Part shown: positions 1-64,000 of the stretch, piece by piece
How the letters are laid out: each line of letters starts with the position of its first letter
Numbering within the stretch: position 1 is the stretch's first letter
From: a virus
IMG/VR virus record: IMGVR_UViG_3300017917_002116
Span: 1 to 64,000 of that record
Strand: one strand, 5' to 3'
DNA length: 64,000 bases
Translations under genes and position numbers: made by a program
The notes under the pieces: model-generated
Told to the model about the DNA's origin: nothing
What the model saw: only the letters and a program-made list of their open reading frames with translations
Databases searched by the model: none

Positions 1-210
1 ACTGGACAAGCCAACAGGTAATGTTGATGTTCCACCTGCAAAGGTGAATTCTGGTGTGAGTCCGGGAATTTGACTTGGATCGACGTTACTGACCGTGCTA
101 GATAATCCAATGGGCAAGATTGACACGTTGCCATTCAATGGTATTGCCGCTGCTGCGGCTGCTGCACTTATAGTTATGCCTCTACTGGAAAATTGAGATA
201 GTAGTGCCAT
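1..210 (-). CDS. 5' part of a probable virion structural protein (runs off window start)
   Basis: ATG at 210-208, 1 nt after the stop of the upstream gene; open to position 1 (MALLSQFSSRGITISAAAAAAIPLNGNVSILP...). Confidence 0.7.
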   Translation of the reverse strand, partial: MALLSQFSSRGITISAAAAAAAIPLNGNVSILPIGLSSTVSNVDPSQIPGLTPEFTFAGGTSTLPVGLSS

Positions 211-211
211 G

Positions 212-1057
212 TCAGTATGTAAATGTTGTAGGTATCTGAATTCTCAGATTATTGATGCCATAAGTTTTTCCTTGAACTATGTTAACGTCATCTAGTTCAA
301 GGTCTGCGCCAGATCCAGTTACGCCTACTGTTCCGATAAAATAACCACCGAAATTATAATTTACGGCATAAAACCAAGTTGCTTCTCCGTTTCTAATTGC
401 AGGGGCTGCATAAGTCATCAGCCATGCGGCAGGAATTGACGAATCAAGTTTTGCCTGTATTCTATTATTCTTCCAGTTTACTAAGATATTTTCATTAGTA
501 GGTAATACATCATCGAATGATGGTATGTATTCAATGACTCCTTGATATTCAATGGGGTCTCCCATACCAACAGGCTGATAAGTTACAGGTATTTCAAATG
601 GAAATTCGGTCCAGTTAAAAGTTGTAGTTATAGGACCATATTCAGCTTGACGGTATATGCCGGGGGCTACCGCAGGATTTCCGTATCTATTTAAAATTTG
701 AAAATTGCTTATTTCTGTTTCCGTCACATCAACTGAAGCAGTGATCGTTTGACCGTGTTGTTCTGTTGTTACTGTATATGTCCCCGGAACAGGAAAACCC
801 ATTACTATCGGTGCACCCTCGCCACCACCACCTATACCACTTTTCGGCCACTGCTCTCCTACCACTGGATATAAAATATTATTAAAATTCTTAGGAAAAA
901 ATCCATTTTCATCTATAGGAACCTCGCCTCTCATAAGATATAATTGACAAGTTCCAGATGCAGACAGTGTGTTATTATTTGTAAATTGCTTTAATACATT
1001 ATATACACGTTGAGAATTCAGTTCACTAGTGGTGCAAATTTCAATTTTTTTAACCAT
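212..1057 (-). CDS. virion structural protein (jumbo-phage type)
   Basis: 281-aa ORF in structural operon; C-terminal GEATWF...GTVGVTGSGADLEL...NIVQG pattern resembles jumbo phage virion proteins. Confidence 0.6.
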   Translation of the reverse strand: MVKKIEICTTSELNSQRVYNVLKQFTNNNTLSASGTCQLYLMRGEVPIDENGFFPKNFNNILYPVVGEQWPKSGIGGGGEGAPIVMGFPVPGTYTVTTEQHGQTITASVDVTETEISNFQILNRYGNPAVAPGIYRQAEYGPITTTFNWTEFPFEIPVTYQPVGMGDPIEYQGVIEYIPSFDDVLPTNENILVNWKNNRIQAKLDSSIPAAWLMTYAAPAIRNGEATWFYAVNYNFGGYFIGTVGVTGSGADLELDDVNIVQGKTYGINNLRIQIPTTFTY

Positions 1058-1060
1058 ATA

Positions 1061-1879
1061 TTATTCTCCCGATCCAGATACTATGGATATAGTAAATTCT
1101 TTATCTTTAATATTATTAGCAGAGTCAGTTACTTTAATTGTGAATGTAGCCAGTTCTTCTGCCTCAGGGGCTCCGGTAATTTCACCTGTCAATACATTGC
1201 AGGTTAGGCCTACGGGAAGTGAACCAGAAATAATTTCATATGTATAAGGTTCAATACCACCTGATGCAGTTATAGTTTGATTATAGGGCGCACCTACTTC
1301 ACCGTTGGGTAAACTATCTCTGTCAAAAACCAATAAGATCTTATTGATAGATGCCCTTAAAACAAAATCAAGAGCACGATCTTCTGCTGCTTCGTCTGGG
1401 TGTGAAAAATTTACAGAGTCAAATTTCACAACTCCGTTGTCTGTTAAGTCACTAATAGGAACTATAATTACGCCGCTATTAGAATTCAAGGTAGATGGTA
1501 AAAAACTTATTGCTATTTCATACCATCCTTCTACAACATCGGTGGCAGGGCCGATGCCTGGAAACAAGGCAGCCCAGGTGCCTTCTCCTTCCCTAATAGA
1601 GCATAGTCCTTGAGTGTAGTCTAAGTTATCCGGATTGGTTTCGATATATTTTTCAACTCCTCCCCATGAACTAGAATTTTCCTGGACCCCTCTATATTTC
1701 AAGTTATTTGTAATAACTAATTGAAGTAAATCAGGACTTTGGCGACCATACATCTCACTATAATTCTGAATATATTCTTCTGCCGTAGGTTGGTTACCTT
1801 TGTATATTGCTATTAAAAATGAATTACCATTTAAAATTTCGCCAGCGGCCCATTGAACTAATGTATATGAAAATATCAT
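1061..1879 (-). CDS. virion structural protein with C-terminal putative Ig domain
   Basis: C-terminal LPNGEVGAPYNQTITASGG...GSLPVGL...TGEITGAP...FTIKVTDS is a putative Ig (He_PIG-like) module; N-part (IYKG.QP, GEGTWA) resembles the adjacent gene. Confidence 0.65.
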   Translation of the reverse strand: MIFSYTLVQWAAGEILNGNSFLIAIYKGNQPTAEEYIQNYSEMYGRQSPDLLQLVITNNLKYRGVQENSSSWGGVEKYIETNPDNLDYTQGLCSIREGEGTWAALFPGIGPATDVVEGWYEIAISFLPSTLNSNSGVIIVPISDLTDNGVVKFDSVNFSHPDEAAEDRALDFVLRASINKILLVFDRDSLPNGEVGAPYNQTITASGGIEPYTYEIISGSLPVGLTCNVLTGEITGAPEAEELATFTIKVTDSANNIKDKEFTISIVSGSGE

Positions 1880-1889
1880 GATCGTATCC

Positions 1890-2516
1890 TTAACCGTATG
1901 TGCTTAATAATCCAAGTACAGTGACCACTCCGGTGGTATATATTAGACTTAAACTGACTACATCTGTCTTGGATGCAGATCCTGCAGGTACAATACCATT
2001 TAACCAAGTTATTGTTTGAGTAACCCCACCTAATTGCAAACCAGTTATCATATATGGCGTTGCGCCCTGTTTTAAAATTAATGTTATATTAGTGCTATTG
2101 TTTAATGGTAGCCCCAAGTTGGTAACATTACAAGTGAAATCACCAGCGATAGCAGAGTGAATAAAAATATTTGCCGTGCTTGCGTCGTGTTGTACCACAC
2201 CAGTTGCGCCTGTTTTTACTGCAACAGGCTCCCTGATACCTATGCTGAACAATGTAGGTTTGTTTATTAAATCATTATAATTGTTAGTCCCACCAGATCC
2301 GGCTGGTCCTTGTGGTCCTGCTGGGCCTGCCGGCCCCTGTGGTCCTGTCGCACCCGTTGCGCCTTGAGCTCCGGCTGGGCCTGCCGGCCCCCGTGGTCCT
2401 GTGGGTCCTTGGACGCCTCCGCCTGCTTGTATCTGTTGTTCTAAATACTGGAAGTTACCGTCTACCTCATTAGGTGTCAGGTTCCTAGATAAATTTTGTC
2501 TGTATATAATTGGCAT
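1890..2516 (-). CDS. short fibre protein with collagen-like G-X-Y repeat
   Basis: N-terminal LTPNEVDGNF fibre-anchor motif, ~12 G-X-Y triplets, NYNDLINKPTLFS fibre repeat. Confidence 0.75.
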   Translation of the reverse strand: MPIIYRQNLSRNLTPNEVDGNFQYLEQQIQAGGGVQGPTGPRGPAGPAGAQGATGATGPQGPAGPAGPQGPAGSGGTNNYNDLINKPTLFSIGIREPVAVKTGATGVVQHDASTANIFIHSAIAGDFTCNVTNLGLPLNNSTNITLILKQGATPYMITGLQLGGVTQTITWLNGIVPAGSASKTDVVSLSLIYTTGVVTVLGLLSTYG

Positions 2517-2528
2517 CTGCTATTCCTT

Positions 2529-3653
2529 TTAAGATACATATCCCGGGTCCACCCACCCATTGGCATAACCGTTCACTGTTGGTTCTATTGGTTCCGTCGG
2601 GGATGTAGAAACATTACTAGAAAGAATTGGATTAACGATAGCGAATGTTGCTTCTCCAGATGTTTTGGTTATTGCCTTGTTGCTTTGAACATGCAGAACA
2701 TGTGAGCCAGATGTCACATCGCCGTTCATTCCAGTTAGAATTACTTTTAGAACTAGGTCAACCGGACCTGATTGATAGTTGCTGCCGGAGACTGGTATGA
2801 TTTGTCCCTTGATTTGGATTCTTCTATAACAATGGCTGTTGCCATATCCATAGCCGTATCCATAGCCGTATCCATAGCCGTATCCATAGCCGTAGCCATA
2901 TCCGCAGCCGTATCCATATCCGTAGCCATAGCCGTAACCGTAATCACCATATCCGTGGCCGCCACGTGTTTTAGTATAGGCGGAGAGCAACAATTGTTCT
3001 GTGCTATCAAGATGCACGAACCCTTTATTTTCGCTTATGACGTTGGCTGTGGTACTGATAGTGTTGATCAACCCAAGAGTAACTGTGCCCAGTCTATCAT
3101 AGGCCTCTTGCCACATACCGTCGACGGTGTTGCCGCCAGATCTAGTTAACCATAACTTTAGTTCACTTGCACTATTGAAAAAGTATCTTGCATGGTCATA
3201 GTCTGCAAAACGAAACTGTAGGGTAAAAGTAAGAGTATTACCAAAAGACTGTGTTCTTGTAACGTTGCCCAATTGAGTCATAGAGCGTTGTCCTGGTGCG
3301 GCCGCGTTCTTGTTGGGAGTTATTTCTTCGATCAGATACTCTATGTCGTTCCAGATACCTGCGGTTATTTTTTGACCCTTAATAACACGATCAAGTTCAT
3401 ATTCTGCACCAGTTTGTTCCGCGCTTAAATTGACTCTGTCTACAACTTGATTTATTGTGTCTGCTGATATAGTTTGTTTGGGCACAACGTTATTGGCTGG
3501 TGTATTGCCCCAGCCAAATTTTTGATTTTCTCTAGTTGTGTTATTGGTCGTAGGCTGAGCATCAGGGTATTTGTCAGCAAATACCTTGTTGATCTTATCG
3601 ACTAGCTCATTATAGCCAGACGCTGTTACTCGTTGACCCTTAACAACTGACAA
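2529..3653 (-). CDS. baseplate/fibre-associated structural protein with (Gly-Tyr)n insertion
   Basis: 374-aa ORF (TTG start), repeated GQ.ITA motifs, ARYFFN motif, GY dipeptide tract. Confidence 0.65.
   Translation of the reverse strand: MSVVKGQRVTASGYNELVDKINKVFADKYPDAQPTTNNTTRENQKFGWGNTPANNVVPKQTISADTINQVVDRVNLSAEQTGAEYELDRVIKGQKITAGIWNDIEYLIEEITPNKNAAAPGQRSMTQLGNVTRTQSFGNTLTFTLQFRFADYDHARYFFNSASELKLWLTRSGGNTVDGMWQEAYDRLGTVTLGLINTISTTANVISENKGFVHLDSTEQLLLSAYTKTRGGHGYGDYGYGYGYGYGYGCGYGYGYGYGYGYGYGYGYGYGNSHCYRRIQIKGQIIPVSGSNYQSGPVDLVLKVILTGMNGDVTSGSHVLHVQSNKAITKTSGEATFAIVNPILSSNVSTSPTEPIEPTVNGYANGWVDPGYVS
2841..2960. repeat. 6/12-bp microsatellite encoding (GY)n
   Basis: four perfect copies of tatccatagccg at 2845-2892, flanked by degenerate synonymous copies. 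Confidence 0.95.
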
Positions 3654-3654
3654 T

Positions 3655-4575
3655 TTATCTTACTCCAACGGCTACTTCTACGAGACCTGTCTCAGAACTT
3701 TCTTTATTAACCAGTGAACGACCGACAGTGGCTGCTGGATCATAATGATCTACAGCCATGCCAACTCCAGGTATATCACTAGCTACAATGCGTTGGCCTT
3801 TGCGTACAGCGCCTTTGACTAGGCAAGGCACTCGACCCTTAAGAGCAACAGGGTAAGCATACTGATCAAACTTTTGTCTAGAGTTCAACAAGAATCCTGG
3901 TGCTGTACTTACAATACCAAACACTTGATCATCAAACTCTTTTGTTGTTTTTGTGATTTCCTTTTCGCCACCCAGCTTAACGATGTTACCTGAAAGCAAG
4001 AAATTATCAGCTAGGTAGATTTCCGCCATGTCAGCGAATTCTGCTTCCATAGAACGTCCACGTAGTTTAAAGTTTCCTGGTTCACCGTCATCGTCTGTGC
4101 CGCTGTAGTTCAAGTTAATACCCTGACCTATTGTGGGAAATGATGCTGTTAACCCTTGATCTGCATGTGGCGTATACGTACCTACATCTGCGCTGATGAT
4201 AGCTATGTTTGTGTTAAAAACACGAATCTTCATAGCAGCATGCCATTGACCATTGGTATCTTTGATATATGTTGTGTCAAAGCCAGTATCCCTGCCACCA
4301 ATTGTATTCAAACCACCGATAGGTGACCAGTCGTTTGGTGAACGCACGTAGATGATGTTTTCTACGCTATTAAACCAAAGCTGTCCTATGATAGGGTTTG
4401 TTGGGGGTGTCGGATTAGAAAAATGTTCCAACAGAGCCACTAGGTTTTCTGCCATTATTTCGCCATAGGCAGGATAATTTTTACCTAGTAGACGTATAGG
4501 GGTAGTGATATCTACCTGTCTATCTGGGACCAGTGTTAATCTTTCACCGTTTGTTTTAGTTACGTCATATGCCAT
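3655..4575 (-). CDS. baseplate/short tail fibre protein with C-terminal intramolecular chaperone-like (Peptidase G2 type) domain
   Basis: N-terminal LLGKNYPAYGE..AENLV.LLEHF....P.NPI.GQLWFN; C-terminal ADMAEIY...GIVST.PG...PVALKGRVP. Confidence 0.7.
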   Translation of the reverse strand: MAYDVTKTNGERLTLVPDRQVDITTPIRLLGKNYPAYGEIMAENLVALLEHFSNPTPPTNPIIGQLWFNSVENIIYVRSPNDWSPIGGLNTIGGRDTGFDTTYIKDTNGQWHAAMKIRVFNTNIAIISADVGTYTPHADQGLTASFPTIGQGINLNYSGTDDDGEPGNFKLRGRSMEAEFADMAEIYLADNFLLSGNIVKLGGEKEITKTTKEFDDQVFGIVSTAPGFLLNSRQKFDQYAYPVALKGRVPCLVKGAVRKGQRIVASDIPGVGMAVDHYDPAATVGRSLVNKESSETGLVEVAVGVR

Positions 4576-4598
4576 CGCGCTTGGGTTCCTTTAACATA

Positions 4599-4604
4599 TA
4601 TTTA
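4599..4604 (-). promoter_or_regulatory. late promoter (TAAATA)
   Basis: intergenic TAAATA; shares the 12-mer tatttaccattt with the site at 5271. Confidence 0.6.
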
Positions 4605-4610
4605 CCATTT

Positions 4611-5252
4611 TTAGGTGACACGGATACGTAAAGTATACACTACTTGTATCACGCGGTTCGCACTCTTTTGTACGGGGTGGAAAACAATATGACTGAGCAA
4701 ATAATTATTTGTGTTAGGTGCCGATCCCTTGCTCTTAAGTCCCAGTTCATTAAAGACAAACTCGCCCGTAAAGTCCGGTGCATTGTCCATGGCCAGCTGT
4801 TCCTTACTGTAGATGTTTCCCAAACTTGTTAAATTTGGTTCTGATTCCTCCAGGGTACAGGTTATAACTAGATCGGAATAATTTAAACCCTGTGTATGCA
4901 CCACTTCCATTTTGTTTCTACTTGTGTCGGGATTTAACACGGGGTCAATAAAGGGATCATTATCAACGATTTTAAAATAAGTTGGATTATACAATGCTGC
5001 CACTGTACCATTATTCATATTTGTGGTAACATCTTTATAGGTTATATTACCCGTTTCGTCAATAACTACGCCGCCGTTACCGAAATGCATCTCATAGATA
5101 TACATGTTTTTGTTACCAGATAACATATTTGCGGTAACTATACTCATGGTTTCTGGGTTGATAGCATTGTGCTTGTCCACAAAAACCTCTTTGGTCAGTG
5201 GATCCCAAATTTTAACATGTCCATCTATGTGAAAATTTACTGGTTCAATCAT
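4611..5252 (-). CDS. baseplate structural protein
   Basis: 213-aa ORF with IDGHVKIWD...KHNAI and C-terminal FNELGL...HIVFHPVQKSANR..QVVYTLRI; directly follows the giant wedge gene. Confidence 0.65.
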   Translation of the reverse strand: MIEPVNFHIDGHVKIWDPLTKEVFVDKHNAINPETMSIVTANMLSGNKNMYIYEMHFGNGGVVIDETGNITYKDVTTNMNNGTVAALYNPTYFKIVDNDPFIDPVLNPDTSRNKMEVVHTQGLNYSDLVITCTLEESEPNLTSLGNIYSKEQLAMDNAPDFTGEFVFNELGLKSKGSAPNTNNYLLSHIVFHPVQKSANRVIQVVYTLRIRVT

Positions 5253-5270
5253 TTTGATTTCCTAATATAC

Positions 5271-5276
5271 TATTTA
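5271..5276 (-). promoter_or_regulatory. late promoter (TAAATA)
   Basis: intergenic TAAATA followed by AGGA SD and ATG at 5252. Confidence 0.6.
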
Positions 5277-5285
5277 CCATTTATT

Positions 5286-8200
5286 TTAACTACCCATATA
5301 ATTTACTATCTTATTAGCAATTGGGTTTTTGCTATTTTCCAACGTTTCGCCTACATCATTGTAGAATGGTACCTGATTATTCAATGATTGCAGCGGTGTA
5401 TAATCGTGCAGTATAGTCTGAGCATTGACAATATAAACTGGCTGTGACATGGAGTAGAAATCTCTAAATGTTGTTCCCAATGTGCCTCTGATTAACCCGC
5501 TTATACCGGTGGCTGTTTTGATAGTATAGGTTATTCTTTCATTGCCTATCCATAAAACGCCTGGGTTTTCTGTTGTGGCATCTGGTACATTTTCCATGTT
5601 TGTCAGAGCAATATGCGTATCTGTCAGTGCAACTGGCGCTGCCAGCTGAACGACGTTACTCAATATAAATGCACTCATGGTATTATTTACATAATGTTCG
5701 CGAATTGTATGTAAACTTCCCTGCGTAACCTCGATGATCATATTATCGCTGATTCGAGCATCCATGGCTTCTTCATCATTGGCAGTTCTATAATATTTGC
5801 TCTTTGTGCTTCCTTGTAATATCAACTGTACATCACCGGCAGGAAGACCAGAATAACCTTGATATATTTTTTGTAGGTATTTGTCAAAATCTGCCTGTGT
5901 GGCTTCCCATGTTATGTCGGCATAAGAGTCGGCAATGTCTGCATTTTCGTTGACGAAGGGAGAGCTTCCATCCCAGCCCGGATCATCCCAGCCCACGGGA
6001 ACAAAATTTGTACCAGTAACTGTTGTGCCTATAACCTCAGGAGTACCATAATTATGCCTATCATATCTTAATCTAATATTGAAATTGCGTATTTCTTCAA
6101 AATTAAATTCCGCAGGTTCCAGAGTGGATTTATTAATATTTCCACTTCTATTTTTATCTCTGTATGATTTGACACTGTTATAGAATGTTTTTAGTACTTC
6201 AATATTGTCGCGCTCCAGATCTTTTGGATCTTCAAAATTTTGTCCTATTAGATTATATGGCTGTATGGTACTTGCCTTAATAACCCAATTAACATTAATT
6301 TGATCGCTCATTACATAGCGCAACATAGTACACATCATGTTATTGTAATTTACCTCATAGCCTTTTACAAATATATCATGACGCAATGCTTCAACTATTA
6401 TTGCGAGCTGTGAATTCAAATCATAATCCCATGGTATATTGTCCCAGGGTCTTATATCCCAACCACCGAGGCTAATTTTGTCATAGAGATCCTTGACAAA
6501 TTGTATTGTTCCATTTTTTCTATATACAACATCAAAACCGCCGTCCACTGTTTTCTCGTAGATAACACCAAGCTCTAAAACTTTTATGTATTCACCGGTG
6601 GCCACTTCTGCATGATATATTTCTGCTTGTTTTTCTACTAGTAGAACTATTGGTTTAGTTTTGTCATATTTTGTACTTACAAAATCTGCATAGTACCACA
6701 TTTTTGTCATATCCAGAGTGTCATTATTAAAGACATAATTTGCACTACCTATTCTTCTATCCCATGTATCTATAGTATTAACCAGATCCATATTGATTAG
6801 AAGTTCATTAACACGTTTAATGAATGTTCTTCTTGCTTCTAGCACATTTACAAACCAGCTTTGTAGATATGGTCGTATTTCATTACCGTATCTATTGAAT
6901 GGATGTAAATTTTTATCATCTGGAACACGCTTACTATTAACGTAGGCAAATTTCTCATTATCTAATATAGTTACGTTGGCTATGAGTTGCCATGCAGAAC
7001 TATTCCATGTGCCTGTTGTTTTTCTTTTTGCAACATATATCTTGTCATTGTATCTTACAAATGCAGATTGGTTATAAGTCTTAGATGAATTATAAGATTC
7101 ATAATCTATTGTTGCTCTATAGCTTGCAAAAGTTGCAAGGCTATCCCTAAACCTAATATGCATCCATTCTGGTATTACGCAAACTGGATTGTTTTCAGAT
7201 ATAAACATCCATTGTTGATGTTTATCCTCACCCTTGTCCTTCATCTTTATTTGAATAACAGTACTGTCGTTATTCAAATAATTTTCAACGCCTCTGATAA
7301 CAATAGCGTCCTTACTGATAGGAGCCCACCAAGCAAGGCCGGCTGCATCTGGATTTAATAATATTTTGCTTAGTTGTGATGTTGAATAAATTCTTTTTTG
7401 TTTGCTTTCTTCAGGAATTTTGTTTTTATTTTTTACCCAGAAATAATAAACAGTTGTTATAGTACCATTATCAAATTCTTGTTCTTCTACCCAACTGTAT
7501 TGTGCTTTTCCAGTAGATGTGTCTGCATATGCTTCGCCACCTGAATCAGTCTGGTCAGCCCATTTGCTTGGGTGTACATTGCTTCGTGTCCACTCGTAGA
7601 TGTCTGGCAGTTTGCTATCTACTGTAGAGCCCCAATTCTTAACTCTATCGGCAAGCTCGCCACTTTCATAGTCGGTAAATTTAATAGAGCTTGTATCCCA
7701 CCAACGTTTTCCAACTTGTTCTTCGTACCAGCCCGTGCTAGTATAAACACTCTTAAAACTGTCAGTGGTTCTGTTGTATTTTGCAGGATCAACTCTGCTG
7801 ATTATATCTATATCCTTGACCAATGCATCGTGCAGCTTTAGTTTCTTTGGATCATATAAATCAATTTTTAATAATGTTCTGTTATTGAAATAATCATATA
7901 CGATCAAATGCTCTATGTTGTCAGGATTTACCGCCAGAGCTTCTGATTTAACCGTCAGCTTGTCAGTATCTCGTACTGAAACCACGCTGTAATTTCCAAA
8001 GTCATAACTTGTACTATCAAGTTTTTGCCCGGTCGTATCATCTACAATAGCAATAGGATGCACTGATGAATAGCCGCTGGCTGTTAATGGTGGCTCTATG
8101 TACCCTGCACCAGTAGCGTTTGTCAAAGGATTAAATTTTTTCTTCCATGCGTAGCCTGTGTCATCGTTGGCCTTGTCCAGATCATCCAGTGATTTGAATC

Positions 8201-11200
8201 GAACAGGTTTTAATGTAAACAATTTACCAGCACGTATGGTCTCTGAAACATATGCATTGATATAGAATTTTCTGTCTGGATCATCTGCGTCCAATGATTC
8301 TACTGTCCAGATGCCATTCAAACTTGCAGTCTTTGTTTCAACGTTAACCAATACAATCTTATCACCAACTGCTAGTTTGTGTGGCTTGTTTGTATAAATT
8401 CTTGCTTTGCTTGTATCTACCACACCAGGACATGCTTCCACAACGCCAACTTCTCTGTCAACAGTCTGCAATACTTGCCATGTTCCAGGCGTAAATCTGC
8501 TAAAACCCTCATCACTTAGATCTGGGTTTTTAGCACCATAATTTTCAACCAAGATATTAGGTAGATATGGCTCTTCTATATTATTGAACTTATCACTGTT
8601 ATTAGTCCATGTATTAGGTGATACTGTGGTTAATGAATAATATAATTTGCCATCTCGTCTAACAAGATCGTTAGGCTTATAGGTTGCTGTTTCATCATAA
8701 TGTTTAATAGACCACAACGGTTCATACTCTGGGTATAACTTGTCTATGTCTTCTAAATTTTTAATGATGTAATCTGTGTCACCTTGTATTACAGGACCAA
8801 CAGTAGGCAATTTACTATGGTTATTATTGTATGTATTGAATCTTAGTGTCTTACCATATGGTCTATATACCCAACGGCTACTATCATCTTTTATGTAGAT
8901 GAATTTGTCATTGGGCATTACGTCACGCTCAAACTTAATTACCTGCGGCTCTAATATCATGTCCGCAGTTCTAAGTTGGAACTCATAGTATTCAATGTTT
9001 TTTGTATTTCCGAACTCACCTGTACGCACCATGTATTCTTCGTAGGGTATTGTTCTAGAACCATCTTTGTGCGTCAGTGGCTCTAGGCTATTGAATACTT
9101 GTTTTGTTCCCTTGTTGTAAGTGATGGCATTTTTAAATAATACTTCGTTGCTTTCTTGTAAGAATAGCTGTCTTAGCTCTGGGTTTCTATTTAGACCAAA
9201 CTGCGCCCGGCTGGCTTCTAGCAACTTGTTATCATTTAGCACATTTTCAATATCAAGCAAGTTTCGGCCTGCTTCTGCCAACGTGTCGTAGTTTGGTATT
9301 AAATCAAGATTTACAAAAGCGTAACCTGGAACATAATATTTTCCTGTCCATTCTTGACTCTTCTTGCCTCCCAATATGAAGCTTCGTTTCGTTGTCCCCT
9401 GTTCTGGCAGGAAGTATGTGTCATTGAATATACTTCTAGAATCCAGGTACACCATACTTTCATAGGTAACAAACACTAGCTTAATTCCATATATAGGGTT
9501 GTTTGTATTTTTAGTTCTGACTCTAAATGGTTCATCTCTAGAAACCAACAAGTCTTTGCTGAATATTGGTTTACTAAATCTATCTACGACCTGTCCAACG
9601 TTTACATCTGTACCGGTTAAATTGTACAATTGATTATTATATGTCTTGATGACGATTCCGTCGGCGGCAGGATTTAGGTCAATATAATTGCCAGGTTCTA
9701 GAGGATCATTACTCCAGAATATAAACTGCTTGCCACTTAGCTGCCAGTTTCTTAGATCACCAAGCTCAACGTCATCAAAAACAAACCCAGTGTCTTCTAG
9801 ATATTTTCCATAACCTATGATAAAGTCATAGAGTTTTTGTCTATCTGTAAATTCCGTGCCATATCGCAATATTAATGGAGTTTTTATATAGGAATTCTTT
9901 TCTTTGATAACAAAGTCGCCCACTTTAATTGCAGATATTGTTGTTATAGGATTAGGTGCATAGTAGGTAAAATGTGTCTGCTCGTTGGTGAAGCCATAAA
10001 CATTCCAGCCACGGCCATTCCAAACTATACGCATGGCGGAATAAAATTCCTCTCGTTCTGGATAATGGTTTAGGGTCCTAACCTGATAGTTTTCTTCAGG
10101 AATAAACAATGAAACGCTTTGAGAGTTAGCACTTGTGCTTTGAATTCTTACGCTGTTTTTATTTGTAAAACCACTTAGCAAGAATTCCTTGTTAATAATT
10201 GTATTGTTTAACACATCGTAGACTTCTGTCTTAAAGTCTTTATTAATCAACACACAGAACTCAGAGTATAAACTTTCAATGCCGGCTGTAAAATTTAATG
10301 TGCCGTCTGTTTTTTCACTTCTATGATAATCATGTTCTATTTTTGGTGTCAACCAGAATTCTGTTGTTTTATCCAGCACCTGACCCCATTCATCGACATA
10401 GGTTTTTCCCGGAACCCAATGCGTGTTAACATATTCGGTTGGATTAACTAGGTATACGGTTTTAATTAGCGATGCAAGGCCGCGCTGTGTGCTCAAAAAT
10501 ACCTGCTCATATGGGCTGTAATATCCAGGTGCCCAATCTACGTCTAGTTGTTCAATAAACGGTGTCAGCCAGGTTAAATCAGTAGGTGGTAATAAATTGC
10601 CATCAGCATCTACAGGAAACTCTTCAGGTGCGGCCAGGTTGCGTGTTCTTGCGAACCATGGCTTGCAATCAATAGTTGGCGGTTCTGCAACATTGCCCAT
10701 TCTTAGTGCCGTCTCCAAGGCAGCTCGCTTAACAGGATCTGTCCAACTATAATATGTGTCCCACCATTCTGGCTTCAAGGTATAACCTAACATTTCCCAG
10801 GGATGTGTATGTGGTCTATCGGTGTCGTAATAATAATTATAGATCGCTCTCCAGCTTCCGATCACAGTGTTGCCATCATCACCAGTACCAATTTGATATA
10901 TGAATGTGAATGGATCTAAAGCATCATAGGTTGTATTTGCCAGCGTGTATAACTGTATATCCTGCATCCAAGAATACATTTCATTATTAGAAATTTCTTT
11001 AACTTCATTTCTATTCAAACGTGTAGCTCTAAAGCCACCTGGCATGTTTTTATATAAATTAGTTCTATCTAAGAATTTAACGTCTCTGGCAATACTGCTC
11101 CAAACAGCCTTTTCATATTCGTACAGTAATCGTTCAACATGGTTAAACGGATTACCATCTGCATCCACACCGTCTACTAGACAATGTCTTGTACCATCAT

Positions 11201-14200
11201 GCCTTATTAAGAAGTAAGTTTCTTTTAAATAACTGGTATCCCTATATATTTCCGGCTGGTAGGAGGAAGCCAAACCTATCTTTGCTAGACTTGCAGGAAC
11301 CCTACTGTTGAACTCTGTGGGCCATTGTCTAATTATAATTTTAGAATTGGCTGCTGTTACAAGATTTGCAAGTACAGTATCTATCTCTATGCTTGTGTAA
11401 TAACCTTCAATATCACTGATTAACTTGTAGTCTTTATTTCTAGTTAGAATTTTATTATTCCATTCTAGATGTAGTAATGTTTCTTTACCTGCTTCAAAAC
11501 TTATGGGCTCTAATGGACTACTCAATGAGCAGACATTTGTGCCCACACAATCAAATTCAATGCCATATGATTCTGTCCCCCAACCCAGCATGTTACTGTG
11601 GTACCAGAATGTTCTATTGTCTGTCTGATTTAGATATATTTCTTGTAACGCAAAATCTATTAGGCTAAGTGCATTAATTTCGTTTACATCATATTTTTTA
11701 ACAACTTTATCGAATTCAGACATAAGTCTGTTCATAAATTGGTCGTAGTGTTTGGCCTGTTTTATTAGTAGCTCACCGAAATCAAAAGGCAAACTTGTGG
11801 CTACTAGTGCGGTTTTTGCTAATGGATTGTTATGTTTTAATAATGTTCCGCCATTAAATTGTTGGAGAACAAAAAATTTATCCTGTATAGGGTCTATAAT
11901 TTCTCTTGCATTTGGAGCGGCACTGTTAACATACATACCGTGTTGATACAAAGAGTAATAATTTATATCACTCAATGTCTGATTTAATGGATTAAGAGTC
12001 AGCGTGAACGGTGCTGTTTTATTCTTGACACCATCGTAGTCATCTTTATAATAAATGTATGACTCTAGGCCTAATTTATCACCCGTTTTAACCTTTTTAG
12101 CCAAATTAGCAGACCCTGTTAATTTCTGCATGTAGCTAACATCGCCCGTATAGTCTGTTGTGTCTGTGATAATAAAATCATAATCCTGATACACCGGACT
12201 TGTTTTATCTAGATAGTATGCACTTGTGATAAAACGCCATTTTTCTATTGGCTTGACTAACGCTGATCTGAATCTATTTCCATAGAACCATGCCAGCCTT
12301 GTATTATCTCTGGCATATGGATTTTCTACGTATTCTGCGCCTATATCATATGTATAATTTAGATTTAATGTTATTACACCATTTGTGATGCCATTGTTTG
12401 TCACAAAGGGCGAACCTAATACATTATATCTTGATATATTATTATCAACATCTATAGAAAATAATGTTAGTGGGCGTTCTAGGTTGTGACAGACGATCTT
12501 AAATTCACCATTAGAAATCAGAGGTAATAAAGATTCTGTCAAATAGGCTGCTTTTCTAGTGGTAAACGGTACTAGGCCATAACCCTCTAACTCAAAATAA
12601 AATTTTAATTCTTTATTTGTGCTAGGGTAAACATGTATAGTATCAAATCCATTGGTAGGTGGCATGATATCTGTTGACCAGGCCTCATCCTCATATAATT
12701 CTATTTGCAAATCTTGCAGTTGTGGTGTTGCGTCCAAGCCCTGTCTTGCTGTATAGAAAGGTACCAGCCTGTTTCCTATCTTATAACCGTAGGGACCTTT
12801 TATTTCCTCCAGGGTTAGACCGTCGTTTGTGTATCTTGTAAACGTTGAATCTATATCTGTACGAAATTTAATTTGGTTGGAACCAACTGTCATAGGGTTG
12901 GTTTCATCCACAACATCAAAATCTATATTACTAACTGATATATTTTTTTGCAGAATTGGATCATGCGTACTACCTGGCTTAAAGCCAAGTATTGCACCAC
13001 CGCGGAAATTTATATTAGATATACTCTCTATGGCTGTGCCGTCACTCTTGAAAAATTCAAACAAAGGAGTTTGATTGGCCTCTGTTTTGTTTTGCGCCAA
13101 TTGCCATTGATTATTTTTAAAAATGACCCTGTGATACAAATGATCACCGAGTGATGTTATTAGTGCACCATCATCTGTAACAGAATTTGCCACATTAGTA
13201 GCTGTTAAAGCAACGTCTGTATTTCCAAGAACATAAATTCCAGGGGTTCTAGCAAAAACAACTCTGTCACCACTGTTAACATAATAACCTACAGTGTCGC
13301 GTACATTCTTTTTACCTATGTAGTCATTAATACTTCCTGGTAATATACTTTTAATATCACCAAGGTCTCTTGTTGGCCAGTTCCATAATTTAATTCTTCT
13401 AAAAATACTAATAATAGGGCGCCTTGCCTGATTATCTGGTCTGGCCAGTTTGTCTACATCTACGTCAAGAAATTTTGCTACTCGTCTAATTATGGCAATG
13501 TGATACCAGCGATCAAACACGCTCCAGGGATTTAGATCTGGGCAGTATCTTTCCATTACCACATACTCTGGCATTTTTAATCTTAATGCGCTGCCATCCC
13601 ATACTTCGCTGTCCCATTTGATAGCAGGAGGATCATCGTATGCATCTACTTTATCCCATGGACGTTTCTTCAAATAACTGGTTGGGATTCTTTCGTCGTA
13701 ATCTGCTACCTTGAATAATTTAATTTGATCACCAACACCATAGACATAGAATGCAACCGGTTGATCAGGATCTTCAGATCTATACGCTTCTTCTTGATGA
13801 CCAGTGAAGCATATTTTCATACCATTAAATAATTCTAATTCTTTACCTGTGGTATCATCAACTATTGTTGCATATGGTTTGTTGATAATATCATTATTGA
13901 TGGAATATTTCATGGTTCCATCGGGATTGGGATTTGCGTGCAAACACAAGACTGGTAGATCAGAATCCATCCAGTAATAAAGCTGATAATCTGTTAATTT
14001 TCTATAATTGATTGGCAGATCTAATGTAAGGATGCCGTCATCTAATTGAGTACCGTCCTTTAATTCAAGGCCTTTTATTTTGAAGTAGTTTTCAATATCA
14101 ACGTATGATGTTTTAGAAATAAATTCACTATCACTATTTTTAGAAATTATGGCCATGCCCGCCATGGCCTCTCTTCTTACCTGATCTGTTTCTTCTTTAA

Positions 14201-14399
14201 AAAATGTATCTGATTGCGCTGGTGCTGTTCTCGTACCATACATTTCTTTAAATGGCAACAATTGACCCTTAGATGTCATGACATCCAAAGTGGAATCCAA
14301 CATCTTTTGATTGGGTTCTGTCTGTAATACGTTAGGCAATAACTTGTGGTTTTTTACCTTGCGTGGTTTAAGTTGTGCTGGCTTTTTACTAATGCTCAT
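5286..14399 (-). CDS. giant baseplate wedge / virion structural protein (3037 aa)
   Basis: very long ORF coupled (ATGA overlap) to the gp6-like gene; DTDRPHTHPWEMLG motif and WD-rich patches as in giant wedge proteins of RaK2/GAP32-type jumbo phages (recognition, not search). Confidence 0.75.
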   Translation of the reverse strand: MSISKKPAQLKPRKVKNHKLLPNVLQTEPNQKMLDSTLDVMTSKGQLLPFKEMYGTRTAPAQSDTFFKEETDQVRREAMAGMAIISKNSDSEFISKTSYVDIENYFKIKGLELKDGTQLDDGILTLDLPINYRKLTDYQLYYWMDSDLPVLCLHANPNPDGTMKYSINNDIINKPYATIVDDTTGKELELFNGMKICFTGHQEEAYRSEDPDQPVAFYVYGVGDQIKLFKVADYDERIPTSYLKKRPWDKVDAYDDPPAIKWDSEVWDGSALRLKMPEYVVMERYCPDLNPWSVFDRWYHIAIIRRVAKFLDVDVDKLARPDNQARRPIISIFRRIKLWNWPTRDLGDIKSILPGSINDYIGKKNVRDTVGYYVNSGDRVVFARTPGIYVLGNTDVALTATNVANSVTDDGALITSLGDHLYHRVIFKNNQWQLAQNKTEANQTPLFEFFKSDGTAIESISNINFRGGAILGFKPGSTHDPILQKNISVSNIDFDVVDETNPMTVGSNQIKFRTDIDSTFTRYTNDGLTLEEIKGPYGYKIGNRLVPFYTARQGLDATPQLQDLQIELYEDEAWSTDIMPPTNGFDTIHVYPSTNKELKFYFELEGYGLVPFTTRKAAYLTESLLPLISNGEFKIVCHNLERPLTLFSIDVDNNISRYNVLGSPFVTNNGITNGVITLNLNYTYDIGAEYVENPYARDNTRLAWFYGNRFRSALVKPIEKWRFITSAYYLDKTSPVYQDYDFIITDTTDYTGDVSYMQKLTGSANLAKKVKTGDKLGLESYIYYKDDYDGVKNKTAPFTLTLNPLNQTLSDINYYSLYQHGMYVNSAAPNAREIIDPIQDKFFVLQQFNGGTLLKHNNPLAKTALVATSLPFDFGELLIKQAKHYDQFMNRLMSEFDKVVKKYDVNEINALSLIDFALQEIYLNQTDNRTFWYHSNMLGWGTESYGIEFDCVGTNVCSLSSPLEPISFEAGKETLLHLEWNNKILTRNKDYKLISDIEGYYTSIEIDTVLANLVTAANSKIIIRQWPTEFNSRVPASLAKIGLASSYQPEIYRDTSYLKETYFLIRHDGTRHCLVDGVDADGNPFNHVERLLYEYEKAVWSSIARDVKFLDRTNLYKNMPGGFRATRLNRNEVKEISNNEMYSWMQDIQLYTLANTTYDALDPFTFIYQIGTGDDGNTVIGSWRAIYNYYYDTDRPHTHPWEMLGYTLKPEWWDTYYSWTDPVKRAALETALRMGNVAEPPTIDCKPWFARTRNLAAPEEFPVDADGNLLPPTDLTWLTPFIEQLDVDWAPGYYSPYEQVFLSTQRGLASLIKTVYLVNPTEYVNTHWVPGKTYVDEWGQVLDKTTEFWLTPKIEHDYHRSEKTDGTLNFTAGIESLYSEFCVLINKDFKTEVYDVLNNTIINKEFLLSGFTNKNSVRIQSTSANSQSVSLFIPEENYQVRTLNHYPEREEFYSAMRIVWNGRGWNVYGFTNEQTHFTYYAPNPITTISAIKVGDFVIKEKNSYIKTPLILRYGTEFTDRQKLYDFIIGYGKYLEDTGFVFDDVELGDLRNWQLSGKQFIFWSNDPLEPGNYIDLNPAADGIVIKTYNNQLYNLTGTDVNVGQVVDRFSKPIFSKDLLVSRDEPFRVRTKNTNNPIYGIKLVFVTYESMVYLDSRSIFNDTYFLPEQGTTKRSFILGGKKSQEWTGKYYVPGYAFVNLDLIPNYDTLAEAGRNLLDIENVLNDNKLLEASRAQFGLNRNPELRQLFLQESNEVLFKNAITYNKGTKQVFNSLEPLTHKDGSRTIPYEEYMVRTGEFGNTKNIEYYEFQLRTADMILEPQVIKFERDVMPNDKFIYIKDDSSRWVYRPYGKTLRFNTYNNNHSKLPTVGPVIQGDTDYIIKNLEDIDKLYPEYEPLWSIKHYDETATYKPNDLVRRDGKLYYSLTTVSPNTWTNNSDKFNNIEEPYLPNILVENYGAKNPDLSDEGFSRFTPGTWQVLQTVDREVGVVEACPGVVDTSKARIYTNKPHKLAVGDKIVLVNVETKTASLNGIWTVESLDADDPDRKFYINAYVSETIRAGKLFTLKPVRFKSLDDLDKANDDTGYAWKKKFNPLTNATGAGYIEPPLTASGYSSVHPIAIVDDTTGQKLDSTSYDFGNYSVVSVRDTDKLTVKSEALAVNPDNIEHLIVYDYFNNRTLLKIDLYDPKKLKLHDALVKDIDIISRVDPAKYNRTTDSFKSVYTSTGWYEEQVGKRWWDTSSIKFTDYESGELADRVKNWGSTVDSKLPDIYEWTRSNVHPSKWADQTDSGGEAYADTSTGKAQYSWVEEQEFDNGTITTVYYFWVKNKNKIPEESKQKRIYSTSQLSKILLNPDAAGLAWWAPISKDAIVIRGVENYLNNDSTVIQIKMKDKGEDKHQQWMFISENNPVCVIPEWMHIRFRDSLATFASYRATIDYESYNSSKTYNQSAFVRYNDKIYVAKRKTTGTWNSSAWQLIANVTILDNEKFAYVNSKRVPDDKNLHPFNRYGNEIRPYLQSWFVNVLEARRTFIKRVNELLINMDLVNTIDTWDRRIGSANYVFNNDTLDMTKMWYYADFVSTKYDKTKPIVLLVEKQAEIYHAEVATGEYIKVLELGVIYEKTVDGGFDVVYRKNGTIQFVKDLYDKISLGGWDIRPWDNIPWDYDLNSQLAIIVEALRHDIFVKGYEVNYNNMMCTMLRYVMSDQINVNWVIKASTIQPYNLIGQNFEDPKDLERDNIEVLKTFYNSVKSYRDKNRSGNINKSTLEPAEFNFEEIRNFNIRLRYDRHNYGTPEVIGTTVTGTNFVPVGWDDPGWDGSSPFVNENADIADSYADITWEATQADFDKYLQKIYQGYSGLPAGDVQLILQGSTKSKYYRTANDEEAMDARISDNMIIEVTQGSLHTIREHYVNNTMSAFILSNVVQLAAPVALTDTHIALTNMENVPDATTENPGVLWIGNERITYTIKTATGISGLIRGTLGTTFRDFYSMSQPVYIVNAQTILHDYTPLQSLNNQVPFYNDVGETLENSKNPIANKIVNYMGS

Positions 14400-17300
14400 T
14401 TTCCAATCCTGATATTGCTATCTGTGATTTCATTAATAACGATAACGTCGTTTATAGTGGCTACACTTGTTACTACTTCGTCCCTGTCTGGTTGAATCTG
14501 GAATAGAGTACCAAACTTTTCATCTACACTAATGGGCACTATAACCACGCTGTTTATATCTGTTTTAAGTTGATTATGTATGTAGGCTGCAAGTTCAGTA
14601 AAGTAGAAGGTTTCGCCAAAATCAAAGTTGCCAGGTTCAAAGAATTCGTCTATGGCATTTATTACTCTGCTTTTTACTTCATTGTCGGTTAGCTTGCTCT
14701 TTGGATGTTTTACTACTTTGAATTGTGCCTGAAACTCTGGCTCTGCAAGTAGACCAAACAAGGGCATAAATTTTGCAGGATGGAATATTACCTCATCTGT
14801 TAGCATTTTAAAATCACCCAGACGCCTAAAACTTGCTCTAAGTTCTTCTGTAGTCTGAGGCAGTGGAATATCCAATAACGGATTATTCTTTTTCTTCCAA
14901 CTTACAAAATCATTATTATAAGATTTAGTTAACACATATGTATCGATAATGTTTGTAAGGCTAGGATTTAATGTTTGACCGACTGGAGTTTTATGTTGCC
15001 ATTTAAATGGTAATGTCATTTTACCCGACACTGTCTTAACCGCACTCTCTGGCGTAGACAGCTCTGCAGGAACAAGATAGCTAAAATCACCTTCATCGAA
15101 TTCAACTAGATTAATCATTGAATCTTGAACAAAATCTGCAAATACTTCAGGATCATCTGGAATCAGGTCGCCGTCCAGATCAAGTAATGTAACTTTGACC
15201 TTAGAAGGATCAGTGTAGCCATCATTATAAACATAGTACCCTGTTATCTTAGCAGTCAAGGTAGTTGCAAATTTATTGTTGCTTAATGTAAGAACATTGA
15301 TTGTGTCTAGACTTCTTGTTTTGATAGATGTATTAAATGATGGAAGGAAATTAATGTTATAAAATCTAATTAAATTTTCACTACCAAACACATATTCTAA
15401 TTGTCTTGTTGTAATAGTCCAACCATCGCTTTCTCTTTCCACAACCATGAGCCATGCAGAGCTATCTGATGCTGTATCGTAATCTGCTGTTAAATCGACA
15501 TCTGCTATATCGATTATAGACCAGGCTGGAATTAGATTATTAAATTTTAACCCAAAAGATTGTTTTAGCTTGAGTTTTTCAAGTATAAGGTTTCTTACTG
15601 CGTCATCGAATGTTCTAGGAAAGGCCGGTAATATTTCTGTAATTAAATCTGTGGTTAAGATTGGTTTACTTAATTCCACAACACCGTTGCCGTTCAATAA
15701 ACGGCCAGTGTAATTACTATCAGCATCCTCTATTCCTAAACCATCCCCCTTGATGTCTATAATAGTAGTCCATTCGTATGTGTTATCTTCTTTGACTAAT
15801 TTTAGTAGTGCACCAGGTCTAACATTTCTAAGAGGGCCGGCGGTCGTAAATCCTAATTTTTGTGGTGTGGGATCGCCATTAGATAAAGAAATATATCCGT
15901 TACTACCATTAAGGTCATTGTATGCAACACGCCAACGGAAGTCTATTAACTTATAGATATAAGAATCTACAGGATGAAACTGTCTGCCTGTGCCGTACTT
16001 AGTTCTAACTACACCAACAAATTTATTATTAATGACGTTTGTATAACTAAAAACTTCTCCATTTATACTCAATAGTCCGCCATCTATATCAAAACTATCA
16101 TAAGGGTCTGTAGTATTAATAGACGTTGCTTGTATCTCTGCAGGCGTTACGTTTTGATTAATTGCCTCTGCTAATTTTGTTTTATAGATTGTGTCGCCAA
16201 TTTTTACTGTAGGTATGGTTGTTGTAGACAACGTACCCTTAAGGTCTAATTTACCATAATAAAAATCTAATAGGCCGACATCACTTAATCTGCGTTCTAT
16301 GTGTTCGTTTAATAGGTCAATAATTCTAACATTAGAGTTGTCTGCTATATAGGTACTGTTGATTCCTTCTTCTCTATAGATATAACCATCATCTGCAAAT
16401 TCTATTAGCGGCCTACTTTTGCCAGTTGGATCCTTAAGATCAACATAGCGTGTGTGGCCACTAAATGTTCTGTTCTCAGATTTTAACAACAAGATGTCAT
16501 TATTAAGTGATCGCATAAAACCATTGTAGTCGTCGCCGGTGACCATGCGATTTTTACTGTAAAATGCCTGTGGTGCATTTTGCTTGATTTCATCTAGAGA
16601 TTCCGCAGGTAGGCCTGTTACCATGTTTTCCTGCAACTCTAAGGTCATGTATAAGGTCTGTCTTGTGTTATTGTCATCAATGTAAGAAATTTCAAATGTA
16701 GTACCTGATATTTCCCCTGCCTTAACACGTACATAGGCGTTCTCTGCCTGTCTGTACCAATAGCGCAGAGTGCCAGTTGGTGCATTGGTAAAGTCACCAT
16801 CACCAAATTTAATGCTTGTTGTATCAGTGTCGCTGTAGATTATTTCATATAGATTTTTGTCTGTATTGCCGTATGAATTTGCAACAAGGTTGGTGTAGTC
16901 TAGAGTGTTAGCACGTTTCCAGGATGTTAAAATGTTTCCATTGGAATCTATAGTTTGAACATAATAATCTTCTTCGCTGATATCAGAAGTTGCAAAGATA
17001 TCAATAACAAGGTTAGCCACTGGTGTTGTTAGATCAACAGTATTTTGTTGTATAAAACCTTGTTTTGCAAAAATAAAGAATCCAGTTTTAGCACTGCCCA
17101 CGCCTTTGCCATCGTTTCTATACAAGGTAGAGAATGCAGCATTGTTGTCAGGTTCCTTTTGCACAATAGCACCATTTTGATCTAGTTGCAGAGGCAATAG
17201 GTCAAAATTTAAATTAAATCCGTCTGCGGTTGCAGATATAGGATAACTGATCAAAGGCTCAGAATTGTCAAAGTCGTATATTTCATATAACACACCTGTG

Positions 17301-17842
17301 TCTGAGTTAGACAGGCGTTGTACTGGTGTGCCAAATTGTGTGAGCTTGTTAAATGCAGAATTAATTACCTTGATAAAACGCTCGTATTCTATTTCGCTAG
17401 GATCTGAGCCCCAGAATATTGTTTGATTGGCAAGGTTGTTGCCTGTACTGTCTAATATCTGTTCTGTTGTTTGAACGGCAATAACCTTAATAAGACCCTG
17501 TGCAGGGCGAACACGCTTGGGCTTATAGCTCAACATGCGAGCTATACGCAACACACTTTCACGTTTTTCTGCTGTATCTAAAACGTTCTCCCTTGCGTTC
17601 AAGTCCATTCTAAACGCAAGGTTTTGTCCCACATATGCTACAAGATCAAGCAGTGCGACAAACTCACTGTTCTGAATATAGTCGTTGAATTCTTCAGGGT
17701 AGTTGGCCTGCATGTATGCCACCATGGCCTGTCGTAAGGTGTCGAAATCATAGCTGGCGAACTCTGCGTTCTTAAAGGTGGTGTATACCAAGGACCAGTC
17801 TTCTGCTCCGTATAAATTTTCTTGACGTATTGCTTTAGACAT
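14396..17842 (-). CDS. baseplate wedge subunit, T4 gp6-like
   Basis: N-terminal YDFDTLR...EEFNDY...LLDL.AY.GQNLAFR.DLNARE..LDTAE.RESV.R.ARMLSY.PKR; ESLDEIK.NAP..F...NRMVT..DY. Confidence 0.85.
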   Translation of the reverse strand: MSKAIRQENLYGAEDWSLVYTTFKNAEFASYDFDTLRQAMVAYMQANYPEEFNDYIQNSEFVALLDLVAYVGQNLAFRMDLNARENVLDTAEKRESVLRIARMLSYKPKRVRPAQGLIKVIAVQTTEQILDSTGNNLANQTIFWGSDPSEIEYERFIKVINSAFNKLTQFGTPVQRLSNSDTGVLYEIYDFDNSEPLISYPISATADGFNLNFDLLPLQLDQNGAIVQKEPDNNAAFSTLYRNDGKGVGSAKTGFFIFAKQGFIQQNTVDLTTPVANLVIDIFATSDISEEDYYVQTIDSNGNILTSWKRANTLDYTNLVANSYGNTDKNLYEIIYSDTDTTSIKFGDGDFTNAPTGTLRYWYRQAENAYVRVKAGEISGTTFEISYIDDNNTRQTLYMTLELQENMVTGLPAESLDEIKQNAPQAFYSKNRMVTGDDYNGFMRSLNNDILLLKSENRTFSGHTRYVDLKDPTGKSRPLIEFADDGYIYREEGINSTYIADNSNVRIIDLLNEHIERRLSDVGLLDFYYGKLDLKGTLSTTTIPTVKIGDTIYKTKLAEAINQNVTPAEIQATSINTTDPYDSFDIDGGLLSINGEVFSYTNVINNKFVGVVRTKYGTGRQFHPVDSYIYKLIDFRWRVAYNDLNGSNGYISLSNGDPTPQKLGFTTAGPLRNVRPGALLKLVKEDNTYEWTTIIDIKGDGLGIEDADSNYTGRLLNGNGVVELSKPILTTDLITEILPAFPRTFDDAVRNLILEKLKLKQSFGLKFNNLIPAWSIIDIADVDLTADYDTASDSSAWLMVVERESDGWTITTRQLEYVFGSENLIRFYNINFLPSFNTSIKTRSLDTINVLTLSNNKFATTLTAKITGYYVYNDGYTDPSKVKVTLLDLDGDLIPDDPEVFADFVQDSMINLVEFDEGDFSYLVPAELSTPESAVKTVSGKMTLPFKWQHKTPVGQTLNPSLTNIIDTYVLTKSYNNDFVSWKKKNNPLLDIPLPQTTEELRASFRRLGDFKMLTDEVIFHPAKFMPLFGLLAEPEFQAQFKVVKHPKSKLTDNEVKSRVINAIDEFFEPGNFDFGETFYFTELAAYIHNQLKTDINSVVIVPISVDEKFGTLFQIQPDRDEVVTSVATINDVIVINEITDSNIRIGK

Positions 17843-18219
17843 TATGCTTCAACCTCGGTGGCGATATCTCTCTGGTATACTGCCAGTAATTCGGTAATAG
17901 TGGAAGTAGGTATAAATTTTAATTGTATTGCTACTATAATAGTTTTTTCTGACTCTGAAACATCTGTTCTTAGAAGTTCAAGTCTAGGATCACGCTTGCA
18001 GATTCTTTCTGAATCTGATTTAATCATTTCAACAACATCAGGGGTCATAGGGTCAAATAGTAGGTCCCAGACTATGCTACCAAATTCAGGAGCCATGAGT
18101 CTTTCACCTTTTCTAGTATAAAATTCATTGAGTAAACCGCGCTTGACAAGCTCTATATCATATAGTTTAAAATTGCCATGCGTTTTATCAACGGTGCTAT
18201 AACCTCTAAATGTTCTCAT
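17842..18219 (-). CDS. gp25: baseplate wedge protein, T4 gp25-like
   Basis: LVKR.LLN.FYTRKGERLM.PEFGS..WDLLFDP...DPRLEL (GPW/gp25 motif). Confidence 0.9.
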   Translation of the reverse strand: MRTFRGYSTVDKTHGNFKLYDIELVKRGLLNEFYTRKGERLMAPEFGSIVWDLLFDPMTPDVVEMIKSDSERICKRDPRLELLRTDVSESEKTIIVAIQLKFIPTSTITELLAVYQRDIATEVEA

Positions 18220-18225
18220 AACAAT

Positions 18226-18231
18226 TATTTA
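18226..18231 (-). promoter_or_regulatory. late promoter (TAAATA) for the baseplate operon
   Basis: TAAATA 6 nt upstream of the gp25-like ATG. Confidence 0.6.
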
Positions 18232-18270
18232 TTTGGAAATAATATAAGTATTTAATGAACAGGAACTACT

Positions 18271-18486
18271 ATGAACAAAAATGATTGGACTACAAAAGGC
18301 CTACCTAGTCAGGTAATGGTCCTGTGTGAAAACAATAACAAAGCCATGCCGGCAGACGTAATCAGCATGAACGAAAAAGTCCTTGTCGCTGCCATACAGG
18401 GCGTCAAAATCACCCTAACCAATCGAAATAAAACTGGCGTATATGTGGGTAAAATGGGTGGTCTTGATTTAGTTTACAAGTCATAA
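18271..18486 (+). CDS. hypothetical protein
   Basis: 71-aa ORF with AGGA SD. Confidence 0.7.
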   Translation: MNKNDWTTKGLPSQVMVLCENNNKAMPADVISMNEKVLVAAIQGVKITLTNRNKTGVYVGKMGGLDLVYKS

Positions 18487-18546
18487 ATAGCCTTGCGGTC
18501 GTGCCAGAAAAGAACTTTCGCTAACAGCATGGCCAGGAGAATTACT

Positions 18547-19401
18547 ATGAAAAAATCGGTTCTCGGTGTTTTAATTGGTGCTGCCGTATTAACAGGTTGC
18601 GCCAGTACTGACTATAGGTTGTATGCTGAAACTCAACAGCGCATTGCCACTGCACAGGCCCAGGCGCATGCCGCGGCTGAAACAGCACGATACGCTGCCC
18701 TGGCAGAAATCGCTAAAAATGGCGATGCCACAGCAAGAGTCGCAGCGGCTATGAGTCTAAGTTTAGGCGGCGGCGCAGGTGGTGCCCATACTGCTCAGCA
18801 GGCAGTTAACGTTAACCCACCAAAGAGTTGGGGTGATACTGCATTGCAATGGACTAGTGTATTGTTACCTAGCACCGTGCAGGCCTTGGGCATCGCAGCC
18901 AACCAGAGGGTTGCTATTACCCAGAGTAACAATCAGGCTGCTATTGCACAAAGTACAAATTCTACATTTGCTACTATGAGTACAAACATGGCTAAGTCAA
19001 ATACAGACATTGCTAATGCAGGTTTGACTGCTACAACAACCACAGCGGCCAATGGCTTGACTGCTGCCACTGCTATTGCGAACAGCGGTTTAACTGCCGT
19101 TACTACTACTGCGGCCAATGGTTTAACTGCAACTTCTGCTACTGCGGCTGCTGGTATCACTGGTATTGTCACAACTAGCGCAAATGGTTTGACTGCTGCC
19201 ACCAATATTAGTAAGGATGCGAATACTGCAATTACCAATGTAAGTAACGCTGCCAATACTAGCATACAGACTCTGACAAATCAGATGAAAGAGTTGCAAC
19301 CTAATATTACGACTACAACTACAACTACTAATAACACTACCAATAATAATAATCTAACCTGTCCTGCAGGTAAGACATTAACTAACGGTAGTTGCGTTTA
19401 A
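18547..19401 (+). CDS. lipoprotein with Ala/Thr/Asn-rich 11-residue repeats
   Basis: AGGAG SD then MKKSVLGVLIGAAVLTG-C signal peptide with lipobox; repeats of xAxNGLTAxTx. Confidence 0.8.
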   Translation: MKKSVLGVLIGAAVLTGCASTDYRLYAETQQRIATAQAQAHAAAETARYAALAEIAKNGDATARVAAAMSLSLGGGAGGAHTAQQAVNVNPPKSWGDTALQWTSVLLPSTVQALGIAANQRVAITQSNNQAAIAQSTNSTFATMSTNMAKSNTDIANAGLTATTTTAANGLTAATAIANSGLTAVTTTAANGLTATSATAAAGITGIVTTSANGLTAATNISKDANTAITNVSNAANTSIQTLTNQMKELQPNITTTTTTTNNTTNNNNLTCPAGKTLTNGSCV

Positions 19402-19403
19402 TG

Positions 19404-19434
19404 AAAAAAAGGAGCCTAGGCTCCTTTTATTTTT
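19404..19434. terminator. bidirectional intrinsic terminator
   Basis: perfect palindrome aaaaggagcctaggctcctttt (19407-19428) with A/T tracts between convergent genes. Confidence 0.85.
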
Positions 19435-19972
19435 AGGCTACTGCTTGGCGTCTGTCTGGCATACCCAAGTATTCTGCCCATGCTGGGTCCCTATATACAT
19501 AGGGGCTCATTTCTTTGACGGCCTTGACCATTTGCCAATAATTGGGTTCGTGTGGTTTGGTCAGTGGTTCCATGACCCTGGCGCCTTTAAGCCAGTTGCA
19601 GGTTGCACAACAGGTAACCATGTTACTCCAACCACTGCCTCCACCTAGGCTTTTTGGTTTTACGTGGTCAAGGGTTAGATCCTTTGCTGTGAATCTGTCA
19701 CCACAATATTGGCAAGTATAGTTATCCCTAAGGTATACCATTTTACGATTGAACAGTACCCTGTGCTTGGGTCTGACGTATTTTTTAGTCATAACTATGC
19801 TAGGCACTGGCATTTCTAACTTCTGACTGCGTACTAACCAGTCGTCGTGATTTTTGATAACCTGCACCTTATTTAGAAAAACCAATTTGATTGCTGTCTG
19901 CCAGTCAATTACACTGGGAGGCAACAAACAGAGTGGTTGTCCGTCATAGTTTAATAGTAATGTATCGCTCAT
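19433..19972 (-). CDS. HNH endonuclease (McrA-like)
   Basis: RDNYTCQYCG...LTLDHVKPKSLGG...W.NMVTCC..CN..KG. Confidence 0.9.
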   Translation of the reverse strand: MSDTLLLNYDGQPLCLLPPSVIDWQTAIKLVFLNKVQVIKNHDDWLVRSQKLEMPVPSIVMTKKYVRPKHRVLFNRKMVYLRDNYTCQYCGDRFTAKDLTLDHVKPKSLGGGSGWSNMVTCCATCNWLKGARVMEPLTKPHEPNYWQMVKAVKEMSPYVYRDPAWAEYLGMPDRRQAVA

Positions 19973-19992
19973 GTTATATGATTATTTAAGCC

Positions 19993-20021
19993 TTGACAAA
20001 AAGTCAAAACCATTATATAGT
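19993..20021 (+). promoter_or_regulatory. sigma70-type early promoter, followed by a late TAAATA at 20024-20029
   Basis: TTGACA-17 nt-TATAGT upstream of the DUF465/fpr/desaturase/ACP operon. Confidence 0.8.
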
Positions 20022-20062
20022 GTTAAATATTATATGTCAATAACAACTTAGGAGTTCACAAC

Positions 20063-20272
20063 ATGGACATCGACTCAATTGACCATCACATCAGAACACT
20101 GACGAATCAGCACACTAAACTAGAGCGCGATTTGGATCAAATGCTTAAACAGAAAAGCTGGAACGAATACGATGCAGAAAACATCAAAAAGCAGAAATTA
20201 AAAGTCAAGGACGAATTGAGTAGAATGTATAGGTTGAGGCATGAAAAAATGAACGAAATAGAGTGGGATTAA
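20063..20272 (+). CDS. DUF465/YdcH-like small coiled-coil protein
   Basis: H..L...H..L+..L...(I/L)KKQKL.VKDE pattern; AGGAG SD. Confidence 0.7.
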   Translation: MDIDSIDHHIRTLTNQHTKLERDLDQMLKQKSWNEYDAENIKKQKLKVKDELSRMYRLRHEKMNEIEWD

Positions 20273-20273
20273 T

Positions 20274-20687
20274 GTGACTAGTATTGTGGACTTGGAACAG
20301 GCGGTAAGCCATCTTGAAATTATCAGCAAACAACTACATACTCAGGCTCTGGAATTTTACCCAGGGGAAGAATTTGCCACGTTAGACCGAGAAAACGTTG
20401 AAGTTCTCGAGGCAATCAGTGATATCAAACGATCATTAGATTTGATAAGGATAAACAACGGGCTAACCGATTTAGAGCACCAGAAACACAGGTTAGAAAC
20501 TAGGCAACAACAATTAGAGGATTTCTTTATGGAGACCTCAGATGATTTTCTCAACAACAGCCTAATGAGTCTGCACTCAGATATTATGCAGACAAAAAAA
20601 GAATTGCATATCAAAAGGCATCAAGAAGTAAATATAGTTTTGAACGAAACAACAAATAAACTTCTTGAACGATACCAATTGATATGA
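20274..20687 (+). CDS. hypothetical coiled-coil protein
   Basis: 137-aa ORF (GTG) coupled to both neighbours. Confidence 0.65.
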   Translation: MTSIVDLEQAVSHLEIISKQLHTQALEFYPGEEFATLDRENVEVLEAISDIKRSLDLIRINNGLTDLEHQKHRLETRQQQLEDFFMETSDDFLNNSLMSLHSDIMQTKKELHIKRHQEVNIVLNETTNKLLERYQLI

Positions 20688-21460
20688 GTTATACCACAGA
20701 AAAAGTTTTATCAGTTACGCACTGGAACGAGCGTCTTTTTAGCTTTACCTGCACTAGACCGCAGAGTTTTAGGTTTGTCAGTGGCATGTTTGTCATGATC
20801 GGTCTAATGGTAGACGGCAAACCTTTGCTACGTGCTTATAGCGTTGCGAGTCCTAGCTGGGACGAAACTCTGGAATTTTATAGCATCCATGTTGAAAATG
20901 GACCGCTGACCAGCCGACTAAACAAAATACAAGTGGGCGATGAGGTGCTGTTGGGCACCAAGCCCGTGGGCACCTTGTTAATGAACAACCTACTACCAGG
21001 AAAGAATTTATGGTGTCTGGCAACCGGCACTGGACTGGCACCATTTATGAGTGTTATGCGCGATCCAGAAATTCTGGAGGCCTATGACAAAATTATAGTA
21101 ACACACACCAATCGATATCACTCGGAATTTGCCTATCAGGATTATATTAAAAACGAGTTGCCAAATCATGAATATCTAGGCGAACTTATACGCGACAAAC
21201 TAGTCTACATCCCCACAGTTACTAGGGAATCACAACCAAAATTTGTCAGCGGCCGCATAACAGATCTGCTAAAACAGCCCGACTTCTATAGACTATATGG
21301 ACTGGAACAAATTAACATACACAAAGATCGTGTAATGATCTGTGGTAACCCTGATATGGTACACGAACTAGCAGATTGGTTCGAAGAGAAAAGCTGGAAG
21401 ATGGGCAGCGCCAGCAGTCCAGGGCACTTTGTCATTGAAAACGCTTTTGTTGACAGATGA
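20684..21460 (+). CDS. fpr: ferredoxin (flavodoxin)-NADP+ reductase, bacterial subclass I
   Basis: RAYSVAS FAD motif, GPLTSRL, ATGTGLAPF, MICGNP, C-terminal AFVDR. Confidence 0.95.
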   Translation: MSYTTEKVLSVTHWNERLFSFTCTRPQSFRFVSGMFVMIGLMVDGKPLLRAYSVASPSWDETLEFYSIHVENGPLTSRLNKIQVGDEVLLGTKPVGTLLMNNLLPGKNLWCLATGTGLAPFMSVMRDPEILEAYDKIIVTHTNRYHSEFAYQDYIKNELPNHEYLGELIRDKLVYIPTVTRESQPKFVSGRITDLLKQPDFYRLYGLEQINIHKDRVMICGNPDMVHELADWFEEKSWKMGSASSPGHFVIENAFVDR

Positions 21461-22287
21461 GGACAGGCTGGCACATGAAAAAAATACTCGGCTTATGGAC
21501 CAACCTAGGTGAAAACTTTAGACGCATATATGTGCCGGCGCACATACTTGCCTTTATTGCTATCGCAACGTTGTTCACTGGCCAGACCTCATTAACATGG
21601 CTACTGCTCATTTACCCAGCATGGTTTATTCTTGGTCACATTGGTTTTGGTATTTTTATTCACAAGTATTGGTGCCACAAAAGTTTTAAACCAAAGCAAT
21701 GGGTGGCTAGACTAGGAGCATTTCTGGGTCTGTTTGCCGGTACGGGGAGTCCTGTAATGGTCAAAGCCATACATATAGGAGAACATCATCCGCACACTGA
21801 CACCCAAGATGACCCACATACGCCACTAAAAGGTTTTTGGTGGAGCTATTTCATGTGGTTGAATCATAGGTGGGATTTAAAAAAGATATGGATCGTCAAA
21901 GATCTAATGAAAGACCCGTTTATAAAATTCTACCACGTACACTACTATAAAATTTATTGGGGTATGTGGTTCTTATTAGCCTTGATTGATTGGAGATTGG
22001 CGGTATTTACAATAAGTTTTACCACCGTTATAGAATTCCACCTGTCAGGTATCGTTAATAGCTTCGGTCATATTGCACACAAAGGAAGCTATCAAAACTA
22101 TCCAGACTGTGGCGACAACAGCCAAAACATTCCATGGGTTAGTTGGCTAACATTGGGTCTGGGATTACACAACAATCATCACGGAGAACCATGGAATTAT
22201 AATTATGCAAGAAAGCCAGGAGAATTTGATTTTGCTGGCTGGTTCGTACCGCTAATTTCTATAGATAAAGAGAAAAAGAATGGATAA
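21457..22287 (+). CDS. membrane fatty-acid desaturase (delta-9 / DesC-OLE1-like)
   Basis: His boxes HKYWCH, HIGEHH, HNNHH; DTQDDPHTP, GFWWS, VNSFGH; hydrophobic TM segments; alternative start ATG 21475. Confidence 0.9.
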   Translation: MRTGWHMKKILGLWTNLGENFRRIYVPAHILAFIAIATLFTGQTSLTWLLLIYPAWFILGHIGFGIFIHKYWCHKSFKPKQWVARLGAFLGLFAGTGSPVMVKAIHIGEHHPHTDTQDDPHTPLKGFWWSYFMWLNHRWDLKKIWIVKDLMKDPFIKFYHVHYYKIYWGMWFLLALIDWRLAVFTISFTTVIEFHLSGIVNSFGHIAHKGSYQNYPDCGDNSQNIPWVSWLTLGLGLHNNHHGEPWNYNYARKPGEFDFAGWFVPLISIDKEKKNG

Positions 22288-22516
22288 CTTAAATCAAAAG
22301 GTCATTGACCTAGTAGCAGAGCACTTTAACGTTAAACCTAGTATTATTAATAACGATACTAAATTTATCTCCGACTTGAACGGTGATAGTCTAGATGTCG
22401 TAGAACTTATACTTTTAGTCGAGGACAAGTTTAATGTTATTATTGACGAAGACATAGCAGAAACTATGATCACTGTTGGCTCGTTGATTGATTTCTTAGA
22501 GAAATCTACAGCATAA
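22280..22516 (+). CDS. acpP: acyl carrier protein
   Basis: DLNGDSLDVVELIL phosphopantetheine site; acidic, 78 aa; ITVG..IDF. Confidence 0.92.
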   Translation: MDNLNQKVIDLVAEHFNVKPSIINNDTKFISDLNGDSLDVVELILLVEDKFNVIIDEDIAETMITVGSLIDFLEKSTA

Positions 22517-23261
22517 ATTTTTCAGCCAGTCGCCTTGGGTCATCATTAATGCCCGATAGGTTAACGTTAATGGTCAGCCTGTCTAGTGGCCCGTGATTCC
22601 ATATGCTATGGAATTTTCCAGTATCAATAAAATACCAATGACCATCAGCAGGAATTTGGAAACGAGTTCCTGCTATTTCATACCAAGCATTATCTCCGCC
22701 AAATAGTGTGGCATGTAGCCGTATTCCTCGATAATAAGGGAAATCAACATGGCTGCTTAAATAGCCTTTATTTTTTAATTCCAACAAGCTGGCCTTGGTT
22801 ATGTTTGACTTAAATTTTGAAAATACGGTTTGAAAATAACTTGTATAAATTTCTGTTGGTTCGACAAAGTCGTTTTCGATTAGTTCAGGAAGTTTTTTGT
22901 TCATGTATAAATCTTCTGGGAACACTTCGCCTAATTCAGCGTCCCTTCTGACAAAATGATCTTCCAGTGGCGCTGCTGAATTATTTCTAGACAAAAATCC
23001 CAGGCCTTTATATCTATCGTATTTTTTACCTGAACTATTTCTATTAATACTCTTGGTACTATGTTTTTCTAGTAGAGTCCGGACTTCTTCTCGCATCTTT
23101 ATCAAGTCAAAACTATAATAAGATGGTAGCCTAAAAAATACATAATCTAATTCTTTTTGATCCTTGTACCATTCGTCTAAGGACTTGCTATACTTCACAG
23201 TATCAATACTATCCCCCCAGGGTTCATTAATATTGATTTTCATATTTTTTAATATGCTCAA
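22506..23261 (-). CDS. 2OG-Fe(II) oxygenase, Asp/Asn beta-hydroxylase-like
   Basis: HVD...RLH...IPADG..YFIDTG.FHSIWNHG..DR cupin/HxD..H pattern; true start may be ATG 23243. Confidence 0.75.
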   Translation of the reverse strand: MSILKNMKININEPWGDSIDTVKYSKSLDEWYKDQKELDYVFFRLPSYYSFDLIKMREEVRTLLEKHSTKSINRNSSGKKYDRYKGLGFLSRNNSAAPLEDHFVRRDAELGEVFPEDLYMNKKLPELIENDFVEPTEIYTSYFQTVFSKFKSNITKASLLELKNKGYLSSHVDFPYYRGIRLHATLFGGDNAWYEIAGTRFQIPADGHWYFIDTGKFHSIWNHGPLDRLTINVNLSGINDDPRRLAEKFML

Positions 23262-24114
23262 AGAAAGGCGCCAGTTTGAAGTCAGGTGTTAGTCTGCCTC
23301 GTCTATTGTTGCCTGGATCGGGCAGATCTGAACCCGCAGGGCTCCAGTCTGTAATTTTGACCCAGGATGTAGTATACTTTTTATCTGCTTCAACGGGAAA
23401 AAATATTACATTCTTTTCATCATAGCCATTGATCTTATTCTGATTCTGCGCCCAAGAGGCATCAACTCCCAATTGATCACAGACTAGGCTAACCATTTCG
23501 TCCCAGGTCCAATTTTCGTGTTTCTCAAGGCTATATCTTCCTACTTGTCCTACGTTGCGGAATCTTAAAATAGCCTTATTATTAAACCCATTTACCAATT
23601 CTAATAGGCGTTTTGGTACGTTGTTGTTGACACCTTTTTGCAGTATGGCGCCCACGTTAACATTCATCTTTACTGCTAGACATTCTTCCAGGGCTTTTAC
23701 TTTGCGTTCGGCCCAGGCGCCGCCACCATCCATAACTTTGTAGATTTCATTGTCATCTGCACCGTTCATGCTTAGGTAGATACTACGCATGCCGGCGTCT
23801 GCTAATTCTCTCGCATAACCTGGTCTCGCAACCATGAGTCCATTGGTCATCATTGTTGGTCGGTGGCCACGTATTTTGATGTTGTGTACAATGTCCACCA
23901 AATCGATTCGAACGGTTGGTTCTCCACCAATCAATCTGATTTCTGCTTTGTTGGGAATTTGATCCAAAACTTCATAAAATCGAGCCACATCCAGATCCGG
24001 ACCGATTCTATTAGGTGTATAACAATTGGCACATTCCATGTTGCATTTGTGCGTTACGTCCACAAATATACTATAGAAATGGTTGTCTTTTGGTTCAAGT
24101 TCGTAGTAGTTCAT
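23227..24114 (-). CDS. radical SAM enzyme (MoaA-like core)
   Basis: CNMECANC CxxxCxxC motif, GGEPT, TNG, LADAG...YLS; no C-terminal Cys-rich twitch/SPASM cluster. Confidence 0.9.
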   Translation of the reverse strand: MNYYELEPKDNHFYSIFVDVTHKCNMECANCYTPNRIGPDLDVARFYEVLDQIPNKAEIRLIGGEPTVRIDLVDIVHNIKIRGHRPTMMTNGLMVARPGYARELADAGMRSIYLSMNGADDNEIYKVMDGGGAWAERKVKALEECLAVKMNVNVGAILQKGVNNNVPKRLLELVNGFNNKAILRFRNVGQVGRYSLEKHENWTWDEMVSLVCDQLGVDASWAQNQNKINGYDEKNVIFFPVEADKKYTTSWVKITDWSPAGSDLPDPGNNRRGRLTPDFKLAPFFEHIKKYENQY

Positions 24115-24144
24115 ATCATTACTTATTTTAAAGAATTGTTTATC

Positions 24145-24173
24145 TTGACAAATATTTCTGATTATGCTACACT
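24145..24173 (+). promoter_or_regulatory. sigma70-type early promoter
   Basis: TTGACA-17 nt-TACACT with extended TG, upstream of the ligase. Confidence 0.8.
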
Positions 24174-24204
24174 AGCGAAATAGCAACCAAACTCTGGAGT
24201 TCAC

Positions 24205-25518
24205 ATGGACAAACCCTGGCAAGTTATTAGCAGCCTAGAAGATCACAATCTCCGCACAAACAAAGAGCAAATTATCCTGGCGCAAGCAGAGGCTGGCAAT
24301 TCAGAATTTTTTGAAGGGTGCCGGCTGGCAATCGATCCCATGGTTACTTTTGGCATTAAACAAGTACCAGAACGCAAGGGTCCAGACGGTAAGGGACTAG
24401 ATTGGGATACTTTTAGTCTAGTCATTACCGGCTTTGTGACGCGAAATGTAACGGGTAATACTGCACGTGACATGATCAATGACATGATGTCTAATGCCAC
24501 AAATAAACAGTGGAACGATTGGTATCGTCGTATTCTTATTAAAGATCTGCGTTGCGGTGTCAGCGAAAAAACAATCAACAAGGTAGTTGAAAAGAAATAT
24601 TCGCAGTACGCCATTCCCCTATTTGGGTGCCAGCTGGCACACGACTCAACTAACCATGAGGAGAAGGTATGTGGCAGAAAACTAATCGAAGTCAAACTGG
24701 ATGGGGTGCGGGTTTTGACCATCGTCTATCCCGAGGGTCGAGTGGATCAGTTCAGTCGCAACGGCAAGGAATTGCTGAACTTTGGTCACATCAAGGAGCA
24801 GTTCGCAAAAATATCAGCTGGTTTGACGGAGCCCATGGTCTTCGACGGCGAGGTGATGTCAAGTAGTTTCCAGGACTTGATGAAACAGGTGCATCGCAAG
24901 GAAAACGTAGCGGCTGGTGATGCTGTATTGCACCTGTTTGATCTACTGCCACTGGCAAATTTTGAACAGGGTTTTTGGAAACTGTCACAGCGTGAACGCA
25001 GTGACATGTTGATCAATTGGTATGACACCAATCATGATCTATTGCCTAATGTTCGTGTTCTAGAACATGAAGATGTTGATCTAGACACAGATGCGGGCAG
25101 GAAAATTTTTAAAGAAATCAATCAGAGGGCTATTGACGGTGGCTATGAAGGCATCATGATCAAGGACCCAGGAGCATCATATGAGTGCAAGAGAACTGTA
25201 TCATGGCTCAAACTCAAACCGTTTATTGAGGTTTCGCTTGAAGTTACAAAACTTGAAGAGGGCACTGGAAGAAACGTCGGAAGACTTGGGGCGTTTGTTT
25301 GCGAAGGTGTCGATGACGGCCGTAAGATTTCAGTTAACGTTGGTAGCGGTTTTAGTGATTCTGATCGCGCTGAGTTTTGGCATTCAGCTGATCAAGTACG
25401 CGGCCAAATCGTGGAAGTGCGAGCAGATGCAATCACACAAAACCAAGACGGAAGCTATAGCCTGCGGTTTCCCAGGTTCCTCAGATTCCGTGGTTTTAAA
25501 GTAGGAGAAAAGCTGTGA
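24205..25518 (+). CDS. lig: ATP-dependent DNA ligase
   Basis: motif I EVKLDGVR, FDGE, EGIMIK, WLKLKP, OB-fold VGSGFSD, SLRFPRF..FR. Confidence 0.95.
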   Translation: MDKPWQVISSLEDHNLRTNKEQIILAQAEAGNSEFFEGCRLAIDPMVTFGIKQVPERKGPDGKGLDWDTFSLVITGFVTRNVTGNTARDMINDMMSNATNKQWNDWYRRILIKDLRCGVSEKTINKVVEKKYSQYAIPLFGCQLAHDSTNHEEKVCGRKLIEVKLDGVRVLTIVYPEGRVDQFSRNGKELLNFGHIKEQFAKISAGLTEPMVFDGEVMSSSFQDLMKQVHRKENVAAGDAVLHLFDLLPLANFEQGFWKLSQRERSDMLINWYDTNHDLLPNVRVLEHEDVDLDTDAGRKIFKEINQRAIDGGYEGIMIKDPGASYECKRTVSWLKLKPFIEVSLEVTKLEEGTGRNVGRLGAFVCEGVDDGRKISVNVGSGFSDSDRAEFWHSADQVRGQIVEVRADAITQNQDGSYSLRFPRFLRFRGFKVGEKL

Positions 25519-25778
25519 GTTTTATTCAATATTTGTGGCAACGATCGGAATACTACACAAAGTTTTCCATGATCTATTTTATCTGTATTGCTGTACTGAC
25601 TACCATATCATTTACATACGAGTCTAAAAATTTATATTTGTTCACACAGGCCATGATATGGTTTTATGTAGCGTACATGTTTGGCTATGAGATCGCCTAC
25701 AAGTCTCTCAGGGAAAAATATGAAAGATTCCAAAAGGAACAAAACGAACTTTTTGACAATATCAAGGATCCAAAATGA
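25515..25778 (+). CDS. hypothetical membrane protein
   Basis: two hydrophobic segments; GTGA overlap with the ligase stop. Confidence 0.65.
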   Translation: MSFIQYLWQRSEYYTKFSMIYFICIAVLTTISFTYESKNLYLFTQAMIWFYVAYMFGYEIAYKSLREKYERFQKEQNELFDNIKDPK

Positions 25779-26020
25779 ACAACACAGTGGATAAGAGTTT
25801 TGAGCTGGAACAACAATTTCTAGATTGCTGGACTATTACCAGTAACATTGACACTCTACTAGAAGGTGTGTTAGAATATGACATGACGCCCGATCAGATT
25901 GCTAATGCTCTGCTAGGCATCAAGGAACTATACGAAATTAAATTTGACAAAGCATTCCGTACATTTGAAAGTGTACATGGTGATCTTTGTCGCTTAACTA
26001 AGGAACATAATAATGCGTGA
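25775..26020 (+). CDS. hypothetical protein
   Basis: 81-aa ORF with ATGA coupling. Confidence 0.7.
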   Translation: MNNTVDKSFELEQQFLDCWTITSNIDTLLEGVLEYDMTPDQIANALLGIKELYEIKFDKAFRTFESVHGDLCRLTKEHNNA

Positions 26021-26450
26021 AGAACTGGACAAGCAACTTTGCGAAAAATACCCAAAGATTTTTGTTAACCGTTACAAGCCCATGACAGAAACAGCAATGT
26101 GCTGGGGATTCGACCACGGCGATGGATGGTATCAGATCATTGATAGTCTTTGCGGTCAGATTCAACATCACATTGATTGGAAGAATCGTGACGGAGAAAA
26201 AGTAGCACAAGTTGTAGCAGATCAAATCAAAGAAAAGTTTGGCGGACTACGTTTTTATTATCACGGTGGTGATGACTATATCAGTGGTTTGGTTAGCATG
26301 GCTGAATCTTGGGCGGCTAATACTTGTGAAACATGTGGTGCTACCGGACGAATGAGAACTGGTGGCTGGATAAGGACTCTTTGTGATAAGCATGCTGAAG
26401 AAATGGGCTACGCCCTTGATGACGACACTGAGGAATCAGTGGAGGCTTAA
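26013..26450 (+). CDS. conserved phage protein with QIKEKFGGLRFY motif and putative Zn ligands
   Basis: GDGW...QIKEKFGGLRFY...CETCG...TLCDKH. Confidence 0.75.
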   Translation: MREELDKQLCEKYPKIFVNRYKPMTETAMCWGFDHGDGWYQIIDSLCGQIQHHIDWKNRDGEKVAQVVADQIKEKFGGLRFYYHGGDDYISGLVSMAESWAANTCETCGATGRMRTGGWIRTLCDKHAEEMGYALDDDTEESVEA

Positions 26451-26454
26451 ATTT

Positions 26455-26688
26455 ATGAACAGGCATGATCTTGGTGTTGTATTGGCAGCACAACTAATAG
26501 AATGTGTTAATCAAAGAAAGTACAGCCACAATAGCAATATTGATCATAAGTACAGCCATCTTACTGATGACGGCAAGGCCTTGATGTCTGATCTTATAGA
26601 AGCCATGGTGCCAGTGGCCTGTGCTATCAGTAATAGAGAAATCAAGGAAAAGGCCAGTGATCTCATGGTGGATAGTCTTAAAAAATGA
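26455..26688 (+). CDS. hypothetical protein
   Basis: ATG at 26455 after GGAGG SD; coupled to next ORF. Confidence 0.6.
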   Translation: MNRHDLGVVLAAQLIECVNQRKYSHNSNIDHKYSHLTDDGKALMSDLIEAMVPVACAISNREIKEKASDLMVDSLKK

Positions 26689-26912
26689 AAATTACTGCAC
26701 ACAAATCCAATATTAAAACTATTAGGCAGAGTGATCCTGATTTCATTCTCAACGACGGGCCCGTGATTGCGCCCAGAGCAGGATTTGAATTTAGTAAGCA
26801 TTGTCCTACAGAATACAAACTTGTTGTTTCAGAATGTATTAATCGAGGATGGTTAAAACCTGTAGCGCATATTACCCAACAAGAATATTTCATGGAGAAA
26901 TTATCAAAATGA
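26685..26912 (+). CDS. hypothetical protein
   Basis: 75-aa ORF with ATGA overlaps at both ends. Confidence 0.65.
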   Translation: MKITAHKSNIKTIRQSDPDFILNDGPVIAPRAGFEFSKHCPTEYKLVVSECINRGWLKPVAHITQQEYFMEKLSK

Positions 26913-27277
26913 CCAATCCATTTAAAGATCAAGAACGTTTCATGCTAGCCTGCGATCAAACTGTCGGCGAACATGATTACAAACAATATGAATTGTACTA
27001 TGGTCTAATCAAAGAAGAAGTGGCAGAACTATTGGCCGCGCATCAAAAAGGAGATCCAGTAGAACAACTAGATGCATTAATTGACATTCTGGTTGTCACT
27101 GTAGGTGCTATACATAGTATGGGCGCAGACGGCGAGGGAGCATGGAATGAAGTTATGCGTACTAACTTTGCTAAGATTGATGCTGATACTGGCAAGGTTC
27201 GTAAACGTGCAGACGGTAAAGTTCTAAAGCCTGAAGGCTGGCAACCGCCTAATTTAAAACCTTATCTTAAAGATTAA
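26909..27277 (+). CDS. MazG-like / PRA-PH nucleotide pyrophosphohydrolase
   Basis: LIKEEVAEL...DALIDILVV..G...EVMRTN.AK...DGKVLKPEGWQPP. Confidence 0.85.
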   Translation: MTNPFKDQERFMLACDQTVGEHDYKQYELYYGLIKEEVAELLAAHQKGDPVEQLDALIDILVVTVGAIHSMGADGEGAWNEVMRTNFAKIDADTGKVRKRADGKVLKPEGWQPPNLKPYLKD

Positions 27278-28020
27278 TAGGGCCAGGGTCCCTTTCTAGT
27301 TGCCAGTTGTTGCTCACTAGATGTGTCTTCTACCTGTGTCTTTTGAGTATCATCTAGTCCTTTAGGTAGATATCCATAGTGATTGTAGTAGGCACGCATG
27401 AGTGCTGCCTTCTTGTCCGCAGGATAATTAGGATCTTTCTTTACCTGACCAATGGCTTTTCTAAATCCCTTGTCTACCACCTGACTCTCTGAGGGATTTT
27501 TGCCGTAGTCTAGGTATAGTATAACTGCCGCTTCTCTGGCTCTTCTATCTCTATCTCTTTCGTCGGCTGCAAGATAGTCAGCTATTCTATCCCATCTGCG
27601 CTTTTTAAGCCAGGGCAACATGCTAAGTTTTCTGCCTTCATACCAAATATAACTGGCATCGCCCACTTGGTTTTGAAAACTTACTAGCGCATCAAATACG
27701 GGAATGGGTACAGTATCTAAACCTGCAGAGCGTAGTAGGTCTTTTACCGCCTCTTCGTCTTTCTTAATTTGATCTCTAAACATCTTATCTGCAAGGGCGG
27801 GGCTTACGCCATTGGTTGCTACGTCCTCGTCTAATCCTTCTATCTTGTAGACATTAGAATATGCCACGTGATCATCATAATCAGGGGTATACTCGCTGGC
27901 GTCTTTCTGATATAACTTTTGATCGTACGCCGTAGCTTCAGTGTTAGTATCTTTGTCTTTAGTTTGATCAGCATACTGATCTAACAATTCTTTATTTTTG
28001 CTTGTGCGAATTATTGTCAT
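27274..28020 (-). CDS. lysozyme-fold (GH24-like) baseplate-associated protein, possibly degenerate
   Basis: NGVS...A..MF...I...E.AVK...FDALVSF..QVG...RR.REA resembles the C-lobe of phage lysozymes; follows the gp5-like gene. Confidence 0.55.
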   Translation of the reverse strand: MTIIRTSKNKELLDQYADQTKDKDTNTEATAYDQKLYQKDASEYTPDYDDHVAYSNVYKIEGLDEDVATNGVSPALADKMFRDQIKKDEEAVKDLLRSAGLDTVPIPVFDALVSFQNQVGDASYIWYEGRKLSMLPWLKKRRWDRIADYLAADERDRDRRAREAAVILYLDYGKNPSESQVVDKGFRKAIGQVKKDPNYPADKKAALMRAYYNHYGYLPKGLDDTQKTQVEDTSSEQQLATRKGPWPY

Positions 28021-28021
28021 G

Positions 28022-30244
28022 TTAGGTTACCCTCACATTTTTACGTATTACTTCCATCTGCTGTGCCACGGTTCTTGTGGTTTCAGTCTTATTACCACCA
28101 AACTGTCTCATGTCAGGATATGCCCATTGCGGGTTGCTCTTGTAGAAATCGCTAACTGTTTGATTAGGATTGGTTCTAGATGCTTCAACCAGTGCGGGAT
28201 ATGCCGCTTGACCATGCCACCATGTTCCACGTGCGTCTGCCATGTCATATCTATGGTTGGGATTACCCCATGCATTGGCAACTTTTTCTTGATTGGAGTT
28301 AACAAGATTTTTTGTTGATTGTCTAAACAAGGCCTCATCAGCCTTTTGTGCCTGCTCGCTTGTGTGTGATTTACCATCAGCAGATACAAGGTCATCCAAT
28401 TTTGGCGGTCTATTGGGGTAACCTATAGCGTCGCGTTCTGTTGGTGTCATTGAATTCCAGGCTTGCTCTCTTGCTCGATCGCTCATGCCATAATAACCGC
28501 CTATGGTAGACGCATTGTCCAATGACGTGCGTAGCATTCTACCGTTGCCGCTTTCTTTTTCTCTTGTTATTCTTTCAAATTCATTAGCATTAAATGCACC
28601 CACATTACTACCACTGTATGGATTTAGATCTACAGGTCTGTTTAATATTAGCGAATTAGTATTTGATACACTGCCTGCACCTGCATTGCCAGACGGAGCT
28701 GTTGTTGGTGCTGTTGCGCCGCCAACAGGATTGCCCATGGCATCAACTGCGGGTTGTTCTGTACCATAGCCAACTGTGCCTTCATTGTTTGGCACAGGAT
28801 TGTATGATTGTTTCATGGTCTGAACCATTTCTTCTGTCATACGTGCTTCTTCGATCTTAAATTCTTCTTCGCTAATTTCACCTCTCTTGTAACGCTTGAG
28901 GTTTTCCTGCATGCGCTTGCGCCACTTCATGTACCATTCATATTTTTCTTTACTTGTTGGTCTATTTGCACCGCAGCTTGGTGGATAACTTTCGTCTTCT
29001 TCCTCTTCGGGTTTTTTCTCCTTGTCAGGATCCTTCTTCATGTCGGCAGCACTTTGTTTTTGTATTTTACCTGAATGTGCTCTCCACTTTTCATGCTCAG
29101 GTACCACAGTACAAATACTTTCAGTTACTTCATCATTATTAACCAACTGATTAATATAAATTTGATCTGTCAACTCTGCAGGAGGCCCGTTCATGTCAAT
29201 TCTACCAGCTTCTTCCACGTGGGATACTTCACTGTAGATATAACTTGACTCCATGCTTGTTATGGTGGTGTCTACGCCTGCATAGGTTGCTATATTGGTT
29301 CCGGCTTCTAGTGTGACATCATCTTCTTCTGCTTTAATGTTTACGCCTATACCAGCTTCTATGTTGACATACTCGTCTGCACGTAGGTTGATATTTTTTT
29401 CAGAATGTATGCTCACAGAGTTACTTGCGTATATGCACACTTGACCATCAACGTTCATTTCAAGCCAATTTTCTCCATCTCTACTGATCATGTAGATGTG
29501 GCCCTGCGTGTCATCTAACAACAACTGTGTTCCGTTACGTGTTCTAATTCTTATTTGCCTGTTATTGCCGTCTTTGTCTCCATCGTCAATATAAAACTGC
29601 TGTTGCTGAGGACTCAGTATACCCATGACCTTGCTAGGGCTTTCTCGTTCTACACTGGTGCTGGTCAATCCACGCAGGCCATCTTCATCTAAGCCCTGTT
29701 TTACCAAGGCATTATACAAAGGCTTGTGTAAGACGTATAATTGTAAATCTGGATTTCTATCCTTTTTGTTCTTAGGTGCTGCTGGTTTTGGTGCACCATC
29801 ATATGTGCGTTTTGCTGGAATTCCAGGTATACTAATCTGTGTTCCCCGCTGATACAAGCAGGCGAACCAATAACCTAATTCTATTCTACCACCCGCAAAC
29901 GCAACAAGAACTCTAGTGTCTATGTCTGGAGGCACGCCCCACCAACCGTAGCTTTTAATGGTGTCTTCGTATTCTGTGACATTTAACCCCTGATCAAATA
30001 AACTTGTGCTGCCTGCAAATGGGCTTGCATAGCTTACTGTAATCCAGTTTACTTTGTCTCTAGGATCTCCACCAAACTCGGGAATAAAAACTTCTAGTCT
30101 ACCAAAATAAAGAGGGTCATAGTTATCCTTGACTATGCCCACATGAACGCCAACCACGCTGCTTATGCCGCGTTTGTCTGTGGAATTTTTATTAAATTCT
30201 TGCGGTGTGTAATTTTGGCCAGAAGGGTTTACTATCTTACTCAT
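28022..30244 (-). CDS. baseplate hub/spike protein, T4 gp5/VgrG-like
   Basis: OB-fold GIVKDNYDP...GRLEVFIP, SYGWW.VPPD, beta-helix repeats, GRIDMNGP, VPEHE.W..H; extra C-terminal domain. Confidence 0.85.
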   Translation of the reverse strand: MSKIVNPSGQNYTPQEFNKNSTDKRGISSVVGVHVGIVKDNYDPLYFGRLEVFIPEFGGDPRDKVNWITVSYASPFAGSTSLFDQGLNVTEYEDTIKSYGWWGVPPDIDTRVLVAFAGGRIELGYWFACLYQRGTQISIPGIPAKRTYDGAPKPAAPKNKKDRNPDLQLYVLHKPLYNALVKQGLDEDGLRGLTSTSVERESPSKVMGILSPQQQQFYIDDGDKDGNNRQIRIRTRNGTQLLLDDTQGHIYMISRDGENWLEMNVDGQVCIYASNSVSIHSEKNINLRADEYVNIEAGIGVNIKAEEDDVTLEAGTNIATYAGVDTTITSMESSYIYSEVSHVEEAGRIDMNGPPAELTDQIYINQLVNNDEVTESICTVVPEHEKWRAHSGKIQKQSAADMKKDPDKEKKPEEEEDESYPPSCGANRPTSKEKYEWYMKWRKRMQENLKRYKRGEISEEEFKIEEARMTEEMVQTMKQSYNPVPNNEGTVGYGTEQPAVDAMGNPVGGATAPTTAPSGNAGAGSVSNTNSLILNRPVDLNPYSGSNVGAFNANEFERITREKESGNGRMLRTSLDNASTIGGYYGMSDRAREQAWNSMTPTERDAIGYPNRPPKLDDLVSADGKSHTSEQAQKADEALFRQSTKNLVNSNQEKVANAWGNPNHRYDMADARGTWWHGQAAYPALVEASRTNPNQTVSDFYKSNPQWAYPDMRQFGGNKTETTRTVAQQMEVIRKNVRVT

Positions 30245-33027
30245 CCGCCCGTCCTTCCTTTACTGGCATTATCTATATAACGCAATTCTGTATTGCCTGT
30301 TTTGTTTGGGGCCGCGGTGCCGGTAAAGCCGCTGGGCAACAAATATTTGTCTGGGCCTTTTCGACTGGCGGGCACACCCACGCCGTAATTATAATAGTCA
30401 TTGATCGCTGTCACGCCTTGATCAAAGTTTTCATATTTGTTATATCTACCTGTTCTTACATCGTGACCAAGGCCACCTGGGTTATTAAGCGTTGCGGGGC
30501 CTTTCCATTCTGTATTCTTTTTCCAATCTTCCAGGCCGCCGTTATTGCTCTTTTCCAGGGCAAGTGCGGTCATCGTTTCAGGGCTATAGGATTTATATTT
30601 TTGTACCCCTGCATCTGCAAATGCTTGTTTGTTTATTCCATCCAGATGCTCAAATTTAGAATTCAATTGGTTTATGTATTCTTTCTTGGCCTGGGAATAT
30701 GCTTGTTCTTTGCTGATACCCTGTTTTACAAGCTCATTGGCTCTATCTACTGGATTGTTAACTGTTGGTGCAGGGAATTTTGATTCCAATTCTTTTCTTC
30801 TATCCAGAGCACGTTGCACACTGGGATCGGAGCTTACTGTGTTCTGTGTTACTCGATCTTCTGCACCAAAATTAGGATTCTGACTGGAAAGGTTTGCATT
30901 TTCTAATTCTTTTGTGCGCTCCTCGCTAATTTTATTAATGGGCAACTGACCTTGGTCATTTACATTCTGGCCGCCCTGTTGTTGCTTTTCAGGTTCACCA
31001 CCGCCAGATTGTGATAGGACTTGGCTTATATAATTTTCAAATGTGGTATATTGACCATTGACAAATCTAGGAATTATTTTACTTGGTATTGTATTATTTC
31101 TTTTACACTCTAGAGTCTGCGTCCATTTGCCATCTCTAAATGTGTTTATTATACTGCCCACCTGATATATTCCAGATATAGTATCTGCCATATCAAAGAT
31201 CATTAAATCGTCTACAGTATCGTTACTAGGCAATTGTGCACAATAATATATTTGTGCAGGACCTGCATAGAAATTTTGTCCTTTCTTGCCGTAATTTGGC
31301 CAGGCCACAGTTCTAGAATTAAAATCAGGATCGGGCCCTTTTAATTTGTCCTTTACTTCTGTCTTTACTCTGTCTGGCAGATCTATCTTGTCTATGCCTG
31401 CTAGACCGGCATTCATAAAGTTGGGCTCACCTATCCACCAGGGATCTCCTATGATCTCCAAGGTAATCTGCATTAGATCAAAGGGGCTGGCCAACACGTC
31501 ATATATTTTTTGCACCAGGAATGTATTTTCTATATGCTCGTCGCCTCTATGCTTGATAATTTCTGTAGGTTCTATTCTTGGTCTAAGCTGTGGGTAACCC
31601 TGTAACAAATATCTTGAAACTTGACTAAATGGAATATCCTCTAGGTACGGTGCTTGTTGTGGATGATCTGGAAACACGGGGTCAGCAGGGCCAGAGTCAC
31701 CATAGGTGTAGGGTGTTTTCTTTCTATCCCAGTTATATTTTTGTGCGTCCTCTAGTCTACCATCAGTGGTTTCACCATAGTCTGTCCAATACTGTGGTAT
31801 ACCTGGTAAGAAATATTGGCTATTAAGACCCAGTGTCATTTTAATAACATCTGTATTCATACCAGTGTACCAATGATAGTATGATTTTCTTAGATAACCT
31901 TTTCTAATCATCTCATCCAGTCTACCCAACAAGGTCTTGGCAAACTTATCTTCATTGATTAGGTCGATCTCATCAGGAAACTGATACATATTAGGCTGAT
32001 CTACTAGATATACTACATAGAAATTTTTAACGGCATATCGTCCTCGCACATGGTCATATTTTTTATATACAGTATGTGTGGCCACCCTATAGAATTGGTG
32101 TATCTTCTGCAACATACTCTCATTATTTTTCTTGTTGGCCTTACTAGCACCCTGGGCGTCTGGTGTCTGTGGTCTTTCTTTTCCAGGCATGAGATCTTCT
32201 GTGCCCTTGGACAAGGACAGCACATCAAAAATCTGCGCCATGATCGTGGTGCCTTTTTTAGCGGTTACGTCTATCTTTTTATTTGTTTCCCTGTTCTGCC
32301 TGCTTTTATTTTCATAAGAAGTGTCTTTACCAGGATCATGTATCTCTTTGGTTTTTAATTCGTAACTTTTTATCTTAGGATCTAAAATAAAATAAAATTC
32401 ATCATGGTAAGGATCGCCAGCAGCAGGGTGATCGCCACCGCCGCCTTTTTTGCTACCTGCTTTTTGTCTAGCTTCAGCTAACTTAAATTGTTGTAATTCT
32501 AATTCTCTTGCGTACTTTTGGAAATATTCACCAACTGTGCTAACGTCCTTGACCGTGATGGTGTCCACCATCTGCTGCAATATATCTGACTGTACATAGT
32601 CATATTCCATGGCAAACGTTGCATTATATTCTGTGCCTTTTTCGCTGATGTTTCTTATTTCCCACTTGTTTATTAGTATTGGAAATATATAGTGGAATTC
32701 ATCTTTGTCGTAATTTTCTGCACGTAAGTCTACTTCTAAGAAATATCTTGCATCTAACCAGTTGATAATTCCCAACTTGGCGGCGGCCAGTCTTAGATAA
32801 TCTAATAGCCTACAGCCCAATGGTTCTGCAATTTTTAAGTTGCCCATTTGGTGATAGGCCATGGAACTTTGCACATTAACGTCCGTTAATGATTTCCACT
32901 CCAATTCTTGAAAGAAAAATTTACCCGTGGTCGCAGTTTCGGCTATCACTAATCCCAATTGAGGGTTCATCTTGGTTACCAATTTAGGATGAACCATGGT
33001 TAATTTTAAGTAATAGGTATCAAACAT
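30241..33027 (-). CDS. baseplate hub protein (gp27-like) with C-terminal extension
   Basis: YYHWYTG.NTDV, LEIIGDPWW, SGIYQV..I.NTF.DGKWTQTL hub motifs; between the M23 and gp5-like genes. Confidence 0.65.
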   Translation of the reverse strand: MFDTYYLKLTMVHPKLVTKMNPQLGLVIAETATTGKFFFQELEWKSLTDVNVQSSMAYHQMGNLKIAEPLGCRLLDYLRLAAAKLGIINWLDARYFLEVDLRAENYDKDEFHYIFPILINKWEIRNISEKGTEYNATFAMEYDYVQSDILQQMVDTITVKDVSTVGEYFQKYARELELQQFKLAEARQKAGSKKGGGGDHPAAGDPYHDEFYFILDPKIKSYELKTKEIHDPGKDTSYENKSRQNRETNKKIDVTAKKGTTIMAQIFDVLSLSKGTEDLMPGKERPQTPDAQGASKANKKNNESMLQKIHQFYRVATHTVYKKYDHVRGRYAVKNFYVVYLVDQPNMYQFPDEIDLINEDKFAKTLLGRLDEMIRKGYLRKSYYHWYTGMNTDVIKMTLGLNSQYFLPGIPQYWTDYGETTDGRLEDAQKYNWDRKKTPYTYGDSGPADPVFPDHPQQAPYLEDIPFSQVSRYLLQGYPQLRPRIEPTEIIKHRGDEHIENTFLVQKIYDVLASPFDLMQITLEIIGDPWWIGEPNFMNAGLAGIDKIDLPDRVKTEVKDKLKGPDPDFNSRTVAWPNYGKKGQNFYAGPAQIYYCAQLPSNDTVDDLMIFDMADTISGIYQVGSIINTFRDGKWTQTLECKRNNTIPSKIIPRFVNGQYTTFENYISQVLSQSGGGEPEKQQQGGQNVNDQGQLPINKISEERTKELENANLSSQNPNFGAEDRVTQNTVSSDPSVQRALDRRKELESKFPAPTVNNPVDRANELVKQGISKEQAYSQAKKEYINQLNSKFEHLDGINKQAFADAGVQKYKSYSPETMTALALEKSNNGGLEDWKKNTEWKGPATLNNPGGLGHDVRTGRYNKYENFDQGVTAINDYYNYGVGVPASRKGPDKYLLPSGFTGTAAPNKTGNTELRYIDNASKGRTGG

Positions 33028-33037
33028 AGTTAATTAT

Positions 33038-33703
33038 TTAACGAGGTACTCTTGTATCTCGGAGGTCGCCGGCACCAAGCCTGGGGTTCATCACATAACC
33101 AAAACCACCGAAGAATTTATTAATTGCGGGCGTTGTCTGTCCAATTATGCTGCCCTGATCTGGTGGTGGGGGCTGGCCAGGAGGCTGGCCAGGCACTGGG
33201 GGTGCGGGCACAGGTTGTGGTATAGGCGGCTTAGGTTGTCCTGTTTCTGGTTTATAATTTGGTTCTTTAGTTGCATTGGATCCGTTTAGGTCTTTGCCCT
33301 TTTCAAATCCTGCGGCGGCCTGATAGGGTTTTCCTGTATTAGGGTCTGTTTTTTGAGGATCTACGGACTTTCCATCTGGCGTGCGAACTTCATAATGAAG
33401 ATGTGCACCTGTAGATTTTCCTGTATTTCCTGTATTTGCTATCTTGTCTCCGGGATTAACGGTGTCACCAACTTTTACATTTGCGCTATCAAGATGTCCA
33501 TATCTATATTCGGTTCCATTAGCATCCTTGGCATATACGTAGTTACCATAGCCAGGCTCATAGCCAACTCTAGTCACTGTCATTGGCTGATTAGCGTAGA
33601 TTGGGGTACCTACTGGCACAGCGTAATCTACTCCATGATGGAAAGAAGGCTTACCAGTAACTGGATCAATTCTTGGTCCGTATGGGTCTGATATTCTTGG
33701 CAT
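33038..33703 (-). CDS. M23 family zinc peptidase (virion-associated peptidoglycan hydrolase)
   Basis: HHGVDY, GYGNYV, YGHL, TGNTGKSTGAHLHYEVR; Pro-rich linker. Confidence 0.92.
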   Translation of the reverse strand: MPRISDPYGPRIDPVTGKPSFHHGVDYAVPVGTPIYANQPMTVTRVGYEPGYGNYVYAKDANGTEYRYGHLDSANVKVGDTVNPGDKIANTGNTGKSTGAHLHYEVRTPDGKSVDPQKTDPNTGKPYQAAAGFEKGKDLNGSNATKEPNYKPETGQPKPPIPQPVPAPPVPGQPPGQPPPPDQGSIIGQTTPAINKFFGGFGYVMNPRLGAGDLRDTRVPR

Positions 33704-34011
33704 TATACACCTGCACCTCGTTCATACAATATGGACTTGCTAGGTATAAACAACCTCATGCCTGATTTTAAATCCCACAGTGGATCTTTTATAAGATCAG
33801 CATTAGCTAGTGCTATAACCCACCACAATCTACTGGTGCCATACTGCTGATAACTTAAAAGATCTGGTCTGTTTTCGCACTCAGGGGGTACTGTAATATA
33901 TGTGCCGCCAACATCTGTTAAGTCCGGCAATTTAGCAACATCAAGATAAAATTTGTTGAACTCTGTATTGTGTAGATAACTCTTAGGATGATATGATATC
34001 TGATTTGCCAT
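33703..34011 (-). CDS. baseplate wedge protein, gp53/LysM-like
   Basis: RPDLLSYQQYGTSRLWWVIALAN..LIKDP.WD.KSG..L.IP; start taken at ATG 34011. Confidence 0.8.
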   Translation of the reverse strand: MANQISYHPKSYLHNTEFNKFYLDVAKLPDLTDVGGTYITVPPECENRPDLLSYQQYGTSRLWWVIALANADLIKDPLWDLKSGMRLFIPSKSILYERGAGV

Positions 34012-34012
34012 G

Positions 34013-34699
34013 TTAGATATATCCTTGTGCGTATAAGGCACCCTTACTAAACTTGTCAAGATCAAATGTGGTTACAGTCTGATAGGAATTCTGCTGCACC
34101 ATCAACGATATGTTTATAGTAAAAATAGAGGGCAACCACAGCGGCATCTCTACAAGTGTTGTATTAGCTGACGTACTGTATTGTTCGTTCTGTGTTTCAG
34201 TTTCATTGGTAGGATTTTCCACTTTGCGTGGTCCTGTCCTTGATCCCCCGTTGAAAGTTGATGTAACTCTGCCTTTTGAGTCATATACGCCCATGATGTA
34301 ATCCACATCTTCAGGGAAAGTAGTTGAAAATTTACTGATAACTACTGGCACATTGTTAAATATGAATGCACCATAGGCAAAGAATCTTAGTATCCTTGGC
34401 GGCTGACCTTTTTGTGCATCCTGTCTACCATAATTCATTTTGCTGTATGTTCTTAAAAATCTCAGTGCATATTCGCTACTCTTGAAATGCTCGGTTGTGT
34501 GTGCACTGAATCTGGCTGTTAAGTTTATGGTAGGGTTTTCGCTTTTAGAATAAGCGTTTGGTTGGTAATTTGTATGGGTCAATTGATATGCATCATATTT
34601 GACATCGTGACTGTATTCCAATGTCGGTGTATATTGAAACATCAATGGCTGCATTACACCGCTTATGGGGTTGTTTGCCTTTAAATATACTGTGCTCAT
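34013..34699 (-). CDS. tail tube initiator / baseplate-tube junction protein
   Basis: FQYTPT...Y....THTNY...GQPP.ILRF.AYG...FNNVPVVI..F...P.DVDY; ATG 34699 5 nt after TAAATA. Confidence 0.65.
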   Translation of the reverse strand: MSTVYLKANNPISGVMQPLMFQYTPTLEYSHDVKYDAYQLTHTNYQPNAYSKSENPTINLTARFSAHTTEHFKSSEYALRFLRTYSKMNYGRQDAQKGQPPRILRFFAYGAFIFNNVPVVISKFSTTFPEDVDYIMGVYDSKGRVTSTFNGGSRTGPRKVENPTNETETQNEQYSTSANTTLVEMPLWLPSIFTINISLMVQQNSYQTVTTFDLDKFSKGALYAQGYI

Positions 34700-34704
34700 A
34701 ACTA

Positions 34705-34710
34705 TATTTA
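34705..34710 (-). promoter_or_regulatory. late promoter (TAAATA)
   Basis: heads the hub operon, divergent from the gp55 promoter. Confidence 0.6.
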
Positions 34711-34744
34711 TTGTGAAATTATGTATAGTTTTAACCGCAAAGGC

Positions 34745-34774
34745 TTGACATTGCCATTTACTTTCTGTTAATAT
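34745..34774 (+). promoter_or_regulatory. sigma70-type promoter for the gp55 operon
   Basis: TTGACA-18 nt-TAATAT with extended TG. Confidence 0.65.
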
Positions 34775-34781
34775 ACTACTC

Positions 34782-35630
34782 ATGACAACCGCAAATCCAC
34801 AAGCAAAACAATACCTAACGAACAGGGAATTACTAAAAGAAATACATCTGAGCAAGAATCTGTATAGCAGTTATTCCAAACCAGAATACTGTGATTATGA
34901 TCTAATTTTGCCAGATATTTCCAAAATCAACATACGAACAACGGCTGAGGCCAAGCGTAATCGTGCTCTACGGCTTAGTCAACAAGCTCTGGCAGAAGCA
35001 CAAAAAACTAACCCGAAAACCAAGTTGGCAGACGTCGAAATAGACTATAAAAAAGTAGCTAAGACAGACGTTGTATTCAGGATTATGACACATGATCATA
35101 TTCCCCTAGAACCCGGACGCAAAAAGACTCCCAAGAGTCGAGGCGACCATCATACCAAAGTAAATTTTCCACCATATCAACATTTTAAATTTGACGATAA
35201 CGATCAACTAATATGTGTGGGCAAAAGTCATTGGAAGGGTGATATAGACACTGGCGTGTTCTCTATGGAACACGGCACAATGACCAATAAACTAGCAAAG
35301 AGTTTTATGCTACTGGTTGAAAAATACAGTATGCGTTTTAACTGGCGCGGTTATACCTACGTAGACGAAATGCGTAGTCAAGCCTTGCTACAATTATCAC
35401 AGATAGGACTACAATTCGATGAATCAAAATCGCAGAACCCTTTTGCGTATTATACTGCCGCCATTGATAACAGTTTCACTCGTATCCTTAATATTGAGAA
35501 GAAAAACCAAATGATACGAGACGATCTCTTGATTGAGATCGGCAGTAACCCCAGCTTTACTCGTCAGTTCGAACATGAGTCCATGATCAAAGACGAGCGC
35601 GAGCGCATGGCTAACTTGAAAGATGAATAA
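34782..35630 (+). CDS. gp55: late-transcription sigma factor, T4 gp55-like
   Basis: YLTNRELL.EI, NWRGYTYVDEM, FDESKSQNPFAYYT..I.NSF.RILN.EKK; adjacent to gp47/gp46 as in T4. Confidence 0.88.
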   Translation: MTTANPQAKQYLTNRELLKEIHLSKNLYSSYSKPEYCDYDLILPDISKINIRTTAEAKRNRALRLSQQALAEAQKTNPKTKLADVEIDYKKVAKTDVVFRIMTHDHIPLEPGRKKTPKSRGDHHTKVNFPPYQHFKFDDNDQLICVGKSHWKGDIDTGVFSMEHGTMTNKLAKSFMLLVEKYSMRFNWRGYTYVDEMRSQALLQLSQIGLQFDESKSQNPFAYYTAAIDNSFTRILNIEKKNQMIRDDLLIEIGSNPSFTRQFEHESMIKDERERMANLKDE

Positions 35631-36649
35631 TGTCTGACCTCTTTAAACGTGCTGCCGTATTCACGGACATACATTTTGGTATGCGTCAAAACAGCAAGGC
35701 GCATAACGATGATTGTACAGATTTTGTAAAATGGTTCTGTGCCACTGCCAGAGAACATGATTGTGATGTAGCAATCTTCATGGGCGACTGGCATCACCAT
35801 CGTGCCACAGTTAATGTCAGTACCTTAAACTATACCGTGGATGCTATTGATTATATCAGCCGGCACTTTGAACGTTTCTTTTTTATTCCTGGCAATCACG
35901 ACCTCTATTATAGAGAGAAGCGTGACCTGAACAGTGTACCATTTATTCGAAATCAAAAGAACATTGTTTTGGTAAATGATATACACACCGAAGGTAGCGT
36001 TAGCCTTGTACCTTGGTTAGTGGGCGATGAGTGGACTAAGATGAAGCGACTGGACAGTCGCTATGTGTTTGGTCACTTTGAACTGCCCAGCTTTAAAATG
36101 AATGCCATGGTTGAAATGCCTGATCACGGCGGACTCAACAGTGAACATTTTCCCAATCAGGAATATGTGTTTAGTGGACACTTCCACTTGCGTCAGCAGC
36201 GCGGCAATGTTCACTATACTGGCAATGCCTTTCCGCATAACTATGCCGATGCTTGGGATGACAATCGTGGTATGATGATATTTGAGTGGGGCAGTGAACC
36301 CAAATACATTGCCTGGCCCGATGCACCAAAATTCAGAACTATAGATCTAACAAAATTGATCGAAGATCCAGCCAAGTATATGGATAAGAATACATTTATT
36401 CGTATTACTTGTGATGCAGATGTCAGCTATGAAGAAGCCACATTTTTAAAAGAGAACTGGCAAGAAGAATACAACCTGCGTGAAATTACACTAATACCCA
36501 GCAAGCGTGAAGAACACGCACAAGACTGGAGTGGTGATGTTCACTTCGAAAGTGTAGATCAGATTGTACTAACACAATTGGCAGCAATTGATAGTGATGT
36601 AGTTGATAAGCAAGTTCTTATTGACATTTATAATAGTTTAACTGTATAA
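35630..36649 (+). CDS. gp47: recombination endonuclease subunit (Mre11/SbcD-like), T4 gp47
   Basis: metallophosphoesterase motifs TDIHFG, GDWHH, GNHD, GHFE, SGHFH. Confidence 0.92.
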   Translation: MSDLFKRAAVFTDIHFGMRQNSKAHNDDCTDFVKWFCATAREHDCDVAIFMGDWHHHRATVNVSTLNYTVDAIDYISRHFERFFFIPGNHDLYYREKRDLNSVPFIRNQKNIVLVNDIHTEGSVSLVPWLVGDEWTKMKRLDSRYVFGHFELPSFKMNAMVEMPDHGGLNSEHFPNQEYVFSGHFHLRQQRGNVHYTGNAFPHNYADAWDDNRGMMIFEWGSEPKYIAWPDAPKFRTIDLTKLIEDPAKYMDKNTFIRITCDADVSYEEATFLKENWQEEYNLREITLIPSKREEHAQDWSGDVHFESVDQIVLTQLAAIDSDVVDKQVLIDIYNSLTV

Positions 36650-36657
36650 TAACCTAG

Positions 36658-38433
36658 ATGATTAAGATTAAAAATCTTACCATTCGCAACTTTCTCTCTG
36701 TAGGCAATGTTACCCAAGCACTAAGGTTTGATCAACATGGTTTAACTTTGGTCTTGGGTAATAACCTTGATCTTGGCGGAGATGGCAGCAGAAATGGTAC
36801 TGGCAAAACAACCATTGTTAATGCACTAAGCTATGCACTCTATGGCGGCGCTTTAACAAATATTCGCAAAGACAACCTCATCAATAAGACCAACAACAAA
36901 GGCATGTTGGTAACTGTTGAGTTTGACAGTAATGGTCATAGCTATCGCATTGAGCGCGGCCGCAAACCAAACGTTCTGCGGTTTATTGTAGACGATCAAG
37001 AACGTGATCAAGGGTCTACAGAAGAACAACAAGGCGAAAACAAAGAAACCCAAACAGAGATAGAAAAACTCTTGGGAATGAGTCACGACATGTTCAAACA
37101 CATTGTGGCGTTAAATACTTTTACTGAACCGTTCCTTAGCCTTAAGGCCAACGACCAGCGTAATATTATTGAACAACTATTAGGTATCACACAACTAAGC
37201 GAAAAGGCAGATCTGCTCAAAGACTTGATTAAGAACACCAAGGATCAGATCAAAGAAGAAGAATATCGTATAAAGGCTGTAACTGATGCAAACAATAAAA
37301 TTAAAACATCTATTGAAGATCTCGAGCGTCGTAGTCGTCTTTGGCAGGCCAAGCAGAGAGAAGATCTTGAGAAACTTGGGGCTACGATAAACGAACTACT
37401 GAACATAGACATTGAGCAAGAACTTGCCAATCACAAGGCTCTAGCAAAGTGGCGTGAGAACGAAAAGGAACTAAAGCGCCTTAACAAAGATCTTGCCACA
37501 CATCAGAGTGCAGTAAAGCGTGTAACACAACAATTAAGCGAGCTGGCTGGTGCACAGAGTAAGGCACTAGAACATAAATGTCATGCCTGTGGCCAAGATC
37601 TACATGATGAAACACAGGCCAGTATGATGTCTGAGTTAAACGAAGCCATCAGTCTACTGACTGCCGAACTTGAAAACGAGCAATCAAATATCAAACAAAT
37701 TGAAAAAAATATCAAGGAATTTGGTAAGATTGGCGTAACACCAAAAGTCAAATACGACAACATTGACGATGCTGTGAATCATAAGAGCACACTGGAAACC
37801 ATACAGGATCAGTTTGAACGTAGGCATCTTGATGTTGACCCCTATGTCGAACAAATAGATCATTTGAAAACAACCGCCATAGAAGAAGTTAATTTTGAAA
37901 CAATAAATCGTCTTACCAAGCTCAATGAGCACCAGGAATTCTTGTTGAAGTTGCTAACTAGTAAAGACAGTTTTGTTCGCAAGAGAATTATCGAACAAAA
38001 CCTGAGCTATCTAAATCACAGGCTAGCTTATTATTTGGAGAAATTGGCATTACCACATGAAGTTAAATTCCGCAGTGACCTAGAAGTTGATATTACTCAA
38101 CTGGGCCAAGAGTTTGACTTTGACAACCTGAGTCGTGGTGAGCGCAATAGATTGATCCTAGGTTTAAGCTGGGCATTCCGTGATGTGTTCGAAAGTCTAA
38201 ATCGACCACTCAATTTGCTGTTTATTGACGAAATGATTGACAGCGGCATGGACGCCAACGGTGTTGATAGCTCACTGGGCTTGTTGAAGAAAATGAGCAG
38301 AGAACAAAAGAAAAATATTTTCTTAATTAGTCACCGGGATGAACTGGTGGGCCGTGTAAATAACATACTACAAGTAGTTAAAGAAAACGGTTTTACTACA
38401 TTCAATACGGATGTAGAAATGGTAGAAGCATAA
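36658..38433 (+). CDS. gp46: recombination ATPase (Rad50/SbcC-like), T4 gp46
   Basis: Walker A NGTGKTT, coiled coil with CHACG zinc hook, LSRGE signature, LLFIDE Walker B, ISH. Confidence 0.93.
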   Translation: MIKIKNLTIRNFLSVGNVTQALRFDQHGLTLVLGNNLDLGGDGSRNGTGKTTIVNALSYALYGGALTNIRKDNLINKTNNKGMLVTVEFDSNGHSYRIERGRKPNVLRFIVDDQERDQGSTEEQQGENKETQTEIEKLLGMSHDMFKHIVALNTFTEPFLSLKANDQRNIIEQLLGITQLSEKADLLKDLIKNTKDQIKEEEYRIKAVTDANNKIKTSIEDLERRSRLWQAKQREDLEKLGATINELLNIDIEQELANHKALAKWRENEKELKRLNKDLATHQSAVKRVTQQLSELAGAQSKALEHKCHACGQDLHDETQASMMSELNEAISLLTAELENEQSNIKQIEKNIKEFGKIGVTPKVKYDNIDDAVNHKSTLETIQDQFERRHLDVDPYVEQIDHLKTTAIEEVNFETINRLTKLNEHQEFLLKLLTSKDSFVRKRIIEQNLSYLNHRLAYYLEKLALPHEVKFRSDLEVDITQLGQEFDFDNLSRGERNRLILGLSWAFRDVFESLNRPLNLLFIDEMIDSGMDANGVDSSLGLLKKMSREQKKNIFLISHRDELVGRVNNILQVVKENGFTTFNTDVEMVEA

Positions 38434-38442
38434 GGACAATAA

Positions 38443-38649
38443 ATGACAGAAGAAATTGGAATCCCAAACCCACACGAACACATTGTACAACAATATGAAA
38501 TCTATTTGGCAGAACATCAGAAGTTTACTGAGAAGGGTGTCAAGGCCGCTGCGGGTCGCGCACGCAAAGCCCTACAAGAAATGAGCAAGGCTATTAAACT
38601 GCGCCGTAAAGAAATCACAGATCAAAAGGCTGCATTAACTGCTAAATGA
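38443..38649 (+). CDS. small basic Hc1-like (histone H1-like) protein
   Basis: KFTEKGVKAAAGRARKALQEMSK..K.RRKEI resembles the Hc1 family core. Confidence 0.65.
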   Translation: MTEEIGIPNPHEHIVQQYEIYLAEHQKFTEKGVKAAAGRARKALQEMSKAIKLRRKEITDQKAALTAK

Positions 38650-39074
38650 CATGGCTCTATCAAGGCAACGTTATTGAAGAATTGCCTGAAGATTGTGTTG
38701 GTTTTGTCTACATCATTACTAACACAATCACAGGCCGCATGTATATTGGCAAAAAACTGGCAAAATTTAGTAAAACCACCTATAAAACTATAAAACTCAA
38801 AAACGGCAAAAAGAAACGTAAAAAAATTCGTGGCAAAATAGAATCAGACTGGCAAACCTACTACGGCTCCAACGACGAACTTAAACGTGACGTCGAACAA
38901 CTAGGCGCAGACAAATTTATCCGTGAAATACTACATTACTGCAATAGTAAGGCACTAGCATCATACTACGAGGCTAAAGAACAATTTGATAGGCGAGTAC
39001 TGGAATCAACAGACTACTATAATGGGCACATACAGGTTCGCGTTCACGGCTCCCACATTATAAACAAAATTTAA
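38646..39074 (+). CDS. GIY-YIG endonuclease (T4 endonuclease II-like)
   Basis: GFVYIITN...GRMYIGKK, WQTYYGS, REIL, conserved E and YYN; Lys-rich insert. Confidence 0.85.
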   Translation: MTWLYQGNVIEELPEDCVGFVYIITNTITGRMYIGKKLAKFSKTTYKTIKLKNGKKKRKKIRGKIESDWQTYYGSNDELKRDVEQLGADKFIREILHYCNSKALASYYEAKEQFDRRVLESTDYYNGHIQVRVHGSHIINKI

Positions 39075-39079
39075 GACAC

Positions 39080-39567
39080 TACTGATAATGCTCGCACCGG
39101 CAAGTTGATTAGGTGCCTGAATCCCTGGTGATGTCGCGGGGTAGGAATTTCCGAGCAGTAGCGGAGACATGATTGCCACTATCCTGGTGTTGCCAGGACG
39201 AAGCACTAGACTTGAAAGGTGCTGGCAAGTGTATGTATAGTCAAAAAGAGCAGGCAACGGTGAGCTATTACGACCTGCAAGAATTAGGGTGTTAATCTAT
39301 CAGCTAACTAATTCTGCGCCAAAGTGCTAGGTAAAAAGGTACAGCATGACCGCCTTTACCCTATTAGGGTTCTAGTGATAGATTGCGATAATGGGCCTCT
39401 GACAGGTATTTCATTATTTTTCATTTAGCCCTTAACAGGGCTAAGTGCGACTGCAAAACCTTGACAAATATCTTTAATTAGAGTACCTTGTTGAAATATC
39501 AAAGAAGACTAAAAAGAATTGTGTTTTGCGTAAGCAAAATATAATTCTAGTTGTTCTCCGAACAACT
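39080..39567 (+). ncRNA. candidate large structured non-coding RNA
   Basis: ~490 nt with no credible ORF; about 12 helices, a multi-stem junction, a loop-downstream pseudoknot, and G-U pairs valid only on the + strand. Confidence 0.6.
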
Positions 39568-39809
39568 TATTCGAAACCCTGTGTTAGAACTTGTTTGGGC
39601 TTTACACCCCTATCTATATTAATCTTATCCTTAAGGATATTCGTGAATATTTTGCGCTCGTCATAGGTTAAATTCCAAAGATCATTATAACTTTGTCCCG
39701 AGTATATGGCCAGCGATGCAATATCTTCTATAATGGCTTTTGTATCTTGTTCTAGTGATTTAAGTAGTCCTAGAATCTCTGGGCCTGATTTCAGACTCAA
39801 AAGCCTCAT
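39567..39809 (-). CDS. baseplate/tail assembly protein, gp51-like (probably also the C-terminal part of a frameshift product)
   Basis: SYNDLWNLTYDERK motif; overlaps the upstream stop in the -1 frame. Confidence 0.65.
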   Translation of the reverse strand: MRLLSLKSGPEILGLLKSLEQDTKAIIEDIASLAIYSGQSYNDLWNLTYDERKIFTNILKDKINIDRGVKPKQVLTQGFE

Positions 39810-40654
39810 GCGAAAAAAGTTGTAGGATTAAGATCTAGACTGGACTTGTAAATCTTGCCGCATTTTTGGCACTGTACATCAAAGTCTTTTTTCACACCAT
39901 AGTTATTGGTGGCCATGATGTTTTCTTCTAATTTTTTGTACTCGGGTCTGCTTAGATCACGTACCCATTCCTCAATCATCTTGCTGTCGGACACCACTGT
40001 ACCATCAGGCAACAGCACTGTTTCTATACTGTCAGCGACCACCTTAATACTTTGATCTGTCAAGGCCTGATAGCTTTTGCTTAGTATGTCTACTTTTTCT
40101 TTTTCACTGGCATTGCGTTGTTCTGCAATCTGTATGTTTCTGATTTGTTCGTACTGTACCCAGTTCAAATCCAGTAGATGCTTTACTGTAACTGGCTTGA
40201 CATATACCTTGACGCCACTGTCATGCTCAACAGGTGGCACATCATCCAGCGTTTTGATACTGGCTATCAAGGAATTTAAGTCTACACTTACATCGTTTTT
40301 TACAGCTTCTCCGCAATCACAGGTTGTACTAACGTCTAGCTTTTCACCATAGGTGCAACGTTTAACAGCGACAAGAATAGCATCCAGGTCTGCGCTGGGC
40401 ATGTTTTCTGGATCTTTGATGCAGGGCGCACAACTCTTTATTAACTCAGCAATGGCATTGCCGTTTAGTAATGCATCGGCATTTTTTAACATGAGTTCAT
40501 CTTTGGCAGTCAGAGGATAAACTGGAATTTCTCCCATGTCATTAAGCTCTGCAGGTTTTTGAGCATAACCCTTGCCCCTACTAGGTAATTTAATCCAAAG
40601 ACCGGGTTTTCTAAAATAGGCCTTTAAAGGATTAACTTGTTGTTGATTTTCCAC
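39806..40654 (-). CDS. baseplate hub assembly chaperone, T4 gp26-like
   Basis: NPL..YFR.P...IKLPS.G, PLTAKDEL.LKN.DALLNG, DLDAILVA, two CxC/CxxC motifs, ends NPTTFF; GTG start after GGAG SD. Confidence 0.8.
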   Translation of the reverse strand: MENQQQVNPLKAYFRKPGLWIKLPSRGKGYAQKPAELNDMGEIPVYPLTAKDELMLKNADALLNGNAIAELIKSCAPCIKDPENMPSADLDAILVAVKRCTYGEKLDVSTTCDCGEAVKNDVSVDLNSLIASIKTLDDVPPVEHDSGVKVYVKPVTVKHLLDLNWVQYEQIRNIQIAEQRNASEKEKVDILSKSYQALTDQSIKVVADSIETVLLPDGTVVSDSKMIEEWVRDLSRPEYKKLEENIMATNNYGVKKDFDVQCQKCGKIYKSSLDLNPTTFFA

Positions 40655-40667
40655 GATTTTCTCCAAC

Positions 40668-40712
40668 TAAATATTCGATAAGATTCTGTAATCTTATTTA
40701 TGTATATATTTA
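40668..40712. promoter_or_regulatory. face-to-face late promoters with a central inverted repeat
   Basis: TAAATA (+) 40668-40673, TAAATA (-) 40695-40700 and 40707-40712; ataagatt-ctgt-aatcttat at 40678-40697. Confidence 0.55.
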
Positions 40713-43502
40713 ATGGCTGATAAAGTAACTATAGAGGGCAATTACCCCACCGGTGAAGTGTTCAAATTTACTCTGGACGGTGCATCTACCTATGATCAGA
40801 TGCAACGTTTGATCGATTTGACCGGCAGCATGGCCAGCAAAATCAGCAAGCGTGATCCAGAAGAACTCAAACGTATAGATGAACTCAAAGCCGGCACAGT
40901 TCAGTATCAGAAAAATAGATCGGCATTAAATGCGACGTCCAGTGGCTTATTTGACCTAGATAGTGCACTGACAGACGTAAAGGGTTCCAGCAGTCTTGTA
41001 CGTGGTGATTTTAAAGGACTGTCTGGCGCTCTAAGAGGATTAAACACTCCACTATCACTAGTAGGCACCGCCGCCTCCAGCTTGGTAGGCGCGCTCATGG
41101 GCTATGCAGAAAGCCTGAGACCTGCGCTACAGCGTGGTATTGGTGGTGCAGTCATGGACTTTGCAATCTATGCCAAATCTGCTGGCATGAGCATGGATTC
41201 ATTCACCAAGGCCTTGGCTTCCACAGAAGGCGCATTTGGCATGCTGGGTGCGACACAGAACGAAGCCGCCAAGAATTTTTCTGGATTGATTAACTCGGTT
41301 AGAACAGCCACTGCTGCCACTGGCAACCTAGGCATGAACAACGAAGAACTGGCCAAGTTCACAGCAGAGCAGTTGAAGATTGCAGTACAACAAGGCGCTA
41401 GAGGCAAGGTAGCACAGGATCGTGTGATCAATACCAGCAAAGAACTAGGAGAACAATTCCAGGAACTGGCACAACGAACTGGCAAGAGTATAACTGAGCT
41501 TGCACAGTATGCCAGCAAGCTGGTCATGGACCCAACTATCAACAACTACATTGCTACACTATCATCTGGTGGCAGTGAAGTCAGCAAGGCCATGCAGAAA
41601 TTTGGTAGCACCATGGGTGCCCTGTTTGGTAAACAAGGCGAAGAACTAGCCAACGTGGCTGCTAGAACAGCGGTATCTGGATTCCCAATGTTTACTGAAG
41701 AAATGGGTAAACAGCTATATGCAGCCATGCCAGCTGTGGCACGTGAAATTGAAACAATGTCCAGAAAGGCTGCACAAGGATATGAACCCACACCAGAAGA
41801 CCAAGCCAGATTAAAGAGGATATTAGAAGAGGAATACGAGAAAAGACAAAGATATATTAGACTAATGGGCATGTCCTCTAATGCAGAAGACAGAGCCGCT
41901 GCGGCACGCATCGAACAGATGTACCAGCAGAGTAGAATGTATGATGAGGCTCAGACTAAGAAGCGCAAAGAAGAAGCAGATGCGGCACAAAAATATAATG
42001 CTCAGGTCAATGAGCTAACAGCAAAAATGCATCAGCTCATGGTTCCATTACTACAGGTTTTAAATGCTGTAGATTGGAACTTTATGTTTGACATGCTCAA
42101 CGGTTTTGCCAAAACAGTTGAAACTGTAATGAAAACAGTATTTGAGCCTATAGCTCATGTTCTAGGCGATACGGGCGGCGGAAAGGTACTTGGTGCATTA
42201 TTAGGATTGGCAACAATAGCAGGTACCCTTGGTGTAGCATTTGTTACTGTGCGTAACGCTGCCATGGCTCTGGCCTCTGTCTTTAGATTCATGACAGGTC
42301 GTGGTGCAGCCGGTGCTGGAGGCAAAGGCGTACTAGATGACATATTGGGAGGTGGCGGCAAAGCGCCAGGCGGTGCACCAGGTGGCCCAGCTGGTCCTGG
42401 AAAAGGCCCCGGTGGAGCCCCAGGTAGTCTTGGCGACCTAGCTAGACGTGAACAAGAACTAGCAGCAGCCCGTGCAGCAGAACAGGAAAAATTAAAAGCA
42501 AGAAGTGCAGAACTCTATAAAAAATACAGGGACGAAGGACTAACTGCCACAGAAGCGAAACGTAGGGCGGATGCACATGCAGCATACCAACCTGACCGTA
42601 CTCTTGGCGAAAGACTTGAAGCAGCAAAGAATTCAGAAACAGCAGGTAGGGTAAAGAATTTCGTCAAAGATTGGGGTCCTACTATTGGTCTAATGATGGC
42701 TGGCTATGCAGGATCTAAATTAGAGCAAGCCGGTGAAGAAAGATTAAAAGAAGATCCCAATAGCGTATTAGGTCAAATGGAGAAATACGGCGGTAAGGTT
42801 TTAGATTTTGCCGGCACGTGGGGTAGTACAATAATGTTTACTACCCAAATAATGAAAGACTATTTCCCAGATGCATTGGAGAAAGTAAAAGGTTTTGGAT
42901 CAGGTGTCTGGGACATAGCTAAAAAGACACTACCAGGAACGGTTGAAAAACTTGAAACATTTGGTAAGAGCCTAGGCACCTGGTCTACAGGTTTAATGAA
43001 TTCGCCATTGTTAAGTGCACTTGGTAGTGCAGCGACCACCTATGCGATATCTGCTATTGGCGGTATGGCCATAGACGCAGCCTTAAACAAACTGTTTGGT
43101 GTTGGCAATGTTCAGATTACTGAGAAAGACAAAAAACAAGATGAAGCCAATTGGCAAAGAATGACTGGCCTGGAAAAAGCTGAATCTGGCTTTCTTAGAA
43201 CTATTGAAACAGTTGGTAAGTTTTTTGGTTTAAGTAACATGGTCAAAGAAGCAGAAGCCGCCAGAATTAAAAATGAGACAGAATATTTTGCCAAGAAAGA
43301 TCTGGAAACAACTGGTGCCACCGCTGCCCAGGCACAGACCAAAGCAGAAAAAGAGCAGCTGGATCAGTTAAAAATATTGAATCAGCACATGGAAGACATG
43401 AAGGATTCGTCCAAAGCAACCAGTTATATGAGCAGTCGTCAGGTGATGACTGCGGAAGAACACAGCAGGTTCTTGCGTCAACTAACCATGAAACCTAATT
43501 AA
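40713..43502 (+). CDS. tape-measure-like protein
   Basis: 929 aa, Ala/Gly/Lys-rich helical composition, hydrophobic TM-like stretch, next to assembly chaperones. Confidence 0.65.
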   Translation: MADKVTIEGNYPTGEVFKFTLDGASTYDQMQRLIDLTGSMASKISKRDPEELKRIDELKAGTVQYQKNRSALNATSSGLFDLDSALTDVKGSSSLVRGDFKGLSGALRGLNTPLSLVGTAASSLVGALMGYAESLRPALQRGIGGAVMDFAIYAKSAGMSMDSFTKALASTEGAFGMLGATQNEAAKNFSGLINSVRTATAATGNLGMNNEELAKFTAEQLKIAVQQGARGKVAQDRVINTSKELGEQFQELAQRTGKSITELAQYASKLVMDPTINNYIATLSSGGSEVSKAMQKFGSTMGALFGKQGEELANVAARTAVSGFPMFTEEMGKQLYAAMPAVAREIETMSRKAAQGYEPTPEDQARLKRILEEEYEKRQRYIRLMGMSSNAEDRAAAARIEQMYQQSRMYDEAQTKKRKEEADAAQKYNAQVNELTAKMHQLMVPLLQVLNAVDWNFMFDMLNGFAKTVETVMKTVFEPIAHVLGDTGGGKVLGALLGLATIAGTLGVAFVTVRNAAMALASVFRFMTGRGAAGAGGKGVLDDILGGGGKAPGGAPGGPAGPGKGPGGAPGSLGDLARREQELAAARAAEQEKLKARSAELYKKYRDEGLTATEAKRRADAHAAYQPDRTLGERLEAAKNSETAGRVKNFVKDWGPTIGLMMAGYAGSKLEQAGEERLKEDPNSVLGQMEKYGGKVLDFAGTWGSTIMFTTQIMKDYFPDALEKVKGFGSGVWDIAKKTLPGTVEKLETFGKSLGTWSTGLMNSPLLSALGSAATTYAISAIGGMAIDAALNKLFGVGNVQITEKDKKQDEANWQRMTGLEKAESGFLRTIETVGKFFGLSNMVKEAEAARIKNETEYFAKKDLETTGATAAQAQTKAEKEQLDQLKILNQHMEDMKDSSKATSYMSSRQVMTAEEHSRFLRQLTMKPN

Positions 43503-43506
43503 CAGC

Positions 43507-43514
43507 TATAAATA
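43507..43514 (+). promoter_or_regulatory. T4-type late promoter TATAAATA
   Basis: exact T4 late consensus, then AGGA SD and the portal ATG. Confidence 0.8.
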
Positions 43515-43530
43515 TATAACAGGATAAAAT

Positions 43531-45249
43531 ATGAGTTGGCGTAAACACTTTCAGATACCACAAACAGCAAATGATCTAGCTAGTAAGGGCAAGCATTCCA
43601 GCATGGCCAGCAGTGCCAACAAATTTAGCAGCTGGCTCAAAGATGTATACAGTGGTGCGCCAAACAGAATAGATCGTTATGTTCAGTATGAAATGATGGA
43701 TGCTGACAACGAAGTTCATGCTGCCTTAGACACCATTGCAGAATTCTGCACTCAATTTGATTACGAAAGCAATCTACCATTTACAGTTGAACATTTCCAA
43801 GAACCCACAGACGCCGAAGTCACAGTGCTTAATCGCAGTCTACGTCAGTGGTGCATGATCAATGACTGGAACAAGCGTGTATGGCGCACAATTAGAAATG
43901 CATTAAAATACGGCGATCAGTTCTTTATACGTGATCCAGAAACATATGAGATGTACTATATTAATGCGTCTGACGTAAGCAAATTAATTATCAATGAAGC
44001 CAAAGGCAAAGAAATAGAACAATACATTGTTAAAAATATAAGCCTAGACGTTGTTAATAAGGTAGCCACTAACCCACTGATAACTGACAACAATTTTGGT
44101 CCTACGCAATTTAACAAGACAGCATTTACACAATTTGCCACACCAACTGCAAATCAGAACATGAGCAGCAACCAGACAGAAACTGCGGTTGCAGCCAGTC
44201 ACGTCGTACATCTAAGCCTAAGTGAGGGCATGGATCAAAACTATCCTTTTGGTACTAGTATACTTGAAAGCGTATTCAAGGTATATCAGCAAAAGAGTCT
44301 ACTAGAAGACAGTATCATTATCTATCGCGTACAACGTGCTCCTGAACGTCGTGTATTCTACATTGACGTGGGTAATATGCCTGCCAACATGGCCATGGCA
44401 TTCGTTGAGCGTGTTAAAAACGAAATACATCAGAAGCGTATTCCTAGTCGAACAGGCGGCGGCGCCAGCATTATGGATGCCAGTTATAACCCACTAAGCA
44501 TGTTGGAAGATTACTTCTTTGCACAAACAGCAGAAGGTCGTGGTAGTAAAGTTGAAGTGTTACCAGGTGGTGATAACTTGGGTCAAATTGATGACTTAAA
44601 GTATTTTACCAACAAGCTAATGCGAGCATTACGTATCCCTAGCAGTTATATGCCTACAGGTCCTGATGATGGCACAGCAGTATATAACGATGGTAGAGTT
44701 GGTACAGCGTTTATTCAGGAATATCGCTTTAACAAATACTGCCAGAGATTACAAAACCTATTGATCAATCCTCTGGATAAAGAATTTAAAATGTTCTTAA
44801 AGAACAAGGGCATTGAACTAGACACAAGCACATTTAGATTAAACTTCCTACCACCACAGAGCTTTAGTGAGTATCGTGAAATTGAAATTAATAATGCTCG
44901 TGCAGCAGTGTTTAGTCAATTGGCAGAAGTACAATACCTGAGCAGACGCTTTACATTGAAGAAATATCTGGGCCTAACTGACGAGGAAATCGTTGAAAAC
45001 GAAGAAATGTGGCAGGAAGAAAATCCAGACACAGGCGGTGGTGCTGCCGGTGGTGAAGCTGATACTTCTGGTCTAGGAAGCAGCGATCTGAATTCAGTGG
45101 GTATTGAACGCCCAACAGATCAAGACTTCGGACAGCTTGAACCCGGAGCAACGCCCGAACAGGGTGCTGAAGGCGCGGCCCCGGTAAATACTGGAGCAGC
45201 TAGTCCATTAGGATCAGCCCCAGCGCCAGGCGGAGGAGCACCAGCATAA
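43531..45249 (+). CDS. gp20: portal vertex protein, T4 gp20-like
   Basis: LLEDSIIIYRVQRAPERRVFYIDVGNMP, EDYFF...EGRGSKVEVLPGG.NLGQIDD..YF..KL.RALRIPSS. Confidence 0.95.
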   Translation: MSWRKHFQIPQTANDLASKGKHSSMASSANKFSSWLKDVYSGAPNRIDRYVQYEMMDADNEVHAALDTIAEFCTQFDYESNLPFTVEHFQEPTDAEVTVLNRSLRQWCMINDWNKRVWRTIRNALKYGDQFFIRDPETYEMYYINASDVSKLIINEAKGKEIEQYIVKNISLDVVNKVATNPLITDNNFGPTQFNKTAFTQFATPTANQNMSSNQTETAVAASHVVHLSLSEGMDQNYPFGTSILESVFKVYQQKSLLEDSIIIYRVQRAPERRVFYIDVGNMPANMAMAFVERVKNEIHQKRIPSRTGGGASIMDASYNPLSMLEDYFFAQTAEGRGSKVEVLPGGDNLGQIDDLKYFTNKLMRALRIPSSYMPTGPDDGTAVYNDGRVGTAFIQEYRFNKYCQRLQNLLINPLDKEFKMFLKNKGIELDTSTFRLNFLPPQSFSEYREIEINNARAAVFSQLAEVQYLSRRFTLKKYLGLTDEEIVENEEMWQEENPDTGGGAAGGEADTSGLGSSDLNSVGIERPTDQDFGQLEPGATPEQGAEGAAPVNTGAASPLGSAPAPGGGAPA

Positions 45250-45455
45250 TGCGATTAATGGAAGTTAAACCCAGCTTTGTAGATCAACAATCTGACCAAT
45301 TTCACAAGCAGGAAAAGATGGATACTCGCCGTCCACGACTAACCTTAGAGCATTTGGGCAAGCTAAGAAAGATGCGAGAAATACGCAACATGGAGATAGA
45401 GGAACGCAAGAAATTGTACAGTAAAATCTATCAACGTCCCGTAGCGCAGATGTAA
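45249..45455 (+). CDS. small conserved head-module protein
   Basis: 68 aa, DTRRPRLTLEHL.KLRKMRE; coupled to the portal stop. Confidence 0.7.
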   Translation: MRLMEVKPSFVDQQSDQFHKQEKMDTRRPRLTLEHLGKLRKMREIRNMEIEERKKLYSKIYQRPVAQM

Positions 45456-45530
45456 GCTATACTTACACGACATTTCTGATAGAAAACTGCGTTTTTAACT
45501 CTATTTGACAATTATATTGTAAGAAATATG

Positions 45531-45536
45531 TAAATA
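45531..45536 (+). promoter_or_regulatory. late promoter (TAAATA)
   Basis: intergenic, upstream of the prohead core gene. Confidence 0.6.
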
Positions 45537-45575
45537 TTCTTACAGACAATACTTTTGGCCAAAAAGGAGAACAGA

Positions 45576-46421
45576 ATGTCTAAACATACACTTGAACAAG
45601 TGCTAGAAGCCCTTCTAAACAAGGAAGAAGATCGTGCCAGCGAACTGTTACATCAATTCTTTGTTAACAAGGGTAAAAGCATATATGAAGAACTAAGCAG
45701 CCTAGACCAACAATTGGAAGAGGCCGAGCTAGAAGAAGACGAGGACCTTGAAGAAGGTTTCGGCGACACACCTAAGCATGATTTCGAAGATGAAATTATC
45801 GCTGACGAAAACGAATTAGATGACGAGAGTCTATTCGCTGAAGCAGACGACGAACCAGAAGATCCAATGGCTGCTGATGAGCCTACAGAACCAGAAGCAA
45901 CTGCTGACCTAGCAATGGGTGACGAAGAAGGTGCTGAGGGTGCTGAAGGTGCTGAAGGCGAAGCTGAAGAAGCTCTAGACAAAGTAGAAGACGCATTAGC
46001 AGAACTAAAGGCTGCTTTTGCTGAAATCATGGGCGAGCCTGCTGCTGATGCAGGTGAAGAAGGTCCTGCTATGGACATGGGTGACGAAGAAGAAACAGAA
46101 GAAGCATTTGATCCGCTAGGCGAGAGTGCTAGCCTGGTTGCTGTTCCTGCTGCCCAAATGGGTGACGATGGCGACAAGAGTGCTAAGAGTCCAGTAAGCT
46201 CTGGTCCACGTGTTAGCGATAACGGCGCCAAGCCTGTTAGAACTAACTCTGGTACAGTAAGTGCTGGTACAGAAGGTGGTTTAGCAAAGCCTAGCGCAAA
46301 TGCTATCAACAGCGGTAACGTAAACGTTCCTGGTAACAAAAAGGCTCCTGCTCTTAAAGGTGTAGCAACACCAAAGAACAGTGATACAGCCAGCAACAAA
46401 ACTAGCCCAGTAGCGAAGTAA
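45576..46421 (+). CDS. acidic prohead core/scaffold protein
   Basis: very Glu/Asp-rich, between portal and protease; AGGAG SD. Confidence 0.7.
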   Translation: MSKHTLEQVLEALLNKEEDRASELLHQFFVNKGKSIYEELSSLDQQLEEAELEEDEDLEEGFGDTPKHDFEDEIIADENELDDESLFAEADDEPEDPMAADEPTEPEATADLAMGDEEGAEGAEGAEGEAEEALDKVEDALAELKAAFAEIMGEPAADAGEEGPAMDMGDEEETEEAFDPLGESASLVAVPAAQMGDDGDKSAKSPVSSGPRVSDNGAKPVRTNSGTVSAGTEGGLAKPSANAINSGNVNVPGNKKAPALKGVATPKNSDTASNKTSPVAK

Positions 46422-46425
46422 TAAC

Positions 46426-47061
46426 ATGGCATACGTACCACTAGTAGAAAGTCTAACATATGATCAAGCGGGTATGCGTACCCACTTGATTGAGAACGCC
46501 ACTGGCGGCAAAGACCTCTACATGGAAGGTATTTTCATTCAGGGCGGGGTACGCAATCAAAATCAACGTGTGTACCCTGTTAATGAGATTGCCAGGGCTT
46601 GTAATGCTATTTCTCAAAAAATTAAAGAAGGTTTCAGTGTGCTAGGCGAAGCCGATCATCCTGACGACCTGCAAGTTAACCTGGACCGTGTATCTCATAT
46701 GATTACAAATATCTATATGAATGAGAATAACGGAATTGGTAAGTTAAAAATATTACCTACACCTATGGGTAACATCGTTAAAACTCTATTAGAGAGTGGT
46801 GTTAAACTGGGTGTATCTAGTAGAGGTTCTGGTAACGTCAATGAATCTGGTGGCGTTACAGATTTCGAAATTGTCACGGTAGATATCGTGGCGCAACCAA
46901 GTGCTCCGGATGCATATCCTAAGGCCATATATGAACGTGTGCAGGGCGCAAGACGTCGTGGCGTTCTAATGGACTTAGCCGAGGCGGTCAGATATGATCC
47001 AAAAGCACAAAAACACCTCAAGGAAGAGGTTCTCAGGTTCATCGATAACCTAAAGAAATAA
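46426..47061 (+). CDS. gp21: prohead protease, T4 gp21-like
   Basis: EGIFIQ..VRNQNQRVYP, LGEADHP, RVSH, TPMG, LGVSSRG.G, DIVAQPSAPDAY. Confidence 0.95.
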   Translation: MAYVPLVESLTYDQAGMRTHLIENATGGKDLYMEGIFIQGGVRNQNQRVYPVNEIARACNAISQKIKEGFSVLGEADHPDDLQVNLDRVSHMITNIYMNENNGIGKLKILPTPMGNIVKTLLESGVKLGVSSRGSGNVNESGGVTDFEIVTVDIVAQPSAPDAYPKAIYERVQGARRRGVLMDLAEAVRYDPKAQKHLKEEVLRFIDNLKK

Positions 47062-47068
47062 GGGGAAA

Positions 47069-48175
47069 ATGATGAGCAATATAAAAGAACTATTCGGCTC
47101 TGGGGTTTTATCTGAGGAAGTTCAAAGCCAATTACAAGAGGCTTGGGAATCCAAGGTCCAACAACTACACGAAGAAGTAGAAGCAAATCTGCGTGAAGAA
47201 TTCAGCCAGCGTTATGAGCATGACAAAGGCCTAATTATTGAAGCCGCAGACAAGATGATTACAGAAGCAATTCGTAAAGAAATCGAAGAGTTTGCCCAAG
47301 ACAAGCGTGATGTTGTAGAAGCCAAAGTTGCGTATAAAAAGCAAATGAAAGAGCATGCTCAATTGCTCAATAAGTTTGTTATGGAACGTATGGCTGCTGA
47401 GATCAAGGAACTCAGAGAAGACCGTTCTACACAGAAACAGAATTTCGCTAAATTAGAGGAATTCGCTCTGCGTAAACTATCCAGCGAGTTGAAAGAACTT
47501 AAAGAAGATGAGCAGAAACTTGTACAGGCTCGTGTACAAATGGTTTCCGAAGGCAAGAAATTGCTAGCAGAAGCCAAGAAGAAGTTCGTCAAAGAAGCCG
47601 CTGCTAAGGCAGAAAAACTATTGAGTGAAACTCTACGTACTGAAATTACTCAGTTGCGTGAAGACATTCAGACAAGCAGAGAAAATGCATTCGGTCGCAA
47701 GATCATGGAAGCATTTGCTGCTGAGTTTATGGCTAGTGGTTTTGCTGATGGCACACAAGTCAAGAAGCTGGGTGATCAAATGGCTAAACTAAAGAAACAG
47801 CTAGATGAAACAGCATCTCTTGTAGAGTCTAAGAATCAAGAATTGGCTCAAGCTCAATCTAAGATTCGCATTGCTGAAGATGCTGTTAAGCGTCAGGCAA
47901 TCATGCATGAATTGGTAGCTCCACTTGGAAAAGAGAAGCGCGACATTATGGAAGATCTGTTGAAGACAACTAAGACAGAGAATCTACGCGAAGCTTACAG
48001 CAAGTATCTACCTGCGGTACTTAACGAGAAAACAGTGACTACAAAGAGCAAGGCTGTTATCTCTGAAAGCGCAGTATCTCAGAAGACTGAGGTAACTGGT
48101 AATAAAACTTCTAGTGAGGACTCTGCCCCTGCAGATATTATATCACTTAGAAAATTAGCCGGAATAGGAAAGTAA
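47069..48175 (+). CDS. gp22: prohead scaffolding protein, T4 gp22-like
   Basis: long charged coiled coil between protease and MCP; ends LRKLAG. Confidence 0.8.
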   Translation: MMSNIKELFGSGVLSEEVQSQLQEAWESKVQQLHEEVEANLREEFSQRYEHDKGLIIEAADKMITEAIRKEIEEFAQDKRDVVEAKVAYKKQMKEHAQLLNKFVMERMAAEIKELREDRSTQKQNFAKLEEFALRKLSSELKELKEDEQKLVQARVQMVSEGKKLLAEAKKKFVKEAAAKAEKLLSETLRTEITQLREDIQTSRENAFGRKIMEAFAAEFMASGFADGTQVKKLGDQMAKLKKQLDETASLVESKNQELAQAQSKIRIAEDAVKRQAIMHELVAPLGKEKRDIMEDLLKTTKTENLREAYSKYLPAVLNEKTVTTKSKAVISESAVSQKTEVTGNKTSSEDSAPADIISLRKLAGIGK

Positions 48176-48191
48176 TTAAAAGGAGCCTATT

Positions 48192-49364
48192 ATGTCCGAA
48201 AAACTTTTCGAGTCCCAGAACTGGTCTGCAACAAAAGACGTTCTTCTAGAAGGACTCAATGGCAACCGTAAGGCTGTCATGGAAGCTGTGTTAGAAAACA
48301 CACGCAAAAACATTATGGAAAATGCGTCTGCTGGCGCCACACAAAGCGGTAACTTTGCTGTTCTAAACAAAGTTATTCTTCCAGTAATTCGACGTGTTAT
48401 GCCAACAGTTATCGCTAACGAAATCATCGGCGTTCAGCCAATGACAGGTCCTGTTGGTCAGATTCACACTCTACGTGTACGTTACGCTGAAACTGCTGCT
48501 GGTGTTACAGCCGGTACAGAAGCTCTAAGCCCATTCGATATCGCTAAGGCTTACAGCGGCAATGGTAACCAGAGTGATCCAGCTGGTGAAACAACAGCTA
48601 CAATGGAAGGTGCTATTGGTCGTAAACTAAGCATCCAGATTCTAAAGCAAACAGTTGAAGCTAAGACACGTAAGATGTCTGCTCGCTGGACTTTTGAAGC
48701 TGCTCAAGATGCTCAAGCTATGCACGGTCTTGATGTTGAAGCAGAAATCATGGCTGCTCTAGCACAAGAAATCACAGCTGAAATCGACCAAGAGATCCTA
48801 GGCAAGTTGATGACTCTAGCTGGTACAGCTACTCACACATTCGACCAGAACGGTAGCTTCACAGGTACACCTACATATGTTGGTGACCAGCACGCTGTTC
48901 TAGCAATCCAGATCAATGATGTTGCTAACAAGATCGCTCAGCGTACACGCCGTGGCGCTGGTAACTTCGTAGTTGTAAGCCCAACAGCTTTAACAGTACT
49001 ACAAAGTGCTACAACATCTGCATTCGCACGTACAACAGAAGGTACATTCGAAGCACCTACAAACACCAAGTTCGTTGGTACTCTAAACAGCAGCGTAAAA
49101 GTTTACGTAAACAGCTATGCTGACAGTACAGCTCCTGTACTAGTTGGTTACAAGGGTCCTAACGAGATGGATGCAGCAGCGTTCTACTGCCCATACATCC
49201 CTCTAATGAGCTCTGGTGTTGTTCTTGATCCTAACACAATGGAACCAGTTGTGTCCTTCATGACACGTTATGGTTACGTTGAGTTGACAAATACTGCTAG
49301 CTCTCTAGGTAACGCAGCTGACTACCTAGGCAAGATCGCTATCGGTACAATCAAGTACGCTTAA
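48192..49364 (+). CDS. gp23: major capsid protein, T4 gp23-like
   Basis: IRRVMP..IA.EIIGVQPMTGPVGQI, VEAKTRK..ARWT.EAAQD, TRRGAGN, FYCPYIPL, FMTRYG. Confidence 0.96.
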   Translation: MSEKLFESQNWSATKDVLLEGLNGNRKAVMEAVLENTRKNIMENASAGATQSGNFAVLNKVILPVIRRVMPTVIANEIIGVQPMTGPVGQIHTLRVRYAETAAGVTAGTEALSPFDIAKAYSGNGNQSDPAGETTATMEGAIGRKLSIQILKQTVEAKTRKMSARWTFEAAQDAQAMHGLDVEAEIMAALAQEITAEIDQEILGKLMTLAGTATHTFDQNGSFTGTPTYVGDQHAVLAIQINDVANKIAQRTRRGAGNFVVVSPTALTVLQSATTSAFARTTEGTFEAPTNTKFVGTLNSSVKVYVNSYADSTAPVLVGYKGPNEMDAAAFYCPYIPLMSSGVVLDPNTMEPVVSFMTRYGYVELTNTASSLGNAADYLGKIAIGTIKYA

Positions 49365-49370
49365 TTTTTT

Positions 49371-49419
49371 TATACTTCGGTATACGAAAGTGCAAAAAGG
49401 GACCGCAAGGTCCCTTTTG
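49371..49419 (+). terminator. cUUCGg hairpin followed by an intrinsic terminator
   Basis: tatac-ttcg-gtata at 49371-49384; aaaagggacc-gcaa-ggtccctttt at 49395-49418. Confidence 0.85.
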
Positions 49420-49424
49420 TCATC

Positions 49425-49432
49425 TATAAATA
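49425..49432 (+). promoter_or_regulatory. T4-type late promoter TATAAATA
   Basis: exact consensus just after the MCP terminator. Confidence 0.8.
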
Positions 49433-49437
49433 TTTTT

Positions 49438-49668
49438 ATGCTTAAAACAGTTAGTCAAGAAGTCAAAATACAAAGATTAAAAATCTGTCAGCAGTGTGAG
49501 TTTTTTACATCAAAGTATAATAGTTGTAATGTCTGTGGATGTTATATGCCAGCTAAAGCATTATTTGCAGCATTCAAATGCCCCAAAGACAAATGGTCAA
49601 CAGCAGAGCCAGGTCAAGATTTAATAAATAAGATAGAGGAAATGATTCTTGCCAGCTGGAAAAAATAA
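49438..49668 (+). CDS. small Cys-rich putative metal-binding protein
   Basis: RLKICQQC...CNVCGC.M.AK......CP.DKW; ATG 5 nt after the late promoter. Confidence 0.7.
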   Translation: MLKTVSQEVKIQRLKICQQCEFFTSKYNSCNVCGCYMPAKALFAAFKCPKDKWSTAEPGQDLINKIEEMILASWKK

Positions 49669-50069
49669 TGTCTGATTTTTATACCAAATTACACGGAACA
49701 ACCACAGATAGATTCAAAATCGGACTGAAAAACGAACGATTAACTCTAACTGGAACCAGTGTAGGTGCCACCAATGTAACACTTAAAGACAGGGACGGCA
49801 ATAATCATACAGCAAATTCCACAGTCTTTTTTACAGCCTACATTGTAGGTCGCGGTACATCAAATACAGCGGCATATGAAATTAAAGGTTGTTACCTAGA
49901 GGGGACAACCACAGTAAGTGGTTATGTTATTAACACCTATGTCGATTCTTCTGGATTTACAGAACCTAGCTTTAGTTTTAATAGTTCAGGAGAATTAACA
50001 GTGGAATGTGCCGGCGTCGTTGGTGATACCATTGACTGGACAGCAAGTATAGATTTTGTATCGGTATAA
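49668..50069 (+). CDS. virion structural protein
   Basis: Thr/Gly-rich beta-type 133 aa, ends TIDWTASID. Confidence 0.6.
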   Translation: MSDFYTKLHGTTTDRFKIGLKNERLTLTGTSVGATNVTLKDRDGNNHTANSTVFFTAYIVGRGTSNTAAYEIKGCYLEGTTTVSGYVINTYVDSSGFTEPSFSFNSSGELTVECAGVVGDTIDWTASIDFVSV

Positions 50070-50070
50070 T

Positions 50071-51207
50071 ATGGCAATTAAGATTAATCATCAAACAGAA
50101 AAAATTACTCCTGAAAGCAGTATATTAGAAATTGCCGGCGCAATAAAATTATCTGCTGGTACCACTTTGCAAAGACCGCCCGGCCATGAAGGTATTATCA
50201 GATACAACAGTGATTTGTTAAGCACAGAATTTCACGATGGTACAACGTGGCAAACTGTAACAAACAAAACCTATGTTGACAGTCAAATTAGTTCTGGTAA
50301 TTCCAGTGTTAATACAAGAATAGACAATTTATCATTAAATGATCTAACTGACGTTACTGTAACTAGCCCGTCAAATGGTGAGGTACTTGTCTACGATACA
50401 ACATTTGGACAGTTTAGAAGTCAAGTAAATGTAATTACCCCCATAACAAAATATTTTACTGGTGATGGTACCACATTAGAGTTTGACATGCAACTAAGTG
50501 TTAGCAGCCCAAACATGCTGGTGGTTACTATTAACGGTATAGCGCAAGAGCCATTTTACAGTTATACAGTTGTCAATGGTACCAAGGTGGCATTTGATGA
50601 GCCACCAGAAACTGGTGATAGGATTCAGGTAAGAATTTTACGTGGCAACACAACCAGTGATAGACCAAGACCAAAAATCATAAACATAAGCTACAGTACA
50701 ATAGGCAGTTATACAACTGTTTCAATTGTGGCCACAGATGTGTCTTATGGCACAGGCGTAAAGATAGGCGATAAAAATGTCACCAGGATAGACTATCCTA
50801 CAGACAGTATATTACAGGTCATGGTAGAAACTAGTCAAATTACAGGTTCTACATGGAACACACCACAAGATCTAACGCTAATAGATCTAAATGGCAATGA
50901 ATATGTTTATAAGAATTTGATTAACTACGGCGCAGCCAAGCCGCAATTTACAGATAGCACTCAGTATATTGGGCGTTTTAGGGGTGGAGACAGTATCAAT
51001 TTTGCACTTGCGGTAAATAATACTACGAGTATTACAATAGGCCCTGCATATGACGGGGAAAATATGCCTGGTTGGTTATCAATTTCAGGTACTGATATCG
51101 TAGGAACTGCTCCTAGTAATAGCAGCCCTAGTCGATATGAATTTAAAGTTACGGCCAGTAATGGTGTTGTTGATATAACAAAGAATTATTGGTTGTTGGT
51201 TGTTTAA
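50071..51207 (+). CDS. fibre/decoration protein with Ig-like C-terminus
   Basis: GTTLQRP...GIIRYN...EF, LNDLTDV, FTGDG.T..F...VTING..Q.P..SY; C-terminal MPGWLSISG..IVGTAP. Confidence 0.7.
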   Translation: MAIKINHQTEKITPESSILEIAGAIKLSAGTTLQRPPGHEGIIRYNSDLLSTEFHDGTTWQTVTNKTYVDSQISSGNSSVNTRIDNLSLNDLTDVTVTSPSNGEVLVYDTTFGQFRSQVNVITPITKYFTGDGTTLEFDMQLSVSSPNMLVVTINGIAQEPFYSYTVVNGTKVAFDEPPETGDRIQVRILRGNTTSDRPRPKIINISYSTIGSYTTVSIVATDVSYGTGVKIGDKNVTRIDYPTDSILQVMVETSQITGSTWNTPQDLTLIDLNGNEYVYKNLINYGAAKPQFTDSTQYIGRFRGGDSINFALAVNNTTSITIGPAYDGENMPGWLSISGTDIVGTAPSNSSPSRYEFKVTASNGVVDITKNYWLLVV

Positions 51208-51260
51208 TACTATTCTCATGATGGCTGGCACCATACTTAAAAATGCCAAGGGAGACAGGG

Positions 51261-51470
51261 ATGCCGATGATCAAACTAAAATCTAGCTCTGTTATCGACA
51301 GCGTGGATCTTAGAGGGATTCCAACGGTTCCTGATGCCTTTCCCGAAATTGCTACGACCCAAATGGTCCAACAAGAAATAAGCAATCTTGTCAATTCCGC
51401 TCCGGTGTTATTAAACACACTGGGTGAATTGGCAAAGTCTTTGGGAGAAGACAATACCAAAACCCAATAG
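51261..51470 (+). CDS. stand-alone copy of the N-terminal domain of the downstream long fibre
   Basis: GGAG SD; MPMIKLKSSSVIDSVDLRG.PT...IATT..V...I..L..SAP.LL.TL.ELA..LG aligns with the start of 51506..56347. Confidence 0.7.
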   Translation: MPMIKLKSSSVIDSVDLRGIPTVPDAFPEIATTQMVQQEISNLVNSAPVLLNTLGELAKSLGEDNTKTQ

Positions 51471-51505
51471 GATTTCAGTAGAAATCCCCTAATGAGGATA
51501 AAAAA

Positions 51506-54500
51506 ATGCCTTTAATTAAAGCCAGATCAAGTTCTATTCAAGACGACGTTGCACTGCGCGGCCAACCTACATCGCCAACAGCTATGCAAAACGTTAATAC
51601 AACTCAGATTGCCAGTACTGCGTATGTTCGTACTGCAATTGCAGATTTGATCGACTCTAGTCCAGCACTATTAGATACATTAAATGAATTAGCTGCTGCC
51701 CTAGGTAATGATGCAAATTTTGCCACCACCGTTGCTAATGATATCGCCACCAAGGTATCAAAAGCTGGTGACACAATGACAGGCCCACTAGTTTTAAGTG
51801 GTGCACCTATACAAAACTTACACGCTGCTACTAAAAAGTACGTTGATGATGCCATCAACGCACAGATGATTTATAGTACAGACGACGTTAACGAAGGTAG
51901 TTTAAATTTATACTACACAGACACTCGTGTGCGTGCAGCGGTAAGTTTATCTAGTGATAATACTAGCGTATTAGACTATGATTACACAACAGGCCAGTTC
52001 ACATATAGCCATCCAAACAGTGACGGTATTTTAGAAGGTTCAACAAACAAATATTATACAGACGCTCGTGTTAGAAACGCTGTTAGTTTAACAAGTGATG
52101 ATGGCCAAATTCTTTCTTATAGTAGTTCTACCGGTGTGTTTACATTTACAACACCCGATACAGACAAAATTGTTGAAGGTAGCACAAACTTATATTTTAC
52201 AACAGCCCGTGCCCGTAATAGCGTAAGCAATGGTTCAAACATTGATTATGATAGCTCAACTGGTATCATCAGTACACAGGCTGCTGTTTGGAGCGTTAAC
52301 GGTCAAAACCACACTGTTGTATTAGATACAGATGACATCAGCGAAGGCAGTGCTAATTTATATTTTACCAACGCACGCGGCCGCAGTTCCGTAAGTCTAA
52401 CAACTGACAACAGCAACATTCTAAGCTACAGCAGTGGTACTGGTGTATTCACATGGACAACACCTGATACAGATGCTATCAGTGAAGGTAGCACAAATCT
52501 ATATTTTACAAACGCTCGTGCTCGCTCAGCAATTAGTGTAAGTTCCAGCTGGAACAACATTAGCTATGATAATTCCTCTGGTGTCATCACAGTAAACGCA
52601 CCAAATACAGACGATGTTACTGAAGGTAGTACAAACAAGTATTACACAGATGCAAGAGCTCGTAATGCTGTAAGTCTATCATCTGATAATGCCAGCGTTT
52701 TAGACTATGACAATACAACTGGTGTATTCACATTTACACTGGGCAATCAGACAACTGATGACGTTGCTGAAGGTACTAATAACTTATATTTTACTACAGC
52801 CCGTGCACGTCAGAGCATTAGTACAAGTGGTTGGGGTAACCTAAGTTACAATAGTTCTACAGGTATTATTGATATCACAGCACCTAGCACAGATGATGTC
52901 AGTGAAGGTTCTAACCTATATTTCACAACTACAAGAGCACGTAACTCTGTAAGTGCTAATGATGCAGGTGGTGATGGTAGCTTCAGCTATGATAGCGCAA
53001 CTGGTACATTCACATATACTGGTCCTAGTGCATCAGAAGCTCGTGCACATTTTGGTGCCACACAATTAGGTGGTGATGGTAGCTTTAGTTATGACAGTAC
53101 AACTGGTGTATTCACTTATGATGGCCCAACTAATGCAGATTACCGTCAGGCTGTAAGTGCCAACGCTAACAGTGGCGACGGCAATTTACAATACGACAGT
53201 ACAACTGGTGTATTCACTTATGATGGTCCAACTAATGCAGACTATCGTGGTGCAATCAGTGCAACAAAAGTCAGCGGAGATGGCGACATTTCTTATAGCA
53301 CAGTTACTGGTGTAATCAGCTACACAGGACCAAGTGCTAGTGAAACTCGCGCTCACTTCAGTGCTACTACAAGTGGTACAGGTTTCGGTGGCCTAACATA
53401 TGATAGTGCAACCGGTGTTTTCACATATGCCAAAGTTACCGCCAGCGACGTTCGCGGTAACCTAAGTGCTACAACAGCAACTGGTGCTCAATATGACAGC
53501 TCAACTGGCGTATTCAGCTTATCAGGAATTCCTAACAGCAGCCTAACAAACAGCGACATCACTGTTAACGGTTATACTACTGCTTTAGGCTCTAGCGTAA
53601 CACTAGATACCGATGATGTATCAGAAGGTTCAAATAACCTATACTACACACAGGCTCGTTTTGACAGCGCATTAGCTGCCAAGACAACTGATGATGTATC
53701 AGAAGGTTCAAATAACCTATACTACACACAGGCTCGTTTTGACAGTGCATTTGCTGCCAAAGACACAGGTGATCTAGCTGAAGATCCAAACGCAACAGTA
53801 ACAAGCGGTACAATGTACTTTACACAAAGTCGCGCTCGTAACACACTAAGTGGTGGTACTGGTGTAACATATACAGCCGCAACTGGTGTTATTGAGATTG
53901 GTCAGGCAGTTGGTACAACTGACAACGTTACATTCAACGATGTAACAGTTGCAGGTGACTTAACAGTTCAAGGTACAATGACTGCTATCCAGTCAACTAC
54001 TGTTGAAATTAACGATTTGAACCTAACATTGGCTAAAGGTAGTGCTAATGCCGCTCAAGCTAACGGTGCAGGTTTAACAGTTGACGGTGCCGGTGCTACC
54101 ATCACTTATGCAAGTGGTACAGATAGCTGGGACTTCAATAAAGATGTAAATGTTAATGGTGACTTTGCAACAACAGGTAGCTTGACAGCCGCTAGCTTTA
54201 CTGGTCCTCTAACCGGTGATGTAACTGGTAACGTAACTGGTAACGTAACTGGTAACGTAACAGGCAACATAACAAGTTCAGGTACTAGCACATTTGCTAC
54301 GGTTGACATCAATGGTGGTAACATCGATGGTACAACAATTGGTGGTGCAACTCCTGCCGCTATAACAGGTACAACTGTAACAGCTACAACAGGCTTTACA
54401 GGCGACCTAACTGGTAATGTAACTGGTAATGTAACTGGTGACCTAACTGGTAATGTAACTGGTAATGTAACTGGTGACCTAACTGGTAATGTAACTGGTC

Positions 54501-56347
54501 AAGTTAGCGATCTAAGCAATCACGATACAGATGATGTTGCTGAAGGCGTTACAAACCTATACTTTACAGATGCCCGTGCAAGAGCAGCAGTAAGTGCCAA
54601 CGATGCAGGCGGTGATGGTAGCTTCAGTTATAATAGCACAACTGGTGTATTCACATATACTGGACCAAGCGCAAGCGAAACTCGCGCACATCTAAGTGCC
54701 ACAACAAGTGGTACTGGTCATGGTAACCTAACATACGATAACACAACTGGTGTATTCACATATGCTAAAGTTACAGCGTCTGACGTACGCGGTGACTTGG
54801 GTGCTAATAAATCAGGCGGTGACGGTAACTTCAGTTATGACAGTGCAACTGGTGTGTTCACATACACTGGTCCTGACTTCAATGACTATCGTCAGGCTGT
54901 AAGTGCTAATGATGCAGGTGGTGATGGTAGCTTCAGCTATGACAGTTCAACCGGTACATTCACATATACCGGACCAAGCGCAAGCGAAACTCGCGCTCAC
55001 TTCAGTGCAACAAGCAACACAGGTATCACATACGACAGCTCAACTGGCGTATTTGCTCTATCTAATATTCCTAATAGCAGTCTAAGCAATGATAGTATCA
55101 CCATTAACGGTGCAACTATTGCTCTTGGTGGTAGTGATACCCTAGATACCGATGACATCGGTGAAGGTACAACAAACCTATACTTCTTGAACAGTCGTGC
55201 TAGAAATGCAGTTAGTTTGACAACAAACAACTCTACAGTTCTAGACTATGACAATACAACTGGTGTGTTTACATTTGATCTAGGTAATTCCACTACAGAT
55301 GATATCGCTGAAGGTGCTACAAACCTATATTTTACAGATGCTCGTGCACGTAACAGTATCAGCGTAAGCGGTTGGGGCAATTTAAGCTACAACAGCACAT
55401 CTGGTGTTATTACTATTAGTGCACCAAGTACAGATGATGTGTCTGAAGGCACAAACTTATACTTTACACAGGCCCGCGCTCGTCAGAGTGTAAGTTTAAC
55501 CAGTGATAACCAAGGCGTATTGTCTTATGACAATTCTACTGGTACATTCACGTTCAGTCTATCAAGTAGTACAACTGATGATGTCGCTGAAGGTAGCACA
55601 AACTTATACTTCACTACCGCTCGCGCACGTAATAGTATAAGCAACGGCTCAAATATCAACTACGATAGTTCAACTGGTATTATTAGCACACAGGCAGCAG
55701 TCTGGAGTGTTAACGGTCAAAACCACACAGTTGTACTAGATACAGATGACATCAGCGAAGGCAGTACAAATCTATACTTCACTGATGCCCGTGCTCGTAG
55801 TGCTATCACTCTAAATACAGATAATAGCAATATTCTGGATTACGATACAGGTACTGGTGTATTTGATTTTGTAACGCCAACAACTGACGCAATCAGTGAA
55901 GGTTCAACTAACCTATACTACACAAATGCTCGTGCAGATGCCCGTATAGCAGCGGCAAGTATCCGTGATTTAAGTGATGTCAATAAGACAGAATCTTTAC
56001 AAGACGGTTATACACTAGTTTGGTCTAGTGCTTTAGGCGAATTCGTTCCACAGAACGTTGCTGTAACAGCTACTACATTGAACTTTACTGGTGACGGTAC
56101 AACAGATACTTTCAGTACTGGCGTTGAAGTTACTAGTATTGATAACACTCAAGTGTATATCAACGGTTTAATTCAGGCACCTACATACTCTTACACACTT
56201 AGCACAACTAATAATGTAACAAGTATCGTGTTTGACGTCGCTCCAGAAACCAACGACTACATTTTCGTTCGTGTAACTGCTACAAGTAGTTTAACTGCTG
56301 GTGGTATTCTAAACGAAAACAGTACTGTTGACGGTGGTACATTCTAA
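51506..56347 (+). CDS. long repeat-rich fibre protein (1613 aa)
   Basis: APALLDTLNELAAALG-type motif, many TDDxxEGxxNLYxTxARAR and SYDSxTGVFTY repeats, GNVTG tracts. Confidence 0.85.
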   Translation: MPLIKARSSSIQDDVALRGQPTSPTAMQNVNTTQIASTAYVRTAIADLIDSSPALLDTLNELAAALGNDANFATTVANDIATKVSKAGDTMTGPLVLSGAPIQNLHAATKKYVDDAINAQMIYSTDDVNEGSLNLYYTDTRVRAAVSLSSDNTSVLDYDYTTGQFTYSHPNSDGILEGSTNKYYTDARVRNAVSLTSDDGQILSYSSSTGVFTFTTPDTDKIVEGSTNLYFTTARARNSVSNGSNIDYDSSTGIISTQAAVWSVNGQNHTVVLDTDDISEGSANLYFTNARGRSSVSLTTDNSNILSYSSGTGVFTWTTPDTDAISEGSTNLYFTNARARSAISVSSSWNNISYDNSSGVITVNAPNTDDVTEGSTNKYYTDARARNAVSLSSDNASVLDYDNTTGVFTFTLGNQTTDDVAEGTNNLYFTTARARQSISTSGWGNLSYNSSTGIIDITAPSTDDVSEGSNLYFTTTRARNSVSANDAGGDGSFSYDSATGTFTYTGPSASEARAHFGATQLGGDGSFSYDSTTGVFTYDGPTNADYRQAVSANANSGDGNLQYDSTTGVFTYDGPTNADYRGAISATKVSGDGDISYSTVTGVISYTGPSASETRAHFSATTSGTGFGGLTYDSATGVFTYAKVTASDVRGNLSATTATGAQYDSSTGVFSLSGIPNSSLTNSDITVNGYTTALGSSVTLDTDDVSEGSNNLYYTQARFDSALAAKTTDDVSEGSNNLYYTQARFDSAFAAKDTGDLAEDPNATVTSGTMYFTQSRARNTLSGGTGVTYTAATGVIEIGQAVGTTDNVTFNDVTVAGDLTVQGTMTAIQSTTVEINDLNLTLAKGSANAAQANGAGLTVDGAGATITYASGTDSWDFNKDVNVNGDFATTGSLTAASFTGPLTGDVTGNVTGNVTGNVTGNITSSGTSTFATVDINGGNIDGTTIGGATPAAITGTTVTATTGFTGDLTGNVTGNVTGDLTGNVTGNVTGDLTGNVTGQVSDLSNHDTDDVAEGVTNLYFTDARARAAVSANDAGGDGSFSYNSTTGVFTYTGPSASETRAHLSATTSGTGHGNLTYDNTTGVFTYAKVTASDVRGDLGANKSGGDGNFSYDSATGVFTYTGPDFNDYRQAVSANDAGGDGSFSYDSSTGTFTYTGPSASETRAHFSATSNTGITYDSSTGVFALSNIPNSSLSNDSITINGATIALGGSDTLDTDDIGEGTTNLYFLNSRARNAVSLTTNNSTVLDYDNTTGVFTFDLGNSTTDDIAEGATNLYFTDARARNSISVSGWGNLSYNSTSGVITISAPSTDDVSEGTNLYFTQARARQSVSLTSDNQGVLSYDNSTGTFTFSLSSSTTDDVAEGSTNLYFTTARARNSISNGSNINYDSSTGIISTQAAVWSVNGQNHTVVLDTDDISEGSTNLYFTDARARSAITLNTDNSNILDYDTGTGVFDFVTPTTDAISEGSTNLYYTNARADARIAAASIRDLSDVNKTESLQDGYTLVWSSALGEFVPQNVAVTATTLNFTGDGTTDTFSTGVEVTSIDNTQVYINGLIQAPTYSYTLSTTNNVTSIVFDVAPETNDYIFVRVTATSSLTAGGILNENSTVDGGTF
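53612..53764 (+). repeat. 78-bp tandem duplication in the fibre gene
   Basis: 56 identical nt starting at 53612 and 53690. Confidence 0.9.
54221..54499 (+). repeat. 12-bp-unit tandem repeats encoding G(N/D)(V/L)T
   Basis: gtaactggtaac run near 54221-54260; gacctaactggtaatgtaactggt... run near 54404-54499. Confidence 0.9.
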
Positions 56348-56407
56348 TTAAGAAATTGGTTAGAAAATACTAGGAAAAGGTGCAGAAATGCACCTTTTCT
56401 TATTTTT
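56342..56407 (+). terminator. GAAA hairpin followed by an intrinsic terminator
   Basis: ttctaattaa-gaaa-ttggttagaa at 56342-56365; gaaaaggtgca-gaaa-tgcaccttttc at 56374-56399 plus T tract. Confidence 0.85.
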
Positions 56408-56414
56408 GATTTCG

Positions 56415-56422
56415 TATAAATA
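56415..56422 (+). promoter_or_regulatory. T4-type late promoter TATAAATA
   Basis: exact consensus, embedded in the inverted repeat tcgtata-aa-tatacga. Confidence 0.8.
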
Positions 56423-56442
56423 TACGATAATGGATCTAAAAT

Positions 56443-58254
56443 ATGCCACTTTTTAGAGGTAAAAATTTCGTCAGTGCGGTATCTGATTATAAAGACAGCG
56501 TCAGAGTAGCAACGAGGTCAAATGTAAATTTGGCCGCGACCGTTACCACAGTTGATGGTGTGAATCTTGCCGATAAAGACAGGGTATTATTGGTTGGTCA
56601 AACAAATCTAACACAAAATGGCATCTACGCATGGTCAATATCAGACAGCAGATTAGCAAGAGCCACTGATTCCGACAGTATTTTTGAATTAAGTCCCGGT
56701 AACAAGGTCTATGTAGAAGAAGGCAATAGCCACGCCAAAACCACCTGGACATTGATCACTCAGGGTGTAATCACACCTGGCATCAGTAATTTGGTTTTCG
56801 CCAAGGAAACCAGAATTAGTACTTCAGAAATTAGTGGTACCTATGGTAGTGCAACAAAAACACTTCAAATTACAGTTGATGAAACCGGCCAAATCAATGC
56901 AGTAACGGAATACACAATCGATGGATTGCCCAGTCAAACTGGCAATACTGGAAAGTATTTAAAAACAAACGGATCAACGGCTAGCTGGGATACAATATCA
57001 ACTACATTGGCAGGATTATCAGATGTAGATGTAACTGGCGTCGCCGACAATTATATTTTAATTTATAACGATGCTACAGATACTTGGGTAGCAGGCCAAG
57101 GTGTGGCAGATGGTACGGTTGTTGATGGCGGTAATTTGGATGGTCCTAGTGGCAATTCCGGTGTTACTGCGGTAACTGAAACGCATAGTATCGATGACCT
57201 AAGTGATGTTGACACTACCACAACAGCACCAACCAATGGTCAGGCCCTTGTTTGGAATAGCACAAGTAGTAAATGGTTACCAGGTACCATATCTGCAGGC
57301 GGCGGAGGTGGAATTAGCCTGACTGATTTAAGTGTCACTGTAAATTCTGCAGGGTCTTCCACACTAAGTTATAATAATTCAACTGGCGTGTTCACGTTTA
57401 CTCCGCCGGATTTGTCTTGGTCAAATATTACAAGCAAACCTACATTTGCCACAGTGGCAACTAGTGGCAGTTATACTGATTTAACTAACAAGCCAACTAT
57501 ACCAACAGTTCCAACCACAGTAAGTTCATTTACAAATGATGCTGGATATTTGACCAGTGTTGGTTCAATTAGCTATAACGACCTAACAAATAAGCCAACA
57601 TTGTTCTCGGGTGCGTATGCAGATTTAACCGGCAAGCCAACATTGTTCAGTGGTAGTTATACTGATCTAACAAGTAAACCAACTATACCAACAAAAGTAA
57701 GCGATTTAACAAATGATAGTGGTTTTATTACCGGAGTAAGTTGGACGCAAGTAACCAGTAAACCCACATTTGCCACAGTGGCAACTAGTGGCAGTTATAA
57801 TGACTTAACAAGTAAACCAACAATACCAACAAATGTCAGTGATTTAACAAATGATTCAGGATTTGTTACTACGTCAGGAGCAAGAAGTGCAATTAGTGTT
57901 AGTGGTAGTCTAAGTTATAATAATTCTACCGGTGTTATTAGTTATACTCAACCAAATCCTTACTTGACTTGGGAAATAGTTACATCGAATACTACCTGTG
58001 TAGCAGGTAAAGGGTATTTTGTTGATACCTCATCCAGTGCAGTAACAATGACATTACCTGTGTCAGCGACATTGGGTGACACTATAAGATTTAATGATTT
58101 AGCAGGAACATTTGCTACAAACAATTTAACTGTATCTAGAAATGGACATAAAATACAAGGACAAACAGACAATTTAGTAGTAACAACAAATCAATCGAGT
58201 TTTGGTTTGGTATACAGTAATGCCACATACGGCTGGAAGATAATGGAGTTATAA
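56443..58254 (+). CDS. tail/head fibre protein
   Basis: DYKDSVRVAT...DRVLL.GQT...QNGIY, LSDVD repeats, SYxDLTxKP repeats, C-terminal YFVDTS...TLP.SA..GD.I.F.D..GTF.TNNLTV.RNG.KI.G. Confidence 0.85.
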   Translation: MPLFRGKNFVSAVSDYKDSVRVATRSNVNLAATVTTVDGVNLADKDRVLLVGQTNLTQNGIYAWSISDSRLARATDSDSIFELSPGNKVYVEEGNSHAKTTWTLITQGVITPGISNLVFAKETRISTSEISGTYGSATKTLQITVDETGQINAVTEYTIDGLPSQTGNTGKYLKTNGSTASWDTISTTLAGLSDVDVTGVADNYILIYNDATDTWVAGQGVADGTVVDGGNLDGPSGNSGVTAVTETHSIDDLSDVDTTTTAPTNGQALVWNSTSSKWLPGTISAGGGGGISLTDLSVTVNSAGSSTLSYNNSTGVFTFTPPDLSWSNITSKPTFATVATSGSYTDLTNKPTIPTVPTTVSSFTNDAGYLTSVGSISYNDLTNKPTLFSGAYADLTGKPTLFSGSYTDLTSKPTIPTKVSDLTNDSGFITGVSWTQVTSKPTFATVATSGSYNDLTSKPTIPTNVSDLTNDSGFVTTSGARSAISVSGSLSYNNSTGVISYTQPNPYLTWEIVTSNTTCVAGKGYFVDTSSSAVTMTLPVSATLGDTIRFNDLAGTFATNNLTVSRNGHKIQGQTDNLVVTTNQSSFGLVYSNATYGWKIMEL

Positions 58255-59399
58255 TGCCATTAGATTTAGGAAATATAAAAAGCGCCAATACAATACCCGC
58301 AGACAGTTCAGTATCATCTAATAAACTAGCCTCTGGTGCAGTAACCTTGGATAAATTAGGAACCGACGCGGTAATTCCAAGAATTTCTACAATAGAAGTA
58401 ACAGATAGTAGTTGGACAGTTTTAGATGATACCGCAGTAGACACCTCCGGTGGATATATCAAAATTACGGGTTCGGGATTTTTAACTGGTTGCAATGTTG
58501 TTATTGGCACTACAACAGCAACTTCGGTTACTGTGGTTAACAGCACTACTTTGAGAGTTCAAGTGCCTGCGCTGTCAGCAGCCACTTATAATGTTTATGC
58601 TGTTAACACCGACGGAGGTACAGGAACAAAAATTAACGGATTAACTTATAGTGCATTACCTTCTTGGGTAACATCTAGCAGTCTTTCAGCAACATCCGGA
58701 GTTGCATTTAGTACACAATTAAGTGCTACAGAAGCAACTAGTTATGCGTTAGTTAGTGGTTCTTCCTTACCCACCGGGGCAACATTAACATCGGGTGGAT
58801 TACTAAGTGGTACTATTACGGTGGCTAATCCAACCACATATAATTTTACTATCAATGCTGTTGATGCTCAAAATCAAGATAGTCAGCGAGCATTTTCCTT
58901 AGCAGTTAGTACATTGGCTGGAATACGTTGTAGATATATGCGTATTGTTCAGACTAGCACTGCTTATGGAAACCATACGGTATGGCAACTTATAGTTAAA
59001 GGTAATACAGATGCTAATGGTACACAACGTTTCTTATTTAATGATAGTGCAATCCGTTCAGCAATTACTGCACCTGCTGCTAGTTGGGGCAACGGCTTTG
59101 CACAAATAGACGGAAGCACAGGCGCTTTCCAAACTTATTTCAGAAATACTGCTGGCCTTGCTTCTGGGGGATACTATTACTATATTTCAGATGCCAACGC
59201 TAATATAAGTTATACATTTGATTTTACTACAGCCTTTCCTACTATTTGTGAAGTGTGGATTTCTGGGGTCGCGACCAACGGATATACTTATTATAATAAC
59301 GGATACGTTCAATTTAGTTTAAATGGTACTACTTGGTCTAATAATTACGCTCTTACCGGTGCTAATGCGTATAACGATATTCCGCCAGTGGTGCTTTGA
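58254..59399 (+). CDS. virion protein with IPT/TIG and putative Ig domains
   Basis: GG.IKITGSGF..G..V.IG...TSVTVVNSTTL.V.VPA (IPT/TIG); SLPTG.TLTSGGLLSGT (Ig); aromatic-rich C-terminal domain. Confidence 0.75.
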   Translation: MPLDLGNIKSANTIPADSSVSSNKLASGAVTLDKLGTDAVIPRISTIEVTDSSWTVLDDTAVDTSGGYIKITGSGFLTGCNVVIGTTTATSVTVVNSTTLRVQVPALSAATYNVYAVNTDGGTGTKINGLTYSALPSWVTSSSLSATSGVAFSTQLSATEATSYALVSGSSLPTGATLTSGGLLSGTITVANPTTYNFTINAVDAQNQDSQRAFSLAVSTLAGIRCRYMRIVQTSTAYGNHTVWQLIVKGNTDANGTQRFLFNDSAIRSAITAPAASWGNGFAQIDGSTGAFQTYFRNTAGLASGGYYYYISDANANISYTFDFTTAFPTICEVWISGVATNGYTYYNNGYVQFSLNGTTWSNNYALTGANAYNDIPPVVL

Positions 59400-59470
59400 T
59401 CATATAACCAATAGGTAAATATTCAATTATGATAAAAAGATTAAATTGTAAATAAGGAATAGAAAAAATA

Positions 59471-59717
59471 ATGTCGTTCCCATCAAGTCCTAGTAACGGT
59501 GATCAAGCAACAGTCGGTGGTATACTCTATCAGTATAGCAGCACTACAATATAGTATCAACACTAATTTACTTGGTACATTGACAACAAGTGCCCTGATA
59601 ACTACATTTGTGCTGACAGTGGATAAAAGACTAACTATTTCAACATCTGACGCACTAATTGACCCGGCAGTTGTTAACCCCGAGCAGGCCTACCTGACAG
59701 ACTCAACTTCTGGTTAA
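59471..59717 (+). pseudogene. degraded fibre gene remnant
   Basis: late promoters (59416, 59449) and AAGGA SD precede MSFPSSPSNGDQATVGGILYQYSSTTI* (stop at 59554); a Thr-rich continuation lies in the +1 frame to 59717. Confidence 0.55.
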
Positions 59718-59762
59718 AACACAGAACCTGGGTTATTTTAAAACAATAAAACCAAAGTTTGA

Positions 59763-59768
59763 TAAATA
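59763..59768 (+). promoter_or_regulatory. late promoter (TAAATA)
   Basis: intergenic, upstream of the last fibre gene. Confidence 0.55.
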
Positions 59769-59826
59769 CTCTACAGAATAGTAGGAAACGATTGACCTAT
59801 GACTTCAATAGGAGTATATACTCAAA

Positions 59827-62800
59827 ATGGCCAATACAATCATTTTAAAGCGCAGTGCGACCCCTGGTAAGGTACCTACCACGGCTCAACTAGCACTGGG
59901 CGAAATTGCTATTAACACACATGACGGTTTAATCTACATCAAGAAAGACAATGGAACACCCAGCGTAGTTCAAATTGGTGGTGTAACCAGTGTTAACGGC
60001 GAAACCGGTGCAGTAACAATAGACACCGGCGATATTACAGAAAACGGCAATTTGTTCTTTACAAATGCCAGAGCACGTAGCGCACTAAGCGCAGGAACAG
60101 GTATTAGCTACAATAGTGGCACAGGTGCGATCAGTACATCACAAAACCTAAGCACAGCAGGTAGTCCAACATTTGCTGGCTTGACACTAACAGGTGGTAT
60201 CAGTAGTATTGCAGGTAGCATCATTCCTAGTGCTGACGTTACTTATGACCTAGGTAGCTCATCTAAGCAGTGGAAAGATATCTACGTTGGTCCAGGTTCT
60301 TTATACGTTAACGGTAGTAAAGTTCTTCAAGACGATACAGGCACAATTTCTTTCAGTGCTGACACAGACCAAAATATCCGTATTAAGACACTGGGTACAG
60401 GTATTCTACAGTTAGGTTCTAGCTCAACAATATTACAAGTTGACAGTACATTGCAAATTACCAGCGGTAAGAACATTACTGACAGTTCTGGTATCAAAGT
60501 TAATTTCGGTGATAACATCGAAATGAACGGTAACAAAGTTATCGGTCTTGGTGCCCCAAGTTCTGCTAACGATGCCGCCACAAAGACCTATGTGGACACA
60601 CAAGTCGCTGCAATTAGCACAAGCAGTATCAGTCAAGGTAACAGTAACGTTACAGTAACAGACACAGGTACTGGCACAGTAACAGTTACAGTTGACGGTA
60701 GCACAGCTCTTACAGTTGATGCAACCGGTGTAACAGTTGCAGGTAACTTTACAGTTAGCGGTACTCAGACCGTTGTTAACTCAAACACAATTAACTTAGC
60801 TGACAACATTATTACATTGAACAGCGACCATACTGGTGCCCCAAGTCAGAACGCTGGTATTTTAGTTGAGCGTGGCGATGAAGCAGACGTACAACTACGT
60901 TGGAACGAGGGTTCTGACAAGTGGACATTTACCAATGATGGAGCAGTATATTACCCAATGGCGGTAAGCACTACCGATCTAGCTGAAGGTACAAACTTAT
61001 ATTATACAGACACTCGCGCTCGTGGCGCAGTAAGTGCTACAAGTGCTACTGGTATTAGCTATAACAGCGCAACTGGCACATTCAGTTTAGGAAGTATTCC
61101 AAATAGTAGTTTGTCCAACAACAGTATTACTATTAACGGCACATCTGTTGCTCTAGGTGGTACACGTACATTAGATACTGATGCAGTTAGTGAAGGTTCT
61201 ACTAACTTATATCACACAACAACTCGCGCACGTAGCGCAGTGAGTGCAGGCACAGGTATTAGTTATAACAGCACAACTGGTGTAATTAGTACAAGTGCTA
61301 TTCCAAACGCAAGTTTGTCTAACAGCTCAGTGACTGTTGGTTCTACATCAATCAGCTTGGGTGCTAGCTCTACAACATTGGCTGGTTTAACGAGCGTTAC
61401 ATCTACCAGCTTTATTGGTGCACTAACTGGTAATGCTGATACAGCAACTAGCGCAGGTAAGTGGACAACTGGTCGCACAATCACTTTAGGTGGTGACTTA
61501 ACAGGTAGCGTAAGTATTGACGGTAGTGCAAACGTAACCCTAACAGCCACAGTGGCCGCCAACAGCGTTGCACTTGGTACAGATACAACTGGTAACTACA
61601 TGAGCGATGTTACTGCTGGTACAGGTATTAGCGTAAGCCACACAGCAGGTGAAGGCTCTACTGCTACAATCAGCATTGATACAGGTACAACAGTTGATAA
61701 GACAACTGCTCAAACATTGACTAATAAGTCATTGAGCGACAGTACAACTTATTTTATTGATGAAACTGATGGTACTAAGAAACTACAGTTCCAGTTAAGT
61801 GGTATTACTACTGCAACAACTCGTACATTAACAGTACCTGACGTAAGTGGTACAATTATCACAACTGGCGACACTGGTACAGTCACCAATGCAATGTTGG
61901 CAGGTTCTATTGCTAACGCAAAACTAGCTAACAGCACAATCAGCGGCAAGGCACTAGGTACAAACCTAGACGCATTGACAATTGGCACAGGCCTAAGCGG
62001 TACAAGCTATAACGGCAGTAGCGCAGTTACTATTGCTATTGACAGCACTGTTGCTACATTAACAGGTACACAGACACTAACCAATAAGACATTAGGTGCA
62101 ACAACTATTTCAGGTCACTTGACTCCTTCTGTTGACGTGACTTACGACTTGGGTGATGCTACACATAGATTCCGTGATTTATACCTAAGTGGTTCTACAA
62201 TTAAGTTGGGTTCTGCTACAATCTCTGCAAGTGGTTCTGGTGTTGCGATGTCTAGCGTTGTATTGTCCGGTTCTACAAGTGGTACAGTAACATTGTCTGC
62301 ACCTGCGGTTGCTGGAACAACAGCAATTACAGTACCAGCAACAGCTGGCACATTGGTAACAACAGGTGACACTGGTACTGTTACCAACACAATGTTGGCA
62401 GGTAGCATTGCTAACGCAAAATTAGCAAACTCAAGTGTAACAGTTGGTACAACTGCAATTTCATTAGGTTCTAGTTCAACTACACTAGCTGGTATGACTG
62501 GTATTACCTTCAGCGGTAGCACTAGTGGTACAGCACAAATTGTTCCAGCCGCAGTAGCAGGTTCTGGCACAGTATTAACATTACCAGCCGCAACAGGTAC
62601 ATTGGCAACATTGGCCGGTACTGAAACATTGACTAATAAGACAATTGCCGCAGGTAGCAATACAATTAGTGGTTTGACTAACAGTAACTTGAGTGGTACT
62701 GCTGGTATTACTAATGCTAACTTAGCAAACAGCAGTGTAACAGTCACAGCTGGCACTGGCCTAAGCGGCGGTGGTTCAGTAGCACTAGGTAGTAGCGTAA

Positions 62801-64000
62801 CATTAACTAACGCAGGTGTAACAAGCATTGCTGGCACAGCAAACCAAATTACTGCAAGTGCTAGCACAGGTAGCGTAACACTAAGCCTACCAAGTAGCGT
62901 TACAATGCCTGGTGATCTAACAGTTACAGGTAACTTAACAGTTAGCGGTACAACTACAACAGTAAGTTCTACAACATTAAGTGTTGCAGATAAGAACATT
63001 GAACTTGCTAAAGGTAGTTCAACAGACGCGGCAGCAGATGGTGGCGGTATCACATTAATTGGTACCACAAACAAGACCTTCAACTGGGTTAACAGTACAG
63101 GTGCTTGGACAAGCAGTGAACATATTGCTACAGCAGCCGGCAAGTATCATATTTTTGCTGGTTCTACAAGCGGAACAACTAATGTCCAAGCCAGTGCAAC
63201 TGCTAGCGGTACATTAACATTACCAGCTGCTACAGATACGCTAGTTGGTAAGGCCACAACAGATACACTAACCAACAAGACAATTGCTGCTGGTTCAAAC
63301 ACAATTACTGGTTTGACAAACAGCAACTTGAGTGGTACTGCTGGTATTACTAATGCTAACCTAGCCAACAGCACAATTTCTGGCGTAGCACTAGGTAGCA
63401 ACTTGAACACATTGACACTAGCTACATCTGGTACAGGTCTAAGTGGTTCTGCTACTTACAACGGTTCCGGTGCAACTACATTCACTGTAACAAGTAACGC
63501 AACCAGTGCTAACACAGCAAGCACAGTAGTTGCTCGTGATGCTAGCGGTAACTTCAGTGCTGGTACTATTACTGCTACCCTAACAGGTACAGCAACAGGT
63601 CTAGCAGGCACACCAAACATCACAGTTGGTACAATTACATCTGGCGCTATTGCAGCCACTGGTGCAATTACTGCTACTGGTGATATTACAGCTTACTTCT
63701 CTGACTTGAGACTGAAGACAAACATTGTTCCAATCGCTGATGCACTTGCAAAAGTCGAAGCATTGAATGGTGTTGAATTCGATCCTAACGAGACAGCTCT
63801 TGGTCTTGGTGTTGACAACAAACACCAGATCGGTGTTATCGCTCAAGAAGTTGAAGCAGTTGCACCAGAATTGGTTGTTGATAGTGCGATCGCTGGCTAT
63901 AAGACAGTTAAGTATGACAAGCTAACAGCATTGTTGATCGAAGCTGTCAAAGAGTTGAGTGCTAAAGTGAAGACACTAGAAGCACAGTTGGGTGGTACTA
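59827..64000 (+). CDS. long tail fibre with C-terminal Peptidase S74 intramolecular chaperone (>=1391 aa, runs off window end; absent from the ORF track)
   Basis: AGGAG SD; MANTIILKRSATPGKVPTTAQLALGEIAINTHDG start; same frame at the end reads SDLRLKTNI...GVIAQEVEAVAPELV...VKYDKLTALLIEAVKEL. Confidence 0.9.
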   Translation, partial: MANTIILKRSATPGKVPTTAQLALGEIAINTHDGLIYIKKDNGTPSVVQIGGVTSVNGETGAVTIDTGDITENGNLFFTNARARSALSAGTGISYNSGTGAISTSQNLSTAGSPTFAGLTLTGGISSIAGSIIPSADVTYDLGSSSKQWKDIYVGPGSLYVNGSKVLQDDTGTISFSADTDQNIRIKTLGTGILQLGSSSTILQVDSTLQITSGKNITDSSGIKVNFGDNIEMNGNKVIGLGAPSSANDAATKTYVDTQVAAISTSSISQGNSNVTVTDTGTGTVTVTVDGSTALTVDATGVTVAGNFTVSGTQTVVNSNTINLADNIITLNSDHTGAPSQNAGILVERGDEADVQLRWNEGSDKWTFTNDGAVYYPMAVSTTDLAEGTNLYYTDTRARGAVSATSATGISYNSATGTFSLGSIPNSSLSNNSITINGTSVALGGTRTLDTDAVSEGSTNLYHTTTRARSAVSAGTGISYNSTTGVISTSAIPNASLSNSSVTVGSTSISLGASSTTLAGLTSVTSTSFIGALTGNADTATSAGKWTTGRTITLGGDLTGSVSIDGSANVTLTATVAANSVALGTDTTGNYMSDVTAGTGISVSHTAGEGSTATISIDTGTTVDKTTAQTLTNKSLSDSTTYFIDETDGTKKLQFQLSGITTATTRTLTVPDVSGTIITTGDTGTVTNAMLAGSIANAKLANSTISGKALGTNLDALTIGTGLSGTSYNGSSAVTIAIDSTVATLTGTQTLTNKTLGATTISGHLTPSVDVTYDLGDATHRFRDLYLSGSTIKLGSATISASGSGVAMSSVVLSGSTSGTVTLSAPAVAGTTAITVPATAGTLVTTGDTGTVTNTMLAGSIANAKLANSSVTVGTTAISLGSSSTTLAGMTGITFSGSTSGTAQIVPAAVAGSGTVLTLPAATGTLATLAGTETLTNKTIAAGSNTISGLTNSNLSGTAGITNANLANSSVTVTAGTGLSGGGSVALGSSVTLTNAGVTSIAGTANQITASASTGSVTLSLPSSVTMPGDLTVTGNLTVSGTTTTVSSTTLSVADKNIELAKGSSTDAAADGGGITLIGTTNKTFNWVNSTGAWTSSEHIATAAGKYHIFAGSTSGTTNVQASATASGTLTLPAATDTLVGKATTDTLTNKTIAAGSNTITGLTNSNLSGTAGITNANLANSTISGVALGSNLNTLTLATSGTGLSGSATYNGSGATTFTVTSNATSANTASTVVARDASGNFSAGTITATLTGTATGLAGTPNITVGTITSGAIAATGAITATGDITAYFSDLRLKTNIVPIADALAKVEALNGVEFDPNETALGLGVDNKHQIGVIAQEVEAVAPELVVDSAIAGYKTVKYDKLTALLIEAVKELSAKVKTLEAQLGGT

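Follow-up and report, generated by a model that had tools for sequence, protein, structure and literature searches.

A phage gene cassette proposed to tailor carrier-bound acyl chains has a ferredoxin/flavodoxin reductase in an acyltransferase slot

An uncultured T4-like jumbo phage carries, inside its block of baseplate genes and between those for the baseplate wedge and hub, a cluster encoding a reductase, a membrane desaturase and an acyl carrier protein (ACP) that converges on genes for a radical SAM enzyme and a β-hydroxylase. Do these genes form one pathway, and on what would it act? The window analysed is a 64-kb stretch at the start of a 115-kb fragment of this phage with a CheckV completeness of 32%. 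A previous sequence-only reading had proposed a near self-contained pathway modifying an ACP-bound acyl chain or membrane lipid; all seven open reading frames that it claimed could be recovered at the same positions with matches to the same families. We found no published description of the cassette.

Layout and gene products of the locus

The locus comprises the following features:

19993..20021, + strand: putative sigma-70-like promoter (TTGACA, 17 nt, TATAGT; 11/12 matches) heading the plus-strand operon
20040-20012, − strand: putative divergent promoter for the HNH gene (12/12 matches), paired with the preceding element
20063..20272, + strand: DUF465 small coiled-coil protein, 69 aa (Pfam PF04325, 3.1e-6), first gene of the operon
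20274..20687, + strand: o137, helical protein, 137 aa, whose stop codon shares an ATGA with the start of Fpr
20684..21460, + strand: Fpr, bacterial-type ferredoxin/flavodoxin-NADP+ reductase, 258 aa (FAD_binding_6 and NAD_binding_1; NF008178, 1.8e-42, 145 bits)
21457..22287, + strand: Des, SCD-type (stearoyl-CoA desaturase) membrane di-iron desaturase, 276 aa (FA_desaturase PF00487, 1.4e-14)
22280..22516, + strand: AcpP-type ACP, 78 aa (TIGR00517, 72 bits against a cut-off of 70.45)
22506..23243, − strand: Hyd, soluble AspH-type β-hydroxylase of the DSBH fold, 245 aa (PF05118, 8.6e-4 alone; the reading frame extends back to a TTG at 23261)
23227..24114, − strand: radical SAM enzyme, 295 aa (PF04055, 1.1e-18; single CxxxCxxC cluster motif)

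Read from the DNA, the Fpr and Des genes share an ATGA overlap and the Des and ACP genes overlap by 8 nt. The 3′ ends of the ACP and Hyd genes overlap by 11 nt with no terminator-like site at the point of convergence, as had been reported. The Hyd and radical SAM genes do overlap, but by 17 nt rather than 35 nt when Hyd starts at the ATG at 23243; this is most likely the true start, giving 245 aa, because homologues begin MK-I/T-N..PWGD. The DUF465 protein has orthologues at the matching position in two related loci (L012 and L018; 65-68% identity), is kept in the closest relatives only and probably lies outside the module, and o137 has weak orthologues in L002 and L018 (24-27%). The same island also includes unrelated genes, for an HNH nuclease and for a DNA ligase.

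Des aligns with SCD1 (4zyo) such that HKYWCH, HIGEHH, NSFGH and HNNHH fall at metal-ligand positions, leaving the catalytic residues intact, and residues 23-68 and 170-192 are hydrophobic hairpins. An alternative ATG at 21475 behind AGGA, giving 270 aa, fits the homologues equally well. The usual substrates of SCD-type desaturases are acyl-CoA or acyl-lipids rather than acyl-ACP. Membrane desaturases depend on a donor chain that delivers two electrons. The ACP has an intact serine motif (GDSLD), matches AcpP entries in the PDB down to 2e-14 and is the sole ACP of the 115-kb contig, just as the radical SAM enzyme is the sole one of its kind there. The presence of this carrier points to an ACP-tethered acyl chain as the substrate.

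Hyd scores below the Pfam cut-off for PF05118, a family in which its orthologues reach 4e-11. It shares the fold and conserved HxD, H, R motif of that family with AspH and LpxO/OlsC, and H165-x-D167, H212 and R222 are invariant across 13 sequences; its catalytic residues are intact, and it is predicted to use 2OG. The closest PDB structures to its AF2 model (pLDDT 85) are 7v4m/7v4f (4e-12; TM 0.86 on the target, 22% identity), a small-molecule β-hydroxylase acting on a nucleoside-antibiotic pathway intermediate, followed by AspH, the namesake of the family, which acts on proteins. Unlike LpxO/OlsC, Hyd has no transmembrane segment or membrane anchor. Given this and the small-molecule enzyme as best match, we do not assign Hyd the lipid role of LpxO.

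The radical SAM enzyme belongs to an undescribed, mostly viral family, judging by atlas clusters that are 74-100% viral. Its NCBIfam matches (62-92 bits) all fall far below the cut-offs of 284-490. The best PDB profile matches, GDGT-MAS/Tes (5e-23) and MoaA (2e-19), cover the core only, and over that core it is about equally similar to lipid (Tes), cofactor (MoaA) and peptide (PqqE, SkfB) enzymes. The auxiliary clusters and additional domains of GDGT-MAS/Tes and MoaA are missing from it. Its catalytic residues are intact, no cysteines but C24, C28 and C31 are invariant in the family, and the C-terminal domain has its own conserved motifs (RFRNVGQxGRY, KITDWSP, RRGRxT and APFFEH).

Conservation of a four-gene module

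All four relatives identified first have Des, ACP, Hyd and radical SAM genes in the identical convergent layout. Across 45 distinct loci holding this mostly viral radical SAM family, Des is present at 28, ACP at 22, Hyd at 19, a GNAT-fold acyltransferase at 11 and a B12-type radical SAM enzyme at 8, almost always no more than 3 kb away, and neighbouring module genes often overlap by a few bases. Four-gene synteny is kept over radical SAM identities from 91% to about 40%, and the radical SAM gene directly adjoins that for ACP even at identities of only 37-40%. The Des, ACP, Hyd and radical SAM genes are thus grouped beyond chance, conserved and co-inherited in numerous large phages, as the sequence-only reading had supposed, rather than scattered in relatives.

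In relatives, this recurrent phage cassette comprises GNAT, Des and ACP genes facing Hyd and radical SAM genes. The present locus has orthologues of Des (59-78% identity), Hyd (57-67%) and the radical SAM enzyme (57-91%) together with ACP; their convergent layout is the same, and so is their genomic slot, between HNH/DUF465 and DNA ligase. It differs in having the sigma-70-like promoter in front and no late-type ATAAATA motif from 19.9 to 24.3 kb. We favour, with moderate confidence and from sequence comparison, the view that it represents one version of an acyl-tailoring cassette centred on ACP, recurrent and mostly viral, here with its own electron feeder, and that it probably makes a modified fatty-acyl compound.

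The flanking baseplate genes would also fit a different target. Hyd and the radical SAM enzyme could act on a protein, either of the virion (baseplate or fibre) or of the host, with the ACP, and the GNAT of relatives, giving an acyl group for lipidation that Des tailors. The founding activity of AspH, which is among the fold matches of Hyd, is protein Asp/Asn hydroxylation, proteins are frequent targets of GNAT acylation, and the radical SAM enzyme also matches the peptide maturases PqqE and SkfB. Pelagimyophage radical SAM cassettes are located in a host-recognition cluster (PMC7029224), and peptide modification has been proposed for phage multi-dioxygenase clusters (PMC2938197). However, no precursor-peptide-like gene is conserved alongside the module at the radical SAM loci, the radical SAM enzyme has no SPASM or twitch cysteines, and an SCD-type membrane desaturase and an AcpP-type carrier are both hallmarks of lipid chemistry. 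Moreover, Bdellovibrionales metagenome-assembled genomes hold the same Des, radical SAM and Hyd trio on the chromosome amid ordinary cellular genes, away from virion genes. We consider protein modification unlikely.

Where the cassette is larger, it gains an ATP-grasp ligase, a Rieske oxygenase, B12-type radical SAM enzymes and an AMP-binding fragment, and one subgroup has a GMP-reductase-like gene abutting the radical SAM gene. Together with the nucleoside-antibiotic enzyme closest to Hyd, these additions would fit a carrier product other than a fatty acid, in which a tethered aminoacyl group or small acid is β-hydroxylated and radical SAM-modified, as in nucleoside and peptide antibiotics, to yield a diffusible signal, toxin or anti-defence compound. 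We judge this improbable to a similar degree, as the carrier exceeds the curated cut-off for AcpP of fatty-acid synthesis, a fatty-acid desaturase is the most constant partner in the module, no adenylation or condensation domain is present in the window or the 115-kb contig, and a related Fpr and radical SAM cassette includes a FabA/FabZ-like dehydratase.

Fpr in the acyltransferase slot

In the closest syntenic relative (L018) the position of Fpr is held by the GNAT-fold acyltransferase, a protein of 206-219 aa in relatives (AF2 pLDDT 88; Foldseek probability 1.0 for the GNAT fold) that is missing throughout the 115-kb contig. Fpr adjoins the cassette at none of the other module loci and stands beside no other copy of this desaturase among the loci examined. 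It had been counted as a member of the module; the relatives' loci indicate instead a lineage-specific insertion, and the grouping beyond chance does not extend to it. The exchange of GNAT for Fpr is the novel point of this locus and is seen in this phage alone.

Fpr is of the plain two-domain type, with no Fe-S or flavodoxin domain. It has the RAYS and GTGLAP motifs, a C-terminal AFV shared by all aligned sequences and intact catalytic residues, and is 55-58% identical to proteobacterial Fpr (Cupriavidus, Janthinobacterium and Ancylobacter) and 80-93% identical to four metagenomic relatives. Reductase and delta-9 desaturase pairs are known from Mycobacterium tuberculosis (DesA3/Rv3230c) and Pseudomonas aeruginosa (desCB), in which a gene for an FNR-family reductase is likewise co-transcribed with one for an SCD-type desaturase. 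Those partner reductases have their own [2Fe-2S] domain, whereas phage Fpr needs a separate flavodoxin or ferredoxin.

Such operons would also suit independent auxiliary genes, with Fpr and Des boosting delta-9 desaturation of host lipids for membrane fluidity in infection, and ACP, Hyd and the radical SAM enzyme being unrelated neighbours brought together by a variable island, which does include the HNH nuclease and DNA ligase. Fpr occurs widely in viral contigs (360 stretches), and single acyl-CoA desaturase genes have been reported from freshwater phages (PMC7678222; PMC7029224). Yet the deep four-gene synteny, found also in bacteria, and the overlaps between module genes argue against this reading, Des falls in a separate, module-specific clade, made up of phage and metagenome sequences, whose identity to ordinary desaturases does not exceed 33%, and all other copies of this desaturase lack an adjoining Fpr. 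We regard it as the least probable of the alternatives.

Among the best 80 other viral Fpr loci, none has an adjoining desaturase. This leaves a single genome and its presumed sister contigs as the basis for linking Fpr to the desaturase, a pairing that occurs nowhere else among the loci examined. Directly downstream of Fpr in 22 of the best 80 is a B12-type radical SAM gene, one of these cassettes being that with the dehydratase. Fpr had been read as an electron source for both the desaturase and the radical SAM enzyme, but in other phages its gene partners are radical SAM enzymes rather than desaturases. The present locus resembles these cassettes and the E. coli Fpr-flavodoxin system in having Fpr near a radical SAM gene, and differs in that its radical SAM enzyme is of another family, which has one cluster and lacks a B12 domain, and that no flavodoxin was found in the 115-kb contig.

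Proposed route and accessory functions

The acyl-tailoring reading we favour would run as follows. The phage ACP would be phosphopantetheinylated by an AcpS of phage or host and would receive its acyl chain from host fatty-acid synthase. The tethered chain could then receive a double bond from Des, a hydroxyl group from Hyd and some C-H functionalisation from the radical SAM enzyme. Fpr, using NADPH, may keep host flavodoxin or ferredoxin reduced, which would supply electrons both to the radical SAM enzyme, at its [4Fe-4S] cluster, and to Des, at its di-iron centre; in E. coli, radical SAM clusters are reduced by NADPH, Fpr and flavodoxin. Because no GNAT is present in the sampled DNA, off-loading would fall either to an acyltransferase of the host, which would place the product in envelope lipids, or to a phage enzyme encoded in the two thirds of the genome outside the contig.

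The JamABC/TtuABC terminal-alkyne cassettes (acyl-ACP synthetase, membrane desaturase/acetylenase and dedicated ACP) likewise couple a PF00487 membrane desaturase gene to one for a dedicated small ACP, and this direct coupling implies desaturation of a carrier-tethered chain. The locus studied here differs in being phage-borne, in lacking a JamA-type ligase and in adding the radical SAM enzyme and AspH-type hydroxylase.

The reported absence of an acyl ligase, ferredoxin and PPTase from the window holds across the 115-kb contig, where no electron carrier for Fpr is encoded, and the cassette itself includes no loading enzyme or thioesterase; at 32% completeness, genes missing from the contig may lie elsewhere in the phage genome. 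The description 'near self-contained' does not hold, because Fpr is an insertion in the GNAT slot and not a module member: the hand-off enzyme is missing here, as is the AcpS that relatives often encode. The AcpS gene adjoins that for ACP in some relatives and lies elsewhere in the genomes of three (G001, G003 and G004). One of these, G004, a complete phage of 343 kb, carries the module and encodes Fpr, flavodoxin and SufE as well as AcpS elsewhere in its genome.

The cassette locus and its expression

The parent record of the window (115,420 bp) has a CheckV completeness of 32%, corresponding to about a third of the genome. Among the products of the window are baseplate wedge, hub, portal and major head proteins of T4 type; for the portal, identity to the counterparts in the jumbo phages Atu_ph07, Phosso and PA5oct is ~50%. 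The cassette shares a variable island, bounded by the baseplate wedge (14396–17842) and hub (28022–30244) genes, with genes for an HNH endonuclease and an ATP-dependent DNA ligase. A 3037-amino-acid ORF (5286–14399, minus strand) lies directly upstream of the wedge gene. ORF calls and family searches confirm the genes and family matches that a sequence-only reading had assembled into a five-gene lipid-tailoring cluster. The gene boundaries proposed there stand overall, with the exceptions that the hydroxylase most likely starts at ATG 23243, as in its homologues, and that the desaturase may start at 21475.

Features of the cassette locus
19993–20021: near-consensus sigma-70-like promoter (11/12 matches), preceding the DUF465 gene
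20063–20272, plus strand: DUF465 protein
20274–20687, plus strand: o137, a helical protein of 137 amino acids
20684–21460, plus strand: Fpr, ferredoxin/flavodoxin-NADP+ reductase
21457–22287, plus strand: FA_desaturase protein (Des); a start at 21475, behind AGGA, is possible
22280–22516, plus strand: acyl carrier protein (ACP)
23243–22506, minus strand: AspH-like hydroxylase (Hyd), 245 amino acids from the likeliest start
24114–23227, minus strand: radical SAM protein (rSAM)

Read directly from the DNA, the o137/Fpr and Fpr/Des junctions are both ATGA overlaps, Des and ACP overlap by 8 nt, and the convergent ACP and Hyd genes overlap by 11 nt at their 3′ ends, with no terminator-like site between them.

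The motif ATAAATA is depleted in the window, with 9 sites (18226, 18483, 34705, 40695, 43508, 49426, 49624, 56416 and 59762) against ~21 expected. Most copies immediately precede genes, of which several are structural (portal, head decoration), as would fit a late promoter motif of T4-like type that is under purifying avoidance in the rest of the sequence. There is no ATAAATA at the cassette (19.9–24.3 kb), leaving late expression unsupported, and we therefore infer that this copy does not look late-expressed.

Two neighbouring features of the island are recorded here. The ORF at 18493–19401 (plus strand), which has ATAAATA directly upstream at 18483–18489, encodes a classic lipoprotein signal with its lipobox (MKKSVLGVLIGAAVLTGC), after which come long repeats rich in Ala, Thr and Asn. 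It has no match in Pfam, PHROG or NCBIfam, and is possibly a late phage lipoprotein of spanin-like or surface-exclusion type. A perfect 9-bp-stem bidirectional terminator-like hairpin (19407–19428) separates ORF o302 from the free-standing HNH endonuclease gene (19433–19972, minus strand), which has its own 12/12 sigma-70-like promoter (20040–20012), divergent from that of the cassette.

A module shared by phages and predatory bacteria

Searching with the desaturase retrieved four viral contigs, each with Des, ACP, Hyd and rSAM arranged as in the window (4/4) and none with Fpr (0/4). A profile of the rSAM family identifies 53 viral and 6 cellular loci. We excluded the partial cellular match from a Methylophilaceae MAG, which spans 58 residues; the five cellular loci retained come from Bdellovibrionales or Bacteriovoracaceae MAGs (four) and a Balneola MAG (one). 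When all ORFs of these loci are clustered without prior labels, the commonest companions of rSAM are Des, ACP and the AspH-like Hyd, followed by a 190-amino-acid family, a 340-amino-acid family, a B12-type radical SAM protein and a 206–219-amino-acid family. After removal of identical copies, 45 distinct rSAM sequences remain, with Des at 28/45 loci, ACP at 22/45, Hyd at 19/45, the 206–219-amino-acid protein at 11/45 and the B12-type radical SAM at 8/45. Nearly all of these companion genes are less than 3 kb away, and many reading frames overlap or abut.

In 10 of the 12 module loci that have both Des and ACP and an rSAM at least 57% identical to that of the window, the gap between Des and ACP is −43 to −3 nt; in the other two it is ~306 nt and holds a gene for AcpS. 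The gap widens to 379 to 2054 nt in more distant loci. In distant rSAM branches (37–40% identity) 0–10 nt separate the rSAM gene from the start of the ACP gene that follows it, including at loci that have no desaturase nearby.

This recurring co-occurrence and close spacing indicates that, by the usual standard of comparative genomics, Des, ACP, Hyd and rSAM form one functional unit. The alternative that they are unrelated auxiliary genes gathered in a variable island is strongly opposed by the synteny. The proposed five-gene grouping thus holds across the 45 loci for these four genes and fails for Fpr, which adjoins the module in the window and at no other module locus among those compared.

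Among 50,697 deposited phage genomes, megablast and tblastn found nothing for the region or the desaturase and one weak match for rSAM. PHROGs yielded generic names only, and NCBIfam gave the associated B12-type radical SAMs, the GNAT and other neighbours nothing above any cut-off.

In the Bdellovibrionales MAGs, Des, rSAM and Hyd sit amid ordinary chromosomal genes (ion channel, Crp regulator, CBS protein, hibernation factor). The clusters in two of them (L006:8500–12400 and L009:9200–16400) have no ACP gene nearby. That of L009 is larger, with two further AspH-like paralogues, an SDR, and a B12-type radical SAM whose homologue adjoins the phage cassette at L004/L063. An expanded cassette, mostly on one strand, is found in a 228-kb viral record (L027:2700–15500), and comprises an ATP-grasp ligase, three desaturase paralogues, two B12-type radical SAMs (one KedN5-like), ACP, AspH-like Hyd, rSAM and a Rieske oxygenase.

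The module proteins

Aligned to human SCD1 (4zyo), Des retains all the di-iron ligand boxes, as HKYWCH, HIGEHH, NSFGH and HNNHH, corresponding to the SCD-type pattern HxxxxH, HxxxHH (HxxHH at that box in SCD1), NxxxH and HxxHH. Hydropathy windows suggest two hydrophobic hairpins (residues 23–68 and 170–192), where SCD-type desaturases have four transmembrane helices paired in two hairpins. Every close relative (59–78% identity) comes from a metagenome or a virus; the next ones are at 41% identity or less, and those labelled stearoyl-CoA desaturase do not exceed 33%. In a quick, midpoint-rooted tree built without DesC, OLE1 or JamB references, Des falls in a 39-row phage and metagenome clade (SH-aLRT 99) apart from the clade labelled stearoyl-CoA desaturase, and so does not cluster with characterised delta-9 desaturases.

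ACP scores 72.0 bits against TIGR00517 (cut-off 70.45), placing it with AcpP; it has the serine motif GDSLD and matches AcpP structures in the PDB. The absence of a phosphopantetheinyl transferase and an acyl ligase, noted previously for the window, extends to the whole 115-kb contig (32% complete), in which no phosphopantetheinyl transferase was found and PF00501 (AMP-binding; acyl-ACP synthetase) has no match. The AcpS that lies between Des and ACP in some relatives is a 99-amino-acid protein whose PDB profile matches are holo-ACP synthases only (best 2e-7), and in the genomes of three module-bearing relatives (G001, G003 and G004) AcpS is encoded elsewhere. Because relatives encode AcpS, the lack of such an enzyme here is probably a matter of sampling, or else host AcpS serves.

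Hyd scores below the PF05118 gathering cut-off (19.6 against 22.6 bits), and orthologues with 33–38% identity reach 40–43 bits. The residues H165 and D167 (H-x-D), H212 and R222, making up the predicted metal triad and 2OG-binding arginine, are invariant in all 13 aligned homologues. An AF2 model (pLDDT 85) has a double-stranded β-helix, for which the best PDB match is 7v4m (3.6e-12), a small β-hydroxylase of a nucleoside antibiotic pathway, followed by proline hydroxylases and AspH. The membrane hydroxylase LpxO has a membrane anchor; Hyd contains no hydrophobic 19-residue window and thus no detectable membrane segment, which leaves an LpxO-like reading unsupported. In hhalign comparisons with Hyd, the HxD and H motifs of extra neighbour families of 167–250 amino acids line up at low probability (2–18%), making it only possible that these are cupin paralogues.

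In rSAM the CxxxCxxC cysteines C24, C28 and C31 are invariant, PF04055 scores 68 bits, and the C-terminal domain is strongly conserved. No further cysteine that could ligate an auxiliary Fe–S cluster is invariant in the alignment. The best PDB matches cover only the cores of GDGT-MAS/Tes and MoaA, and all NCBIfam scores are far below family cut-offs. We reject MoaA, the name given by JGI to homologues, because the auxiliary-cluster cysteines are missing and the scores are low; the same evidence places rSAM outside the SPASM/twitch maturases and Tes. The Atlas clusters of rSAM are 74–100% viral, and the family has no characterised member.

Fpr in place of a GNAT-fold acyltransferase, and possible chemistry

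The closest syntenic relative (L018, a 233-kb record) has the order HNH, DUF465, o149, a 207-amino-acid protein, Des and ACP facing Hyd and rSAM, then ligase. The 207-amino-acid family has no match in Pfam, PHROG or NCBIfam, and is predicted to adopt a GNAT acyltransferase fold (pLDDT 88; Foldseek probability 1.0 to many GNATs). Fpr in the window replaces this gene and a 113-amino-acid opposite-strand ORF lying between it and the o137 homologue. Whereas the canonical phage cassette consists of GNAT, Des, ACP, Hyd and rSAM, the window has Fpr and no GNAT directly upstream of Des, and a GNAT-family profile finds no match in the 115-kb contig.

Fpr has the two-domain architecture, ~250 amino acids in all, expected of a bacterial Fpr (FAD_binding_6 and NAD_binding_1 over residues 14–227) and aligns over residues 3–251 with NF008178 (248 profile positions). 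It scores 145 bits against an equivalog cut-off of 390 for this E. coli-type NCBIfam model. Full-length identity is 55–58% to annotated Fpr of Burkholderiales and Alphaproteobacteria (Cupriavidus, Janthinobacterium, Roseomonas, Ancylobacter), and four metagenomic relatives are 80–93% identical. The motifs RAYS (FAD, R-x-Y-S), GTGLAP (NADP, G-T-G-x-A-P) and AFVDR occupy positions invariant in an alignment with bacterial Fpr; a C-terminal A-F-V is the signature of the Azotobacter/Pseudomonas Fpr subclass.

A scan for close relatives of Fpr in viral contigs found none, and a profile scan gave 360 matching stretches, indicating that Fpr is common in these collections, which can include host DNA. 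The ‘phage’ matches among deposited phage genomes are evidently bacterial contigs. Among the best 80 viral Fpr loci of the 360, a B12-type radical SAM gene starts 200–300 bp downstream of Fpr in 22, and no gene for a desaturase, ACP or AspH-like protein occurs near any of the 80. A different phage cassette with Fpr (L097:3345–12150 and L145, both viral contigs) has the order SPASM radical SAM, two small ORFs, Fpr, two radical SAM proteins (595–637 amino acids) and a FabA/FabZ-like dehydratase; it also encodes a 386-amino-acid protein. The complete 342.6-kb phage G004 carries an rSAM, ACP and Des module and, at other sites, Fpr (45% identical), a flavodoxin (at 68.9 kb), SufE and AcpS.

In E. 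coli the physiological reductant of radical SAM clusters is the NADPH, Fpr and flavodoxin chain, and membrane desaturases require two electrons per turnover. Given this established biochemistry, the simplest reading is that Fpr has been recruited to feed the redox enzymes of the module. The rSAM and ACP of the module are the sole members of their families in the 115-kb contig. On the comparative data, the radical SAM enzyme is at least as strong a candidate as the desaturase for the client of Fpr, and the recurring association of phage Fpr with radical SAM genes suggests that viruses take active steps to keep oxygen-sensitive radical enzymes supplied with reducing power.

For the cassette as a whole, the gene content is consistent with a mechanism in which phage or host AcpS would make holo-ACP, which host fatty-acid synthase would then load, a step made plausible by the AcpP-like sequence of ACP. 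The tethered chain would then be a substrate for Des, Hyd and rSAM, acquiring a double bond, a hydroxyl group and a radical SAM modification; in relatives the GNAT would move it to an amine acceptor. The nearest described logic is that of JamABC/TtuABC (desaturase plus dedicated ACP), which likewise has a Des gene adjoining an ACP gene; the phage cassette differs in that it is viral, has no ligase and brings in a hydroxylase together with a new family of radical SAM enzymes. Our literature search found no description of a Des/ACP/Hyd/rSAM cassette; the ACP modules that a 2026 study mentions for freshwater jumbophages (PMC13573597) are different ones.

The cassette might alternatively modify proteins, as its position among baseplate genes and the action of AspH and many GNATs on proteins would suggest; radical SAM cassettes have been placed in pelagimyophage host-recognition clusters (PMC7029224), and cyanophages have multi-dioxygenase clusters (PMC2938197). 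A further alternative is that the substrate is a carrier-tethered small molecule other than a fatty acid.

In the furthest development of the fatty-acid reading, the substrate of the single-cluster rSAM would be an acyl chain tethered to ACP. Such chemistry would be new for fatty acids on a carrier, and could for example introduce a C–C link, a ring or a branch where the carbon is unactivated or allylic. The cassette would thereby let large phages and a few predatory bacteria make a novel lipid class that remodels the envelope of the infected or attacked cell, and the window phage would have rewired the cassette by dropping the GNAT off-loader and adding an NADPH-driven electron feeder, its product flowing into host lipid pathways. 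We regard this joint reading as rather unlikely in its entirety.

The lipid-metabolism auxiliary genes of phages are poorly understood, and here a whole carrier-protein-based tailoring set is common to dozens of large aquatic phages and some Bdellovibrio-like predators. What is new in the present analysis is the GNAT-to-Fpr replacement, a cassette without a late-type promoter motif and the wider association of phage Fpr with radical SAM genes. The Fpr swap represents a natural experiment, in which the GNAT version would pass the acyl group on and the other would lack that step and have its own electron supply. Knowing the product could bring to light a novel lipid or acyl metabolite, as well as a new phage route to altering the host envelope.

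In the complete 342.6-kb phage G004, which has direct terminal repeats, genes for AcpS, a GreA/GreB-like factor, a cell-wall hydrolase, an IMPDH/GMP-reductase-like protein, SufE and Fpr lie within 8 kb (L070, G004:311000–328000; L066).

What the first reader, a model, noticed from the sequence alone, without database searches (positions are those of the whole stretch)
39075..39567. Large pseudoknotted non-coding RNA candidate directly behind a GIY-YIG nuclease gene
Seen: this is by far the longest gene-free gap in a tightly packed window, and it is almost all helices. They are gcacc/ggtgc (39094/39112); tttccg/cggaga (39148/39162); a junction closed by ttgcca/tggcaa (39173/39223) enclosing tcctggt/gccagga (39182/39192) and gcac/gtgc (39203/39219); gcagg/cctgc (39250/39274); agaattag/ctaattct (39280/39308); ggtaaa/tttacc (39330/39355); ataatg/cattat (39388/39412); an 11-bp catttagccct/agggctaagtg (39422/39437); a 15-bp stem with a GUAA tetraloop (39515-39548); and agttgttc/gaacaact (39549/39560). 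The loop of the 39280 stem (aatctatca, 39294-39302) is perfectly complementary to tgatagatt (39376-39384), which makes a pseudoknot. Imperfect pairs are repeatedly G-U on the + strand (A-C on the - strand), which favours a + strand RNA over DNA cruciforms. No terminator separates it from the GIY-YIG gene. Inference: an ornate phage ncRNA, possibly forming a ribonucleoprotein with the adjacent GIY-YIG nuclease (which has a Lys-rich insert) or with the Hc1-like protein. This layout recalls nuclease + cis-encoded RNA systems such as IscB/omegaRNA or HEARO. I do not recognise it as a named family.
Basis: partly seen in the sequence, partly recalled or inferred. Interest (0 to 1): 0.88.

Follow-up and report, generated by a model that had tools for sequence, protein, structure and literature searches.

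The report
Full-length Polynucleobacter-1 twin-box phage RNA
The gene-free gap behind a small nuclease gene of this uncultured T4-like phage encodes a real, multiply knotted non-coding RNA; its first third is an orphan motif catalogued in 2010 (Polynucleobacter-1), the rest is uncatalogued, it is probably not a guide for the nuclease, and its job is still unknown.

Summary
Window 39089-39473 (+) is a structured RNA, followed by two conserved hairpins up to 39567. Its 5' 144 nt match Rfam RF01718 (Polynucleobacter-1) at 55.1 bits, above the cut-off of 37.

The remaining ~250 nt are not in Rfam but are conserved and covary in relatives from uncultured phage contigs. Across 46 non-redundant sequences, 93% of cells are paired (38-43% in slid controls) and 50 of 74 pairs show compensatory changes. 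Invariant G-U pairs place the RNA on the + strand. Folding energy alone is not significant (z = -1.2).

The family carries two "twin" modules with the same 7-mer twice, identical in 111 loci. In this window's subclade the twins are degenerate (TGACAGG and TGACAAA).

The link to the GIY-YIG gene is tight (63 of 65 RNA-selected loci) but not obligatory:
- Cultured phages have the nuclease and no RNA.
- A bacterial island has the RNA and no nuclease.
- No nuclease residue tracks the box letters.

The guide-RNA/RNP reading is therefore not supported. Function remains unknown; my best guess is an autonomous scaffold RNA read at the twin boxes by one common partner.

This scan has already reported the same RNA family many times on other DNA.

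The parts
38646..39074 (+). GIY-YIG-only nuclease gene (142 aa, SegE-type domain), the usual upstream neighbour of the RNA
   Evidence: Pfam PF19835 SegE_GIY-YIG, E 1.6e-32. More than 579 relatives in IMG/VR. It lies directly upstream of the RNA in 56, and upstream with an insert in 7, of 65 RNA-selected loci.
39078..39088 (+). Short conserved leader (acTACTGAtaa) between the stop codon and the RNA
   Evidence: Invariant in the 6 sequences of the window's subclade. A similar UACUACUGAAAC precedes one bacterial copy, NC_009379.1; the second copy, G138, reads UACUACCGAAAC. Role unknown.
39089..39232 (+). 5' domain = Rfam RF01718 Polynucleobacter-1. It comprises P1, P2, P3, the closing helix 39173-78/39223-28 and inner hairpins 39182-98 and 39202-23.
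   Evidence: cmscan 55.1 bits (cut-off 37), E 5e-9, model positions 1-141 of 141. Helices covary.
39089..39102 (+). PK0: 5' pseudoknot, tgct 39089-92 pairing with ggca 39099-102 inside the P1 loop. Not in the Rfam model.
   Evidence: Four pairs, 90% paired, 2 with compensatory changes (helix 1).
39250..39278 (+). P5 hairpin (gcagg/cctgc)
   Evidence: Compensatory changes within the subclade (columns 195-199 with 219-223).
39280..39315 (+). P6 hairpin (agaattag/ctaattct). Its loop 39294-39302 forms PK1.
   Evidence: helix 10: 6 of 7 pairs compensatory. Subclade variants AATTAG/CTAATT, AATCTC/GAGATT and AATATCC/GGATATT.
39376..39384 (+). 3' strand of pseudoknot PK1 (tgatagatt), pairing with 39294-39302
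   Evidence: helix 11: 6 of 6 pairs with compensatory changes, 91% paired.
39327..39375 (+). P9 (ctagg 39327-31 with ttcta-g 39371-75). It encloses P8 (39336-40 with 39352-56), the invariant core GGTACAGCATGACCGCC (39338-54) and a small variable hairpin (39358-70).
   Evidence: P8 and P9 covary (helices 13 and 14). GGTA..G...ACCGCC is invariant or nearly so in 46 sequences. Model R1 of this domain scores 84 bits here.
39383..39417 (+). Twin module 1: sub-box ttGCGAt 39383-89; hairpin ataatg 39388-93 with cattat 39412-17; in its loop cctc 39396-99 followed by box 1, TGACAGG, at 39400-06
   Evidence: Columns 402-406 and 416-427 of A2 change in step with module 2.
39422..39447 (+). P10, an 11-bp hairpin between the twin modules
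   Evidence: helix 15: 97% paired, 4 pairs compensatory.
39446..39468 (+). Twin module 2: sub-box gtGCGAc 39446-52; cct 39459-61 followed by box 2, TGACAAA, at 39462-68. The cct may pair with agg 39143-45 of the 5' domain.
   Evidence: Identical covariation of the two boxes: 41 of 46 sequences in A2, and 111 loci by pattern. The five non-identical pairs are all in this window's subclade. The tentative long-range pairing is helix 3.
39469..39514 (+). Variable, A/U-rich spacer
   Evidence: Poorly conserved even among the closest relatives.
39515..39548 (+). Hairpin B, a 15-bp stem with a GC-GUAA-GC tip. Terminator-like.
   Evidence: Terminator scan. A hairpin with a GC-GNRA-GC tip holds this position in phage and bacterial copies.
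39549..39567 (+). Hairpin C (agttgttc/gaacaact), abutting the stop codon of the convergent gene 39567-39809 (-)
   Evidence: helix 16: 7 of 8 pairs compensatory.

Best explanation
Shown: window 39089-39473 (+), plus two 3' hairpins up to 39567, is a full-length but divergent member of the Polynucleobacter-1 RNA family. This is a roughly 385-480-nt non-coding RNA with at least ten helices and three pseudoknots. Rfam models only its first 141 positions.

Inferred: the RNA is made as the 3' end of the gp55-gp47-gp46-Hc1-GIY-YIG transcript. There is no terminator and no T4-type late promoter upstream of it, and in many relatives the RNA overlaps the nuclease stop codon. Transcription probably ends at hairpins B and C, where it meets the convergent baseplate genes.

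Inferred, my committed guess: it is an RNA gene in its own right, a folded scaffold. The knotted core holds out two single-stranded 'twin' modules (GYGAC-like sub-box, spacer, CUC or UCU, then a 7-mer). One common sequence-specific partner, either a dimeric protein or two copies of a short nucleic-acid target, reads both modules. That would explain why both boxes always change together in the main clade.

It is not a guide or obligate cofactor of the neighbouring GIY-YIG nuclease.
For: Identity:
- RF01718 hit at 55.1 bits against a cut-off of 37, full model length.
- 62 of 80 loci chosen by the nuclease carry RF01718. Eleven more carry only the 3' core.

Structure:
- In A2 (46 non-redundant sequences), 93.2% of cells are paired, against 38-43% with slid partners.
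- 50 of 74 pairs, and 511 cells, show changes on both sides. The shuffled mean is 146, and 0 of 500 shuffles reach the observed value.

Strand:
- Invariant G-U pairs.
- The + strand minimum free energy is 14 kcal/mol lower than that of the - strand.

Co-transcription:
- The RNA starts between 6 nt before and 46 nt after the end of the GIY-YIG gene in most loci.
- No exact TATAAATA occurs within -400 to +400 of the RNA start in 52 loci.
- Hairpin B is terminator-like.

Twin modules:
- Columns 421/489, 425/493 and 427/495 are identical in 40 of 40 main-clade sequences.
- 111 loci carry CTC+7-mer followed 50-58 nt later by TCT plus the same 7-mer.
- Bacterial copies have a different box (AGCGAAA), again present twice.
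- No complementary partner was found in cis or in a 99%-complete 345-kb phage genome.

Independence from the nuclease.

Copy number: one copy per genome in 5 large contigs.
Against: - No expression data.
- The partner that reads the twin boxes has not been identified.
- Physical linkage to the GIY-YIG gene is very tight (63 of 65 RNA-selected loci). This is more than I would expect for unrelated genes. However, the whole gp47-gp46...baseplate block is syntenic, and a 0-46-nt gap leaves little room for insertions.
- In this window's subclade the twins are not identical (TGACAGG and TGACAAA). This copy also lacks the GTTAT 5' strand of pseudoknot PK2 that its closest relatives have. The 'common reader' logic is therefore weakest for this very locus.
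- Single-sequence folding energy is not better than shuffles (z = -1.2).
Confidence: 0.55

Rival explanations
1. Nuclease-RNA system. The RNA is a cofactor or guide of the adjacent GIY-YIG-only nuclease, which has no DNA-binding domain of its own, in the manner of IscB/omegaRNA or TnpB/reRNA.
For: - Tight adjacency: 56 loci directly adjacent and 7 with an insert, of 65 RNA-selected loci.
- The RNA begins at or over the stop codon in many loci.
- The protein is a bare catalytic domain with a Lys-rich insert.
- A variable stretch (39469-39514) lies near the 3' end.
Against: - Homologues at 38-53% identity in cultured phages have no RNA genome-wide, tested with both the Rfam 5' model and my 3' model.
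- Homologues at about 70% identity in a 117-kb contig (34% complete) and a 15-kb contig lack it.
- The bacterial copy has no GIY-YIG gene within a 19-kb locus.
- The Lys-rich insert does not depend on the RNA.
- No protein column predicts the box letters; the highest normalised mutual information is 0.26-0.50, which is the level of phylogenetic signal.
- No match to the box or its complement stands out in a near-complete genome.
- GIY-YIG is not a RuvC or HNH nuclease, and there is no HEARO hit.
Confidence: 0.1
2. Cis-acting replication (or packaging) signal. In this model a structured pre-primer RNA, working like ColE1 RNA II or the T4 origin R-loops, marks where DNA copying starts. The twin boxes would work like hepadnavirus DR1/DR2, identical repeats that let a primer be moved from one site to the other. 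The bacterial islands would be satellites that borrow the signal.
For: - One copy per genome.
- Identical direct repeats are what template-switch mechanisms require (established for DR1/DR2; here by analogy only).
- In the bacterial island with a tyrosine recombinase, no protein tested has a homologue in the phage DNA searched, so the RNA is the only element found in common.
- The locus follows the recombination-nuclease genes gp47 and gp46.
Against: - Nothing here tests replication.
- The cumulative GC-skew minimum of the contig lies at 34-36 kb, where gene orientation flips, not at 39.3 kb. The contig is also only about 32% complete.
- The strong RNA-type covariation over 400 nt is more than known origin transcripts show.
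- The island lies next to a Zorya defence operon and could be something else entirely.
Confidence: 0.13
3. A 3'-UTR element acting in cis on the operon. It would be a nuclease-resistant cap or insulator at the point where the early/middle + strand operon meets the convergent late baseplate genes.
For: - It sits at the end of the + strand unit facing - strand genes in the window and in most relatives.
- Terminator-like hairpins lie at its 3' end.
- There is no upstream late promoter.
Against: - A stable hairpin would suffice for that job. About 400 nt with invariant single-stranded blocks, three pseudoknots and co-varying twin boxes points to specific recognition.
- In the bacterium the RNA precedes a gene rather than ending an operon.
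- In about 10% of phage loci a ~1-kb ORF separates the RNA from the GIY-YIG gene.
Confidence: 0.1
4. Self-cleaving ribozyme or riboswitch of a new class.
For: Its size, its pseudoknots and its invariant core GGUAC..ACCGCC are typical of catalytic or ligand-binding RNAs.
Against: - No Rfam ribozyme or riboswitch hit at E <= 10.
- In phages there is no downstream gene on the same strand to regulate.
- No conserved candidate cleavage site was identified.
Confidence: 0.05

Closest known systems
Polynucleobacter-1 RNA motif (Rfam RF01718; Weinberg et al. 2010, Genome Biol 11:R31, PMC2864571)
   Same: - Window 39089-39232 matches the whole 141-position model above the curated cut-off.
- The context matches. 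The paper's supplement says most examples lie downstream of one gene family with a possible cyanophage P-SSM2 homologue.
- The flanks printed in the paper's own alignment file already contain the 3' domain and the twin boxes, unannotated.
   Different: - The published motif is 141 nt, of unknown function, and 'was not detected in any sequenced purified phage'. Here it is the 5' third of a ~385-480-nt RNA on a 115-kb T4-like phage contig.
- The 3' domain (P5-P10, PK1, PK2, twin modules, hairpins B and C) and the 5' pseudoknot PK0 are not in the model.
- The 3' core occurs in 11 loci where the Rfam model finds nothing.
- This window's subclade scores low (55 bits, against 80-120 in the main clade) and has degenerate twins.
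IscB/omegaRNA (HEARO), TnpB/reRNA
   Same: A small nuclease gene next to a large structured RNA on the same strand.
   Different: - The nuclease fold differs (GIY-YIG, not RuvC/HNH).
- There is no HEARO hit.
- There are no transposon ends and no guide segment that matches flanking DNA.
- The RNA and the nuclease each occur without the other.
Large ornate bacterial and phage RNAs of unknown function (GOLLD, ROOL, OLE)
   Same: Size class, many helices and pseudoknots, phage association, and function unknown.
   Different: No sequence or structure match in Rfam. The twin-box feature is not, to my knowledge, described for them (my own knowledge, not tested).
ColE1 RNA II pre-primer; hepadnavirus DR1/DR2 repeats
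   Same: By analogy only: a long folded RNA that primes DNA synthesis, and short identical direct repeats kept identical because a primer is moved between them.
   Different: No homology and no evidence of priming here. This is a 'works like' candidate, not a membership claim.

Membership tests
Rfam RF01718 Polynucleobacter-1 | Score at or above the curated gathering cut-off over the full covariance model | tested here: met
   55.1 bits against 37; model positions 1-141 of 141; E 5e-9 for the 64-kb window and 7.9e-11 for the 1-kb region.
Rfam RF01718 Polynucleobacter-1 | The consensus helices of the motif (P1, P2, P3, the closing helix, two inner hairpins) are present and covary | tested here: met
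   P1, P3, the closing helix and both inner hairpins are 88-100% paired in 46 sequences. P1, P3, the closing helix and one inner hairpin show compensatory changes across the 46 sequences; the other inner hairpin, invariant there, varies compensatorily within the window's subclade. P2 is weak in this copy: cmscan marks two non-canonical pairs.
Rfam RF01718 Polynucleobacter-1 | Genomic context: downstream of the GOS11034 / PSSM2_218-like gene family | tested here: inconclusive
   The upstream gene is a SegE-type GIY-YIG gene with 442 homologues in cultured phages, mostly cyanophages, where it is annotated 'NAD synthetase' (T4-like GC 213). I did not check that this is the same family as GOS11034 / PSSM2_218.
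IscB/omegaRNA (HEARO) or TnpB/reRNA guide systems | RNA matches the HEARO/omegaRNA family, or carries a terminal guide next to a transposon end | tested here: not met
   No HEARO hit at E <= 10. The only hypervariable stretch (39469-39514) is internal, between box 2 and hairpin B. No complement of the boxes was found in a near-complete genome.
IscB/omegaRNA (HEARO) or TnpB/reRNA guide systems | Obligate co-occurrence of the nuclease and the RNA | tested here: not met
   Nuclease without RNA: Melnitz, phiN3, P-SSM7, G015 and G004. RNA without nuclease: the bacterial locus L296.
Group I intron, RNase P, tmRNA, GOLLD, ROOL | Match to the family covariance model | tested here: not met
   cmscan of 38900-39900 with permissive filters at E <= 10 gave only RF01718 and two chance-level hits. 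ARAGORN found no tRNA or tmRNA.
Intrinsic terminator / plain 3' UTR | A G+C-rich hairpin followed by a U run is the only conserved element | tested here: not met
   Hairpin B is terminator-like, but about 385 nt upstream of it are conserved and covary.

The most novel reading that the evidence does not exclude
The RNA would be the structured pre-primer of a phage replication origin. Its twin boxes would be primer-transfer repeats, like hepadnavirus DR1/DR2. Small recombinase-bearing bacterial islands that share nothing with the phages but this RNA would be satellites that hijack the signal. This would be a new kind of origin for the large aquatic T4-like phages, whose origins are unknown.
Probability: 0.07. 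Interest if true: 0.85.

Novelty: new variant of a known kind. Interest (0 to 1): 0.55.

Why it matters
Large, multiply knotted RNAs with invariant cores usually do something specific. Very few are known from phages, and none, to my knowledge, from T4-like giant phages of lakes and oceans.

This family is common: several hundred IMG/VR contigs carry it, with one copy per genome. It has stood in Rfam since 2010 as a 141-nt orphan. In fact it is about three times longer, and it carries a rare signature: two copies of a short word that always change together. That signature gives experimenters a handle. They could mutate one box, both boxes, or swap box types between phages.

For this particular window the gain is smaller. 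It adds a divergent subclade in which the twins have partly decayed, which helps to define what is essential. It also removes the tempting but unsupported 'RNA-guided GIY-YIG nuclease' reading.

Tried and rejected
- **Nucleotide search of cultured phages.** blastn in 'distant' mode against 50,697 phage records, using the window's region and a main-clade RNA, gave no match. The family is therefore not present in cultured phages at >=65-70% identity.
- **Cis partner for the twin boxes.** I searched for reverse complements within +/-3 kb, ran a wobble-aware 6-mer scan with shuffled controls, and computed mutual information against all alignment columns. Only a G/U-rich stretch matched, and it pairs with almost anything. 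Two secondary correlations (columns 232 and 97) are at the level of phylogenetic signal.
- **Trans partner in a 99%-complete 345-kb genome.** The genome's own box is no more frequent than other box types. The single 13-of-14 match lies inside a coding region.
No protein column tracks the box letters. Near-identical proteins always have the same box, so such pairs carry no information.
- **Translational readings.** In the main-clade box types recovered, letters 4-6 read UGA or UAA, with one exception (AGATCAA). The 50-58-nt spacing recalls the bypassed gap in T4 gene 60. I rejected this reading because no conserved ORF reaches box 1 and the landing site would also be followed by a stop codon.
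- **CsrA-site reading.** UAC..GGAUG resembles the SELEX consensus for CsrA binding (from my own memory). I rejected it because about half the boxes have AGA rather than GGA.
- **17-mer scan of bacterial genomes.** It returned 71 hits, about the number expected by chance. Only 2 are real copies of the RNA, both on short or probably mis-binned phage contigs.
- **GC skew as an origin test.** Inconclusive.
- **No complex or structure prediction was run.** No protein-protein claim is made.
Full report
**What is there**

The window is part of a 115-kb uncultured virus contig, about 32% complete, with T4-like genes. Around the finding the order is:
- late sigma factor gp55 (34782-35630);
- gp47/SbcD (35630-36649);
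- gp46/SbcC (36658-38433);
- a 68-aa Hc1-like protein (38443-38649);
- a 142-aa SegE-type GIY-YIG-only protein (38646-39074);
- the gap;
- on the minus strand, an 80-aa ORF and a baseplate-hub protein.

The gap is the longest ORF-free stretch of the window.

**Identity**

A scan of all Rfam families gives one hit in 64 kb. RF01718, Polynucleobacter-1, matches 39089-39232 (+) at 55.1 bits against a cut-off of 37, over the full model. A permissive scan of 38900-39900 adds nothing credible: no HEARO, group I, RNase P, GOLLD or ROOL. There is no tRNA or tmRNA.

The motif was described by Weinberg et al. 2010 (PMC2864571) as a 141-nt candidate RNA of unknown function from freshwater and estuary metagenomes and one Polynucleobacter genome. 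The supplement says most examples lie downstream of one gene family with a possible cyanophage homologue. It also says the motif was not seen in any purified phage, and that its 3' half is 'not always detected'.

**The RNA is three times longer than the catalogued motif**

The nuclease protein has more than 579 relatives in IMG/VR. Five close relatives align over the whole 490-nt gap at 82% mean column identity, with visible compensatory changes.

Of the 80 best loci, 62 carry RF01718. In most it starts between 6 nt before and 46 nt after the nuclease stop codon.

I aligned 46 non-redundant sequences from the RNA start to +480 (A2). The same architecture runs through about 400 nt in all of them, with invariant blocks: GGTAC.GG...ACCGCC, TTTGCCC-loop-GGGCAAAG, and GTGAC.

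I wrote down a structure of 74 pairs in 16 helices and counted it:
- 93.2% of cells are paired, against 38-43% when partners are slid by 1-3 columns.
- 50 pairs and 511 cells have changes on both sides. The shuffled mean is 146, and 0 of 500 shuffles reach the observed value.
- Every helix, apart from one invariant inner hairpin of the Rfam motif, has compensatory changes.

This includes three pseudoknots:
- PK0 (39089-92 with 39099-102), which is new relative to Rfam.
- PK2, in which the strand before the core pairs with ACAAC inside the core loop.

Several G-U pairs are invariant (46/46, 44/46 and 40/46). That fits an RNA on the + strand and not DNA cruciforms or a minus-strand RNA. Single-sequence folding energy is not significant (z = -1.16 on +, -1.23 on -), so the case rests on comparison.

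**The 3' domain is the more widespread part**

Eleven of the 18 RF01718-negative loci still have the 3' core. A covariance model of that domain (R1) finds them at 64-109 bits, and finds the window at 84 bits. At least 73 of 79 usable nuclease-selected loci therefore carry the RNA.

**Twin modules**

Two stretches, one on each side of hairpin P10, change in step by identity rather than by complementarity. Each consists of a GYGAC-like sub-box, a 5-7-nt spacer, two letters, CUC (first module) or UCU (second module), and then a 7-mer.

- Columns 421/489, 425/493 and 427/495 are identical in 40 of 40 main-clade sequences.
- A pattern search finds 111 loci with the same 7-mer twice, 50-58 nt apart.
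- The letters follow RGAURAD, with three variable positions.
- Bacterial copies use another word (AGCGAAA), again twice.

I noticed this feature before reading the scan's notes. Earlier agents call it 'twin boxes', and I use their name.

Box 1 sits in a hairpin loop. In the window this is ataatg 39388-93 with cattat 39412-17. The pyrimidines before box 2 may pair with GGA of the 5' domain (3 pairs, one compensatory; tentative).

I found no complementary partner in the RNA, within +/-3 kb, or in a 99%-complete 345-kb genome.

In this window's subclade the twins are only partly alike. The window has TGACAGG (39400-06) and TGACAAA (39462-68), and all five non-identical pairs in A2 belong to this subclade. 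The window also lacks the GTTAT that forms the 5' strand of PK2 in its nearest relatives, and the partner strand has changed as well.

**Relation to the nuclease**

Seen from the RNA side, I fetched loci by a 17-mer of the core alone. Of 67 loci with enough upstream sequence, the nuclease gene is directly upstream in 56 and upstream with a 0.2-0.9-kb insert in 7. Of the remaining four:
- two are too short to tell;
- one is a chance match inside a gene;
- one is a divergent RNA with no nuclease gene.

So the linkage is strong. Several results nevertheless argue against a functional dependence:
- The whole block is syntenic. gp46 is upstream in 64 of 67 loci, and the baseplate hub is downstream on the other strand in 41 of 63. 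Adjacency may therefore be inherited.
- The nuclease family is widespread in cultured T4-like phages: 442 records, mostly cyanophages, annotated 'NAD synthetase'. In Melnitz, phiN3 and P-SSM7 the gene is followed at once by other genes. Neither the Rfam model nor R1 finds the RNA anywhere in those genomes.
- Two contigs with about 70%-identical nucleases also lack the RNA.
- The Lys-rich insert is present with and without the RNA.
- No protein column predicts the box letters beyond phylogenetic signal.
- The Hc1-like gene is a neighbour in only 7 of 67 loci.

**A bacterial copy**

A pattern taken from the Polynucleobacter sequence in the 2010 alignment hits 3 of 401 sampled Burkholderiales genomes. 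In one of them, a 1.9-Mb genome, the RNA scores 81.6 bits for RF01718 and has the full architecture, including hairpins B and C.

It lies on the same strand downstream of a complete Zorya type I defence operon, ZorA-D, and two small ORFs. It is followed by a 224-aa acidic protein and a 212-aa tyrosine recombinase. The 224-aa protein has only six homologue clusters among 5.8 billion proteins.

There is no GIY-YIG gene in the locus. None of the island's proteins has a homologue in the phage DNA I held. The RNA is sporadic, present in 1 of 33 genomes of that family, which fits a mobile island.

**How it probably works**

Shown: it is a folded + strand RNA, present once per genome, at the end of a + strand operon. 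It has no T4-type late promoter within 400 nt upstream in 52 loci, and it has terminator-like hairpins at its 3' end.

Inferred: it is transcribed with the nuclease mRNA and may be processed from it.

My committed guess is that the knotted core is a scaffold. It presents two equivalent single-stranded modules to one sequence-specific partner, and this keeps the two boxes identical.

Rivals:
- a guide or cofactor of the nuclease (0.10);
- a replication or packaging signal with primer-transfer repeats (0.13);
- a protective 3' UTR (0.10);
- a ribozyme or riboswitch (0.05).

None of these can be settled without expression and binding data.

**Novelty and score**

The 5' third is a known Rfam family, so this is not an unnamed RNA. 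The full-length form, its pseudoknots and the twin modules are not in Rfam or, as far as the paper search shows, in the literature: only the 2010 paper mentions the motif.

This scan has already reported the same family on many other genomes. The present window adds a divergent subclade rather than a discovery. Interest is moderate to good for the family and modest for this instance.

Noticed in passing
L296 (G138:C4:63000-82000), RNA at 9210-9718 (-): The bacterial copy of the RNA lies just downstream, on the same strand, of a complete Zorya type I defence operon (ZorA-D). It is followed by a very rare 224-aa acidic protein (6 homologue clusters in 5.8 billion proteins) and a 212-aa catalytic-domain-only tyrosine recombinase.
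   Followed up: partly
window 39310-39330 and 39344-39350: This copy lacks the GTTAT that forms the 5' strand of pseudoknot PK2 in its four closest relatives, and the partner strand reads GCATGAC instead of GCGTAAC. GUGC 39324-27 could pair with GCAU 39344-47 as a shifted replacement; this was not tested.
   Followed up: no
A2 columns 512-524 and 575-604 (e.g. L015 about 4840-4925): In many main-clade members a segment after box 2 (UCGCUUCGCUC, sometimes present twice) is complementary to the conserved loop of hairpin B (GAGCG-NAA-GCGA). This suggests a fourth pseudoknot or an alternative fold. The window's subclade lacks both sequences.
   Followed up: no
L015, L018, L020, L044, L063 and about 7 RNA-selected loci: In about 10% of loci an ORF of 260-340 aa (about 0.8-1 kb) is inserted between the nuclease gene and the RNA. 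Its identity was not examined.
   Followed up: no
L196 about 1550-2100: A divergent RNA shares the core CAGGTACCGGACAACCGCCTGTG and a P10-like hairpin, but has no GIY-YIG gene within 1.8 kb upstream.
   Followed up: no
GenBank records of cyanophages and others (e.g. NC_015290.1 PSSM7_210, NC_028945.1 gp310): Homologues of the 142-aa GIY-YIG protein are widely annotated 'NAD synthetase' (also PHROG 447). Pfam assigns them to the SegE GIY-YIG domain, so this looks like a propagated misannotation.
   Followed up: partly
window 39078-39088; L296 9722-9740 (-): A short leader, CUACUGA, just upstream of the RNA is shared by the window's subclade and one bacterial copy (NC_009379.1); the G138 copy reads CUACCGA. 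It could be a processing site or part of a promoter.
   Followed up: no
G000 contig, 32-36 kb: The cumulative GC skew of the 115-kb contig has its minimum at 34-36 kb, where gene orientation and AT skew flip. That is 3-5 kb upstream of the RNA.
   Followed up: partly
window 39806-39820 (-): Earlier notes of this scan propose a -1 frameshift site, T TTT TTC, joining the baseplate-hub ORF to the 80-aa ORF that abuts hairpin C. I did not examine it.
   Followed up: no
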